Source: Isurus oxyrinchus
Lineage: Eukaryota
NCBI GenBank assembly: GCA_026770705.1
Contig: JANJGN010000021.1
Span: 88,970,001-89,034,000, forward strand
Length of the DNA stretch: 64,000 nucleotides
Reading direction: 5' to 3'
Position 1 is the first letter of the stretch; the number at the start of each line of letters is the position of its first letter. Positions 1 to 64,000 of the stretch are shown here, piece by piece. A model generated the notes under the pieces. The model saw nothing but the letters and a program-made list of their open reading frames with translations, searched no databases and was not told where the DNA came from. The translations under genes and the position numbers were made by a program.

Positions 1-545
1 GCTCTTGATGCAACCGGTTGGACATCTCTTCAGGTGAAATGGAATAACACTGGGGGCTAGGAGAACTATGGCCATGTCCCGTCTATGACATCTGTGACCT
101 CCTTGATGCATCTGTATGTTGTGGACTGCGAGATGTCTGCAGAGGTCCTCTGTGGATCTCTGGAATAACCCGCAGGTAAAAAATTGAGCGCAGTGGCCGC
201 CTTTAAAGCCGTGGGTAGGGATAGCCTCCAACTCCAGGGCTTCAGGCCCTCACGAAGAATGTGGTAGATGTGAACTACCAGAGTTCAGGACAAGTGCAGA
301 CGTGCCCTGCATTGTCTCTCACTCATTTGTAAATATAAGAGTCTCCTTCGGCAAACCCTAGGCCTGGTGAGTCTCCATTGTCTGGGGCTCTCCTCTTGAC
401 CCTCTTGTTCTTGCTCTGGCTCCCCTTGGCCCTGGCCCTCAGGCAGGGCCTCCTCCTGGAGCTGTGCTCAGCATTGCATCTCCACCCTTCATCTCCTCCA
501 TTGCAGTAGGACCCTCTAAAAGGCAGCATTGAGCCCTGGATCCAT
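1..545 (-). mobile_element. Harbinger/PIF transposase (HARBI1-like) 5' remnant, degenerate
   Basis: Minus-strand translation across stops/frameshifts gives LYLQMSERQCRARLHLS...LPTALKAATALNF...ISQSTTYRCIKEVTDV, the HARBI1-type N-terminal region; homologous to 27890-28410. Confidence 0.8.
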
Positions 546-659
546 TGTTGTCTTTAACCTTCTCTCCAAATGAAAGACTGAAGGCGCGAATGATTGACAG
601 AAGCTCACAATATGTTACCTATGGCAACTTATGCCAGAGGACATGCGCAGACTAGCGCA

Positions 660-965
660 AAAGATGGAGGAGCCATCCAAGCTCTGCCCACTGTCAGGGC
701 TCCAGCAGGCGAGCGCTGGGCTGCTTCCATGGAAAGGGTGATGACTGCCTTGGAGACCCAGGTCCAGGAGAAAATGCAGTGGCTGTCAAATATGCGCTTG
801 GACTTGCATCACACTCGCAGTGCAGCAGTGGCTAGGCAAGAGGGGAATGAGGGACCTTGACCTCCCTCCAGTTGCCCCATCTCTTCAAGGAGTCAGGGAG
901 GTCTGATCATACACCCATAGGGAGGAGGAGCGCCAGGAAGGCCAGGGATTCGTCCAGTGGTAGGA
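660..965 (+). mobile_element. Harbinger Myb/SANT-like ORF, C-terminal remnant
   Basis: SMERVMTALETQVQ matches SMMRMADAMERLVQ (about 9670) and SMGRATDAMETLVQ (about 32890) in the other Harbinger copies. Confidence 0.6.
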
Positions 966-3389
966 AAAGAAAGTTAATGAAGTTTTGAAGGCATGTAGGT
1001 GGTATGCATGTCCAGCCACTGCAGAGATTTTTAAATACATGTTCACTTGCACTGTTAGCAAGTTTGCTGCATTCTCATTTTGCTGCCAGCTGCCTCAATA
1101 GTCGCAGGTATTTAGGATTCCTCCATCGGATTCCGATTACGTCTAACAATCGGGACACTTGTCTCACATTGTCAGCATTGTAATCTCTGATTATTCTGAC
1201 ATAATGTTTAAGCATGGGCTGTTGTTCCTGATTGTGTGGCCTAGGCACACATCATGCAGTCCATCAGATTCCAGGCTCTGAGCTCTATGAGAATGATGCC
1301 TGTGCAGCAAAGTCATTGCATCTCCTGCTGCTGTTGTCCTAATGTGAGATGCAGGAAGGATGCAAAGAGCCCTCAAGGAGAGTTAAACAGGTGAAGTGAG
1401 TACTGTAGATGAAGAGTGAGGGTGTGAAGCGCAAGCGTAACTACGGTACAGAGAATGGAAAACCAGGGTCATTCCTGGATGTTGAGAGAATGGAGAACTG
1501 CAGATGGCCAAACAGACCTGGCTGCCCTTATTCAAAAGTATTTTCAAGCTAACCTGAGGGTGTAGTCAGCAAGTCAGGAAGCAACTGGCAAGTTGGCCTT
1601 GATTGCAAGAGAGATTTAGTGTAAGATTAAAGAGGCCTTGCTGCAATTGACTACAGCCATGGTGAGGCCTCACCTGGAATATTGTGCATTGTGGAAGGGT
1701 GAGGAGAGGAGTATGTGTTGTCAGGTGGAGTTGGGTGGGCTGTCAGGCCGCAAGCTCGCCAGTTCTGGCTAGGGGAGTGTCAGGGAGGGGAGTTTGGGTC
1801 GGGAGTTGGGTGGTTGGGGCTAGTCATGTTGGGTTGGAGGGAAAACGGGGATGTCATGGTGGTCAACGGGGGTATCAGGTGGTGGAGGTTATTCAGGTCA
1901 GGTCAGGGGAATACCGGGGTTGGGGGAGCCAGGGTGTCGAGAGGGGAGTTGGGGGATGAGGAACGGGCATCAGAGGGGTGAGAGGGGAATCGGGAGGATG
2001 GGGGTGCAGTTGTATAGTCACCCAAGAGTTGTGCTAGGATTTTGAGACTGTGGTGAAACTCATTGAGAGCCTGCACTTGGAGTGCATGCTCCAACTGTGC
2101 ACTGACATGCTTAACATACAGGTCACACCATCTATCATGCACCAGTTAATAGCACTGATGGTGCAGGGCTGTTTAGAGGGGATGCCAGTTGTGTCCAGCT
2201 GGTGATCCCCTCCAGCCATGTGGAGTACAAGCCAAGGGCTGAGGATATCACCAAGAGGATAGGGCGAGGGGAGGAGCAGGGGTTGTCAGGTAGAGTTGGG
2301 ATGGGTTGCCAGTTCACAAGCTATTCAGGCCTGGCCAGGGGAGTGTAGGGGAGGGGGGGATTGGGTAGGGAGTTGGGTAGGTCGGGTTGACCCCCCCCTC
2401 ATGGGCACCATCATCATCGTTGGCCTTCTCGACCTCTCTGACAGAGGGAGCATCTGAGCAGCAGAGTCTGGCCAGTCATGGATGCTACCCCAGTACCTCT
2501 ATGATGAGGGACACCTCCACGTGCATGAGGCTAGTGAACACGACGACCTTTGGCATGTAAAGAAGGGGAAGGAGATTATTATCCAGTGCAAGGGTTCCCT
2601 TAAGGGATGAGCAAGGAATGGAATGCGCTAGAAGTGCATTTCATGAGCTTTTGCCATTATCACATCTTTAATCTTCCACCACAAGCTGTGAAATAGAAAG
2701 TAATTTTTTTTTTAAGTTGCCAATGCTGCTGAGATAGCAGCTCCTGCACCAGAAACGTTCTCTGTTGATCTCTGCACTTGGCATTAAGCATGGTTTTTGG
2801 AGCGCATTAATTCAGGCTGTCCTTGGAGCTGAGCCCAATGCCCTCAGCCCTGTTTCTATGTGCTCCACCTTCCCTTCAAGACCCAGTAACTCCCTATGCA
2901 GAATGCCAAATCATTCCTACCACCACCTCCCACCCCCACACACCACAAATTAACTTTTGCTGACACCTCAGCATGGCCAACACAGGCAGACTGGGTTATG
3001 AAATGTCTCTAACGTTGGTTCAGGATTGTGCTGAAGTGTGAGGCAACACGTGCTTTAACACTCTCTGCGGAAGCACGTAGTGAGAATGCACGAACCTGCT
3101 CCTTGCTCATCGGCAGTTTGCTAGGTAGGCTGTGCTGTGCATGCACCAATTCTCCATGTACCCACTGATGCCCACTGCACTGTCATCCATACAAGCATGA
3201 TCCCCCACACAGGTGCTGCAGAAACAGAGTACTCCATCTACATAAATGCCCGGTACAAGCATTGTATCCAATGCAAGAACTGTGCTTCATGCAAACGTTA
3301 TTTCCCATGTATGTGCAACGCTTTATTGATCCCAGCTTACATTGCACCTGACGAGTTTTGCACCCCAAACACATTATGAATGTGACATT

Positions 3390-3930
3390 TAACATAAAAC
3401 AAAAGCAAAATGCTATGACTGCTGTAGCAGAAATAAAGAGGTCAGACAACATCTATAGAGAGAGAGGAAAATGAAGTTAAAGGTTCAGCGTCGATAACCT
3501 TTTATCAGAACTGGAAGAAATTAATGACATTACAGTTATTGAACTGAAACAAAAACAAGGAAATGAGTCAGGGGAGGAAAGAGAGCAAAACAGAAAATCT
3601 GAGATAGGGTAATAGGCAGTAGAGGTTAAGTGACAAAAGTGATAATGATGCAGGGCAAAAAGGAATGGTGATGAGAGAAGTAAAGAAATAAAAGATGGGA
3701 CTAGAGGAGATGTGATTGGCAGCAACAGAATGAGTGGCGGCCAGCACCTTGTATCTGGAAAAAATGGAAGCGGTGATTATGTTCTGAAATTGTTGAACTC
3801 AATGTGGAGTTTTGAAGGTTGTAAAGTGTCTAATTGAAAATGAGGTGCTGTTCTCTGAGCTTATGTTGAGCTTCATTGGAGCAGCATAGGAGGGCAAGGA
3901 CAGAGAAGTCAGACATGGAGTGGGACAGAC
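3390..3930 (-). mobile_element. Old Penelope-like element 3' end (GIY-YIG C-terminus, 3' UTR, terminus)
   Basis: 3780-3920 is a degenerate reverse complement of the ...LEEQHLIFRLGTLQPSGLNIEFNNFR coding end seen at 63560-63639. Confidence 0.7.
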
Positions 3931-5130
3931 ACATTTGGAGACAATAATCCAGAACAAAATTAACTATCATTTGGAGGGGGAAAGAAATGGTTAATACGTG
4001 GTAGCCAACGTGGATTTGTTAAACACACATTGTGTTTGACTGATTGAGTTCTTTGATGAAGTAGCAGAGAGGATTGATGAAGGTAGTGTGGTTCATGTTG
4101 TATATATGAACGCACAAGTCCATTACGTAACCAGCATTGGTATGAAACTGACTAAGGGACAGAGAGCAGAGAATAGTGGTGAATGACTGTTGTGCAGATG
4201 GAAGGGATGTCTACAGTAATGTCCTCCAGAGCTCAATATTAGGAGCACTGCACTTTTTGATATATATCACTGTCCTGGACTTGGGTGCACAGGACATATT
4301 TCCAATATATGCAGATGGCACGAAACTCAAAAGTAGCAGACCCATGAGGAAGATAGTAACAGACTTCAGGAAGACAGAGACAGCATGGTGAAATGGGAAG
4401 ATACATGGCAGGTTAAATGTAATGCACAGAATTGTGAAGGGATTCATCTCGATCGCAAGAAAGAGCAGATGCAAATCTTAAAATTTCGAAGGGTTGCAGG
4501 AGCAGACAAACATGTGAAAAGTACATATATCTCAGAAGGTGGCAAGACAAGTTAAGAAGGCTGTTAAAATCAAAATCAGGTTTTTGACTTTAAAAACAGA
4601 AGCTAATGAGTCCACAAGCAAGGAAGCTATGCCCAAACTTTTTCAAACGCTGATTCAGCCCCAGCAGGACTATTATGCTGAATGTGGGCACAGCCCTTTA
4701 GGGTGGATGCCAAGGCCTGGGAGAGGGTGCAGCAAACATTTATGAGAATGGCACCAGAAATAAGGGACTTCAGATATGCGAAGAGAAGGTTAAGAGGAGA
4801 TTTGACACAGGTGTTTGAAATTGATAATGGGATTTGATACAGTAAACAAGGAGAAACTGTTTCTAGTGGCAGAAGGATCAATGACGGGAGGATATAGATT
4901 TGAGGTTTATCAAATTCAGTACTAAATTGTTGTGATCTGGAATGCACTGCCTGAAAGCGTGATGGAAGCAGATTCTATAATAACTTACAAAGGAGAATTG
5001 GATAAATGTTTGAATTGGAAAGATTTGCATTGCCATGATGACAGGCGAGGGGCATGAGATTAATTGGGCGGCATTTTCAAAGAGCTGATGTAAGCTGTAC
5101 GACCTCCTCCTGTGCTGTATTATTCTGCGA
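3930..5130 (+). mobile_element. Degenerate CR1 LINE (RT to 3' end)
   Basis: Remnants of QHGF/LIEFFDEV, PQGS-like and FADD-like motifs plus CR1 3' tail (cctcctcctgtgctgtattattct). Confidence 0.75.
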
Positions 5131-5409
5131 TCCTATTATTTCTGTTAGTGGGGCATTACTGTGCTCAAATCTCTTTCCATTACAGCATTGAATACTCTAT
5201 TGATTGAAAATGCTTTGGGACATCCTGAGGTCATATAAGGTGCTGTACATGTTATAGAAGCATAGAATAGTATATTGCAGAAGGAGGTAATTTGCCCTAT
5301 TAACTCTGCACAATGCTTACAAAGAACAATTGAGTTAGTCTCCAGGTCCAGGTCCAGGTCTGGATGATTTATGTCCCAGACTGCTGAGGGAGGCAAGGGA
5401 GGAGATCGC

Positions 5410-5978
5410 AAGGGCTCTGACCCAAATTTTTAATTCCTCTCTGGCCATGAGGGAGGTGCCAGAGGACTGGAGAACATGTGGTTCCGCTATTTAAGAAGGA
5501 TTGTAGAGCTAAGCCAGGGAACTACAGGCCAGTGAGTTTCATGTCAGTGCTAGGGAAACTATTGGAGAAAATTCTGAAGGAGAGAATCCATCTCCACTTG
5601 GAGAGGCAAGGTTTGATCAGGGATAGTTAGCATGGCTTTGTCAGAGGGAGGTCATGCCGAACAAATTTGATTGAATTTTTTGAGGTGACCAGATGTGTAG
5701 ATGAGGGTAGTGCAGTTGATGTAGTTTATATGGATTTCAGCAAAGCCTTCGACAAGATCCTACATGGAAGACTTATAAAGAAGGCAAATGCACATGGGTA
5801 ATTTGATAAGGTGGATTCAAAATTGGTTTAGTTGTAGGAGACAGAGAGTGATGACAGAAGGCTGCTTTAGTGACTGGAAGCCAGTGTCCAGTGGCGTACC
5901 ACAGGGATCTGTGCTTGGTCCCCTATTATTTGTCATTTATATAAATGACATAGATGACTATATGGGGGGTAGGATTAG
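5410..5978 (+). mobile_element. CR1 LINE RT fragment
   Basis: [41 protein letters not shown] motifs; joined at about 5979 to an L2-type 3' tail (to about 6105). Confidence 0.85.
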
Positions 5979-6825
5979 TACCTACACCACATGGACTGCA
6001 GCGGTTCAAGATGGCAGCTCACCACTTCCTTCTCAGGGGCTTCTAGGGATGGGCAATAAATGCTGTCCCAGTCAGCAAAGCCCACATCCTGTGGATAAAT
6101 AAAAGAAAATATTTATCCAGTTCCATTTTGAGAGCTGCTATTAAATGTATTTCCACTGCCAGTGCATTGAAGATCTTAACTACACATCGCTTAAAAAGAT
6201 CTTTCCTTACATCGTCTTTGATTCACCTTAAATCTGTGCTCCTTGCTTATCAACCCTTCAGCCACTGCGAACAGTTTCTCTTTATTAACTCTGTATAAAC
6301 CCTGTGTGATTTTTCAAAACCTCCCTCAGGTCTCCGTGTCTTCTCTGCTCTAAGGAGAACAGCAGGGTCTTTATTTCATGGCCCTTGCCTCCTGATTCAG
6401 ATCAGAAGCCACCACCCATTCACTTATTACGTAACTGCCTGCACAGTTGCAGCAATGCACTTTAACTGTGGTTTCAGTAAATTGAGAAACAAGGCTTTGG
6501 GTTCAACAGGAAGCTTCTACTGTCACTGAGCTGCACATATACATCACGTGAGAGTCACAAAGCCTCTGGCTACTGAGAACCCGAATGGAAGAGCTTTAGC
6601 ACCTGGGGTGGGTGACTGAGCAGGACAGATATGAGAAGCTCTCGCTGCGCCTCATCACAGCAGATATATCAGCCTCTGAGCTGTTATGCCCTATATGTTG
6701 TCTCAAAAGGTCATGTACAAAATGTTCCACTGCTGTAAACCACTGACTGCTGAAGCTGAAATCTTACTCACTTTAAGTACACTAAGAAAAATATCAATCG
6801 AGAAGAGATCACCTTCTTCATGTAT

Positions 6826-7195
6826 GGGGAGAGGGTGGTGCAGTGGGTAAATATGACTGGCCAAGTAATCCACAGGCCTAGGCGAATTCTCTGAGGACGT
6901 GGGTTTAAAGCCCATGGCAGCAGCTGGTGGAGTTTGAGTTCAATGAATAAATCAGAAATACGCAGTTATGTTCAGTCTTAGTGATCGTGAAGCCATTATC
7001 GATTTTTTTGCAAAAACTCGGTCTGGTCTGCAGCCCTTCACCTGCCCAGCCTCAATGTGACTCCAGACACACAGCCATGTGTGTGGCTCTTAACCGCCCT
7101 CTGAAATGGCTGAGCAAGCCACTCAGCTCAAGGGCAACTAGGGATGGGCAACACATGCTGACCTCGCCAGTGACACCCATATCCCGCGAAAGAGC
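6826..7195 (+). mobile_element. tRNA-derived SINE with L2/CR1-type 3' tail
   Basis: A-box-like ggtggtgcagtggg, B-box-like gggtttaaagccc, tail tcaagggcaactagggatgggcaa shared with the LINE at about 30600. Confidence 0.75.
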
Positions 7196-7709
7196 GAAGG
7201 GGGGAGAAAAGAAGTGTGACTTGACCCATTCCACGCTGTAGCTGCACTGCACCTTCACACTGGCTCCAAGTTGACTGGAGCAGGCGTTAACCTGACAAGT
7301 TCACATCCTGCCTGATTGCTCTGTGAGGTTGGCACCAAGAGCATATGAAACTGGAGGAGGCCATTCGGCCCTTCCTGCTTGTCCACGTTTTCCCCAATTC
7401 CCTTGACATCCTTGCCCATTAGAAATCTCAGCGTTGAATGCTCCAATTGTCTCCAGCATCGACAGGCTTTTGGGAGAGAGGGTATCAGATTCCCATTGCC
7501 CTTCTGTGTGGAATAGTTCTTCCTGAATTGCCTCCTGCACAGCCCAGCGCTAAATTTTAAGGTGATATTCTTGCTTCCCCCACCAGAGGAAATACTTTCT
7601 CCGTATGTATCCTATCGATAGAAGTTTTCCCAAAATGTACTGTCATTGGTATAACTTCAGTCCATTATCAAACCACATTCTAAACATTGAATCCTCTGAG
7701 GATTTTTTT

Positions 7710-8072
7710 TCTTTGTAGGCGCTACTGACAAGGCCAGTATTTGTTACCCATCCCTAATTGCCCTTCAGCCGAGTGGCTTGCTCGGCCATTTAAGAGTCAA
7801 CCACATTTCTCTGGGTCTGGAGTTACTTGTAGGCCAGAACAGACAGGGATGGCAGATCCCCTTCCCTAAAGGACATCAGTGAACCAGTTAGTTTTTAGGA
7901 CAATCAGCCATGGTTTCGTGATCACCATTTACTGTGACTAGCTTTTCACTCCAGGTTTCTTATTTGAATTTAAATTCCACCGGCTGACATGGTGGGATTT
8001 GAAGCCAGAGTGAGGGGGGCACCTAGGCCTTTGGATGACTTGTCCAGTGACACTACCATCGTGCCACTGACT
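7710..8072 (-). mobile_element. tRNA-derived SINE, same family, reverse orientation
   Basis: Reverse complement of the 6826-7195 family (catccctaattgccctt...ggtgggatttgaa...tccagtgacactaccatcgtgcc). Confidence 0.75.
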
Positions 8073-8229
8073 CCCCCAAGTATATTAAAATTTAGCTTGA
8101 AATATTCTAAGAGGGTAAACATTCTCCCTCCCCGTCTCTTTGTATTAAAATTTGGCCTGGGAAAAAGAGATTTGGGCCAGAGGAGTCTGACATCTTATTT
8201 TGAATATGCCCCTCTCCTCTGAAAATGGT

Positions 8230-8712
8230 CCTGCCCTCCATACACAGCTCCTGTCCTCTAAGTACAGCACCCTGCCTTCCAGATACAGCCCCTGCCTTCC
8301 AAGTACAGCTCCCTGTGCTCCAAACACAGACTCCTGCCTCTAAACACAGCCCCCTCTCCTACAAACACAGTCCCTGCCCTCAAAATACCAGCTCCCTCTC
8401 CTCCAAACATAGCCCCTTTCCTCCAAATACAGCCCCCTATCCTCCAAACATGATCCCTGTCCCCTAAATATAGACACTTGTCCTATAAACACAGGCTTCT
8501 GTCCTCCAATCACAGTCAATGCCCTCTAAATACAGGCCCCTATCATCTAAACACAGCCCCTGTCCTCCGAATACAAACCCTGCCCTTCAAACACAGCCCC
8601 CATCTTCCAAATACTGCCACCAACCCTTGAAATACAGCCCCTATTCTTCAAACACAGCTCCCTGTCCTCAAAATACAGCCCCCACTCTTCAAACACAGCT
8701 CCCTGTTCTCTA
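8230..8712. repeat. Degenerate 21-22 bp minisatellite (consensus about CTCCAAACACAGCCCCTGTC)
   Basis: About 20 imperfect units visible directly. Confidence 0.85.
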
Positions 8713-8719
8713 ATCATAT

Positions 8720-10317
8720 GCTCACAAGCCCATCAGACAGCCACAAGGATCTCACATCTCAAGGGACAACACCACTAACACTCACATCTCCATCAGGCCC
8801 ATACCCTCTGGAACTCATGCCCTTATCCTGGCCATGGCTCCGCTTACCACACAAACATTCCACGTGGTGCCATGCGTCCTGCTCAAACTCTCTCCATCTA
8901 TTTTCAGTCAGGAGAAGCTGGCTCACGACAGCAGGGAGACGTCCCAGACCGGGGGTGGAGTGGCCCACATTAGGCCCCTCACTCACTTTGAGGAGTGTCC
9001 CATCGCACTGACTGTTGAGGATGTGGACCTTGCCTGTGGTGACAGTGAGGTCGGCGGTGAACACCCTCGTGAGGATCCTGCACCCATCATCCGTCTCTCA
9101 AGGCAACTGTGAGGGCTCTCGCTTCTGCTTTTGACTCTGCTGCCGTGCACTCATTATCTTTACTTTGGTTTACAGGGAGCTCTGCCCAGTGACCAACGCC
9201 CTTAGCCTGCCAGTCCCTCAGCTCCATTCAGATCCTCACCTCCAGCCAAGAGGACACCTCCTCCATTGAAGAGCTGGTAATAAGCAGCCTGGAAGACCCG
9301 TCACAGCGTTTACCCACACTGTCCACCAGTGCAGAGACACACCACTCGATGGGACCTAGATCTAGAGCAGGCTTGGGTTCAGCATCTGGTGGTTACCGTG
9401 TGGACATGTGTCCGCAGCAGGAGGAGGCAGGTTCATCCGAGCTCCCCGGCACTCGGAGGGCTGCTGGGGAAGAGGCATCTGTGAGGTCCCAGTCAGATGA
9501 TGAGTCTCTGAATTTGGCCTCCCAGCTCATCATGGAGAGTCAGCAGAAGGCGGGTAAACATCACGCAGAGCTGTTGGAAGCCCTCTACAGAGTTGCATGT
9601 GAGTCGGAGGAGTGCGTCCACCTGTTCTCCGATGAAGTGGTGCCCACATTTGTACTGATGGAAGTCTCCATGATGAGGATGGCGGATGCCATGGAGAGGC
9701 TGGTGCAGCAGGGTGTGGAGATACACGCAGACCTGCACTCCATCGTGGTAGCCATGGGCGAGTTTCCTGCAGTGGCAACGCGAGAAGGAAACTGGCCACC
9801 TTGATGCTCCTTCCCCTCTAGCACTTAGGCTGGGCCCCTTGGGCACCTGAAGGGAGGAGGAGTGGCAGCTGGACACCCCAGGCTCATCCACTCAGGAATC
9901 TCAGAGGCTGTCCTCTCCCCCCGAGTCCTCTTTGCCTGTGACCCTCTCAGCCTCATCCTCAGTAACCACAGAGGGAGCAACTGTGCCACAGGAGGACAGT
10001 CAAAGCAAGCCGGGGGCCCTCAAGACTTCGGCTGTCCAGAGGATGCACGCCAAAGTCATCAGAGGAAACAGGACCAACCATTGCACAGCCTGTCTCCACC
10101 CTTGCTGCGGACGTCAGGGCAGCGCCTAGAAATTTTAGGCCTAGAAAAGTTAGATTCTGATCTGAAAATATATTCACATTCATTGAATGATGTGTAATGT
10201 TGTCTTTTGGCTTCATTGACAGGCTCCACCAGTCCTCCCACTGCATCCCCCCTGTCACCCCACTAGCAGTTCAGCTGCAAACAGCTGGACCATGAGTGCT
10301 TCTGGAGGGAGAAGTAA

Positions 10318-10348
<31 letters not shown>

Positions 10349-12136
10349 GCAGAGTCTTTCAGAGCCTCTTGCAAGCACTTGTGTCCTATGCAGGCAGATC
10401 CTTCCTCCATCACTCTCATCTCAATGTCCCGATGATTTTCATTGCTGCCTGCTGGGGTTCTCTTTCAGTTGCCTATCTGAGCTGACCTGCATGTCCGCCC
10501 ACCCACTGATCACACTCCCATGCAGATCCTGTCACCACCCAACACAAGGCTCCACTCACTTTCGATTTGAAAATCATGGTCGTAGTCAAGATTCTCATAA
10601 ACCTCTCCATCCTTTCCCCTCCCCCAGTCACCCATGTTCTTTCCTTCATTGCTGTCAAACTCCTGGCATCACCTTCCACCTCCCCACCATCACATAACCC
10701 TTTGCTTCCCAGGATGTCCAGGTGAATGTGCACATTCCCTATCTTCCTGAGAATCCTACCCCCATCCACATTGACCTCCCCGACCTCCTCCTTCCCACCT
10801 CCAGGGTCCACGTCTGCCTCCGAGTCCCAACCAACCACCGTCACCACCTCTTCTACCACTACCATCACTCCCTCACCCTCCCTGCCCACTCTGCTTTCTC
10901 ACATACTCCCCATTCCCTCCTACCATGCCCACCTCAATTCACTACCCAGGAAGAAGTCATTGACTCCACAAACCCTCTGCATGTTAACCTGGACATTCCC
11001 CCCACTTACTCCCTCCTCCACCCTTACTCCCTCCTCCACCCTTACTCCCTCCTCCATCCTTACTCCTTCCTTCCCGAGAAACTTTCCTCCCGCTGGACTC
11101 CTTCCCCCTCCCCACACTCATCCCTCCCCCAGGACTCGTTCCTCCCCTTCACTCCTTCCCCCCTCCGAACTCCTTCCCTTACAGCTCCCTCCCCACTTAC
11201 ACTTGCCTCCCCACTTGCCTCATTTTCCTGCCCATTAAACCATTCTCCCCATCCTCCCTCCTCCCTCCTCCTCTCTCAACCTCAGCCCACCCGACAACTT
11301 CATCCCCACCCAACCTCACCCCCCGACATCTTCATTCCCTGCTCCCAACTTCATACCGCCGACACCATCATCCCTAACCTCCCAAATTCACCCTCCTGTT
11401 ACCTTCGATCCCCACCCCCACCCCCCACCTCACCCCAGCCTGGTACACCTTTCTCTCCCAGTCAAACCTAGACCTTCCCCTGCCACCCCAGCCTGGTACA
11501 CCTTCCTCTCCCATTCACAGCTGGACCGTCCTTTCCCCCACGTTGCCGATCATCCATCGCAGCCCACGTCCAAGACCGTGATATTCCAAAGCAGGCCCCA
11601 AATATCACCAGAGACCTCCCATCTTCCGTGAGCTGCTTCGCAGCAGGGCCATGTCCATGAGAAACCACTCAGCATGCGATGCACGTGTTCCTCCAGGGCC
11701 CGGTACTTGTCGGGCTCCAGCATCTTCAGCTCCTCGGATATCCGCGATCTGAGCAAGGCCCTCGTGGTAAGTCCCGACAGCTGTATGTCACTCTTGCCCA
11801 GACATGTTCTGGGTCGGTGTGTTTTCCTGCCGGTGTAATGGTAAATATGGCATTGGGGGTTGGGGGAGTGTGGGGAGGGGGCGGGGAGTGTGGGTGATTC
11901 CGGTCGGGCCATTAGTCGGGTGCAAAGAAGGTTCACGCCAGCCTCCAGCGGGGTTGGCGTTCCGCCATGGCGGACACCATCAGATGACCCTGCTGCGCTT
12001 TCGTGCCAGTGTGATACCAATTTTTGGTCCTCTCGCCATATTGTCCTCCCTCCCCACCCCCCGCCCCCCCCCCCCCCCCCCCCCGCCCCCCACACCCACC
12101 AGGATGCCTGACGCCAATGGGACTGGGAAATTCCTC
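8720..12136 (+). mobile_element. Harbinger-like element: spliced Myb/SANT-like ORF remnant (+), unknown convergent region (-), right terminus
   Basis: Exon EKLAHDSRETSQTGGGVAHIRPLTHFEE (about 8910-9068), long last exon about 9177-10150, terminus gggaaattcc at about 12125-12134; homologous to 32340-35092. Confidence 0.75.
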
Positions 12137-12499
12137 TACCCTGAATCCCTTGCTGTCAGCAGTTAGTGAACTTTCTCATTGAGGGATGTTCTTCTGTACC
12201 GAATTTGTCACCCAGCTCGATTCCTGGAAACGGCCTCCTCCACAAAATGTAACCAGGGTATAGTACAGTAACTTTGAATGCCCAGGCACAAGGGCAAACA
12301 AAATTATTTTTTGAGTTGTTAGAGCTGCACCACAGTGTAGAACTGTACACAATAGTAGCTCTTTGATGCTTCATTGTTCAGCCTGGGCCCCCCTTTCCTC
12401 CCTGGGATCTATTTCCTGGATCTGATCACTATTGCTTGCAGTAAGATTGAGAGGGAACAGAAATTCTGCACGGACTGTGGCACATTATGAACGAACCCC

Positions 12500-13494
12500 G
12501 CGGGCAATGGTTCTGATGGAATTGTAGCTTCTTGCATATAGTAAAAGAGGGGATTGATGAGGATAGTATATGGTTCTGTGGATTTTCAAAAGTTATTTGA
12601 TGAAGCACCACATAATAGACTCGTTAGCAGTAATAAAGACCACAGGATTAAAGGACAGTGACAGAGTGCATATGTGATTGACTGAGGGGCAGAAAGTAAA
12701 AAGCAGTGGTGAATGATTGATTGTTGTTCAGACTGGAGGGCAGTACACGGTGGTGGTCTCCAGGGGTCCGCAGTTGAGCCACTACTATGTATTCGTGGCC
12801 AGGACTTGGGTGTCCAGGATAGAATTTCCAATTTGCAGATGGTACAAAACTCAGAAATGGAGTAAGCATTGAGGAAGACAGAAAAAGACTCCATAAGCTA
12901 GTGATATGAACAGATACATGGCACATTAAGTTAAATGCAGAGAATTGTCACCTAATTCGTTTTTTTCAGGAAGGAGGAGGAGAGGCAATATAAGCTATAT
13001 AGTACAATTGATGCAGGAGCAGAGGTCTGAGAGCATATGTACATGAATCTTGGAAGTTGGCAAATGAAGTTGATATAGCTATTAAAATAGTTTAAGGGAT
13101 TCTTGGCTGTATAAATAGAGGTATTGAGTACAAAAGCAAGGAAATTACACTAAAAAATTATAAACCCAGAATACCGGAAGACTGTAGCTGGAATATTGTA
13201 GCCAATTCTGGAAACCAAACCCTTAGGTTGGTCAGCACAACCTTACAGAGAATACCGACAAGTCTACAAGAATGGCAGCAGGTATGAAAGACATCAGGTA
13301 GAGACTGAAGAATCTGGGGCCATTGCCTTGGGCAGTGAATCTTAAGGGCACATTTGATGAGAATGTAAATAAAGAGGAATTGATTTGAGTGACCAAATGA
13401 TCAGTGACCAGAGGTCATAAATTTAAACTAGTTGGCAAACTGGCAAGAAGCAAATTCAATAATAACTTTCAAAAGTATATTGGATGAATACTTG
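12500..13494 (+). mobile_element. Old degenerate CR1 LINE
   Basis: VDFQK, PQGS-like and FAD motifs; its 3' tail resumes at about 15010-15105 after a younger CR1. Confidence 0.65.
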
Positions 13495-15000
13495 GCCTTG
13501 GAAATATTGGATGCATTGGTGGTCATCTGCCAAATTTCTATAGACTTTGCAACAGCTCCTACAGTTTGGAGGGTGGCAAATGTAACCCCACTATTTAAAA
13601 AAGGAGTGAGAGAAAAAATAGTGAATTACAGACCAGTTAGCCTAACATTAGTAGTGGGGAAAATGCTAGAGTCTATTATAAAAGACATGGTAACAGAACA
13701 CTTGGGAAGCATTAACGGGATCAGATAAAGTCAGCATGGGTTTATGAAAGGGAAATCATGCTTAACTAATCTACTGGAATTTTTTGAGGATGTAACTAGT
13801 AGAATAAATAAGGGAGAACCAGTGGATGTGGTGTATTGGGATTTCAAGGTCCCACACATGAGGCTCGTGGGCAAAATTAAAGCACATGGGATGGAGGTAA
13901 TATACTGGCATGCATTGAGAATTGGTTGACAGACCGGAAACAGAGAGTGGGAATAAATGGGTGTTTTTCCGGATGGCAGGCGGTGACTAGTGGTGTACCA
14001 CAGGGATCAGTGCTCGGGCCCCAGGTATTCACGATATATATAAATGACTTGGATGAGGAAACCAAATGCAATATTTCCAAGTTTGCTGATGACATAAAAC
14101 TGGGTGGGGTTGTGAGGAGGGTGCAAGCAGGCTTCAGGGTGATTTAGACAAGTTGTGTGTGTGTGGGCAAACACATGGCAAATGCAGTATAAGTGGATAA
14201 ATGTGAGGTTATATGCTTTGGTGTGAAAAACAGAAGGACAGAGTATTATTTAAATGGTGATATATTGAGAAATGTGCATGTACAAAGGGATTTGAGCATC
14301 CTTATACACCAGTCATTGAAAGTAAACAGGCAGGTGCGGCAAACAATTAGGAAGGCAAATGGTGTGTTGGCCATCATTGCAAGACGATTTGAGTTCAGAA
14401 GTGGGGATGTCTTACTGCAGCTATACAGGGCCTTGGTGAGACCACACCTGGAGTATTGTGTGCAGTTTTGGTCTCCCTACCTAAGAAAGGATATACTTGC
14501 CATAGAGGGAGTGCAGTGAAAGCTCTCTAGGCTGATACCGGAGATGGCAGGACTGTCGTATTAGGAGAGATTTGTTCGACTGGGAATGTGTTCACTAGAG
14601 TTTAGAAGAATGAGAGGGGATCTGATTGAAACGTATAAAATTCGAACAGGGCAAGACAGACTGGATGTAGGGAGGAAGTTTCCCCTGGTTGGGGAGTCTA
14701 GAACCAGGGGCCACAGTCTCAGGATACAGGGCAGGCCGTTTAGGACTGAGATGAGGAAAAGTTTCTTCACTCAGAGGGTAGTCAACCTATGGAATTCTCT
14801 ATCACAGAAGGCTGTGGAGGCCAGGTCACTGAGTATGTTCAAGAAAGAAATTGATAAATGTTTGGATATTAAGGGCATCAAGGGGTATGAAGAGAAAGCA
14901 GGAATATGGCGTTGAGATAGAGATCAGCCATGATCATAATGAATGACAGAGCAGGCTCGAAGGGCCTAATGGTCTACCCCTGCTCCTAGTTTCTATGTTA
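13495..15000 (+). mobile_element. Younger CR1 LINE (5'-truncated, RT pseudogene) nested in older CR1
   Basis: [66 protein letters not shown]. Confidence 0.93.
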
Positions 15001-15523
15001 ACTCAAAGACTATGGGAAAAGAGCAAAGTTTTTGGAACTAGTTGGCTCACTTGGTCGAGGAGCATAATGGGCCGAATGGCCTGCTTCTGTGTTGTATGAT
15101 TCTATGTAACTAATGGTTCTGATATGTATTGTAGCCCAAATATTCAGATGTCTTCCTTTGGCTGTTGGAGCTGTGAAAAGGGAGTAACATAACTTAAGCC
15201 ACTATGCGTAGACAATGGCCCTAAGGTCAGCTTATCTTACTGAATTGTCAGAAGTGTGCTTTACAGAGGGAACAGTTAATAAATGATAGATTAGATTCAA
15301 GAACTTGGAACTAGTTAATGACTGCACAATTCTGAAAATGGATAATTTGAACTTTATTGTCAGTTTGTGTCAAGTCAACTTCTTCACTTTAATTCAGCCT
15401 GCTAACACACTACACTGTGCATTTGCAAGAAGTGGCCCCCGTGGACCCCCCCACTCTGCCCAGAGGCCAGTGTTGCAGCACACAAACACAGCTGCAGAGA
15501 CAAGAAGTGGTGTCACATACTGT

Positions 15524-15626
15524 CTAGTTCTGTCGAAGGGTCATGAGGACTCGAAACGTCAACTCTTTTCTTCTCCGCCGATGCTGCCAGACCTGCTGAG
15601 TTTTTCCAGGTAATTCTGTTTTTGTT
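15524..15626 (+). mobile_element. About 103-bp Penelope-like 3' terminus with 11-bp TSD
   Basis: TCACATACTGT at 15513-15523 and 15627-15637; near-identical to PLE termini at 55032-55131 and 62817-62919. Confidence 0.88.
15526..15564 (+). ncRNA. Minimal type-I hammerhead ribozyme fold (variant core CUGUCGA)
   Basis: AGUU-CUGUCGA-A-GGGUC(AUGAG)GACUC-GAAA-CGUC-AACU: stem I AGUU/AACU, stem II, palindromic ACGU stem III, GUC triplet. Confidence 0.7.
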
Positions 15627-15654
15627 TCACATACTGTAGGTGTTAACCATGGTT

Positions 15655-15930
15655 CTTTAACAGCTATCTCTCATTTGAATTAGAGCTTTGTTGGTTCATG
15701 GCCTACTCCAGAGACTTGAGCACAAAATCATACTTCCAGTGTAGAACTGAGGGAGTGTTGCAGCGTCGGAGTTATTAATTTTCTGATGAGACATTAAAGC
15801 CAGGCACCGTCTGCCCTCTCAGGTGGACGTAAAATATTCTACGACACTATTTTGAAGAAGAGCAGGGGTGTTATTCTAGATGTCCCAACATGTATCCCTT
15901 AACAAACATCACTAAAAACAGATAATTTGG
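15655..15930 (+). mobile_element. DeuSINE-type (SacSINE1-like) SINE
   Basis: ctccagagacttgagcacaaaatc...actgagggagtg...gtctgccctctcaggtggacgtaaaa...gaagaagagcagggg resembles the Deu core as recalled. Confidence 0.65.
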
Positions 15931-16512
15931 ACTAGCCATATAAATACAATAGCTACAAGAGCAGGTCAGAGGCTAGGAATCCTGTGCTGAGTAACTCACC
16001 TCTTGACTGTCCACCATCTACAAGGCACAAGTGATGGAATACCCTTGACTTGCCTGGATGAGTGCAGCTCCTATGACACTCAAGAAGCTTGATGCCGTCT
16101 AGGACAAATCAGCCCTCTTGATTGGAACCCCTTCCACAAACATTCACTCCCACCGCCACCGATGCACGGTGGGCTGCAGTGTGCACCATCTACAGGATGC
16201 ACTGCAGCAACTCACCAAGGCTCCTTAGACAGCACCTTCCAAACCCACGACCGCTACCATCCAGAAGGACAAGGGCAGCAGATGCATGGGAACACCACCA
16301 CCTGTAAGTTCCCCTCTAGGCCACACACCATCCTGACTTGGAAATATATCGCTGTTCCTTCAATGTCACTGGGTCAAAATCCTGGAACTCCCTTCCTAAC
16401 AGCACTGTGGGTGTACCTACACCACATGGACTGCTCACTACCACCTTATCAAGGCCAATTAGGGATGGGCAAGAAATGCTGGACTTGCCAGCGACGCCCA
16501 CATCCCCTAAAT
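15930..16512 (+). mobile_element. L2/CR1-clade LINE 3' fragment
   Basis: LAWMSAAP.TLKKLD, AAVCTIYRMHCSNSPRLLRQHLPNPRPLP, tail agggatgggcaa. Confidence 0.85.
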
Positions 16513-19500
16513 AAATTTTTAAAAAAGGCAAATTGGTTGCTGTGTTTCTTACATTACAACAGTGACTTCACTTGTAAAGCACTTTAAAGCACTTTGGGAT
16601 GTTCTGACCTTATGAAATGCAAATCTTGCTTTCTTTTATGAATCATGTCAGCAACAGGTCTGAAATGACTGACAAAGCCAGAAAGAGACATGAGTTGGCG
16701 GGGAGGGAGGGAGGGCTGTGGGCAGGAAAAGCAGCATCATCAGAAGGACAGGCTGTCAGTAACCAGGAAGTGGTAACATCTGGCAGGAGGAAAACAGAAG
16801 CCATCAAATTTGGTAAGATTTGAGTAGCAGCCTCGCCAATATGAGATGGTGCATTCTTACAGTCTGAGGTAAAAAATTAAAACCAATGCTGCAAGAGTTC
16901 TTGGAAGGAAGTGGCAGCGTCAGTATATATAACGTCCCTAACCAGCGGGGTGGCTCTGCAATGCGACAAATAGTTCAGTGATCTGGTGGGGATAGCGGGA
17001 GATTGGTGCAGTGACAGTGATATGTCATCACTAATTATTATCATATAAAGAAACCACAGCGATTAGCACTGCTGCACGTCCCAAATGCTCTGGTGCTATA
17101 CATCGTGGGTGTCTTAGTGACAGCTGCTGTTGCTCATCTGCCTGGGTCAAGAAAGACCTGCATTTTCTACCTATTTTTATGATCAACAGGAGCTGTTAGT
17201 GCCAATAACATTTGTTGCATTAGATTCTTTAAGGCAGGGATACCCGGGCTTGGAGAATAGTGACCTTAACCCGTGAGTGCAATGGCAAGAATGAGCATGA
17301 CATGACTCGCAGTTTCTTGAATAAGTTGGCTTCACAGCTCTTAACCTGCAACTGAGCCCAAAGCTGTCATCTCCTTGTCATGCCCGGCTTCTACTGACAC
17401 TATGATTTCAGCCTCGGCCTTTTCTTGCTCCATGGCATTATCTATCTGCAAGTCTTTCTGCTATAATTAATCTGGACACTTATTGGTGACAGCCTGATCA
17501 GCACAGCTCGATCCATAAGGTTGAACCTCCATCCAAAAGAGGCAATTTTTTTTACAAAGCCAGAGCCTTGCCTTACTTTGCCTGAATATTAATCTTTGGC
17601 TGTTTGACCCTGGAGATCCTGTCAGGACATTTCCTCCCATGTTGAGGCAGCTTTGCAGAAAGTACAGTTGGTGACTGGAAACATGGATTTCTCAGTGGGA
17701 ATCCCATTATTCCTCTGTTTCAAGAAGAAGGAGGATCCGGAAAAAGAAATAGATTGGAAGCATGTATATTTGGGCCTTAGAAGAGCTGCTTGTTCCCGAT
17801 TAAGAAAGTATAGTTTAGATTTCCCTTTTCTCAGAGTTAATCAGAGAAGCCACTGACATGTGCTATTGCATGGAGTAACTCGATGTTGTAGCAATTGCTG
17901 CTAAAATAATGGTGAGGCTAATGGCAAATGGTACAGCAATTTCAAGAGAGGGGCAGCTACATGGTTAAACTCAAATATTCAGAAGTTGTTAAGCTTCACA
18001 AAAATGGCGTCTCACTGTAACTCATCATTGAAATGTGTTGAATGGTATGAAGTTGCTGCATTTGCACAGCAGATACAAAATAACTTCAACACAGAAAGTT
18101 GAATCAAGTCATTTCAAGTTTAAGAAACCTTTTAGCGAGGTGATGAATGTTAGTTATTGTTAGTCAACTCTGGCACCAATAATTAATTGTTGTAAGTGTG
18201 GAGTCTCATTCCTTTCCAGGTTTCAATTGTTGCTGTGTAAATTTTTAAATCTCTTTTAAAAACGTTCCTTTCCTTACTCTTTTTTTCTATTTTGTTTGTA
18301 ATCCAATCTTTGTTTTCCTCTTTTCAGTTCTTTTTCTGTATCTGATTTGTCATTGAATTCATTCATTCAGTTTCACACTTCCTTCTCAATCCTTGCACTA
18401 CTTATTTCACAATCATTCAAGGTGTTTGGTTATGGAGAGGCACAGTTGCTTGTCCTAACATCAAGCAGTCCTAGCAAATTGTATGAGTCATGATTTAAGC
18501 TGACTTAGATTTTTAGATTTTATTTAACTTGGCCATATTATTATAAGCCTTTAAAAACATATAATCTGCAAAGAGCTAACATGGTCAAGTCAGTGTTTTA
18601 TACTGGCATGTGAACAGAAAAGAATCCCCTTAGATGCTGTTAACCTTTACAACTAACACAATACAGTATTCTGAAATTGTTACCGACTAGCAACAGATGA
18701 AAGTCTGAAAGAAGTAAAAGTGCTGTCACAGCCAGGGAAACAGAGAAGTCTGAACTCCGTGGGATTCTCTGTATCAGGAACACAACGATCTTGACTCCGT
18801 AGGCCTGGATCTAATGAATGGGACTTCTGTGAAACGCAGTTTAAAGCAAGGCATTGTTTTAAGTTTAAAGTGATTTACGCAATTAGTTAGGACCAATGGA
18901 AGCTAACCCTTACAATTATTGATGAACTATTGATCAATTAGCCATTTCTAACAACATTATCAAAGGTAGGCTCCTAATATCTTTAGAATATTTAAAAGGG
19001 TTATGGGAACCATCTTATAGGCACATCTACGGTGCAAGAGCTAGTTTAGATCTTCGGGGGTAGTTGAGCATTCTTCTATCAGTACAAAGATTGTTTCCAA
19101 TGACTTTAGGGACAGTCGAGCGGTTTTCTGTCAACGTAGAGTTTGAGTGTGGTTAGTACTGGGATTGGTTCAGAGAAGGCTTCCCTCCCAGTAGAAATCC
19201 CAGGAAGGTGTAGTGCTTCTCAGAGGCAGTGACTGGTTCTCTATCGGGGTGAGGAATTGAGGTCGTTGTTTGCTTCTTCTGGACTGGCCATCCATTTGGA
19301 AGCGTGAAGTTGGTAGAGTTTTGTTGATACTTTACTTTCATTCTTTCTCTATTAGTTTTAGTTCATTGAGTAAATTGATTGATAAGTCTTTGATTAACAA
19401 TTGTATTTTTGTTTAAAAAATTGCTTATAATCAATAAACTTTAATATTATTTGCTAATTCAGAGTCTGAGTATTTGCCTGGTGGTTATATCTCTGTTGAA

Positions 19501-19639
19501 CTAAATGAGTTTAAAAGGGAAATTTAGGTTCCAGTTATTAGCTGTGCATAGCTAAATTAAATGAGGTCTAATTTATTTTTAAAAAAGCCTTTTAAAACCC
19601 TACAAGGGGGAAAACTCTCCACTGGTTGAAGTCATACCG

Positions 19640-20792
19640 AACACAAAGGAAGATTTAGGAGGTCAATCATCTCAACCCCAGAGCATCGTTGTAGGACAGT
19701 GGGATAGTCCAAACTAGCTGCTTCATCAGTGACCTTGTAGTGACCTTGCTCCATCATAAGGTCAGAAATGGGGATTTTCACTGATGATTTCAAAATGTTC
19801 AGTTCCATTTGCAACTCCTTAGTTACAGAAACAGTCCATGCCCACATGCAGCGAGACCTGGACGACATTTAGGCTTGGACTGATAAGTAGCAAGTGACAT
19901 TCACACCAGACATTGACCAACTCCAACAAGAGAGAATCTAACTATGTTCCCTTGACATTCAATAGCATCACTCTCACTGAATCCCCCACTATCAACATCC
20001 TGGGATTACCGTTGACCATAACTTAACTGGGCCAGCCATATAATTTTCTTTTTTTTATTCATTGGATGTGGATGTCACTGGCCAGGCCAGCATTTATTAC
20101 CCATCCCTAGTTGTCCTAGTTCAGAGGGCATTTCAGAGACAACCACATTACTGTGGGCTCTGGAGTTACATGTAGGCCAGACCAGGTAAAGACAGCAGAT
20201 TTCCTTCCCTAAAGGACATTAGTGAATAAGATGGGTTTTTACAACATTCAACAATTATTTCATGATCATCATTAGACTTTTAATTCCAGATTTTAATTGA
20301 ATTCAAATTCCACCATCTGCCATGATGGGATTTGAACCCAAGTCACCAGAGCATTACCCTGGGTCTCTGGATTACTATTCCAGCAACTATAACACTACGC
20401 CATTGCCTCCCTGACTGAAAGAACAAGGCAGAGGGTGGGAGATCTGTGACTCCCAAAGAATGTCCTCCATCTATAAGGCAGAAGTCAAGAGTGTGATGGA
20501 ATGCCCTCCACTTGCCTGGATGAGTGCAGCTCCAACAACACCTAAGAAGCTTGAGATCATCCAACATAAAGTAAACTGCATGATTGGCATCCCATCCACC
20601 ACGTTAAACAGACCATCCTGACTTGGAACTAACTTGCTGTTCCTTCACTGTCACTGGATCAAAATCCTGGACCTTACTTCCTACCAGCAGTGCAGCTGTA
20701 GCTGTGGTTCACAAAAGTGGCTCATTACCACCTTCTCAAGGGCAATTTTATATGAGCAACAAATGTTGGCCTTGGCAGCAACGCCCACATCT
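19640..20792 (+). mobile_element. L2/CR1-clade LINE fragment interrupted by a reverse tRNA-SINE (about 20050-20412)
   Basis: MGIFTDD (FADD-like) motif, ccccactatcaacatcctggg, cttgcctggatgagtgcagctcc; SINE in minus orientation inside. Confidence 0.75.
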
Positions 20793-20999
20793 CTTAACAG
20801 AATTTGTTTTTAATTGAATTTAAATTCTGCCAGCTACCATTGCAGGATTTGAAACTGTACCCCCAGAAGATTAATCCAGTCTTCTAGCTCAGTAGCATTA
20901 TCACTACACCACCATCTATCCTTACTAATACATTTCAATCATACAGTTGAGAGGTGCCTCATTCAGCAGCATGCATGTTCATCTGTGCACATTTAAGTG

Positions 21000-22110
21000 A
21001 GGTTATTAACAAGAATGCATAGATAGAGGATTGGCTAACTAATAGAAGACAGAGAGTTGGGATAAGGGGGACATTTATGGGATGGCAACCTGTAGATGGA
21101 GTGGAGTGCCACAAGGGTCGGTGCTGGGGTCTCAATTATTTACAATATACATTAATGACTTAGATGAGGGAAGTGAATGTACTATCACCAGGTTTGCGGA
21201 TCACACAAGAATGGGTGGGAAGGCAAGTGGTGAGGATGACACAAAGAGTCTACAGAGGGATATAGACAGATTAAGTGAGTGGGCAAAAACTTAGCAGATG
21301 GAATATAATGTGGGAAAATGTGACGTTATGCACTTTGGCAGGAAGAATGGAGGAGCTGAATGTTATTTAAATGGAGAAAGACTGCAGAAGGCTGCAGCAC
21401 AGAGGGGTTTGGGAGTTCTTGTGCATGAATCCCAAAAAGCTAACATACAAGTTCAACAGATAATAGGGAAGGCAAATGGAATGTTGGCCTTTATTTAAAG
21501 GGAATAGAGTACAAAAATAGGGAAGTCTTGCTAAAACAATGTGAGGCACTGGTGAGACCACACCTAAAGTACTGTGAACCATTTTGGTCCCCTTATCTAA
21601 GGAAAGATATACTGGCATTGGAGGCAGTCCAGAGAAGGTTCACTAAGTTGATCCGGGGGTTGAAGCAATTTTCTTATGAGGAGAGATTGAGTCAGTTGGG
21701 CCTGTACTCATTGGAGTTCAGAAGAATGAGAGGGGCTCTTATCGAAACATATAAGATTCTTAAGGGGCTTGACAGGGTAGATGCTGGGAGGTTGTTTCCT
21801 CTTGTGGAGGAGTCGAGGACCAGAGGGTACAATCTCAGAGGAAGGGGGCGCCCATTTAAAACAGAGATGAGGAGGAATTTCTTCTCTCAGAGGGTAGTCA
21901 ATCTGTGGAACTCTTTACCGCAGAGGGCTGTAGAAGCTGGGTTGTTTAGTGTATTCAAGACTGAGATAGGCAGATTTTTAATCAGTGAGGGAATCAAGGC
22001 AGGAAAGTGGAGTTGAGGATTATCAGATCAGCCATGATCACACTGAATGGCAGAGCAGACTCGGTGGGCTAAATGGACTACTTTTGCTCCTACATCCTAT
22101 TATGGTCTTA
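21000..22110 (+). mobile_element. CR1 LINE, 5'-truncated
   Basis: [39 protein letters not shown]; tail tatggtcttatg. Confidence 0.92.
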
Positions 22111-22140
22111 TGAATGACCTTAGCATTTCAAGAACTTTAT

Positions 22141-22436
22141 GGGGAGAATTTTCCAGTCAGCGATGGGGGCGGGGCCCACATTGGGCTTCCCGATGTTACC
22201 CCATGTCGCTTAGATTTTCAGCTCGGAGGGCATGCACCGGAGTCAGCTGCGTGCCCGTCAAACTGTCAAAGGTCAATTAAGGCCTGTTTAAAACTAATTA
22301 AATCAATTAAACTGAGCTGCCCGTCCAACATTGAGGTTGCCGGCGTAAAATGGTGGTGCGCACTCGATCGGGTTTGCGCTTGCTCCCACCTACCCCTGCA
22401 CGACCCCTCCGACGGGGGGCGGGGAACATTCAGCCC
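22141..22436. mobile_element. Harbinger-type MITE
   Basis: Imperfect TIRs GGGGAGAATTTTCC / GGAACATTCAGCCC, flanked by TAT on both sides (22138-40, 22437-39). Confidence 0.75.
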
Positions 22437-22539
22437 TATGATTCTGAAGAATAAATTGCACACCTAATCATAAACAATGCATGCTCCAAGACTTCCAGCT
22501 ATCCCAAAAAGCATGTCTCTCTTTAACTGGCTGTAACTA

Positions 22540-22768
22540 TTTAAAGGCTACATCACTGTAATACATCACTGGAAGACCACCCAGTGCTTGTCAGCCAATC
22601 AAGGACAGTATAATCATTACTAACTAGCTCTGAAGAAGAGTCAGATGGACTCGAAACGTTAACTCTTTTCCTCTCTCCACAGATGCTGCCAGGCCTGCTG
22701 AGTTTTTCCAGCATTTTCTGTTTTTATTTCAAATTTCCAGCATCTGCAGTATTTTGCTCTTATTTTAC
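22540..22768 (+). mobile_element. Penelope-like terminus
   Basis: cagatgctgccaggcctgctgagtttttccagcattttctgtttttatttc...ccagcatctgcagtattttgc, same family as other PLE ends. Confidence 0.8.
22626..22664 (+). ncRNA. Minimal hammerhead ribozyme fold with canonical core
   Basis: AGCU-CUGAAGA-A-GAGUC(AGAUG)GACUC-GAAA-CGUU-AACU; perfect 5-bp stem II; one mismatch in stem I. Confidence 0.75.
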
Positions 22769-23364
22769 TGGATGAATATTGGGTGCACTGGGAGGGAAGT
22801 TCAATGGTGGGGTTCTGCGGGTGGGCACTGCATTGTTAAGCTGGGGAGAGAATCCAGTCCATAATCAGGTGCCCAGAGGAAACTGACAGGTGGACCGCAA
22901 GCCAAAGGCCACAGGTTTCAAATGATTCAGAAGAATCAGTGTGAAGACATAGCGAGTTGTTATGATCTGAAATACACTGTCTGAAAGGGTGGCGAACACA
23001 GAGTCAACAATAACCTTCAAAGAGGAGATGGACATATACTCAAAGGGGAATATGTGTAGGGCGAGAGGGAAAGAGCAAGGGAGTGGGACTAATTCGACAT
23101 CCCTTTCAATGAGCCATCACAGGCTCGACAGGCCAAACTGCCTCCTTCTGTGTTGAACTATCCTGTGATTTAGGAGTTAGGTTGGCCTCTGACCTGACAT
23201 TGCTCTGTGTGGGCGGGGGTTTCAATCTGCAAGTTTAATATTGTGACTGTGATGTTTAACTTGACAAACTGACTAGAGCAGCGCAATAAATAATTCATCA
23301 ATGAAGATGTTGCAAGTGGATGTGGCACTTCAACCTGCACCTTTCTATTCACCTGGGCTTATCA

Positions 23365-23675
23365 GTTCATTTCTCTCCCCTTTCTGTGTTCTCTTGTACT
23401 CTTTCTCCTGACCCCTTTCCATGTGCTCTTTCTTCTTGCTGTTCTCTCTCTCTCTCTCTCCCATACTTTCCCCAATTCTCTTCTTTCCCTTTGTTCTGTT
23501 TTCTCTCTCTGGGCTCTTACCTCCTTTGTTCTATTTCCCATCGTCCGTCCTTTTGTTCTCTCCCATTCTCTCCTTTCTCCCATTCTGTTCTCTATCCCTC
23601 TCCCACTCTCTTATCCTCTCCCATGCTCTTTCTCGCTCTATTTCCCATTTCTGTTTTTATTCTGGCCTCTTTCCA
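23365..23675. repeat. CT-rich low-complexity tract
   Basis: Polypyrimidine and (CT)n composition. Confidence 0.85.
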
Positions 23676-24559
23676 TAATAGAGACACCAATAAAGACAGA
23701 GTCCACATAGAATGAATGAAATAACAGTCAGCTTGTGGCAGGAAGGCATTCTGAGGCGAGGGGCCCAGAGAGAGGAGACAACATTCACTGTAAACTATTT
23801 GACTTTCAGACACGTCAACTCACAAACTGATCACAAGAAATGCAATTTTCCAGTCAAATTCTACCTCCCTCATGATCTCATGAATGGGTGCTTAAAACTT
23901 GGATATTTAATTGTCCTTCATGCGACTGGTCAAACCCGTACATAACCCAAGACTCCGGAGAGGAAACAGGACATGGGGCCTGCTGTAGCATGTTGCTTTG
24001 CCAGGCCTGGAGCCTGAACCATTGACACCAAGATGCATCCCCTAACTAGATGGAGTGAGCCATGAAGGGAAGGATCTGAACTTTTGTGGGAGAAGGCCTG
24101 ACATTGAGGTATCTGAGTGTCCCCAAGGGGTCCTAAATCATTAATTAGGCCCATCTTTAGTTTATGCACATTTGAGCCAACCGTTCTGGTACTGGAAAAT
24201 GGCCTGACTCAATCTAAAGTTAGAGTTTATCCTTGGGATGCAGGACAATGAAAAAGGCCTCTTCATGCACAAATGGGCATTAACATAGTTTTTGTAAAGA
24301 TTTCTGACCTGTTGTAGATTAATAAAGTCACTAATGAGATTTCTAAATCAACTGTTTTGGTTTATTTTTGAAAATAAAACTTTTTTATATACAAAACCTT
24401 ATAAATTTTAACAGTTTCTCTTTCTGATTTATTTGACAGTGTGCTTTGCATTGCTGCACTTTGACCCATGAGTGCAGTTTAATGTCATAGCTCAGTGGGT
24501 GAATACACTGCCTCGTGGTAATGAAAATATTCAGAGCAAGATGGCTGATCCCTGATCAG

Positions 24560-25250
24560 GACAGAGTGAGCTGATTATAGATAGAGTAATGAAGGGTTTT
24601 ACAGCTGCTCTCAGTACAGGGTAAGTTGTGAGGCCAGGAGAGGTGTTCACTACCCGGAGGATGGAAGGAGGGGACCGAGCTGTCAGGCGAATCCTGCATG
24701 GGGGCAACTCTCCAGGGTGGTCAGTGCCCAGAACCTCCACCAGAAGACTGCCTGGAAGTGCAGGAAATGGATGAATGGCCTCATCTGCGCCACTAAGGTT
24801 AATGAGCCCTCAGCTGCTCACACTCACCTCACTGAATGGCAGAGGGGACCATCCACACAGCCCATGCATAGAAGAGCTACTCATCCTGACAAGGTGATGC
24901 CTCATAGCCCCACTGCAATCCTAGTCTGCAGGCAGAGAGGCTACTGTGGGTCTCCTGAGCCTTCCACACTGGGAGATCAGACACTGCACGGGAGGAGGCT
25001 GGGGGAGGAGGGGGGAAGCTTAGGAATTGAGGGCACCTGCAAGCACTGCTTCTCTGAGCCTTACCCTTCTCACGGCATGGGCTCACTGCTGCCCTCAGAG
25101 CCTTGTGGACAACCTGCAGTGCATCAGTCACATGGTTCACAATCCAGTGGGTTACTTGTAAGACTGGAAGCAGGAGAAAGATACGTGCAACCAAATAGCT
25201 CTCAACCCCATCTTCTCTCTTTGCGCAGGAAAAGTTGAGGCACAACAGGA
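24560..25250 (+). mobile_element. Degenerate Harbinger Myb/SANT-like fragment
   Basis: KTAWKCRKWMNGLICATK|gt, equivalent to QLRKRMNDLIRSAK|gt at about 26090-26130. Confidence 0.6.
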
Positions 25251-25469
25251 GAGAGAGAGAGAGTGAGAGAGACAGATAGAAAGAGAGAGAGAGAGAAGAC
25301 AGGAGGGGGCCGGCCTGACCTCAAGAACCTCACTGAGTTTGGGGAGCGGGCAGCCCAGATGGCAGGGAGAGAACTGGACTGAGTCTGTGCGGATGGAGAG
25401 GTCAGAGGGCAGCCTCCACCCAGTAGGGATCCATGCAGAATGTAGTCACATACAGCGGCATTTTCCATT

Positions 25470-28400
25470 ATTGAAACTAAGTGCGGTGGCGGGAATGAGT
25501 CACAGTGCGTATCCCGCTGGTTGGAATGGTGGGAAATCGCGCCCGATTCCGCGCTTGGGAACTCGGTAATTATGCACGGGTGAGTTTGTCCCTGAATCGC
25601 CTGGCGGGTTTGGGAGCTGATTTGTCTGCACCGGGGTTACCTGGTGGGGTCGAAGGTCCAGGCGCCACATTTAAACTCCACTCAGACATGCACACCTCAT
25701 CTCTCCAGCCAGCCTGTCTCCAGTGACAGGAGCAGAGATGTCTTCCAGCCAAGAGGAGAAGGCTACAAGCCTAAAGAAGAAGGCAGCACCCCGCTTCAGC
25801 CAGGGGCCCTTTAGCCAAGCTCAGAGGAGTGCGGGCGCTCCTATAACCCAGGATAAAAGCAAAATATTGCGGAAGCTGGATATCTGAAAGAAAAACAGGG
25901 AACGCTGGTAAACTCAAGAGGTCTGGCAGCATCTGCGGGGAGAGAAATAAAGTTAAAGTTTCTAGTCCATATGGCTCTTCTTCAGAGCACAGGGATAGTT
26001 CCAGAGAGCAAACGGCTTCACCTTTCCGGCCTCGGGGTCCATCGCAGGGGACGTCAGCATGGCTGGTCACCATGCCCGAAACATTATCCAGCTCAGGAAG
26101 AGGATGAATGATCTGATCCGCTCCGCCAAGGTAAATCATCCTTCAACTTCCTCCAATATCAAACTCTCATCATGGCATCATGCACTCAAAGGGCTCCTCT
26201 CTTCATGGACCTTACTCAACCATTAGCGGGGGGACACAAATCAACACTGATTGTCTCATGGAAACTTTCGCATCACCACCATCCCATCTATCGTGCTGCT
26301 CACACTCCATCCTCAGCCCCTTCTGGGGGAGGGCTCACCACACACAGGGGACATGCATCTTTCCCAGCCTCTGCTCCACCCCTTCCCATCACTTGCCTTT
26401 CTTTTGTCTTCATCCAGGGCAAGGCTGCACACGGCAGGTGGGAAAGAGCGCAGAGCTGGGGGAGGCACGGCCGACACAATTGCCCTCACTGAATTTGAGG
26501 AGGCTTCTACCGGGATAACTGGAGAGGAAAGGGATCATTCCTGTGAGGAAGGGGAGATCGGATTGTCTCAGCAGCCTAGCATGGATCACAGCTCCATCAG
26601 TTCATCACATCCTGCCAATCACAGTGAGTCATGTACAGTTTTCTAATCCACATGCTCATCTACTAAAATTCCCATCTCTCTCTTCTAGGCACAGCAGATT
26701 GAAGCCCACAAGGGTGGCCAGCAGAATTCCCAGCCCCCACACCAGGCCAGAAGAGGAAGCTCTGGAATAACCGTCATAGCGCCCACCCACACCCTCCACA
26801 AGTGCAGAGACACACACCTTGGTGGAGCATGGTTCTACATTAGGCTCGGGTTCACTTACTGTGGAACACCTCACTGACACACCCCTGCAGCAGTCGGAGG
26901 CAGGGACAGCCCAGGTCTCCGTCATTCAGAGGGCTGCTGGAGACCAGCCACCCGCTCAGTCCGAGCCTGATGATGAGCCCCTATGAGCAGACGCCGGCTC
27001 GGTGCTGGAGATACAACAACAGGCAGAGATTCGGCTGTCACTCAGCAGACTGGAGCGAAGGATGGAGGAGTCAGTCCACGTTCTGCCTGATGTTGTGGCT
27101 CTCACATGCCAGTGCCTCGAGATCACCATGAGAAGGTGAGCGACCGCCATGGAGACCTTGGCTCAGCAGGCTTTGCAGGATTTGCGCTCGGCCCTGCACT
27201 TCATGGCCACACACCCTGGTGGGCACCATCGAGATGTAGGTGATGGGGGGGTAGGGGCGAGATGCTCCTTCTCCTCAAGGAGTCAGGGCAGGGCCCTCAG
27301 GTGCCCATAGAGAGGATGACCGTCAGCCGGACACCCCAGGGACTTCCTTTCAGGATGCTCCAGTGGTGTCCAGGTGCTCAGAGTCCCCTCTGCCTGTTAC
27401 CCCATCAACTCCAGCTGCTCAGAGTGAGGGAGGGGGTGTGCACCTGCCCCTGAGCAGGAGAGCCTTCGCAGGCTGGGGCCTCCAGGCCTTGGGCCACGAA
27501 AGAACGCCTACCAAGGTCACCGCAGACATCAGGATGAAAGCAGTCAGCAGGCTCCAGCTCCAGCTCTGCCATGGATGTCAGGCCTGCACCCAGGAGCCGT
27601 GGTGGAGTTAGGAAAATTGAGAAATATTGAAATCACTTTTGGCTTACGTGTGTGCTACAACCGTAAAAATATTGCACTTTTGTAAATACATTTGATGTTT
27701 ATGTGAATGGCTTGGCCAACTGAAGGCATTGTGATTATGTACATTTGAATTTTCTTATCTCATAGTTTACTCACCCTCCCACTCCGTGATGTGAATCTCA
27801 CTGAAGATTTCACACCCTTGTTTGATGTCAGGAAGGTGTTAAAACCTTTGTTGGAAGTGTGCAATTTATGCACTGGAATCTCGCAGTCTGGCTATCTTTG
27901 TTCAGAACGAACCTCACGTATTGATGTGTCTTGCTGTAGAATGCACCTGTGACCACCTTGATGCATCTGTGTGGTGCGGACTGTGAGATACTGTGCAGGT
28001 CCCCTGTGGATCCCTGGAATGACCCACAGGCAAATAAAACTGAGTGTGGTGGTCACCTTTAAAGCCACTGGCAGGGGATAGCCTCCAACTCCATGGGGCT
28101 TCAGATCTTCATGATGATTGTGGTAGATGTGATATACCGGGGCTTGGGACAAGTGCAGATGTGCATAGCATTCTCTCTCGTTCTTTTGTAAATAGGAGAG
28201 TTTTCTTTGGTATACCCTAGGTCTGGCAAGTTGCCTCCATGGTTTGGTTCTCTCCCCCTGACCCTCTTGTTCTTGCTCTGGCCCCGTTTAACGCTGGACC
28301 TCAGACAGGGCCTATACCTGGAGCCACGCTCATCGTTGCCTCTCCCTCCTTCACCTCCTCCATTGCATTAGGATCCTCAGAATGGCAGCATTGAGCCCTG

Positions 28401-28510
28401 GATCCATATTTCTTTAACCTTCTCTCTGAAATGAAAGATTGAAGATATTCGTGATTAACAGTCAGGATAGTGTGGCTCAAAATCTGTTACCGATAGCAAC
28501 TGTAAATGGC
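25470..28510. mobile_element. Harbinger element: Myb/SANT-like ORF (+, about 25738-27620, spliced) convergent with HARBI1-like transposase remnant (-, about 27890-28410)
   Basis: KKKAAPRFS, RKRMNDLIRSAK, ALTEFEE on +; DLKPHGVGGYPLPVALKVTTTLSF on -; a PLE terminus is inserted at about 25853-25989. Confidence 0.85.
25853..25989 (-). mobile_element. Penelope-like terminus with degenerate hammerhead fold
   Basis: Reverse complement reads CUGAAGA-A-GAGCC(AUAUG)GACUA-GAAA-CUUU-AACU. Confidence 0.75.
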
Positions 28511-29462
28511 TATCATGGTTTGTGCCCTACTTGCATTATGGCAGATGGAGCCTAGATTCTGAGACGCTATTACGCACATTGTGGTGACCAAGATGCCATT
28601 GCAGATACTTAGTGGCATGAGAAGGTTTGAATAACATGCGATACCTTATCTAGCTCAGAGCTACAGTCTCTGGCCCGGAATTCTAATCAACAATAAGTTG
28701 CTCATGATTAATGACTGGATGACCTTTGGCTCGTTATGAATGTCAATTCTGGAGATCACATGACAGCTCCCCCATTGATGGAATGTCATATATGCTGCAC
28801 CTATGTCTTGTTAATGGTCGCCTGCATTTCCAAGTTTTCCGTTCCTGTGTGTTTATGTTGAGATGCAGCGACTATGATGTTAAACCATTGATTTCTGTTA
28901 CAGCGCTGATAAAGACACCGGCTTCCAATGGCTTTCTACCCAAGGAGGTCTTCCTCCTTTTCTCCAATCAGACTCTACTTTGCGGCACCAACAAGTTAGA
29001 GGGCACCCCCAGAAAGGGCACCTCCAGCAGTGCGCTCCTCCCACATAGCCTCACACTGCTCTCATTCAGAATCACTTCCACATTTGATCTATAACTGCAC
29101 CATAACTCCAATACAGCAAGATGGCGGTCCTGCACTATTATTTCAAACTGAACTTCAATGCTCCCTCTCTCACTGCGCGTGTCCCAGAAATCTACCTGGA
29201 ACCTCACGGTGTGAAGGTGGAGCTCCCTCCTGCTATTCTCCAGCCTCCCCCAGTAATACTGGATCCCATCATTGTTCTTTTCAACGTTCCTATCCTCCCA
29301 ACTGTGTCCACCACTACTGGCGTGCCCATGCCCCATGTGGATGTTTACTCTTCCCATCTAGAAGCTGGGTGCACGGTCACCTACCAAGGTGAACCACCCC
29401 CTGCCAGGAAAGCTTCACATACCCACCCCCGCACCACCCCCCACCCCCCCTCCCACTTTAAT

Positions 29463-30672
29463 ATATGTCCTGTATATAAAAAGCAGGACAAATCCAACCC
29501 GGTCAATTACCGCCCCATCAGTCTACTCTCAATCGTCAGTAAAGTAATGGAAGGGGTCATCAACAGTGCTATCAAGCAGCACTTGCGTAGCAACAACCTG
29601 CTCACTGACACCCAGTTTGGGTTCTGCCAGGGCCACTCAGCTCCTGACCTCATTACAGCCTTGGTTCAAATGGACAAAAGAGCTGAACTCCCAAGTCAGG
29701 ATGGTGAGTGGTTTGGAGGGGAACTTCCAGGTGGTTGTGTTCCCATCTATTTGCTGCCCTTGTCCTTCTGGATGGTAGTGCTCATGGGTTTGGAAGGTGC
29801 TGTCGAAGGAGCCTTGGTAAATTCCTGCAGTGCATCTTGTAAATGTTACACACTGTTGCAACTATGCGTCGGTGGTGGAAGGAGTGCTGTTTCTGGATGT
29901 GGTGCCAATAAAGTGGGCTGCTTTGTCCTGGATAGTGTCAAGCTTCTTGAGTATTGTGGGAGCTGCACTCATTCAGACAAGTGGGGAGTATTCCATCATA
30001 CTCCTGACTTGTGCCTTGTAGATGATGGACAGGCTTTAGAGAGTCAGGAGGTGCATTACTCATCACACGATTCCTAGCCTCTGACCTGCTCTTGTAGCCT
30101 CAGCATTTATATGGCTTGTCTGGTTCAGTTTCTGGTCAATGGTAATCCCAGGATGTTGATAGTGGGGGATTCAGTGATGGTAATGCCATTGAACATCAAG
30201 AGGCAATGGTTAGATTCTCTCTTGTTGGAGATGGTCATTGCCTGACACTTGTGTGGCACGAATGTTACTTGCCACTTGTCTGCCCTAGCCTGGATATTGT
30301 CCAGGTTTTGCTGCATTTGGACATGGACTGTTTCAGTAACTGAGGAGTCGCGAATGGTGCTGAACATTGTGCAATCATCAGCGAACATCCCCACTTCTGA
30401 CCTTATGATGGAAGGATGCTTGGGAACACCACCAACTGGAAGTTCCCCTTCCAAGTCACTCAACATCCTGACTTGGAAATATATCGCTGTTCCTTCACTG
30501 ACACTGAGTCAAAATCATGGAATTTCCTCCCTAACAGCACTGTGGGTGTACCTACACCACATGGACTGCAGCGGTTCAAGGAGGCAGCTCACCACCACCT
30601 TCTCAAGGGCAGCTAGGGTTGGGCAATAAATGCTGGACCAGCCAGCCAAGCCCACACCCCCGAATGAATAAA
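29463..30672. mobile_element. L2/CR1-clade LINE with internal inversion (+ 29463-29690, - 29690-30415, + 30415-30672)
   Basis: PVYKKQDKSNPVNYRPISLLS on +; IIRSEVGMFADDCTMF on -; 3' tail on +. Confidence 0.85.
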
Positions 30673-30869
30673 AAACATGTGATCACCAAATACAGGCTGC
30701 AGACCCCTCCCGTTACCATCACCATTCCATCTGCAGCCCAGTACAGAGAGGGACAAGCCCAAGGACAGTGACTATAAGACAGCCTCACACCAAGCTGCAT
30801 TATTCCTATTGAGCACACAGCCCTTGCTCCTCCCTGGAGCTGGAGTACACTGTGCTCTCAATGATTAGT

Positions 30870-31290
30870 CCTGCAGCCTGCTCGCTGTGCCCCAGGGCTG
30901 TCTCCACTCTCTGACTTCTGACTGTGAGGTCCACATGGACCATGGACAGCCTGTACTCTCTGACACCTTTTCACAGAGTCTCAGGAGTGTCTGTACTCTC
31001 TGACTCCTTTCCACATCACCACAGGAGTGCCTGTACTCTCTGACTCCTTTCCACATCACCACAGAAGTGTCTGTACTCTCTGACTCCTTTCCACATCACC
31101 ACGGGAGTGCCTGTACTCTCTGACTCAATTTCACAGAGTCCCAGGTGTGCCTGTACTCTCTGACTCCTTTCAGAGTCCCAAGAGTGTCTCTGCTCTCTGA
31201 CTCCTTTTCACGGAGCCCCAGGAGTGTCTCTGCTCTCTGACTCCTTTTCACGGAGCCCCAGGAGTGTCTCTGCTCTCTGACTCCTGACTG
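30870..31290. repeat. About 39-41 bp minisatellite (GAGTGTCTGTACTCTCTGACTCCTTTTCAC...)
   Basis: About 10 units directly visible. Confidence 0.9.
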
Positions 31291-31299
31291 CAAGCCCCA

Positions 31300-32328
31300 G
31301 ACCAAGGACTTTGACTTTTACAAAGTTCCCCATTGCCCCCATGACTGAAGACTACACTGTCTCCCTTCCTGCCACCACCACCCCCTCTTATGAGCCTCCG
31401 TGTGAACCATCCCTCTTGTGCCACACTAACAACTTCCTCCCACATCTCCAATTCCAGAGTCTGCGTACAACCGCTCCCATTCATACGTGTGGTAACCTAG
31501 TCACCCCTTTGTCAGCGATTCTTTTACCCTTGTCGGGCTCCGACTCCCCACCCTTTAGTCTACCATCTGCCTTCCATCGTTCCCGCTCCTCCTCCGTCTC
31601 CTTACAACCCTTCCTGCCCCTCTGCCTTCCATTCCCCTTCCCCCCCCCAACCCAACCTTTGCAAAGTCTTCCTTACCCTACCACCCACCACCCCCCGCTG
31701 TGTGTTCCCCTTCACCGCCACCCCCCACAAACCCACCCCGCTCAAAATTCTGGTCGCTGTGAGTACCGCTGCACAGCGGTGTCCTCTGGAGAATGGAGCA
31801 GGCCACCCCTACAAACTCAGGCCCGCCTGAGTCCCGCTTCCCAGTGGCGTCCTCGTGACTCGGAGGCAACAACCATGAGTAACCAACCAGCCGCCTCCCG
31901 GCCCAGCAGTGCGGCGTTCCACTGGCACCGTCACGAGACCGGGAAGCGCCGTGGCGGGTGGGCCCCACGTGTGTTGCGCTCACTCCGAAGTCGCGAGTGA
32001 AGCGGAATCCGGGCCGGCGCGGGCCAACTCGCTCTTCCCAAGCGAGGCTCGAGCCGACGTGGTTTCCCCGCTGGAGGTGACGCAAGCTTTGGAAAGCCTC
32101 ACGTGATTCCGGCGAGCGGCTGATTGGACGAGCCTTTGTGAGATGCAAATGGCGTCCACGCCGCGAGGCCGCCGCTGGAGAGCTGACCCGCCATTGTGGG
32201 GGGGGGGGGGGCGTTTGCAAACGAGCTTGACACTGGCGCGTATCTGATTCTTTTTTTTGGGCTCCTGCTGGATTCTCCACTCCCGCCTGCCAGGAAACCC
32301 ACCGCCAGGATGGGAAAATTCCACCCCC
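31300..32328. mobile_element. GC/CpG-rich end of a Harbinger-like element
   Basis: Terminus gggaaaattccacccc at about 32312-32327, similar to the MITE TIR and to ataattccaccc at 35081-35092. Confidence 0.55.
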
Positions 32329-32339
32329 TAGAAACCTAG

Positions 32340-35092
32340 GTCATGCATTCCCCCATGTTGGAGGCAGCTCATTCAATCACTCGCTCTCTCCTCTCTCACT
32401 TACAGGTGCCCGCAGGGAGAGGACAAGGGAAGGAGAGGAGATTGCAAACCTCCCAGCCCGCAGAGGACTGAGGATATTGGTGAAGAGGCAGAAAGTGCAC
32501 TTGTGGAGGCGTCACACCGGTCACCTGCACCTCCCGCCAGTGCACCGACCCACCTGCATACCCACACACCTCGCTGGGCACTAGATGTAGTTCAGGCAGT
32601 GTCTCGCATTCTGGTGGTCACCGCACAGGCGCGCGCGTCCACAGCAGGAGGAGGCAGGGTCCGCCAAGCGCACTGGCACTCGGGACTGCTGGGGAAGAGG
32701 CATTTGCATTTGTCGGACGATGTGCCTCTGGGATCGGCCCTGCACCAGATGCTTGGGAAGTTGCTGGAGGCGGGGGAACCTCAGGCAGAGTTGGCGGAGG
32801 CCCTCAACAGAGTGACATGTGAGGTGGAGGAGTGTGTTTGCCTGCTCTCTGATGAAGTGCTGCCAACATGTACGCATATTGAGGTCTCCATGGGGAGGGC
32901 GACAGACGCCATGGAGACCCTGGTCCAGTGAAACGCACAGCTTCTGCCAGAGATGCAGCCAGACCTGCACTCCATCACACTGCAGCTATGGGTGATCTTT
33001 TGCAGTGGCTGCACAACAGGCGGGGGGGGGGGGGGGGGGGTCGGGGGGGAAATGGGGCACCTCGGCCTCCCTCTGGGTGCCCCTTCCCCTCAAGGGGTCA
33101 GTGAGGGGCCACCGCTGGGACCTCCAGTCAGGGCATTCTGAGGGTGTCTGGCCCTCCGGAACCTCCCTTGCCTGTGACCCCCTTCAGCTTTGCCCTGTGT
33201 GACCGCAGAGGGAGCAGCTGCCCCACAGCAGGGCAGCCAAGGTCAGCCAGGCCTTGGGTCGCCAGAGGACGGATGCCAAGGTCGTCCAAGACAACAGTGA
33301 AAGCTGGTCAGCAGGCTGCCCCCACCCCTGCTGCAGGTGTGGGGGGACCACCTCCAACAAGTGGTAAGGAATGCAAGATGAAGAAGTTGAATTTCAGCTG
33401 TGGTTGCATGTACACTACAATTGTTAATCTCATGACACTTTTGTACTTGACTGAGGTCTGGTGTGGATAATTTGTGACCTAATCCTTAAGCCTGTGGGCT
33501 GCCTCAACCCCCCCACCCCATCTCCCACCATTTTCTGATGGACTCCCCGGGCTGGGTATATGTACCCCGGAATCGTGCTTGTGCAGGGAGGCAAGGCTAT
33601 TTGCCAGGGCCCTTGCCAGCCAAGTGCAATAAGTCACTCATGCACACTGAGCCTTTGCCCCTCGCACGCTCATCTGTCCCAATGCCCTCGCACTATAAGT
33701 ACCACCTGCTGGGGCTCCCCTTTGGTTGTCCAGTTGAGATGACCTGCAGCTCCGCCCACTCCCGATGACCCAACTCCCATGTAGCACCTCGAGACCGCCA
33801 TCAGGAGGCTCTGGATAATTGTGAGCAGCCATGTTACATTTGAAGTGTGATCCAATAGCTTTACCCCTGCCCCCATGACCCTCCTCCCCATAGCCATTGA
33901 CCCCCTCCTCCAGGTGTAACATTTGACCTTCCAAAGTTCCCCTTCAACCCACCCCATCATCCTCCGTCCCATGCAGGTGAATGCCCACACCTCCCACCTT
34001 CCTGAGGAGCCCACCCCCTCTTGCTGCCTACCTCCAGAATCCACTTTTACTTCTGTGTCCCCTCCAACAACCCCCAGCGCCCCTTCACCAGTCATCGACG
34101 GACCATCACCCTTCCACCCTACCGGCTCCTGCTGCTGCCTTTAACCCACACCATCCCTTCCTATCAACAATTCTCTCAGCATGCACCCAGGACTCATCAG
34201 CTGACACCATGGACACCTCCCTCTGAATCCCTTTCCCCTCTTTGCCCCATGCCCATTCTCACCTGCACACCCACCATGCACATTCACACATGCACACCCA
34301 CTCCATGCCCATCCACACCTGTACACCCACCCCATTCCTGTCCACACATGCACCCACCCCATGCCCGTCCACACATGCACACCCACACCATGCCCGTCCA
34401 CACATGCACACCCACCCCATGCCCATCCACACATGCATGCCCACCCCATGCCCATCCACACATGCACTCCCACCCCATGCCCGTCCACACCTGCACATCC
34501 CACCCCCCTCCCCCCAGGCCTTGATACCCACCCCTCCTCTTCATTGCTCTCCTCCCCATCAAATACCCCGCCCCCAGCACAGACTATTGCTGCCCAACCG
34601 TACCTTATGCAGCCATCCCACTGCAGTGTGAAGATCCACCTCCTGGAAGCTGCAGTTTGAAGATCCACCTCCTGGAAGCTCCTGCAGTGAGAAGATCCAC
34701 TTGGTTGATGCTCCACCCACCCGCTGCTCCATGTGCTATTCCAGGCTCCGGTTCCTGGAAGCTTCCATCTTCCTCAGGCCTTCTTCCAGGTGAGTACCGA
34801 CATATCCAGTCCACATTGGTCTGGATGTGTTCCGGGCTAGCGTGATATCCCCTGGATAATTGGACACAGGGGGACAATTCCAGTCGGACCTTCATCTGCA
34901 TCCCATTAATGGGATGTGAAACAGTTTGATGCCGGCCTCTAGCGGGAATGGCGTGCTGCCCTGACAAGCGGGAACACTCATTTCCTCCATCATTTCCTGC
35001 CAGCGGGAAACTGATTTTTTTTAACTTCCACTGCATTGTCGCCCCTCGCTCGCCATTAAACCCACCTTTCTTGGGACTAGATAATTCCACCC
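32340..35092 (+). mobile_element. Harbinger-like element, same family as 8720-12136
   Basis: AELAEALNRVTCEVEECVCLLSDEVLPT vs AELLEALYRVACESEECVHLFSDEVVPT; shared downstream blocks; terminus ataattccaccc. Confidence 0.78.
34245..34505. repeat. About 28-bp minisatellite (CACACATGCACACCCACCCCATGCCCGTC)
   Basis: About 9 units visible. Confidence 0.9.
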
Positions 35093-35894
35093 ATACCATT
35101 TGAAGTAATTACTACTGTTGCACTCTATTTCTTTTATGCCATAATTAAGTTTTCCACCCATCCCTTTAAACCATTTAACAAATGTCTACCATCCCATTAA
35201 AGTAATAAGTATACTTACGCCATGCCTGTAAATTAATAAATACATTTGCAACTGAGCTTTTTAAATGTGTGACTGAGTAAATGATCTTGCTTGCCATCTG
35301 ATGGAGGGGTTCATGTGAAGGTTTAAAAGGTCAATTTGAATAGAATACAGAAAATAACATCAGTGGTTACACCTCAAATGTGCTCATTTGACTGTGAAGT
35401 CCTTGGGACGCTCTGAGTTTGGGAAATGGAGTATATAAATGCAAGTTTCTCTTTCATTTTCTTCATAAGGACAGTAATTGGGTTTCACTTAAACTAGAAA
35501 TGGAAAGGTGAATAGGGGTCTCAGTGAAACAGAGTTGCTGTTCATCAAGGGTTCCCCTCACTTTCTTCCTGACCCCAGCTGTCAAAAAAGCTTTGCCCAA
35601 CGTTACCCCATTTGCATTTTTGCATCTTCAGAGAAGGTGATTCAGTGAGGCGGCAGCTGCCCCCACATCTGCTTGTAAGATCACTATGGCTGATTTTACA
35701 GATGTGGGCTGCTGGTAGGGAGACTTGTTTTCTAGAAAACTACTCGAACAATCACAAACCAGAGGGAGTGAGATAGCTGCCTGGGTTGACCACGCTTCCC
35801 ATTCTGCATCCCTCCAATCTACACCTTACACAAAGACACTTCTGAGATGCTGGATATGGAGCTAATCCCTCTCACTCCATGACTGAAACTGTTC

Positions 35895-36130
35895 CACACT
35901 GAATAACGAGGGGAAGTTCACTGCTTTCACTGAATAACAGGAGAAAGTTGCCCCTCTCACTGAACATCATGGAGAACTCCCCACCCCCAAACTCCCACAT
36001 TCATTGGATAAGATGGGGAAGTTGCCCCTCAGTGACTAACATGGGGAATCTGCCCCTCAATGAATAACATGGGGAAGTTTCCCCTCAATGAATAACATGG
36101 GGAATCTGCCCCTCAATGAATAAAATGGGG
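35895..36130. repeat. About 29-bp tandem repeat (TGAATAACATGGGGAAGTTGCCCCTCAA)
   Basis: About 7 imperfect units running directly into the 15-bp satellite. Confidence 0.8.
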
Positions 36131-39100
36131 AACTATAGAATGGATAACTATAGAATGGATAACTATAGAATGGATAACTATAGAATGGATAGCCATAGAA
36201 TGGATAACTATAGAATGGATAACTATAGAATGGATAGCCATAGAATGGATAACTATAGAATGGATAACTATAGAATGGATAACTATAGAATGGATAGCCT
36301 TAGAATGGATAGCCATAGAATGGATAACTATAGAATGGATAGCCATGGAATGGATAACTATAGAATGGATAGCCATGGAATGGATAACTATAGAATGGAT
36401 AGCTATAGAATGGATAGCCATAGAATGGATAACTATAGAATGGATAGCCATAGAATGGATAACTATAGAATGGATAACCATAGAATGGATAACTATAGAA
36501 TGGATAACTATAGAATGGATAACTATAGAATGGATAGCCATAGAACAGATAGCCATAGAATGGATAACTATAGAATGGATAGCCATAGAATGGATAGCTA
36601 TAGAATGGATAGCCATAGAATGGATAGCCATAGAAAGAATAGCCATAGAATGGATAACTATAGAACAGATAGCCATAGAAAGCATAGCCATAGAATGGAT
36701 AGCCATAGAATGGATAACTATAGAATGGATAGCCATAGAACGGATAGCCATAGAATGGATAACTATAGAACGGATAGCCATAGAATGGATAGCCATAGAA
36801 TGGATAGCCATAGAATGGATAGCCATAGAATGGATAGCCATAGAATGGATAACTATAGAATGGATAGCCATAGAACAGATAGCCATAGAATGGATAACTA
36901 TAGAATGGATAGCCATAGAATGGATAACTATAGAATGGATAGCCATAGAATGGATAGCCATAGAATGGATAACTATAGAATGGATAGCCATAGAACGGAT
37001 AGCCATAGACTGGATAACTATAGAATGGATAGCCATAGAATGGATAACTATAGAATGGATGGCCATAGAAAGGATAACTATAGAATAGATAGCCATAGAA
37101 TGGATAGCCATAGAATGGATAACTATAGAATGGATAGCCATAGAATGGATAACTATAGAATGGATAGCCATAGAATGGATAGCCATAGAATGGATAACTA
37201 TAGAACGGATAGCCATAGAACGGATAACTATAGAATGGATAGCCATAGAATGGATAGCCATAGAATGGATAACTATAGAATGGATAGCCATAGAACGGAT
37301 AGCCATAGATTGGATAACTATAGAATGGATAACTATAGAATGGTAAACCATAGAATGGATAGCCATAGAATGGATAGCCATAGAATGGATAGCCATAGAA
37401 TGGATAGCCATAGAATGGATAACTATAGAACGGATAGCCATAGAAAGGATAGCCATAGAATGGATAACTATAGAAAGGATAGCCATAGAACGGATAACTA
37501 TAGAATGGATAGCCATAGAATGGATAACTATAGAATGGATAACTATAGAATGGATAGCCATAGAATGGATAGCCATAGAATGGATAACTGTAGAATGGAT
37601 AGCTATAGAATGGATAGCCATAGAAAGGATAGCCATAGAATGGATAACTATAGAATGGATAGCCATAGAAAGGATAGCCATAGAATGGATAACTATAGAG
37701 TGGATAGCCATAGAATGGATAGCCATAGAATGGGTAACTATAGAATGGATAGCCATAGAATGGATAGCCATAGAATGGATAACTATAGAATGGATAGCCA
37801 TAGAATGGATAACTATAGAATGGATAACTATAGAATGGCTAACTATAGAATGGATAACTATAGAATGGATAGCCATAGAATGGATAACTATAGAATGGAT
37901 AGCCATAGAATGGATAACTATAGAATGGATAACTATAGAATGGATAACTATAGAATGGATAGCCATAGAATGGATAACTATAGAATGGATAACTATAGAA
38001 TGGATAGCTATAGAATGGATAGCTATAGAATGGATAACTATAGAATAGATAGCTATAGAATGGATAACTATAGAACGGATAGCCATAGAATGGATAACTA
38101 TAGAATGGATAGCCATAGAATGGATAACTATAGAATGGATAGCCATAGAATGGATAGCCATAGAATGGATAACTATAGAATGGATAACTATAGAATGGAT
38201 AACTATAGAATGGATAGCCATAGAATGGATAGCCATAGAACGGATAACTATAGAACGGATAGCCATAGAATGGATAACTATAGAATGGATAGCCATAGAA
38301 TGGATAACTATAGAATGGATAGCCATAGAATGGATAACTATAGAATGGATAGCCATCGAATGGATAACTATAGAATGGATAGCCATAGAATGGATAACTA
38401 TAGAATGGATAACTATAGAATGGATAGCCATAGAATGGATAACTATAGAATGGATAGCCTTAGAATGGATAGCCATGGAATGGATAACTATAGAATGGAT
38501 AGCCATAGAACGGATAGCCATAGACTGGATAACTATAGAATGGATAGCCATAGAATAGATAACTATAGAATGGATGGCCATAGAAAGGATAACTATAGAA
38601 TAGATAGCCATAGAATGGATAGCCATAGAATGGATAACTATAGAATGGATAGCCATAGAATGGATAACTATAGAATGGATAGCCATAGAACGGATAGCCA
38701 TAGAATGGATAACTATAGAACGGATAGCCATAGAAAGGATAGCCATAGAATGGATAACTATAGAAAGGATAGCCATAGAATGGATAACTATAGAATGGAT
38801 AGCCATAGAACGGATAGCCATAGATTGGATAACTATAGAATGGATAACTATAGAATGGAAAACCATAGAATGGATAGCCATAGAATGGATAACTATAGAA
38901 TGGATAACTATAGAATGGATAGCCATAGAATGGATAACCATAGAATGGATAACTGTAGAATGGATAGCTATAGAATGGATAGCCATAGAACGGATAGCCA
39001 TAGAATGGATAACTATAGAATGGATAGCCATAGAAAGGATAGCCATAGAATGGATAACTATAGAACGGATAGCCATAGAATGGATAGCCATAGAATGGAT

Positions 39101-40357
39101 AACTATAGAATGGATAGCCATAGAATGGATAACTATAGAATGGATAACTATAGAATGGATAACTATAGAATGGATAGCCATAGAATGGATAACTATAGAA
39201 TGGATAGCCATAGAATGGATAACTATAGAATGGATGGCCATAGAAAGGATAACTATAGAATAGATAGCCATAGAATGGATAGCCATAGAATGGATAACTA
39301 TAGAACGGATAGCCATAGAAAGGATAGCCATAGAATGGATAACTATAGAAAGGATAGCCATAGAACGGATAACTATAGAATGGATAGCCATAGAATGGAT
39401 AACTATAGAATGGATAACTATAGAATGGATAACCATAGAATGGATAGCCATAGAATGGATAACTGTAGAATGGATAGCTATAGAATGGATAGCCATAGAA
39501 AGGATAGCCATAGAATGGATAACTATAGAATGGATAGCCATAGAAAGGATAGCCATAGAATGGATAACTATAGAACGGATAGCCATAGAATGGATAGGCA
39601 TAGAATGGGTAACTATAGAATGGATAGCCATAGAATGGATAGCCATAGAATGGATAACTATAGAATGGATAGCCATAGAATGGATAACTATAGAATGGAT
39701 AACTATAGAATGGCTAACTATAGAATGGATATCTATAGAATGGATAGCCATAGAATGGATAACTATAGAATGGATAGCCATAGAATGGATAACTATAGAA
39801 TGGATAACTATAATATGGATAACTATAGAATGGATAGCCATAGAATGGATAACTATAGAATGGATAACTATAGAATGGATAGCTATAGAATGGATAGCTA
39901 TAGAATGGATAACTATAGAATAGATAGCCATAGAATGGATAACTATAGAACGGATAGCCATAGAATGGATAACTATAGAATGGATAGCCATAGAATGGAT
40001 AACTATAGAATGGATAGCCATAGAATGGATAGCCATAGAATGGATAACTATAGAATGGATAACTATAGAATGGATAACTATAGAATGGATAGCCATAGAA
40101 TGGATAGCCATAGAACGGATAACTATAGAACGGATAGCCATAGAATGGATAACTATAGAATGGATAGCCATAGAATGGATAACTATAGAATGGATAGCCA
40201 TAGAATGGATAACTATAGAATGGATAGCCATCGAATGGATAACTATAGAATGGATAGCCATAGAATGGATAACTATAGAATGGATAACTATAGAATGGAT
40301 AGCCATAGAATGGATAACTATAGAATGGATAGCCATAGAATGGATAGCCATAGAATG
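36131..40357. repeat. 15-bp satellite, about 282 units of two monomers (AACTATAGAATGGAT / AGCCATAGAATGGAT)
   Basis: Perfect 15-bp register with no indels over 4.2 kb. Confidence 0.99.
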
Positions 40358-41994
40358 CCTGGCTCAAAAACTTTACTGGTAATTTAATGCCATTTCATTG
40401 ATGACGCACCCAATGATTTCACGTATCCACATACATTATTTTTGCTCATCCCAGTATACACTGCATATCCATGAGATAGAAAAAGTGGAAAGCAGATTTG
40501 AAGACTAGAAAGTTAATGTCCTCTTTCAACTGCTGAGTTCAGAGATTGGAAGCTCACTGAATACAAATGAACCTTGCTGTCAGCATTTGAGTCAGCCATT
40601 TAAGTGTCTCCGTAGCACTCTGCGGGGTCCGGGTTGACTATGTGTACCAGTCCCATGTGTATAGTAATGCATGACCAGCTGAACATGCAAATGAAAAGTA
40701 CTGTAAATAGGCTGTATGTTTGTGGCATGGTTATGACTTGCGAAAAGGTAGGAGAAGACTGGAGGAGTGCTGCTAAATGAAAAGGCATCTATCGTATTAT
40801 TTAATTTGACATCCATTATGTCTTACAGCATCAGGCAAAATGAAAAAGAGGATCCTGGGTTAACATGTGAAATGGGTACAATTCCAATGCCCAGAAGTCA
40901 CAGGTCAGCCATCAACTGGAGTATTGTGGTCAGGTTTGGTCACAGTCATATAAAGGGATTTTCCAGGTTGGTGCAGAGGAGGAGACAGCTGTTTGGTTTT
41001 AGATGGAAGACCCAAGAGGTCTTCCAAGATAGGCTATGGCTGATGAAAGATCCCCCTGATGAGGTCTTTAGGGGGGTGTATAACAAAATTAACAAGGCAG
41101 AGCAACTGTGAGGCATAAGGTTAGACAAATACCAGGAAGTTTTTTTTTATATAGAATTCTGTCAACAGTTGGAATCGGGTATGTCGAAAGATGGATGAGG
41201 ATGAGACATTGGTTTTATAGAAGAAACAGTGATGATGATGAAGGGATGGTGGGTCTGATACTTCCAAATATATTAATGGGAAAATGATTTCCAACCCAAA
41301 GTGGTTTGTGATCTTGTGACCCTGACTGACGGATGAATCTTTATTTCTCTGGCATGGTTCCCTAATGTAAGGCTGATCCTCACTGCATCAATAAATATAA
41401 ACAGACCATTCACAACAAGTCTCACATCATTTCAACATTGTGTAGAGTCATGGGGATCCCAGGAGCGGTATTTCCATGTTGCTGCAATGTAATACCTTGT
41501 GCACTATTCCAAAGCCACTCATAAGCATTTAAAATAGTTTGGAACATTTTTCTCTTAGTTTAGGAGACTGCTGATCACTTGATAGGATGGGAGAATCCAG
41601 CCGAAAGTCAGATTAGCCTAAGTGAAGATACAGCCAATAACATGGGATCCAAGCTCAGAGAAGTTACCTGTACCACCAGTGAAAGGGAAAGGGATTAATG
41701 TCAGTACAGAAATGGTCAGTCACACATGGGTTGGGGAGGAGGTACAGAGTAACAGTGTGGGACAGCAGGATTAACATCAGTACAGGTAAACAGTACTGTA
41801 ATAAAGGGAGTTGAGGGTGTGTGGGAGTTAGTGGTGACTATAAGAGAGCGGGATTGATGCTAGTACAGGTACTTTCAGTGAAACAATGGGCTGGAGTTAC
41901 TAAGTGACAATGCAAGAGCAGAATTAACATCAGCACTGTAGAAATACAGTCAGTAAGAAAGTTTTCTCCAAACTTCTGCTTTTATTTTCCAAAT

Positions 41995-42405
41995 AAAAGG
42001 TGTTGCTATGGACAACCACATGGGTCCTCGTTCTGCCTACCTTCTTGTGGAACATTCATTACCCCAGTCCCATTCCGGTCCCCTCCGTCATCTTTTCCGG
42101 TTCATTGCTGACTGCATTGTGCTGACTGTTATTCTTTCCATGAACTGGAAAACTTCATTGACTGTTTCCAATTTTCTCACTTGTCGCACGTTCACCTGAT
42201 CCATCTCTGAATCTTCCCTTCCCTTCCTCAACTGCTCTGTCTTCACTCCTGGGGGTAGGCTGTCTACTAATATTCATTATAGGCTCCCACAACTACCTTG
42301 ACTACACTTGCTCACATCCTGCATCCTGTAAGGGCTCCAATCCTTTCTTCCAGTTTCTCCGTATATGTTGCATCTGTTGATAGAACCTTCCACACTAGCA
42401 CTTCT
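41995..42405 (+). mobile_element. Penelope-like RT fragment
   Basis: QIKGVAM..HMGP..AYL, matching QIKDVDMGTHMSPSYACLF in 55485-56570. Confidence 0.7.
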
Positions 42406-42409
42406 GATT

Positions 42410-43032
42410 TTTAAGAATTCATTCACAGGATGTGGGCTTTGCTGGCTGGGCCAGCATTTATTGCCCATCCCTAATTGCCCTTGATAAGGTGGTGGTGAGC
42501 TGCCTTCCTGAACTGCTGCAGCCCATGTGGTGTAGGTACATCCACAGTGTTGTTAGGAAGGGAGTTCCAAGATTTTAACCCAGTGACAGTGAAGCTACAG
42601 CGATATATTTCCAATTCAGGATGGTGAGTGGCTTAGAGGGAAATTGTAGGTGATGGTGTTTCCATGTGCCTGCTGCCCTTGTCCTTCTAGGGTGGTAGCA
42701 ATTGTGGGTTTGGAAAGTGCTGCCTAAGGAGCCTTGGTGAGTTGCTGCAGTGCATCTTGTAGATGGTACACACTGCTGCTACTGTGCATCGGTGGCAGAG
42801 AGAGTGAATGTTTGTGGAAGGGGTGACAGTCAAGAGCGTTGATTTGTCCCGGACGGTGTCAAGCTTCTTGAGAGTTGTAGGAGCTGCACTCATCCAGGCA
42901 AGTGGAGAGTATTCCATCACTTGTGCCTTGTAGATGGACAGGCTTTGGGGAGTCAGGAGTTGAGTTACTCAGTGCAGGATTCCTAGCCTCTGACCTGCTC
43001 TTGTAGCCAACTATAGGATATGGCTAGTCCCT
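42410..43032 (-). mobile_element. L2/CR1-clade LINE 3' fragment
   Basis: MEYSPLAWMSAAPTTLKKLD...AAVCTIYKMHCSNSPRLLRQH on -. Confidence 0.88.
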
Positions 43033-43929
43033 TCACTGAGATTACTCTCAATGTCCTTTATAATACATAGAAGGGAAGGCCAGCTGAGCCTGCAAGTTCA
43101 GCAATGTCCCACAGAGCGCCAAGTACAATGCTGGGCATTAATATGAACATTCAATAAAAAAGTGAATGCAAAAACACGTTGTTTCTTCCACAATAAAGCA
43201 ATGTGCCTACCTCCCCTGTAAACAATGCATCCAACCATGTGTCTATGCCAGCATATTTTGCTTTCTGACTGAGCCAGTCTGAACAAATAACAATGATGCA
43301 CATAGGAATAAAGCGAAACCAACGTAATGTGAAATATTTACAAGCAACATTTAATTTTAAAAGCACCTGTGCCACCCTTGTGCCCCCAGGTCTTATGGTA
43401 ATTACAATGGATTTGGACAAGAAAGTCGTAGCCCTGATGCAGAGCCTCCCTGTTTGACCAGGAGATTCTTGAATATGCCACCTGGAGAAAAGCTACCCCA
43501 ATTACTAAATCAAAGCTGTTTCACACGCACATGGTTGGCACTTAGAATTTTAATTCTAATCGCGTGGGGAAAGGCAAAAAGAGAGAAAGTGGAAACAGTG
43601 CACAGTTCTGGTTACCACACATGCGTCAGTAAAATCCAGCTAATAGATTTCTTTCCATGCCTGCTCTTGCTCCATTTACTGACACCGCAACAGCAGGGGT
43701 CGAACTCGCCGCACATGGTCGCAGTGCCTGTGAAGTCACTGAGAAATTTTATATCAGTTGTTCTTCACACTGCCACCCAGTGGTGTCACTAGGAAATGCT
43801 ACTCAATGCTTAAAGTGCTGGTCATGTGACTCAAACTTAAATACACGAATCTAGCAAATTAGTGTGTGCTTTGAGTGTATTTCTACTGGAAGTTTAATAA
43901 TGAGAAGGAGTTGAAAGTTTTAAGATATG

Positions 43930-45408
43930 GAAATTTCCGAGGCACTGGTGGATAATCTTCCAGTCTTCCTTAGGCACATGGAGGACTAGAGAATTGTGAA
44001 TGTTATGCCCTTGCTCAAAAAGGGGTACAAGGGTAATGCCTGCAACTACAGACCAGTCAGTTGAACTTCAGTGGTGGGGAAACTCCTAGAAAATATATAC
44101 TTCGGGACAAATCAGTAGTCACTTAGGAAAGCCAGCCTGGATTCATTCAGGGAAAATGATATTTAACTAATTTGCTGAAGTTTTTTTGAGGAGGTAACAG
44201 AGAATGTTGATAAAGGCAATGCTGTTGATGTGGTGTATATGGATTTTCAAAAAAACATTTGATACAGTGCCACACAACAGACTTATGGGCAAAATTCTAG
44301 CTCATGGAATAAAAGGGAAAGTAGGCACTTGAATAAGAAATTGACTGAGTGGCAGGAAACAGAAAGTAGTGATAAATGATTGTTTTTCGGGTTGGAGGAA
44401 GGTTTGTAGTAGAGTTCCCCAGGGTTCAGTTTTGGAACCCTTGCTCTTCCTGATATAAATTAATAACCAAGACTGTGGTGTGCAGGGCATGATTTCAAAA
44501 TTTGTGGATGATAGGAAGATTGGAAGCATTGTCAACTGTGATGAGGATAGCCTTGAAATTCAAAAGGATATAGATATATTGGTGGATTAGGCAAACAAAT
44601 GGCAGATGGTGTTCAACCCAGAAAAGTGTGAGGTGATTCATTTTAGCAGGAAGAATGTGGAGAGACAGTATAAAATAAAGGGAGAAACTCTAAAGGAGGT
44701 GCAGGAACACAGGGACCTCCATGCATATGTACATAAGTCATTGAAGATGGCAGGGCATGTTGAGAGAGCAGTTAATAAAGTATATGGTATCCTAGGTTTT
44801 ATTAATAGGTACAAGAGTAAGGAGGTCATGTTGAACTTGTATAAGACACTAGTTAGCCCTCATCTGGAGTACTGTGTCCAGTTCTGGGCACCATACTTGA
44901 GGAAGGATGTGAAGGCATTGGAGAGAGTACAGAGGAGATTCACAAGAGTGATTCCAGGAATAAACAACTGTAGCTATGAGGATAGATTGGGGAGGTTGGA
45001 ACTGTTTTCCTTTGAGAAAAGAAGGCTGAGAGGGTATTTGATAGAGGTATTCAAGATCCTGAGGGGTATGGACAGGGTAAATTGTGAGAAACGGTTCCCA
45101 CTCAAGAGAGCATCAACAACTAGAGGTCACAGATTCAAAGTGGTGGGCAAAAGGAGTAGAAGTGATATGAGGAAAGTTTTTTTCACCCAGAGAATGGATG
45201 GAGTCAGGAACAAACTTCCTGAAGGGGTGGTGGAGGCAGGTTCAAATGAGATATTCAAAAGGGAATTGGATGGCTATCCAAAAAGAAAGAATGTGCAAGG
45301 TTATGGGGCTAAGGCAGGGGGGTAGGATTGGTAGAGTGCTCCTTCAGTGAACCTGTGCATACTCGATGGGCCAAATGGCCTCCTTCTGCACTGTAAAGAT
45401 TCTGTGAC
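43930..45408 (+). mobile_element. CR1 LINE, 5'-truncated
   Basis: NYRPVS, MDFQK, PQGSVL, KFVDD, 239-aa ORF with LVSPHLEYCVQFWAPYLRKD. Confidence 0.92.
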
Positions 45409-45963
45409 CCGGAAACTCCTTGAAGCAGCAAAAGAATAAAAACATGAGGTTTGTAATGGGCAAGAAGACATATTTTGCTTCATTGTTCTTTATAATAGTT
45501 TTGGAGTCAGAGCTGCTGATAAAATTTAACACCATTACAATGCCAAGATTTGCAGATATCAATAAAATGTGAAAGATTCAGCAGTGAAATAGTTAAGAAT
45601 CTAATAGTCCAGCTCATACATTCAGCTGAACCTGTGGTTTAATTTTTTTTTGGGATGGGGGTGGGAGAGTTGGTGATGTTAGATTCATCTGCACCTCTAT
45701 AACAACAATTGCATCACATTTTCAAGTCATTTTTATCTTGATCAATCCTTTTTAAGCAGACTTAATGTGTAAATGCAGATCATGGAGTTCACATTTAAAA
45801 ATTTGCAACTCAATGCAATGCTGGTAATATCAAAGGCAATTTTTACCAATGGTCACTTCCTCTGCTGTCTGCTCACAACCACCGGCTGCTACACTCAATC
45901 ACACGTGCTAAATGGGCATCCATTTCATTTGGCTTATTATCTAGTTACTGTGATGTTGGAAAT

Positions 45964-46039
45964 ATGGGCAGAGAAATTAATCACCGCTTTAAATTCAGCG
46001 CCCTTTGGCTTTCCATTAATTACTTTGTTTCCATCTCTG
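45964..46039 (+). CDS. Ig-V gene copy A, exon 1 (signal peptide MGREINHRFKFSALWLSINYFVSIS)
   Basis: ATG, 25 codons + 1 nt, GTAAGT donor at 46040; phase 1 matches the V exon; same length and donor position in paralog at 57528. Confidence 0.85.
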
Positions 46040-46869
46040 GTAAGTTCTTTCACCTTTACTATGAGAACAATTCTATTCTAAGTTGGCTTGATTCTGTATG
46101 ACTGTTTTGTTAAGGGCGTTCACTCAGAGCTGGAGTTCAATCACTCACTGATTTCGTGAGCGAAGCTCTTAGTTACATAACATCTTTAGACACATTCAGC
46201 CGGGGTCCTGTGAACAGGTAGATTCACCGTCACCACCTGTCCTTCAGTTAATGTTGGACAAAGGCTTTCCTCAACTTTTACATGCAGTTGGGATTTATTA
46301 CTAAATAAACTAATCTTTCAGGAGCCTTAATTTGACGAATATTTATTTATTAAAATGTCAAATGTTCACCTCTGTGTTGCAACGTATGTAACAGTGTTAG
46401 ATTGGATAAATTGGACTTACAAAGTCTTTACTTATTGGTTATAACAATGAATTTCAATGAATTTACAATACATGAATAGGACACTTGGCCAAACAAGTCT
46501 AAACCTATAGCTCCTCACAAACTCTCCCACGTCTTTTCAGTTTATCTCACCCTATCAATGTAAACTTTTATAGTATTCCTTTCCCCCACTTACACATCTT
46601 CCCCTTAAGTGCTGCTCTCAGATCAACTACTCCAAAGTGGCAGCCAGATCCATTTTCTCACAGTCTCTTGTGCAATGCTTTTCCCCCTCTATTTGAGATG
46701 ATTTACTAGGATGACTATTTAATTGTTAATGTATAAAATGCAGCTATTAAGGTCTGAAATGTGCTGCCTGAGAAGATGGTAGAGTCAGGCACAATGGACC
46801 TAATGGCCTCATTCTGCACATTATGAATCCATTATTCTATAGCTATAAGCTCTCTGGTTGGTTGTCTTT

Positions 46870-49330
46870 CAATCATAAAATCATAGAAAGTTATTTCAAG
46901 AAGTGAGGCTGTTCAGCCTATCATGTTTGTGCTGATCGAATAGAGCTATTCAGTCTAATCCCATTTCCAGGTCTTGGTCTGTAGCCTTATAGACTACAGC
47001 ACCCCAAGTGCATATTCAATTATTTTTAAACATTATGAGCGTTTCTATCTCTAACATATTTTCAAGCATTGAGATCCAAACCCTCAATACCCTCTGGGTG
47101 AAAACATTTCTCTTCAACTCCCCACTGATCCCTCTACAAACTCCTTTAAACTTGTGTCCTCTAATAATTGACCTTTCTGCTAAGGGAAGTAGCTCATTCA
47201 TTTCCACCCCATCTAAACTCCCCACAATTTTACACTCCTCAGTTAAACCTCCACCATCCCCCTCTTCCCTGCCACACCCTCCCATCCAAACACTCTTCTG
47301 CTTTAAAGAAAACAAGCGGAGCCTATTCAATTTTTCCTCACAGCTAACATTCTCCAGCCCCAGCATCATCTTCATGAATCTCCTTTGCACCTTTTCTGGA
47401 TTGATCACACCCTGTAATGCAGTGACCAGAACTATATGCAATACTGTAGCATTGGCCTAACTAGGGCTTTATACAGTTCTAGCTGCTATTATTTCCTGTG
47501 CCTCAACTAATAAAGTATCCCATAGACCTTCTTAATCACTTGATTGACCTGTCCTGGTGTCTTCAGGAATCCATGGGCATGTACTCCAAGGTCACTCAGT
47601 TCTACACTTCCCAGTAGCAAAGCATTTCTTATCTATTCCCTTGCTTTGTTTGCCCTCCCAGACGAATTCCTCACACTTCTACAGGTTAAATTCCATTTTC
47701 TACTTCTCTGCCTGACTGGCCAGATATATTTCTGCATTTAATAAAAACAAAAAAACTGCAGATGCTGGAAATCCAAAACAAAAACAGAATTACCTGGAAA
47801 AACTCAGCAGGTCCGGCAGCATCAGCGGAGAAGAAACGTCAACTCTTTTCTTCTCCGCTGATGCTGCCAGACCTGCTGAGTTTTTCCAGATATTTCTGCA
47901 TTTCACAGCTTTCTCCCCTCACAATCAACCGCACCGCCAATTTGGTATCATCCGTAAGCAGCTTAACCATGCATCCTAATTTATTTCTAAGTATTTGATG
48001 TATGCCATAAAGCGCAAGGGTCCCTATACTGAGTCCTGCCGAATCCCATTGGAAACAGCCTTCCAGTCACACAAAGGCCAGTTGGCAACTTTCTTCCTGT
48101 CACTGAGCCACTTTTTGATCCAACATGCTACTGGCCCATAGACCCCGTGGGCTTTTAGTTTTCTGGCCATTTTACCATGTGGGACTTATCGAATCATAAA
48201 ATAGTGACTGCACTAAAGGAGGCCATTCAGCCCTTCATATCCATACTAGCTTTTTGCAACTCACCAAGCCCCACTCTGCACATTTAACCCGCAGCCCAGA
48301 AATTCTTTTTTCTCTCCAGGTCATTATCTGATTGTCTTTTGAAGGCTTTTGTTGAATCAGCCTGCACCACATCCCGGGCAGTCCATTCTATTCAGAGCCA
48401 CTTATGTTTTAGAAAGGTTTTCCCTCATGTCTCTGTTACATATTTTCCCGATTACCTTATATCAGTGTCTCCTGCTTCTCAAGCCTTCTGGCAATGGGAA
48501 TAGATTTTCCACATCTACTCTGTCCAGATCCTTCACGATTTTGAACACCTCGATCAAATTTCTTTTCAACTTTTTCTTCTGCAAGGAAAACATTCCAACC
48601 TTCTCCGATCTATCTGCCTGACTGAAATTCCTCGTTCCTAAGACCACTCTCAAAAGTATTTTCGATATTCTCTCTCTGAAAGGTGCCTCATTGTAATTAA
48701 CCTGTTTTTGTTATCTATGTCACTACTTATAGCTCCCGTATGATTCATTAACCGTTTTATTAACGTACCTGTCACCTTCAGTCATTTGAGCACCTAGACC
48801 TCCGATGCCTCTCCTGCTGCATCCCCACTGGAACTCTTTCATTTACCTCGTTCTTCCTACTGAGGTAAATTGCTTCACAATTTTCTGCATTAAATTTTAC
48901 CTACCACATGTCTGCTGACTTCACCATCCTGTTTATATCCCCTTGAAGATTCCCGCTATGCCCCTCGCACTTCAATAATCCCAAACTTTGTCACACCTGT
49001 AAATATTGAAAATGTGCCATGTACAACCAAGTCTCGGTCATTAATAAATATCAGGAAAAGCAGGGGCCTTAACGTAAGCTCGTGGGGAGACCCCACGATA
49101 TGATCTTCCTTCAGCGCAAATACAAAATGTATATAATTCACCTGTTTTCTGTAACTCAGCCCCCATTTCGTATGCTTACTGCTGCTGCGCCTTTTATTCC
49201 ATCGGCCCCAACTTTGCTGACAAGCGTGAACTTGTTAAAATCAACGTTAACTATGTCAGTCAACAACTCTCCTTGCTTCCGCCTCAAAAATAAATCCGAA
49301 CAAGTTGGTCAAGCACCTTCCCTTAACAAA
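46870..49330 (-). mobile_element. Several degenerate CR1 fragments in intron 1 of copy A
   Basis: Minus-strand EKVQRRFMKMMLGL, NVFTQRVLRVW, RNLIEVFKIVKDLDRVD, RPLLFLIFIND. Confidence 0.75.
47740..47889. mobile_element. Fold-back Penelope-like terminus with 14-bp TSD
   Basis: ATATTTCTGCATTT at 47726-47739 and 47890-47903; about 43-bp inverted arms. Confidence 0.85.
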
Positions 49331-49332
49331 TG

Positions 49333-49465
49333 AAAGCAAAATACTGCAGATGCTGGTGACCTGAGATAAAAACAGGAAATGCTGGAAAAACGCAGCAGGT
49401 CAGGCAGCTTCTGTGGAGAGAGAAACTGAGTGAATGTTTCAGCTCAAGTACCTTTCTTCAGGACG
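49333..49465 (-). mobile_element. Penelope-like terminus shared by both gene copies (also about 58472-58605)
   Basis: aaagcaaaatactgcagatgctgg...; copy B reverse complement reads CUGAAGA-A-AGGUC(CUU)GACCU-GAAA-CAUU. Confidence 0.8.
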
Positions 49466-49713
49466 GTTTTATTTCCCTGAACAAATCCTTGCTGACTGTC
49501 CGTGATTCAATCGGTGTCTTTCTAATTGCCGATTGATCCTGTCCCACAGATTTTCTTTCCAGTCAAGTGTCTTTTTTGCTGATGCTGCAGGTATTTATTT
49601 TTTATTTGAAACCAATGCGGTGTTTTATAACCAGCCTCCTGTGTGCAAACTGTGACTCGGCATTTAAACTGTTCCTTCCCAAAGCTGATTCCTTGTTTTT
49701 GGTGTTGTTGCAG

Positions 49714-50106
49714 CATCTGAGAGCGGTGTTACTGTGAGGGTCCAGCAGAGAGAATTGAAAGAGACCGTGACCCAATCTGTCCTTCTCCCTGTCTCCTACT
49801 CCACACTCACACCCTACTCCGCCTTAAAGATGCAGTGGCGTCTGTTCCCCAGAGAAATCCCATTTATGACACTGACCCGATCAAGCTGCTCCCGACACCC
49901 TGACAGACCCGGTTATAACTGTTCAGATCGCACGGAGACCGCTCCTTCCAACCGGCACCGAGTTCACCTCTACCCGGGGAATGGATCCTTGTTGCTGCGG
50001 GATTTACAGCCCAGTGACAGCGGCGTCTATGTGATATCTGTTTATGCTTTTGGTGAGAATGCAGCCAGGGAAGACATTGTGACTTTAACCGTCTATAACC
50101 AGACAG
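49714..50106 (+). CDS. Ig-V gene copy A, exon 2: CD2/CEACAM/HEPACAM/VSTM5-type V-set domain
   Basis: Acceptor ttgttgcag, 393 nt phase 1-1, donor GTAAGA; SVLLPVSY...QW...RVHLYPGNGSLLLRDLQPSDSGVYVISV...VTLTV. Confidence 0.93.
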
Positions 50107-50150
50107 GTAAGAGCTCAAAAAAAATATATATATAAGATATATATATATCT

Positions 50151-50181
<31 letters not shown>

Positions 50182-50402
50182 AGAGCTCACACTGTTTTTA
50201 TCGCATTATTCCTCGGTGCTGTTTGTTTGTTAATAAATGAACATGTTTCAACTGCACCTTCCTTGTCCCTGTCGCTTCGAGTTGAATTGAATAATGTGAA
50301 CAATTTGATAAAGAATTATTAACTTGTTTTTTGAATCTAATGGAGTGGGCGGTGGGAGTTTGAATGGTGTTGTGGTAATGTCACTAGTGATCTGGAGCCC
50401 CA

Positions 50403-52818
50403 GGACTGGAAAACCGCTAATATAAGGCTCTTGTTTAAGAAGGGAGTGAGGCAAAAGACGGGAAATTACAGGCCGATTAGCCTGCCTTCGGTCGTTGGTA
50501 AGATTTTAGAGTCCACTATTCAGGATGAGATATCAGAATACTTGGAAGTGCGTGATAAAATCGGGTAAAGTCAGCATGGTTTCATGAAAGGGAGGTCATG
50601 CCTGACAAGTCTGTTAGAATTCTTTGAGGAATTAACGAGTAGGTTAGACAAAGGAGAGCCAACGGATGTTATCTACTTAGACTTCCAGACAAGGTGCCAC
50701 ACAGGAGGCTGCTCAGTAAGATAAGAGCCCATGATGTTAGAGGCAAGGTACTAGAATGGATAGAAGATCAGGGACACCCAGGTCCACTCCTCCATCACCC
50801 CCTACTCCTCAACCCCCACCTATGGCACCTCCCCATGCCCATGCAAAGGATGCAACACCTGCCCCTTCACTTCCTCTCTCCTCACTGTCCAAGGGCCCAA
50901 ACACTCCTTTCAAGTGAAGCAGCATTTCACTTGCATTTCCCACAACTTAGTCTACTGCATTCGTTGCTCCCAATGCAGTCTCCTCTACATTGGAGAGACC
51001 AACCTTAAACTGGGTAACCCCTTTGCAGAACACCTGCAGTCTGTTCGCAAGAATGACCCACACCTCCCTGTTGCTTGCCATTTTAACACTCCACCCTGCT
51101 CTCTTGCCCACATGACTGTCCTTGATTTGCTGCATTGTTCCAGTGAAGCCCAACGCAAACTGGAGGAACAGCACCTCATCTTCCGACTAGGCACTTTACA
51201 GTCTTCCGGACTGAATATTGAATTCAGCAACTTTAGATCTTGAACTCCCTCCTCCATCCCCACCCCCTTTCTGTTTCTTCCCCCATCCTTTTGTTTTTTC
51301 CAATAATTTATATAAATTTCTTTTCCCACCTATTTCTATTATTTTTCAATCTTTTATGCCCTGCTAGTTTTTCCACCCCACCCCAACTAGAGCTGTACCT
51401 TGAGTGCCCTACCATCTATTCATAATTAGCACATTGGTTTAGATAATATCACCACCTTCAACACCTCTGTGTTCTTTTGTTTCTTCTGTGACATCTTCTG
51501 AATATCTGCTCCTATCACTGCTTGCTTGTCCCTACAACCACACCACCCCCACCCCCCCACTACTCTTCCGCCTCCCCCCCCCCCCCCCCCCCACCTTAAA
51601 CCAGCTTATATTTCACCCCTATCCTTATATTCATTCAGTTCTGTGGAAGGGTCATGAGGACTCAAAATGTCAACTCTTTTCTTCTCCGCTGATGCTGCCA
51701 GGCCTGCTGAGGTTTCCAGGTAATTCTGTTTTTGTTATGGATAGAAGATTGGCAGTCTGGCAGGAGGCAGAGTGGGGATAAGGGGGTCCTTCTCAGGATG
51801 GCGGCTGGTGACTCGTGGACTTCTGCAGGAGTCAGTGTTGGGACCACAAATTTTCACTTTATACATTAATGATCTAGATGAAGGAACTGAGGGCATCCTG
51901 CTAAGTTTGCAGATGATACAAAGATAGGTAGAGGGACAGGTAGTACTGAGGAGGTGGGGAGGCTGCAGAAGGATTTGGATAGGTTAGGAGAATGGGAAAA
52001 GAAGTAGCAGATTGAATACAACGTGGGGAAGAGTGAGGTCATGCACTTTGGTAGGAAGAATAGAGGCATAGACTATTTTCTAACTGTGGAGAGAATTCAT
52101 AAATCTGGAGTGCAAAGGGACTTGGGAGTCCTAGTCCAGGATTCTCTTAAGGTTAACTTGCATGTTGACATGGTAGTTAGGAAGGCAAATGCAATGTTGG
52201 CATTTTTTACGAGAGGTCTAGAATATAAAAGCAGGGATGTGCTGCTGAGGCTTTATAAGACTCTGGTCAGGCCACATTTCGAATATTGTGAGCAATTTTG
52301 GGCCCCATTTCTCAGTAAGGAGAGGGTCCAGAGGAGGTTCACGAGAGTGATCCCAGGAATGAAAGGCTTAACATATGAGGAACGTTTGAGGACTCTGGGT
52401 CTACACTTGATGGAGTTCAGAAGGATGAGGGGAATCTGATTGAAACTTACAGAATACTGAAAGGCCTGGATAGAGTGGATGTGGGGAAGATGTTTCCATT
52501 AGTCGGAGAGACTGGTACACGAGGGCACAGCCTCAGAGTAAAGGGAAGACCTTTTAGAACAGAGATGAGGAGAAACTTTTTTAGCCAGAGAGTGGTGAAT
52601 CTATGGAATTCATTGCCACAGAAGGCTGTGGAGGCCAGGTCATTGAGTGTATTTAAGACCGAGATAGATCGGTTCTTGATTGGTAAGGGGATCAAAGGTT
52701 ACGGGGAGAAGGTGGGAGAATGAGGATGAGAAACTTATCAGCCATGATTGAACGGCGGAGTAGACTTGATGGGCTGAATGGCCTAATTTCTGCTCCGTTG
52801 TCTTATGGTCTTATGGTC
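50403..52818 (+). mobile_element. CR1 LINE in intron 2 of copy A, inserted inside a tRNA-SINE (head about 50350-50402, body about 52819-53112)
   Basis: NYRPISL, LDFQ, KFADD, FFSQRVVNLWNSL, tail tcttatggtcttatggtc; SINE B-box ggttcaaatccc resumes after it. Confidence 0.9.
50769..51736 (+). mobile_element. Penelope-like element (GIY-YIG end + 3' UTR) with 13-bp TSD
   Basis: NLVYCIRCSQCSLLYIGET GIY-YIG motif; ATGGATAGAAGAT at 50756-50768 and 51737-51749; site empty in copy B (about 59830). Confidence 0.93.
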
Positions 52819-53161
52819 AATGCCCATGGGACACAGGTTCAAATCCCACCATGACGGCAAGTGGAATTTAAATTCAATTAATAAAATCTGAAATAAGTAA
52901 CGGTGACCACGAAACTATTCTCCATTGCTCCAAAATCACATGTGGTTCACTAATGCCCTTTAGGGAAGAGAATTTGCCAATCTTACCTGGTCCTTTCGAC
53001 ATGTGACTCCAGACCCACACAGCAATGATGTTGCCTCTTAAAAGCCCCAGCGAGAATTCAAGCGCAGTTAGGGATGGGGAACGAATACTGGCGCCCGCAT
53101 CCCACGAAATATTAATTTAGAAAAAATGAAGTTTTTCTAAGTGTCAAAATTCTTGTTGCAG

Positions 53162-53297
53162 ATTCTGAGACCCCTCCCCCGAACGTCTCGGAGCGAACGG
53201 ACACCCCCAGAGATCTCCCGAGCACCGAGCCGCTGACCTGCTCCGTCTGACCATCTTTGGCGGTTTCAGTGTGCTCGGGGCCTGTCTGTACTTGTGT
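53162..53297 (+). CDS. Ig-V gene copy A, exon 3 (stalk DSETPPPNVSERTDTPRDLPSTEPLTCSV*; overlapping TM frame ADLLRLTIFGGFSVLGACLYLC)
   Basis: Acceptor ttcttgttgcag; phase-1 frame stops at 53248-53250; TM lies in another frame; GTAAGT at 53298; conserved in copy B. Confidence 0.65.
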
Positions 53298-53453
53298 GTA
53301 AGTCGGAGATACAGACAGAACCGACAGCGGCAAAACAACACACACACAGCCGGACATGGAGATGGTTCGTGCTGTTTCTCCAGGGTTTCTGCCGGTCTTG
53401 CCTCGACTTTCGGGAGAGTGGGAGATCTCCGCTCCCTCTTCTCCTCTCCCCAG

Positions 53454-53537
53454 GACATTTTCTCCATTTTGAACACTTTTGTGAAACCCGCCTGCGGAAT
53501 CCCAGCTACAGTCCCAGCGCTCCAGACCTCAGTGTGA
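53454..53537 (+). CDS. Ig-V gene copy A, candidate exon 4 (DIFSILNTFVKPACGIPATVPALQTSV*)
   Basis: Strong acceptor ccctcttctcctctccccag; phase 0, in frame with the TM; equivalent 61554-61637 in copy B. Confidence 0.35.
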   Translation, partial: DIFSILNTFVKPACGIPATVPALQTSV

Positions 53538-54237
53538 ACTGGGGAGATGGCTCCTCACGGCACATCTCCGATAGGAATTCTAGTCCTGTCTTCCGCACAC
53601 ACCATTTGGAAATTGCGCATCCCCGCCCTTTGATCTCTTTCCCACAGCCTTTCACTGGATTCACCGCCCCCAAGCATCCCCACCACCGCCACCCCCCCCA
53701 CCTCCGCCGCCACCCAAACCCCCCACCGCCGCGGCTGTTCGTCTTTTCTGGGCCATTCTCCCCGACCGTCAGTTGCTGCAGTTTGTATAAATCACAGCTT
53801 ATTGGCTTAGTGAGTGTGAGTTGACACATTCACCTGCCGTTTTTGTTGATCACTTGCACCTTCTACAGCTGAACTTCAAACTGAGAAAGAACAAATTCAT
53901 CCTCACTTAATGCGAAATATGTTCAGCAAATTAAATCCGTGATAATTAAGTTCGGGTTTGGTCCCGTCACTGCTGAATGAACATTGGCGCGCAGCCAGTG
54001 GGCAAAGTGAGGGCAGAAATAATCACTGGAAGGGATTAAGTGGACAGGAGCAACTAAAATTTACACCTTTCACAATCTCAGGACGCCCCAGGGCCTTTCG
54101 CCCGCAGTAAAGTAGATTTAAAATGTAGTGGCCGTTGTAATGTCAGGAAACGCCAAATGCAGTTCGTGCAGAACAAGATTCCAGGAATAATAAAATAATC
54201 CTGCCATTCCAGCAATTATTAAGGTGAGCATTTCTTA

Positions 54238-56625
54238 GACAAAAGCAAAAAACTGCGGATGCTGGAAATTCAAAACATAAACAAAAATGCCTGGAAAACC
54301 TCAGCAGGTCTGACAGCATCTGCGGAGAGGAATACAGTTAACGTTTCGAGTCCGTATGACTTTCAACAGAACTAAGGAAAAATAGAAAAGTGGTGAAATA
54401 GAAGCTGAGTTAAGGGTGGGGGGGTGGGGGATGGTTCAAGTAGAGCTGGATAGAGGGCCAGTGATAGGTGGAGATAACCAGAAGATGTCATAGACAAAAG
54501 GAAAAAGAGGTGCTGAATGTGGTGATATTATCCAAGGAATGTGATAATAGGTGACAATGAGGGTAGAAAGCAGGACGAGCAAGGTTCAGAAAGGCCTAGT
54601 GGGGGTGGGGTGGGGGGAAGGGATCGAAATAGGCCAAAAGTAGAGATAAAACAACGGATGTAAATACATTTAAAAGTAATGGAAATAGGTGGGAAAGAAA
54701 AATGTATATAAATTATTGGGAAAAGGGGGTATCAGAAAGGGGGTGGGGATGGAGGAGAGAGTTCATGATCTAAAATTGTTGAACTCACTATTCAGTCCAG
54801 AAGGCTGTAAAGTGCCTTGTCAGAAGACGATGTGCTGTTCCTCCAGTTTGTGTTGAGCTTCACTGGAACAATGCAGCAGGCCAAGGACGGACATGTGTCA
54901 TGGGAGCAGGGTGGAGTGTTGAAATGACAATGCGACAGGGAGGTCTGGGTCATGCTTGTGGACAAACCAAAGCTGTTCTGCAAAGTGGTCACCCAGTCTG
55001 CGTTTGGTCTCTCCAATGTAGAGGAAACCTCAACAAAAACAGAATTACCTGGAAAAACTCAGCAGTCTGGCAGCATTGGCGGAGAAGAAAAGATTTGACG
55101 TTTCGAGTCCTCATGACCCTTCGACAGAACTTGAGTTCGAGTCCAAGAAAGAGTTGAAATATAAGCTGGTTTTAGAGGAAACCTCCTTGGGAGCAGCGAA
55201 TGCAGTAGACTAAATTGAGGGAAGTGCAAGTGAAATGATGCTTCATTTGAAAGGAGTGTTTGGGCCCTTGGAGAGTGAGGAGATGGGAAGTAAAGGGGCA
55301 GGTGTTGCACCTTCTGCGGTTGCAAGGCAAGGTGCCATGGGAGGGGTTTGTGGTGTAGTGGGTAATGAAGTAGTGGACCAGGGTGACCGGAGGAAATGAT
55401 CCCTGCGGAATGCCGCCGGGGTGGGTGAAGGGAAGATATGTTTGGTTTTGGCATCACGTTGAAGTTGGCGGAAATAGCGGAGGATCATCCTTGGAATGCA
55501 GAGGCTGGTGGGGTCATAAATAAGGACGAGGAGGACCCTATCATGTTTCTGGGAGGGAGAGGAAGGTGTGAGGGTGGATGCGCAGGAGCTGGGCTGGACA
55601 CGGTTGAGAGCCCTGTCAAACACTGTGGGTGGAAAACCTCGGTTAAGGAAGAAGGAACTGTTTTTGAAAGAGGCATCATCAGAAAAGAGATGAAAGAGGT
55701 GAAGGAACTAAGGGAATGGGATGGAGCCCTTACGGGATGCAGGTTGTGAGGAGCTGTAGTCGAGGTAGATGTTGGAGTCAATAGGCTTGTAATGAATATT
55801 GTTGGACAATCTATCACCAGAAGTTGAGACAGAGAGATCAAGGAAGGGAAGGGAAGTGTCAGAGATGGACCATGTGAAAATGATGGAGGGGTGGAAATTG
55901 GAAGCAAAATTAACAAATTTTTCCAGGTCCAGATGAGAGCATGAAGCAGCAGCGAAGCAATCATCAATGTACTGGAGAAAGAGTTGTGGGAGGAGGCAGA
56001 GTAGGAGTGGAACAATGAATGTTCAAAGCACCCCATAAAAAGACACGCATAACTGGGACTCATGTGGGTTCCCATATCCACATCTTTTATTTGGAGGAAG
56101 TAGGAGGAGTTTAAAGAGAAATTGTTCAGTGAGAGAACAAGTTCAGCCAGATGGTGGAGAGTTGTAGTGCATGGGGATTGTTCAGGCCTCTGTTCGAGGA
56201 AGAAGCAGAGAGCCATCAGACCATCCCAGTGGGGGATGGAGGTGTAGCAGGATTGGATGTCCATGGTGAAGAGGAGGCGGTTGGGGCCAGGAAACTGTAA
56301 ATGGTTGTTATGATGTAGGGTGTCAGAGGAATCACGGATGTAGATGGGAAGAGACTGGACAAGAGGGGAGAGAATTGGGTCAAGATAGGAAGAAATTAGT
56401 TCCTTGGGGCTGGGACAGTCCTGTTTGTGGATTTTGGGTAGGAGGTAGAAGCGGGCCATCCAAGGCTGGGAGACTATGAGGTTGGAAGCTGTGGAAAGAA
56501 GATCTCCAGAAGGGCTGATGTCTGTAACAGTCCTGGAAAGAATGGCTTGATGTTCAGTGGTGGGGTTCATGGTCCACGGGGAGGTAGGAGGAAGTGTCTG
56601 TGAGTTGACACAGCCTCTGCGAGTT
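54238..56625 (-). mobile_element. Penelope-like element (RT + GIY-YIG pseudogene, terminus with hammerhead fold at 54336-54373)
   Basis: ARFYLLPKIHK, LFTMDIQSCYTSIPH, MGTHMSPSYACLF; a younger PLE end is nested at 55032-55172 with TSD TAGAGGAAACCTC (55019-31, 55173-85). Confidence 0.92.
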
Positions 56626-57527
56626 ATTTCTTAGACTACATCTATGACAAGTATATCCTTCCTTAGAAAGGACACCAAAACTGTGCACAATACTCCAGGT
56701 GTGGTCTCACCAAGGCTCTATGCAATTGCAGCAAAACTTTTTGATTCCTGTATTCAATCCTCTTGCAATAAAGACCAACATATCAGCTCCCTTCCGAATT
56801 GCTTGTGGCACCTGCATGTTAGCTTTCTGTGACGAATGAACAAGGACACCCAGGTCCTTCGGACATCAACATTTCCCAACATCGTGGATGTAGATCATCA
56901 GGTCCAGGGTGTTTATCACCTTTCAGTACCATTGATTCCTCAACTATTATGTTGTTAATAATACAAATTTTTTTCAGTTCCTCATTCTTCGAAGTCCCTT
57001 GCTTCTTACTTAAAGGATGCTTTTTGATCCTTCCTCCATGAAATCAGAGACAAAGCATTTGTTTAGTTTCTCTGCCATTCTCCTTATTCTCCACTACAAA
57101 TTCTCTTGCCTCCCTCCGCCTGGTGAGCAGAGTCCCACAGGGGTCTGTTCTGGGGCCTCAAATTTTTAAAAATTACATCAATGGCTTAGATGAGGAGAGT
57201 GAAGGCACGGTAGCTACATTTGCAGATGAGAGTGATGTTAGATTAGTCTGCACATCTATAACAACCACCGTTACCAATTATAGTTAGTTCTATCTTGATA
57301 ATTTTCAAAAGATTTATTAACGTGCACATGCAAACCATGGAGCTCATCTTTCACATATTGTTAACTGGGCGCAAGGCTGAAAACGTCAGAGATACAAGTT
57401 TCCGCTTGTTGATCATTTCTGCTGCTGACTGCTCCCAACCACAGGTTTCTCCACTGAATCGCGTGTACAAAGTGGCCTCCATCTCATTCGGATCCTCTCG
57501 TTCGCTCATTACTTTGATGACGGGAAT

Positions 57528-57603
57528 ATGGGCAGAGAAAGAAGTCGCTTCTTTAAATTCACCAGCGTTTGCCTTTTCACCAGTTACTTTATTTCCACCT
57601 GTA
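57528..57603 (+). CDS. Ig-V gene copy B, exon 1 (signal peptide MGRERSRFFKFTSVCLFTSYFISTC)
   Basis: ATG, 76 nt, GTAAGT donor at 57604, phase 1. Confidence 0.85.
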
Positions 57604-58855
57604 GTAAGTCCTTTGATTTTTTACAATGAAGAAATTCTACCTGTAATTTTGCTGGACTCTGTGCGGCTATTTGCTGATGATGTTTACTCAGAGCTGAGGC
57701 TCCATCACTCACTCATCCCGCGAGTGAAGCTAAACTCATTTTATATGATCTTCAGACTCATTCAGCGAGTCTCCTGTGACCTGTCCTCTAGTTCATGTTC
57801 GGCAGATGGTTACCCTGACCCTTTAACTGTAGCCGGGATTTATTAATAACCACATCTTCAGAGGTTTTACCGTTTTGATTATTAATTATTAAATTGCCAA
57901 TGTTCTCTTCTGTGTCAAAACATGTATAATAGTGTCAGATTGGATAAATTGGTCTCTAACATGTATTTACTTAATGATTTTAACAATGAGTTTACAGCAA
58001 ATTGACGACGCAAGAGCAGGCCACTCGGCCCAACAATTCTAAGGCGAAGACTCCTCACGAACCTGCTCCAAGTCTTTTCAGTCCATCCCACCCTATCAAC
58101 ATATCCTTTGACTCCTTTCTCCCTGTGTCGCCTGACTGACCCGATAAAATTATGCCCTGTGGACTCAAGTCTGGGTCATTAATGAATATGGGGGCGGGAG
58201 GGGGAAACATTCAGAGACATCGTGATATAATGAACGTTCAATCCAACAAAAAGCAACCGTTCACATTGAATCTGTCTTTCTCTCGCTCAGTCAATTTCAC
58301 ATCTTTGCTGCGCACGTCCCCTTTTTATTCCATTGGCACCAACTTTGCTGACATCTCTGAACTTTGTCAAAAGGCTTGTTGAACCCACGTTGAAAATATT
58401 AATCACCAAACTCTCCTCATTACCTTCCCAAAAATTCCAAACAAGTTGGTCAAGCACCTACCCTTAACAAATGAAAGCAAAATACTGCGGATGCTGGTGA
58501 TCTCAGATAAAAACAGGAAATGCTAGAAAAACTCAGCAGGTCAGGCAGCTTCTGTGGAGAGAGAAACTGAGTGAATGTTTCAGGTCAAGGACCTTTCTTC
58601 AGGACGGTTTTATTTCCCTGAACAAATCCTTGCTGACTGTCTCTGATTCAATCGGTTTCTTCCTAATTGCCGATTGATGCTGTCCCACAGATTTTCTTTC
58701 CAGTCAAGTGTCTTTTTTGTTGATGCTGCAGGTGTTTATCTTTTATTTGAAACCAATGTGGTGATTTATAACCAGCCTCCTGTGTGAAAACTGTGACTTG
58801 GGATTTTAAACTGTTCCTTCCCGAAACTGATTTCTTGTTTTTGGTGTTGTTGCAG

Positions 58856-59248
58856 CCTCTGGGAGCGGTGTTACTGTGAGGGTCCAGCAGAGAGAATTGA
58901 AAGGGACCGTGACCCAGTCTGTCCTTCTCCCTGTCTCCTACTCCACACTCACACCCTACTCCGCTTTAAAGATACAGTGGCGTCTATTCCCCAGAGAAAT
59001 CCCATTTGTGACACTGACCCGATCAAGCTGCTCCCGACACCCTGACAGACCCGGTTATAACTGTTCAGATCGCACGGAGACCGCTCCTTTCAACCGGTAC
59101 CGAGTTCACCTCTACCCGGGGAATGGATCCTTGTTGCTGCGGGATTTACAGCCCAGTGACAGCGGCGCTTATGTGATATCTGTTTATGCTGATGGTGAGA
59201 ATGTAGCCAGGGAAGACAATGTGACTTTAACCGTCTATAACCAGACAG
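58856..59248 (+). CDS. Ig-V gene copy B, exon 2: V-set domain
   Basis: 393 nt phase 1-1, about 96% identical to copy A by manual count; weaker donor GTTATG. Confidence 0.92.
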
Positions 59249-59467
59249 GTTATGTTCACACTGTTTTTATCGCATTATTCCTCGGTGCTGTTTCTTAATA
59301 AATGAACGTGTTTTAACTGCACCTTCCTTTTCCCTGTCACTTCGAGTTGAACTGAATAATCTGAACACTTTGATAAAGAATTATTAACTTCTATTTTCAA
59401 TCTAATGGAGTGGGCGGTGGGGGGCTGAGTGGTGTCGTGGTAATGTCACTAGTGATCTGGAGCCCCA

Positions 59468-60917
59468 GTACTGGAAAACCGCTAATGTAACCCCCCGTTT
59501 AAGAAGGGAGTTAGGCAAAATACGGGGAATTACAGGCGGATTAGCCTGACGTCGGTCGTTGGTGAAATTTTAGAGTCCATTATTAATTATGAGATTTCAG
59601 AATACTTGGAAGTGCATAGTAAAACAGGGCAAAGACAGCATGGTTTCATCAAGGGGAGGTGATACCTGACAAATCTGTTAGAATTCTTTGAGGAAGTAAC
59701 GAGTAGATTAGACAAAGGAGAGCCAATGGATGTTATCTACCTGAACTTCCAGAAGGCCTTTGACAAGGTGCCGCACAGGAGGCTGCTCAGTAAGATAAGA
59801 GCCCATGGTGTTAGAGGCAAGGTACTAGCATGGATAGAAGACTTTCTGTCTGGCAGGAGGCAGAGTGTGGGGATAAGTGGGTCCTCCTCATGATGGCGGC
59901 TGGTGACTAGTGGAGTTCTGCAGGGGTCAGTGTTGGGATGACAAATTTTCACTTTATACATTAATGATCTAGATGAAGAAACTGACAGCATTCTGGCTAA
60001 GTTTGCAGAGGATACAAAGATAGGTGGAGGGACAGGTAGTATTGAGGAGGCGGGGAGGCTGCAGAATGATTTGGACAGGTTAGGAGAATGGGCTAAGGAG
60101 TGGCAGATGGAATACAACATGGGCGAGTGTGAGGTCATGCACTTTGGTAGGAAGAATAGAGGCATAGACTATTTTCTAAATGGGGAGAGAATTCAGAAAT
60201 CTGGAGTGGAAAGGGAGTTGGGAGTCTTCGTCCAGGATTCCCTGAAGGTTAACGTGCAGTTTGAGTCAGTAGTTAGGAAGGCAAATGCAATGTTGCCATT
60301 TATTTTGAGAGGACTAGAATTAAACCAGGGATGTGCTGCAGAGGCTTTATAAGGCTCTGGTCAGACCACATTTAGATTATTGTGAGCAATTTTGGGCCCC
60401 ATATCTCATAAGGATGTGTTGGCCCTGGAGTGTGTACAGAGGAGGTTCACATGAATGATGCCAGGAATGAAAGGCTTAACATATGAGGAACGTTTGAGGA
60501 CTCTGGGTCTATACTTGATGGAGTTCAGAAGGATGAGGGGGGATCTGATTGAAACTTAGAGAATACTGAAAGGCCTGGATAGAGTGGACGTGGGGAAGAT
60601 GTTTCCATTAAGAGGAGAGACAAGGACCCGAGGGCACAGCCTCAGAATAAAGGGAAAACCTTTTAGAACAGGAATGAGGGGAGACTTCTTTAGACAGAGA
60701 GTGGTGAATCTATGGAATTCATTGCCACAGAAGGCTGCGGCGTCCAGGCCATTGAGTGTATTTAAGACCGAGATAGATAGGTTCTTGATTGGTAAGAGGA
60801 TCAAAGGGTACGGGGAGAATGAGGTTGAGAAACTTATCAGCCATGATTGAATGGAGGAGCAGACTTGATGGGCCGAATGGCCTAATTTCTGCTCCTTTGT
60901 CTTATGGTCTTATGGTC
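59468..60917 (+). mobile_element. CR1 LINE in intron 2 of copy B, inside the same SINE (body about 60918-61212)
   Basis: Same insertion point and ends as 50403-52818, without the PLE insertion. Confidence 0.9.
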
Positions 60918-61260
60918 AATGCCCATGGGACTCAGGTTCAAATCCCACCATGACGGCGAGTGGAATTTACATTCAATTAATAAAATCTGAAATAAGTAAC
61001 GGTGACCACGAAACTATTCTCCATTGCTCCAAAATCATATGTGGTTCACTAATGCCCTTTAGGGAAGAGAATTTGCCAATCTTACCTGGTCCTTTCTACA
61101 TGCGACTCCAGACCCACACAGCAATGCTGTTGCGTCTTAAATGCCCCAGCGAGCATTCAAGCACAATTAGGGATGGGGACCGAATGCTGGCGCCCGCATC
61201 CCACGAAATATTAATTTAGAAAAAATGAAGTTTTTCCAAATGTCAAAATTCTTGCTGCAG

Positions 61261-61396
61261 ATTCTGAGACCCCTCTCTCGAGTGTCTCGAAGCGAACGGA
61301 GACCCCCAGAGATCTCCCGAGCACCGAGCCGCTGACCTGCTCCGTCTGACCATCTTTGGCGGTTTCAGTGTGCTCGGGGCCTGTCTGTACTTGTGT
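61261..61396 (+). CDS. Ig-V gene copy B, exon 3 (DSETPLSSVSKRTETPRDLPSTEPLTCSV*; overlapping TM frame)
   Basis: Acceptor ttcttgctgcag; same two-frame arrangement as copy A; GTGAGT at 61397. Confidence 0.62.
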
Positions 61397-62309
61397 GTGA
61401 GTCGGAGATACAGAGAGAAGCGACAGCGGCAAAACAACACACACACAGCCGGACATGGAGATGGTTCGTGCTGTTTCTCCAGGGTTTCTGCCGGTCTTGC
61501 CTCGACTTTCGGGCAGCGTGGGAGATCTCTGTTCCCTCTTCGCCTCTCCCCAGGATATTTTCTCCATTTTGGACACTTGTGTGAAACCCGCCTGCGGAAT
61601 CCCAGCTACAGTCCCAGCGCTCCTGACCTCAGTGTGAACTGGGGAGATGGCTCCTCACGGCACATCTCCGATAGGAATTCTCGTCCTGTCTTTTGCAAAC
61701 TCCCTCTGGAAATTGCCAACCCGCCCTTTGATCTCTTTTCCACAGACTTTCACCGGGATTCACTGTTCCCCACCCGACAACAGCCCCCCACCCCTCCCGC
61801 CTCCGCGGCTGTTCGGCTTTTCAGGTCCATTCTGCCGACCGTCAGTTGCTGTAGTTTGTATAATTCACAGCTCATTGGCTTAGTGTGTGAGTTGACACAA
61901 TGGCCTGCCGTTTATGGTGATCACTTGCATCTTCTACAGCAGAACTTCAAACTGAGAAAGAACAAATTCATCCTCACTTAATGCGAAATATGATCGGCAA
62001 ATTAAATCCGTGATAATTAAGTTCGGGTTTGGTCCCGTCACTGCTGAATGAACATTGGCGCGCAGCCAGTGGGCAAAGTGAGGGCAGAAATAATCACTGG
62101 AAGGGATTAAGTGGACAGGAATCAACTAAAATTTACACCTTTCACAATCTCAGGACGCCCCAGGGCCTTTCGCCCGCAGTAAAGTGCATTTAAAATGTAG
62201 CGGCCGTTGTAATGCCAGGAAACGTCAAAGGCAGTTCGTGCAGAGCAAGATTCCAGTATTAATAAAATAATCCTGCCATTCCAGGAATTATTTAGGTGAG
62301 CATTTCTTA

Positions 62310-62783
62310 GACAAAAGCAAAAAACTGCGGATTCTGGAAATCCAAGCAAAAACACAAATACCTGGAAAACCTCAGCAGGTCTGAAAGCATCAGCGGAGAG
62401 GAACACAGTTAACGTTTCGAGTCCGTATGACTCTTCAACAGAACTAAGGAACAATAGAAAAGTGGTGAAAGAGAAACTGAGCTAAGGTGGGTGGTGGGGG
62501 GTTGGGGGGGAGTGGTGGGGTGTTGGGTCAGGTAGAGCTGGATAGAGGGCCAGTGATAGATGGAGATAACCAAAAGATGTCATATACCAAAGGACAAAGA
62601 TGTGTTGAAGGTCGTGATATTATCTGAGGAATGTGATAATAGGTGACATTAAGGTTAGAAAGCAGGACGAGCAAGGTTCAGAAAGGCCTAGTGAGGGTGG
62701 GGTGGGGGGGGGGGAAGGGATCGAAAGAGGCTAAAAGGTAGAGATAAAACAATGGATGGAAAAACATTTTAAAATAATGGAGA
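62310..62783 (-). mobile_element. Penelope-like terminus (duplicate of 54238-54680) with hammerhead fold at 62407-62445
   Basis: Reverse complement AGUU-CUGUUGA-A-GAGUC(AUACG)GACUC-GAAA-CGUU-AACU. Confidence 0.85.
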
Positions 62784-62976
62784 TAAAAACAAAAAAACTG
62801 CGGATGCTGGAAATCCAAAACAAAAACAGAATTACCTGGAAAAACTCAGCAGGTCTGGCAGCATCGGCGGAGAAGAAAAGAGTTGACGTTTCGAGTCCTC
62901 ATGGCCCTTCGACAGAACTTGAGTTCGAGTCCAAGAAAGAGTTGAAATATAAGCTGGTTTAAGGTGTGTGTGTGTC

Positions 62977-63023
<47 letters not shown>

Positions 63024-64000
63024 CGGGGGGGGGGGGGGCGGAGAGAGAGAGAAAGAGAGAGAGAAGTGGAGGGGGGTGTGTGGTTGTAGGGACAAACAAG
63101 CAGTGATAGAAGCAGATCATCAAAAGATGTCAACAACAATAGAACAAAAGAACACATAGGTGTTAAAGTTGGTGATATTATCTAAACGAATGTGCTAAAA
63201 CGCCTCAACCCCTTCCTATGGCACCACCCCATGCCCACGCAAAAGTTGCAACACCTGCCCCTTCACTTCCTCTCTCCTCACCGTCCAAGGGCCCAAATAC
63301 TCCTTTCAAGTGAAGCAGCATTTCACTTGCATTTCCCCCAACTTAGTCTACTGCATTCGTTGCTCCCAATGTGGTCTCCTCTACATTGGAGAGACCAAAC
63401 GTAAACTGGGCGACCACTTTGCAGAACACCTGCGGTCTGTCCGCAAGAATGACCCAAACCTCCCTGTCACTTGCCATTTTAACACTCCACCTTGCTCTCT
63501 TGCCCACATGTCTGTCCTTGGCTTGCTGCATTGTTCCAGTGAAGCCCAACGCAAACTGGAGGAACAACACCTCATCTTCCGACTAGGCACTTTACAGCCT
63601 TCCGGACTGAATATTGAATTCAACAACTTTAGGTCTTGAGCTCCCTCCTCCATCCCCACCCCCTTTCTGTTTCCCCTTTCCTTTTTTTTCAATAAATTAT
63701 ATAGATTTTTCTTTTCCCACCTATTTCCATTATTTTTAAATATCTTTGAATCTTTTATGCTCCCCCAACCCCCACTAGAGCTATACCTTGAGTGCCCTAC
63801 CATCCATTCTTAATTAGCACATTCGTTTAGATAATATCACCAACTTTAACACCTATGTGTTCTTTTGTTCTATTGTTGTTGACATATTTTGATGATCTGC
63901 TTCTATCACTGCTTGTTTGTCCCTACAACCACACCCCCCCCCTCCACTTCTCTCTCTCTCCGCACCCCCCCCCCCCCCCACTCCCCCCACCCTCCCCAAC
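62784..64000. mobile_element. Young Penelope-like insertion with inverted terminal segment (- 62784-63197, + 63198-64000)
   Basis: Intact GIY-YIG frame 63310-63639; 63075-63197 is the reverse complement of about 63815-63940; hammerhead fold at 62881-62919 (-). Confidence 0.9.

Follow-up and report, generated by a model that had tools for sequence, protein, structure and literature searches.

Two tandem single-IgV genes of Isurus oxyrinchus, probably of a membrane-arginine receptor type, with a shared frameshift ahead of the membrane anchor

A stretch of 64 kb from Isurus oxyrinchus, here called the window, probably holds two tandem membrane-arginine, likely activating copies of an unnamed jawed-vertebrate family with a single IgV domain. 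The family probably comprises inhibitory/activating pairs, and both copies appear to carry the same one-base frameshift before the membrane anchor.

Two gene units in tandem

Two units, each consisting of a leader, a V and a stalk/TM exon, follow one another on the + strand. The coding parts of the leader exons (45964..46039 in copy 1, 57528..57603 in copy 2) have 76 nt and end at a phase-1 GT donor. The leader of copy 1 resembles those of the homologs P0006 and P0017; that of copy 2 is 75% identical to copy 1 at the nucleotide level. The V exons (49714..50106 and 58856..59248) have 393 nt, are bounded by AG and GT, are in phase 1 at both ends and open throughout; 377 of the 393 nt are the same. 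The paired leader and V units with phase-1 splicing that a preliminary description of this DNA had proposed are thus borne out. The stalk/TM exons (53162..53297 and 61261..61396) begin at a strong acceptor and run up to a consensus donor (GT at 53298 and 61397). In copy 1 this exon may alternatively continue as a terminal exon; poly-A-like signals are located at 53930 and 54189. Two duplicated segments on the + strand connect the copies: the V exon with its upstream intron (49288..50108, 94.6% identity to 58430-59250), and the repeat-rich intron 2 with the stalk/TM exon and the 3' flank (51737..54687, 89.8% identity to 59830-62785).

A six-frame search of the window with the family profile returned two V exons, and neither a third copy nor an ITIM-type stalk/tail exon or ITIM partner. 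The lack of an ITIM partner in the window counts against a paired reading. Among 35 long window ORFs, several of them from intron 2, there was no neighbour gene and no Ig match. The absence of a C2 exon, as described earlier, is also seen in the homologs, which pass directly from V to stalk; in Pfam none of five elasmobranch/chimaera V-family proteins (P0006, P0008, P0032, P0074 and the window exons) matched a C2-type family above cut-off. The term "expanding" is justified to a modest extent: the named sharks show 1-3 loci each among the matches, and the window ends at two.

The V domain

Both V exons match the Pfam V-set family above its curated cut-off (E 6.5e-8 and 2.8e-9), and AlphaFold2 models the domain of copy 2 as an IgV with a mean pLDDT of 91.2. 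The peculiarities initially described are all present in both copies: the canonical B- and F-strand cysteines are missing, their positions being held by Val26 and Ile107; a cysteine pair, Cys58 and Cys69, is located in the C'-C'' region; and NCS, NGS and NQT sequons exist, with an additional NVT sequon in copy 2. According to their register, the modelled strands 51-60 and 67-75 set Cys58 opposite Cys69, and a long C'-C'' hairpin stapled by a Cys58-Cys69 disulfide is predicted. Among 218 family domains Cys58 is found in 180 and Cys69 in 165; not one has both canonical cysteines. The V domains of TREM, CD300, NITR and SIRP carry the canonical B-F disulfide, which by this count the family does not have. 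Between the copies the V exons have a pN of 0.041 versus a pS of 0.031 (12 versus 3 changes, a rough count), which would fit neutrality and selection alike.

Two tail classes and a common V domain

Of 140 TM-bearing family proteins, 73 possess a Tyr motif only, 34 an arginine only, 2 both and 31 neither; isoforms and kin are included, so that a Fisher p on these rows is overstated. The median tail is 78 aa in Tyr-motif-only and 16 aa in Arg-only members. The 31 members which fit neither class count against a two-class reading. Shark Tyr-type tails bear one LxYxxL and one TIY motif. In catshark, epaulette shark, Mustelus and Hemitrygon, Arg-type and ITIM-type members come from contigs of one and the same length, where clustering of the two classes is conceivable. 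The window TM matches the catshark Arg-type gene. Against three Arg-type homologs the window TM frame scored 98/101, 60/63 and 53/53 with shuffle maxima of 35-39, against 11 ITIM-type homologs 18-40. These alignments specifically indicate that both window copies are of the TM-arginine type.

A different picture emerges for the V domains, which cluster by lineage, not by tail class. In the V tree the window domains group with the ITIM genes of Cetorhinus and Carcharodon (100/99), catshark Arg with catshark ITIM (98/80) and skate Arg with skate ITIM (100/96). The trees comprised 44 and 16 chosen rows out of 184 and no VSTM5 sequence. A clade of Arg-type V domains is rejected (p-AU 1.15e-9) in a test whose grouping followed TM class and was fixed ahead of any tree, although the test itself was run once the V tree was seen. 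Within lineages, tree and AU test show that members of opposite class share near-identical putative ligand-binding V domains. V by lineage and TM by class is what one would expect to see in paired receptors whose ligand-binding domains have been homogenised. Further, leaders that are 75% alike between the window copies, compared to 95-96% for V and TM exons, point to later homogenisation. Gene conversion between paired receptors is described in PMC5112662.

The stalk frame and the shared frameshift

An intact stalk/TM unit, as originally proposed, was not found: both copies stop before the TM when read from the strong acceptor. From there (53162, 61261) the phase-1 frame matches homolog stalks and reaches a TGA at 53248-53250 in copy 1 and 61347-61349 in copy 2, ahead of the hydrophobic segment. 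In both copies this segment occupies a frame other than the stalk frame, as does the TM arginine codon of copy 1 (53244-53246). A one-base shift within 53215..53222 (+ strand, C run at 53217-53219) or at the equal site of copy 2, 61314..61321 (+ strand), results in a gap-free stalk and TM alignment to catshark P0008. The scores against P0008 are 150 and 144 when shifted, 47 and 41 when read through, and 102 and 100 from an acceptor 8 nt downstream. Neither copy reaches the TM from the strong acceptor because of a one-base frameshift common to both. It is known from one assembly, and a systematic sequencing error in an identical stretch would recur in both copies.

That the frameshift is such an assembly error, and that both genes encode intact activating-type membrane receptors, is rather unlikely in our estimate. 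In its favor, the C run is short and falls in a 97-nt stretch identical between the copies, and apart from this site the leader, V, stalk and TM frames stay open and give a gap-free alignment to P0008. Also, across 32 codons the TM-coding frame specifies the same amino acids in both copies; this would equally fit selection on an intact TM and counts against a frameshift. On the other hand, all six runs of at least four bases in four intact exons keep the frame, a small sample, and 27 indel events versus 220 substitutions between the copies, 8 of them single-base in runs, indicate no obvious excess of errors. Recent conversion accounts equally well for a shared frameshift, and there is no lamniform Arg-type protein among the named matches, where several other sharks likewise have the ITIM type only. 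Rescue of the TM by splicing appears improbable. If splicing used the further AG 8 nt downstream (first base 53170 or 61269), the TM frame would be open in both copies, with 278 and 390 aa, and the product would be a membrane receptor that is in frame but has a new stalk. However, this GAG is closely preceded by a strong CAG that has a pyrimidine tract, the resulting stalk is unlike those of the homologs, as evident from the scores above, homolog models begin the exon in the first-AG frame, and a further frameshift makes the two tails differ.

With the frameshift taken as real, the predicted product is a 185-aa precursor consisting of signal, V and a stalk of ~30 aa. The rule for nonsense-mediated decay is 50-55 nt. 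Since the stop lies either 47 nt upstream of the following donor or within a terminal exon, the frameshifted Isurus oxyrinchus transcripts would likely escape decay and the product would be secreted. It is conceivable, at best, that the secreted product acts as a decoy; decay of the window copies into pseudogenes is about equally conceivable.

Contigs from four runs of related organisms were compared with copy 2. No leader-V or V-stalk joint was among the joints listed, beyond which there are 100 further joints and 26 indels; repeats dominate. In the three runs guessed to be RNA, the leader bins and the bins from 61286 to 62105 of copy 2 were uncovered. One guessed-RNA contig tracks the V exon to its donor at 59248 and continues for 28 unaligned bases; this is below the 31-base bar and is not counted as evidence.

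Extent of the family

The family profile delimits 186 of 265 gathered proteins at 85 bits or more, the next best scoring 71; 64 of the 186 served to build the profile. Named members come from chimaera, gar, coelacanth, frogs, turtles, birds (chicken LOC771657) and platypus, i.e., the family is not, as had been suggested, shark-specific. The platypus link has an E of 1.3e-5 from the window domain alone and 57 bits on a shark-only profile. The other part of the initial proposal, an uncharacterised compact Ig-superfamily receptor family, stands, with ITIM-bearing partners elsewhere in the family, and in the homolog searches no characterised gene emerged as a one-to-one orthologue. A description of the family was not found in the accessible literature, including under 12 LOC identifiers; subscription papers or supplements may list it. 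The white-shark MHC is on chromosome 19, and the accessible part of that report has nothing that places the family gene (PMC10751288).

Tentatively, we suggest that the family predates the shark/bony-fish split, was kept in chicken and platypus and was apparently lost in therian mammals, an absence resting on names looked up for 30 of 150 listed representatives. Lineage after lineage, activating and inhibitory partners may have had their ligand-binding exons homogenised, which would imply long pathogen pressure on the predicted disulfide-stapled C'-C'' hairpin, the activating copies here possibly having turned into secreted decoys.

Comparison with known receptor systems

The family recalls several known systems. 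CEACAM N-domains, like the V domains here, are IgV domains without a B-F disulfide, and the CEACAM locus is located between LIPE and BCL3. Single CEACAM N-domain chains score no higher than 33 bits with the family profile, and the present family, unlike CEACAM, is devoid of IgC domains. According to PMC5112662, CEACAMs have ITIM/ITSM tails, as does the present family, and their partners exchange the ligand-binding exon by gene conversion; an activating CEACAM has a cytoplasmic ITAM of its own, whereas short-tail members of the present family have a TM arginine and no Tyr motif. The species range differs as well: fowl (chicken, duck) are without complete CEACAM genes (PMC13278318), yet full-length, intact family members exist in chicken and duck.

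A Cys-less IgV and ITSM-like TxYxx tail motifs are shared with CD2/SLAM. In CD2/SLAM an IgC2 domain follows the IgV; the present family proceeds from V to stalk and TM without a C2 and has Arg-TM partners. CD48 and SLAMF6 score 27.8 and 23.3 bits on the family profile. LILRA/LILRB, PIR and CHIR likewise comprise long-tail inhibitory beside short-tail Arg members, and LILRA3 is a soluble member of its system, a form also proposed here (PMC10679719). These systems use 2-4 C2 domains, the present family one or repeated Cys-less V domains.

The best solved-structure match is amphioxus VCBP3 V1 (Z 16.2, rmsd 2.4, 124 aligned, 20% identity; Foldseek TM 0.78), and myelin P0 follows less than one Z unit behind (Z 15.4). 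With VCBP3 V1 the fold alone is shared; the present family has no chitin-binding domain. An Atlas feature match of 0.94, from one source, leads to a cluster carrying PF28299 (VSIG10L2 N-domain) at 98%; PF28299 was not seen in Pfam scans of window and homologs, for which the Pfam copy searched may be without that model.

Among the predicted structures of the Atlas, the N-domains of VSTM5 and HEPACAM come closest (TM 0.76-0.77), and some family members are automatically named HEPACAM-like or CEACAM-like. One could conclude that the family consists of adhesion molecules or ligands of this kind with no role in immunity, its tail motifs and arginine being incidental. We consider this hardly probable. 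An Arg-TM and a Tyr-motif tail hardly ever occur in one protein, within lineages the V domains of the two classes are homogenised, and three homolog searches, with 2, 18 and 112 proteins, contained none named VSTM5. VSTM5 is a V plus TM protein. The present family differs from VSTM5 and HEPACAM in being multi-copy, with two tail classes and the additional C'-C'' Cys hairpin. The HEPACAM cluster carries a second Ig domain (PF00047/PF07679 at 100%), the scanned elasmobranch family proteins V only. P0006 and P0008 did not match PF28389 (VSTM5 C-terminal region), a model which may be absent from the Pfam copy searched.

A proposed mode of action and its significance

For a family of likely inhibitory/activating pairs, by analogy with known paired receptors, the ITIM/ITSM-type members would dampen leukocyte activation via phosphatases and the Arg-type members would, like LILRA, signal via an ITAM adaptor (FcR-gamma or CD3-zeta-like). 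The rule connecting TM arginine and adaptor in paired receptors is found in PMC10679719 and PMC4788293. Any choice of adaptor for the Arg-type members is tentative, as a 2014 survey did not find FcR-gamma in cartilaginous fish (PMC4016189). Both classes would bind one ligand via the C-C'-C''-F-G face with the long C'-C'' hairpin, and gene conversion would keep the V exons of Arg-type and ITIM-type genes alike, a likeness to be expected where the inhibitory member is exploited by a pathogen.

On their own the window copies weigh less, as they are possibly decaying or mis-assembled. If the reading is correct, automatic CEACAM-like and HEPACAM-like labels would be corrected, including in fowl, which have no CEACAMs. 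A V-type inhibitory/activating pair common to sharks, bony fish, amphibians, reptiles, birds and platypus would belong to the most ancient systems of paired receptors, since the 2014 survey found neither C2-only LRC homologs nor LILR/KIR-type receptors in sharks (PMC4016189). Such a pair would be amenable to testing in chicken (LOC771657) or catshark.

Exon structure and V domain

The two tandem genes of the preliminary description are real, and both lie on the forward strand. Their leader exons (45964-46039 in copy 1, 57528-57603 in copy 2) splice in phase 1, again as described, to open V exons (49714-50106 and 58856-59248), which match Pfam V-set above cut-off and are identical to each other at 377 of 393 nt. 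The described lack of the canonical cysteines is confirmed, with Val and Ile occupying the B- and F-strand positions, as are the sequons and the cysteine pair of the C'-C'' region, Cys58 and Cys69. An AlphaFold2 model from 64 sequences (mean pLDDT 91.2 for the V domain) displays a long C'-C'' hairpin of strands 51-60 and 67-75. Its register places Cys58 opposite Cys69, which suggests a disulfide between them. Fold searches with this model return IgV domains. Amphioxus VCBP3 heads them (Z 16.2, rmsd 2.4, 20% identity over 124 aligned positions), and myelin P0 is less than 1 Z behind. The family profile, built from 64 family proteins, scores at most 49 bits against solved structures, spread over two domains.

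Positions 1-45900 are rich in repeats. An array of a 15-nt unit at 36135-40357 (about 280 units, TRF 90% matches), probably a minisatellite, is free of stops over 1431 aa in a + frame and 1416 aa in a - frame. When 35 long ORFs from the whole window were scanned with Pfam, an approach blind to short exons, only a reverse-transcriptase fragment was detected (ORF 29106-30074). A 60-nt G run at 62979-63038 may indicate that the assembly is inaccurate in homopolymers.

An apparent frameshift ahead of the membrane anchor

The third exon (stalk/TM, + strand) starts at a strong acceptor at 53162 in copy 1 and 61261 in copy 2. Read in phase 1, it encodes a stalk resembling those of shark homologs and then a stop at 53248 and 61347, respectively. 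Of the units of leader, V and stalk/TM initially described, leader and V stand; an intact stalk/TM does not, because the stop precedes the TM. The predicted product is a 185-aa precursor without TM. In both copies the hydrophobic segment is in a different frame from the stalk. One-base shifts were scanned along the exon, each aligned to the catshark protein P0008, which has a TM arginine (Arg-type). The best, gap-free alignments (scores 150 and 144) place the shift at 53215-53222 and 61314-61321; read-through without a shift scores 47 and 41. The interval is approximate since two more distant Arg-type homologs put the best shift 5-15 nt upstream.

Splicing to a second AG, 8 nt downstream of the strong acceptor, could rescue the TM; this reading scores 102 and 100 against P0008, and we consider it very improbable. 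An assembly error repeated in both copies is somewhat less improbable, yet still unlikely; the longest stretch identical between the copies, 97 nt, contains the frameshift. If the frameshift is real, the mRNA would likely survive, since only 47 nt separate the stop from a consensus donor unless this exon is the last, and a secreted V domain would result, comparable to soluble LILRA3. The TM exon is also missing from some homolog gene models (P0007, P0012, P0015, P0019). Decay of both copies into pseudogenes fits equally well, and pN of 0.041 versus pS of 0.031 between the copies decides nothing between decay and a secreted form.

Extent of the family

Homolog searches gave 2 and 18 named matches, and 112 with the profile; 195 representatives were obtained at E <= 0.001, 150 of these among the matches listed. 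The closest named matches are proteins with Tyr-motif tails (ITIM-type) from Cetorhinus (91%) and Carcharodon (86%), which points to a lamniform source of the DNA. On the family profile, 186 of 265 gathered proteins, including the 64 used to build it, score at least 85 bits; the next scores are 71 and 65. The supposed restriction to sharks is refuted: named members come from chimaera, sharks, rays, gar, tarpon, coelacanth, caecilian, salamander, frogs, turtles, birds including chicken and duck, and platypus. Therians are absent from the named rows, which cover a minority of representatives. Both canonical cysteines occur in none of 218 domains, and 170 of the 218 possess at least two Cys in the C'-C'' region. 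Members are named 'uncharacterized' or carry automatic CEACAM- or HEPACAM-like labels, and our literature search, mostly of main texts of open-access papers, found no description of the family.

More distant elasmobranch members (P0082, P0094, P0088, P0128 from rays, P0122 and P0166 from sharks) again include both Arg-type proteins and proteins with Tyr motifs. Those from rays make up a separate branch on the V tree, and P0122 and P0166 lie on contigs equal in length to those of the closer genes. P0023 (duck, labelled CEACAM5-like) and P0025 (frog) have 5-6 tandem V domains without C domains. A bird member (P0172/P0174, Rissa) bears the gene name TMLHE in its annotation, and frog P0107 (Pelobates) continues into a CRLF2/TSLPR-like cytokine-receptor domain. 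These are probably merged gene models, which hint at the gene neighbourhood of the family; a literature search on this TMLHE/cytokine-receptor lead found nothing.

Two tail classes and probable homogenisation of the V exon

Among 140 members with a TM, which are not independent rows, 73 have ITIM/ITSM-like tails, 34 the arginine, 2 both and 31 neither; 46 further members have no TM. Members of the Arg class mostly have short tails, and their arginine sits close to the outer TM boundary. The TM frame of the window copies carries this arginine and scores 98/101, 60/63 and 53/53 against Arg-type homologs, with 18-40 against 11 ITIM-type homologs far below. In LILRA, a TM arginine of this kind pairs with FcR-gamma, according to excerpts of PMC10679719 and PMC4788293. 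Excerpts of a 2014 survey report that FcR-gamma was not found in cartilaginous fish (PMC4016189), which makes CD3-zeta an alternative adaptor. Short-tail members of birds (P0054, P0034, P0226 and others) have, in place of the intramembrane Arg, a Gln in a Cys-rich TM and an Arg immediately beyond it. In razorbill, the locus tag of a short-tail member adjoins that of an ITIM member, with V domains about 0.05 changes per site apart.

In the V tree (44 rows) the window copies group with lamniform ITIM genes (support 100/99). Among other Arg genes, that of catshark falls with catshark ITIM (98/80), that of the epaulette shark with orectolobiform ITIM genes (99/95) and that of skate with a skate ITIM gene (100/96). 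Forcing four shark Arg-type rows together was rejected (p-AU 1.15e-9, 16 rows). Because the Arg TM exon is common to these sharks, the simplest reading of the sequences would be an old Arg gene with a V exon recurrently overwritten by that of its partner. Repeated exon shuffling would produce the same tree. V-exon overwriting of this sort is reported between partners of Xenopus CEACAM pairs in excerpts of PMC5112662. The two window copies agree less in their leaders (75%) than in their V and TM exons (95-96%), which again suggests later homogenisation.

The family presumably works in the manner of LILR/PIR/CHIR pairs. It shares the Cys-less V domain with CEACAM and CD2, yet the activating motif of CEACAM differs. 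The range likewise argues against CEACAM membership, because fowl have intact members of the family, yet according to excerpts of PMC13278318 they possess no complete CEACAM genes. CD2/SLAM and HEPACAM have a second domain that the family lacks; VSTM5 and VSIG10L2 are leads only. The family is real, of a familiar paired-receptor kind and far wider than sharks, and apparently so far undescribed. The window holds two copies of its probable activating type, seemingly broken at the membrane anchor.

Follow-up and report, generated by a model that had tools for sequence, protein, structure and literature searches.

A probable frameshift before the transmembrane segment in two tandem activating-type paired-receptor genes of the shark Isurus oxyrinchus

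Two tandem genes and their stalk/transmembrane exons

The window analysed here, a 64-kb stretch (64,000 nucleotides) of the Isurus oxyrinchus genome, contains two tandem genes on the plus strand (copies A and B), each consisting of leader, Ig V and stalk/transmembrane (TM) exons. Every splice junction of both copies was phase 1 with GT/AG ends.

45964..46039, plus strand: copy A leader exon, intact (ATG, 25 codons plus 1 nt, GTAAGT donor)
49714..50106, plus strand: copy A exon for the Ig V-set domain, open throughout and flanked by phase 1 junctions, donor after 50106
53162..53250, plus strand: copy A stalk exon from the CAG acceptor (homologous stalk in codons 1-20, 9 out-of-frame residues, TGA)
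53168..53170, plus strand: copy A GAG acceptor at +8, which would feed the TM frame; likely incidental
53203..53299, plus strand: 97 nt without a difference between copies A and B, lesion included; likely a gene-conversion tract
53217..53219, plus strand: copy A C-run, one base short relative to orthologs and extra-C contigs
53220..53315, plus strand: copy A TM and stop-transfer coding sequence, putatively ancestral and out of frame (Arg codon 53244-53246)
53298..53537, plus strand: putative donor (53298), acceptor (53454) and TSV tail, without ortholog support; likely 3' UTR or intron
53930..54194, plus strand: candidate poly(A) signals ATTAAA (53930) and AATAAA (54189), with counterparts in copy B at 62001 and 62261
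57528..57603, plus strand: copy B leader exon, intact, 75% identical to the copy A leader
58856..59248, plus strand: copy B V exon, about 96% identical to the copy A V exon
61261..61414, plus strand: copy B stalk/TM exon with the matching 1-nt loss (61316-61318), stop at 61347-61349, TM out of frame

The initial annotation had described a stalk exon that opens at a strong CAG acceptor and overlaps, in a second frame, a TM segment containing an Arg, and both were present where it had placed them. From the CAG acceptor (53162 in copy A, 61261 in copy B), both copies encode a 29-residue Pro/Ser/Thr-rich tail ending PLTCSV* (copy A stop at 53248-53250), and the predicted product, including the leader, is 185 aa in either copy. 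The best 19-residue Kyte-Doolittle mean was 1.88 in the TM frame versus -0.94 in frame 1. The GAG acceptor 8 nt downstream (53170/61269), also reported earlier, does feed the TM frame; its products would be 278 aa in copy A and 393 aa in copy B without an extra splice, and 226 aa in both copies if the splice from 53298/61397 to 53454/61554 were added.

Several other features of the window were recorded. The copy A V donor sequence (about 12 nt) is doubled around an A/(AT)n run (50106-50190), resembling a target-site duplication with a poly-A remnant, and the copy B V donor is single and weaker (GTTATG). In tblastn searches the copy A leader weakly resembled a bamboo-shark Arg-type leader (E 0.02), and the copy B leader weakly resembled its catshark equivalent (E 0.28). 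The region 36135-40357, with about 280 units of 15 nt, is probably a stop-free satellite, open for 1431 codons on the plus strand (MDSHR/MDNYR repeats) and for 1416 on the minus strand. Retroelement remnants comprised RVT_1 fragments and a weak GIY-YIG match (29106-30508, 63199-63639), with LINE-like ORFs at 21444, 44591 and 52008.

Reading frame of the exon in orthologs and public contigs

We compared the exon with orthologs from other cartilaginous fish. In ungapped alignment with the catshark protein P0030, window codons 1-20 matched in frame 1 (9/20 identical, versus 3/19 in frame 2) and codons 21-52 matched in frame 2 (20/32 identical, versus 1/32 in frame 1), with the best frame-switch point at codon 19-21, at the C-run. 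The V domain, stalk and Arg-containing TM segment lay in one frame in 4 of the 22 aligned cartilaginous-fish proteins, all four being automatic gene models: P0030, P0002 and P0003 (bamboo or epaulette shark proteins) and P0096 (a skate protein). Both P0002 and P0003 retained the basic cluster and reached a stop within a few residues after it, and the spacing from Arg to basic cluster was 19 residues in these proteins as in the TM frame of the window. The TM frame was thus kept in orthologs of other sharks, and also in skate, beyond what chance would give. When the stalk/TM region of P0002 served as the query, only P0002 and P0003 were recovered (2 of 6 candidates), and the homolog-search matches included no Arg-type protein annotated in a lamniform shark. 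A pattern scan of metagenome contigs gave 0 matches.

Since the homology leaves frame 1 at codon 19-21 and continues in frame 2, we read the exon, from its sequence, as one ancestral stalk and Arg-TM frame that was broken by the loss of a single nucleotide at 53217-53219. The in-frame TM segment of the orthologs points the same way, with the TM frame being ancestral and the end of the secreted tail being nine residues of read-through after the one-base loss. Dual-coding exons are known from GNAS (XLalphas/ALEX) and CDKN2A, where both frames are expressed and conserved. The shark exon resembles these in having two overlapping frames; unlike them, its relatives do not conserve both frames over the same bases, and homology instead switches once. 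Passage between frames at a single point is the mark of a frameshift, not of dual coding.

The first alternative offered by the initial annotation was a regulated exon in which use of either CAG at 53162 or GAG at 53170 as acceptor decides between a secreted decoy and a membrane-bound activating receptor. Such a switch is suggested by the presence of the +8 AG in both copies with an open frame to the TM segment, by the tolerance of stalks to sequence change, and by the alternative sites described for KIR transcripts, one of which brings a frameshifted allele back into frame (PMC6288254). However, when the 58-nt stalk was shuffled 20,000 times, an AG rescuing the TM frame arose in 53% of the shuffles, and within the first 12 nt in 13%; the +8 acceptor is not beyond chance. 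The GAG also sits directly behind the CAG, a position in which a GAG acceptor is disfavoured, and the +8 stalk is the frame that matched the ortholog poorly (3/19 versus 9/20). The alternative (+8) stalk, the CSV end and the TSV tail were each absent from the 227 fetched proteins. Furthermore, the +8 products of copies A and B would differ in length without the extra splice, and the in-frame (extra-C) versions described below need no switch. With stalk homology in frame 1 and TM homology in frame 2, we consider this toggle highly unlikely.

A related explanation is that the lesion is a mutation, and that minor, unregulated use of cryptic acceptors nevertheless yields some membrane receptor. 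Upstream of the Arg, copy A has three AGs in the TM frame and copy B has four, but all carry G or A at -3, and we judge leaky rescue very unlikely; it would be compatible with a frameshift as a minor effect.

The proposed tail downstream of the TM segment fared in a mixed way. The donors at 53298/61397 (GTAAGT/GTGAGT) and the pyrimidine-rich CAG acceptor at 53454/61554 exist and give an in-frame TSV* tail in both copies, as had been claimed, but the PDZ-like tail itself was rejected. Splicing from 53298 would delete basic residues retained in orthologs, none of the fetched proteins resembled the tail, and contigs from a second organism (run X5, below) diverge from the window at 53361-53364, one of them losing 2 nt at the donor.

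Contigs of four public sequencing runs, out of 24 listed, were compared with window positions 53080-53720. In run X1, which may be the sample behind the window itself, two contigs were identical to copy A across the C-run (53138-53232, 95 nt, depth 21.8; 53203-53295, 93 nt, depth 24.6). They overlap by 30 nt over the run, and bridging, defined as 31 letters on either side of the run, was reached neither by these nor by any other X1 contig. Another X1 contig (53108-53219, depth 13.2) ended at the run and differed at 9 positions, as many as distinguish A from B over that stretch; the 5 listed were all B letters. One extra C was present in a 69-nt contig (53192-53259, depth 7.65; 2 of 5 differences listed), which together with its neighbour (depth 16.6) carried three TM-region substitutions, one of them a valine as in catshark; its Arg codon lies too close to the contig end to be listed, and with 3 of its 5 differences unlisted its full TM frame is putative. 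In the simplest X1 graph, B-type sequence splits into a three-C and a four-C path; the extra-C contig may represent a copy B allele or a further paralog.

Run X5 likewise showed an extra C, once in a contig and once in a loose end (depth 11.5), such that candidate in-frame versions created by one extra C, as the initial annotation had foreseen, were found in both runs. Of the X5 contigs covering the TM segment, one was 10 nt shorter than the window just before it, placing it out of frame, and the other had lost 2 nt directly after it (at the 53298 donor) and had polar changes in the TM core; neither was altered at the Arg codon, each being a single contig at depth 5-6. These two different disruptions of the X5 TM exon (53221-53338) suggest recurrent loss of the activating form. 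The X5 contigs also exit the window sequence at 53364 and re-enter it at 53361 (a 4-nt overlap) after at least 362 letters that do not resemble it, consistent with an insertion there or with a deletion common to both window copies. Contigs of runs X14 and X18 spanned only about 53396-53673 and were continuous through the 53454 acceptor; as these runs may be DNA, their continuity carries no weight on splicing.

These contigs bear on the possibility, raised earlier for the run at 53215-53219, that an assembly or polishing error conceals plain activating receptors, or that copy B was overwritten by copy A reads. The lesion does lie in a homopolymer, is identical in A and B, and has an extra-C counterpart in the same organism (X1). 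However, X1 contigs at depth 22-25 carry the copy A letters without a difference through the run, which makes such an error very unlikely. The contig borders 53203 and 53232 also fall exactly at the last A/B difference (53202), as would be expected if A-type and B-type paths both enter the three-C sequence.

Copies A and B differed at 6 of the first 41 stalk bases and at none of the following 97 (53203-53299; Fisher p 5e-4, with borders chosen after looking). Given this identity around the lesion, its occurrence in both copies counts as one event and not as two witnesses of selection; the observation that both copies carry it stands, but its weight as independent support does not. The lesion would stem from a single mutation that gene conversion, or duplication of the V-TM module, carried into the other copy. 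A further A/B-identical run of 122 nt at 53926-54047 indicates that the 97-nt tract is not unique and that homogenisation was patchy and extended beyond the stalk exon. Judged from their leaders, the two genes may be old paralogs homogenised downstream of these.

The V domain and the receptor family

The V exon matched the Pfam V-set family (E 6.7e-8 for copy A, and 2.9e-9), and the predicted fold of the V domain had a mean pLDDT of 90.8. This domain lacks the canonical B-F Cys pair and contains instead Cys58 and Cys69, which were present in 33 and 34 of 34 aligned rows, respectively. Its closest named matches were from basking shark (89-90%) and white shark (85%), both of which have ITIM-like and ITSM-like motifs; an inhibitory partner gene was absent from the 64-kb window.

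The majority of relatives combined a plain TM segment with ITIM-like and ITSM-like motifs, and a minority, including P0030, P0096 and three frog proteins, had a TM Arg and mostly short tails. Bird relatives included a short-tailed form with an Arg immediately before the TM segment. These types were read from alignments, as automatic classification missed P0003, P0096 and the frog proteins and misnamed a TM-end motif as an ITIM. Named matches came from chimaera, sharks, rays, amphibians, turtles and birds, with no mammal or teleost member among them (most of the 150 rows of one search were unnamed). The chicken and Xenopus matches probably map to chromosomes 4 and 8, apart from the frog ceacam cluster, which is on chromosome 7. 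Annotated isoforms of the tyrosine-motif paralogs P0001, P0029, P0035 and P0040 skip the TM exon, which is another anchorless route, and duck and frog proteins (P0025, P0026, P0089, P0097, P0099) carry tandem arrays of 3-6 or more family V domains.

In a tree of the V domain (34 rows, all kept), Arg-type genes and their tyrosine-motif partners grouped by species, with support of 98/89 for the Scyliorhinus pair and 100/96 for the C. punctatum pair; the Hemiscyllium pair was weak (80/12). V-domain identities were 92%, 92% and 98% for within-species pairs, compared with 64-84% between Arg-type genes of different species. The window genes grouped with lamniform tyrosine-motif genes (100/99), apart from other Arg-type genes. 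Other sharks thus have, as paired receptors do, a paralog with a near-identical ectodomain and inhibitory tyrosine motifs, an activating member with a charged TM residue and without the partner's tyrosine motifs, and ectodomains homogenised within lineages, a process of the kind described for paired receptors in PMC3210942. A description of this V-domain family was not found in our literature searches, though supplementary gene lists of shark, frog or bird genome papers may already name it. The window genes belong to an apparently unnamed paired-receptor family of sharks, rays, chimaera, amphibians, turtles and birds.

Homologs carried automatic names such as 'HEPACAM-like' and 'CEACAM3-like', and weak sequence matches included JAML (E 6.7e-5), CEACAM1 (E 6.9e-4) and CEACAM7, with VSTM5 among the language-model neighbours. 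The fold search was led by generic V-set matches: VCBP3 (Z 16.1, rmsd 2.4, 123 aligned), TCR delta (15.6) and MPZ (15.3). The shark domain shares with the CEACAM N domain, HEPACAM, CD2/SLAM and VSTM5 a V-set fold without B-F cysteines, and with CEACAM the N-terminal position of an IgV-like domain without the canonical disulfide, a comparison that draws on PMC5112662 and PMC13278318. Unlike in all of these, no C-type Ig exon lies between V and TM; HEPACAM and CD2/SLAM continue from V to C2, whereas the shark orthologs pass directly from V to stalk and TM. CEACAM genes are described as lying between lipe and bcl3 with conserved exon phasing (PMC5112662), and no flanking gene was recognised among the 24 window ORFs scanned. 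Receptors of the LRC (KIR, LILR, GPVI) have C2-type Ig domains with the canonical disulfide, unlike the single V-set domain here. In KLRC, Ly49, PIR, CEACAM1/3 and Siglec-11/16, as in the shark family, ectodomains group by species and signalling parts by type (PMC3210942), but the shark family differs in its single or tandem V domains with their own Cys pair and no canonical disulfide.

The closest analogue of the lesion would be human KIR2DS4-deleted (KIR1D), in which a frameshift upstream of the TM segment predicts a soluble protein, and of which both forms persist (PMC2768862, PMC6288254). As in this gene and in macaque KIR1D, a genomic frameshift precedes the TM segment of an activating member of a paired family, and full-length and broken forms, which coexist in KIR, may do so in the shark, where the extra-C contig is possibly a copy B allele or another paralog. 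However, the KIR ectodomain is C2-type and unrelated, the second Ig domain and ligand binding are lost through the deletion in KIR while the single V domain of the shark is whole, and in the shark two tandem genes carry a common lesion. A second likeness is to KIR2DL4 and macaque activating KIR, which have an N-proximal TM Arg that pairs with FcRgamma (PMC1318474, PMC8102735), and to the polymorphic 9A/10A frameshift allele of KIR2DL4. These represent a different gene family with a mammalian adaptor, and 9A truncates the tail after the TM segment, whereas the shark lesion removes the anchor.

Predicted product and its fate

The in-frame relatives point to an ordinary broken copy and not to a built-in two-frame switch, and we consider it very probable that a real frameshift in an activating-type paired receptor, as the second alternative of the initial annotation had proposed, yields a secreted or null form; orthologs and public contigs both argue for it. 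With one base lost before the TM segment, normal splicing would produce a 185-residue protein without a membrane anchor. As both broken copies keep leader and V domain and end in a tail without hydrophobicity, the product would be secreted if made; a GPI anchor was rejected, the frame-1 tail being hydrophilic. The stop is in the likely last exon, so the transcript would be predicted to escape nonsense-mediated decay, and it lies only 47 nt before the one downstream junction that had been proposed.

Given a frameshift, we think a decaying or null activator rather likely, and a secreted product that still binds ligand somewhat less likely though well conceivable. The V exons of A and B had pN 0.038 and pS 0.041 (15 changes), two N-glycan sequons were lost in A and one in B relative to the basking-shark paralog, and position 79 is Asn in the window and Tyr or His in 30 of 34 rows. 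These values hint at drift and do not separate decay from diversification, as pN/pS near 1 is also expected from diversifying selection. The intact leaders, splice sites and V frames of both copies fit a recent lesion or a kept product equally.

The intact receptor would be expected to signal through an ITAM adaptor via its TM Arg, opposing the tyrosine-motif paralog with a near-identical V domain. Recruitment of FcRgamma by this Arg had been called established, which holds for mammals (PMC1318474; PMC8102735) but not for sharks, where a 2014 survey reported no FcRgamma in the genomes it covered (PMC4016189) and the adaptor is therefore uncertain. FcRgamma may pair with such receptors in sharks, and CD3zeta would be an alternative; our literature search for shark adaptors of such receptors was otherwise without result. 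Later annotations reportedly list an FcRgamma chain. The question raised is which adaptor serves an Arg-TM receptor in sharks, given the 2014 survey.

A dual-frame switch would have been surprising, and a frameshifted activating receptor is an outcome well known in mammalian paired families. The main remaining value lies in the family itself, with Arg-TM and tyrosine-motif members whose V domains, in lineages ranging from cartilaginous fish to birds, are homogenised by species; this suggests that a receptor pair driven by pathogens predates bony fish. More tentatively, and on balance doubtful, this undescribed family may date back to the origin of jawed vertebrates (members in chimaera, sharks, rays, frogs, newts, turtles and birds), the shark keeping a membrane-versus-secreted polymorphism of its activating member that gene conversion passed between the tandem genes, and a second species having lost the anchor through a frameshift of its own. 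If true, this would represent the recurrent birth of a soluble decoy with an intact V domain, a shark parallel of KIR1D and LILRA3.
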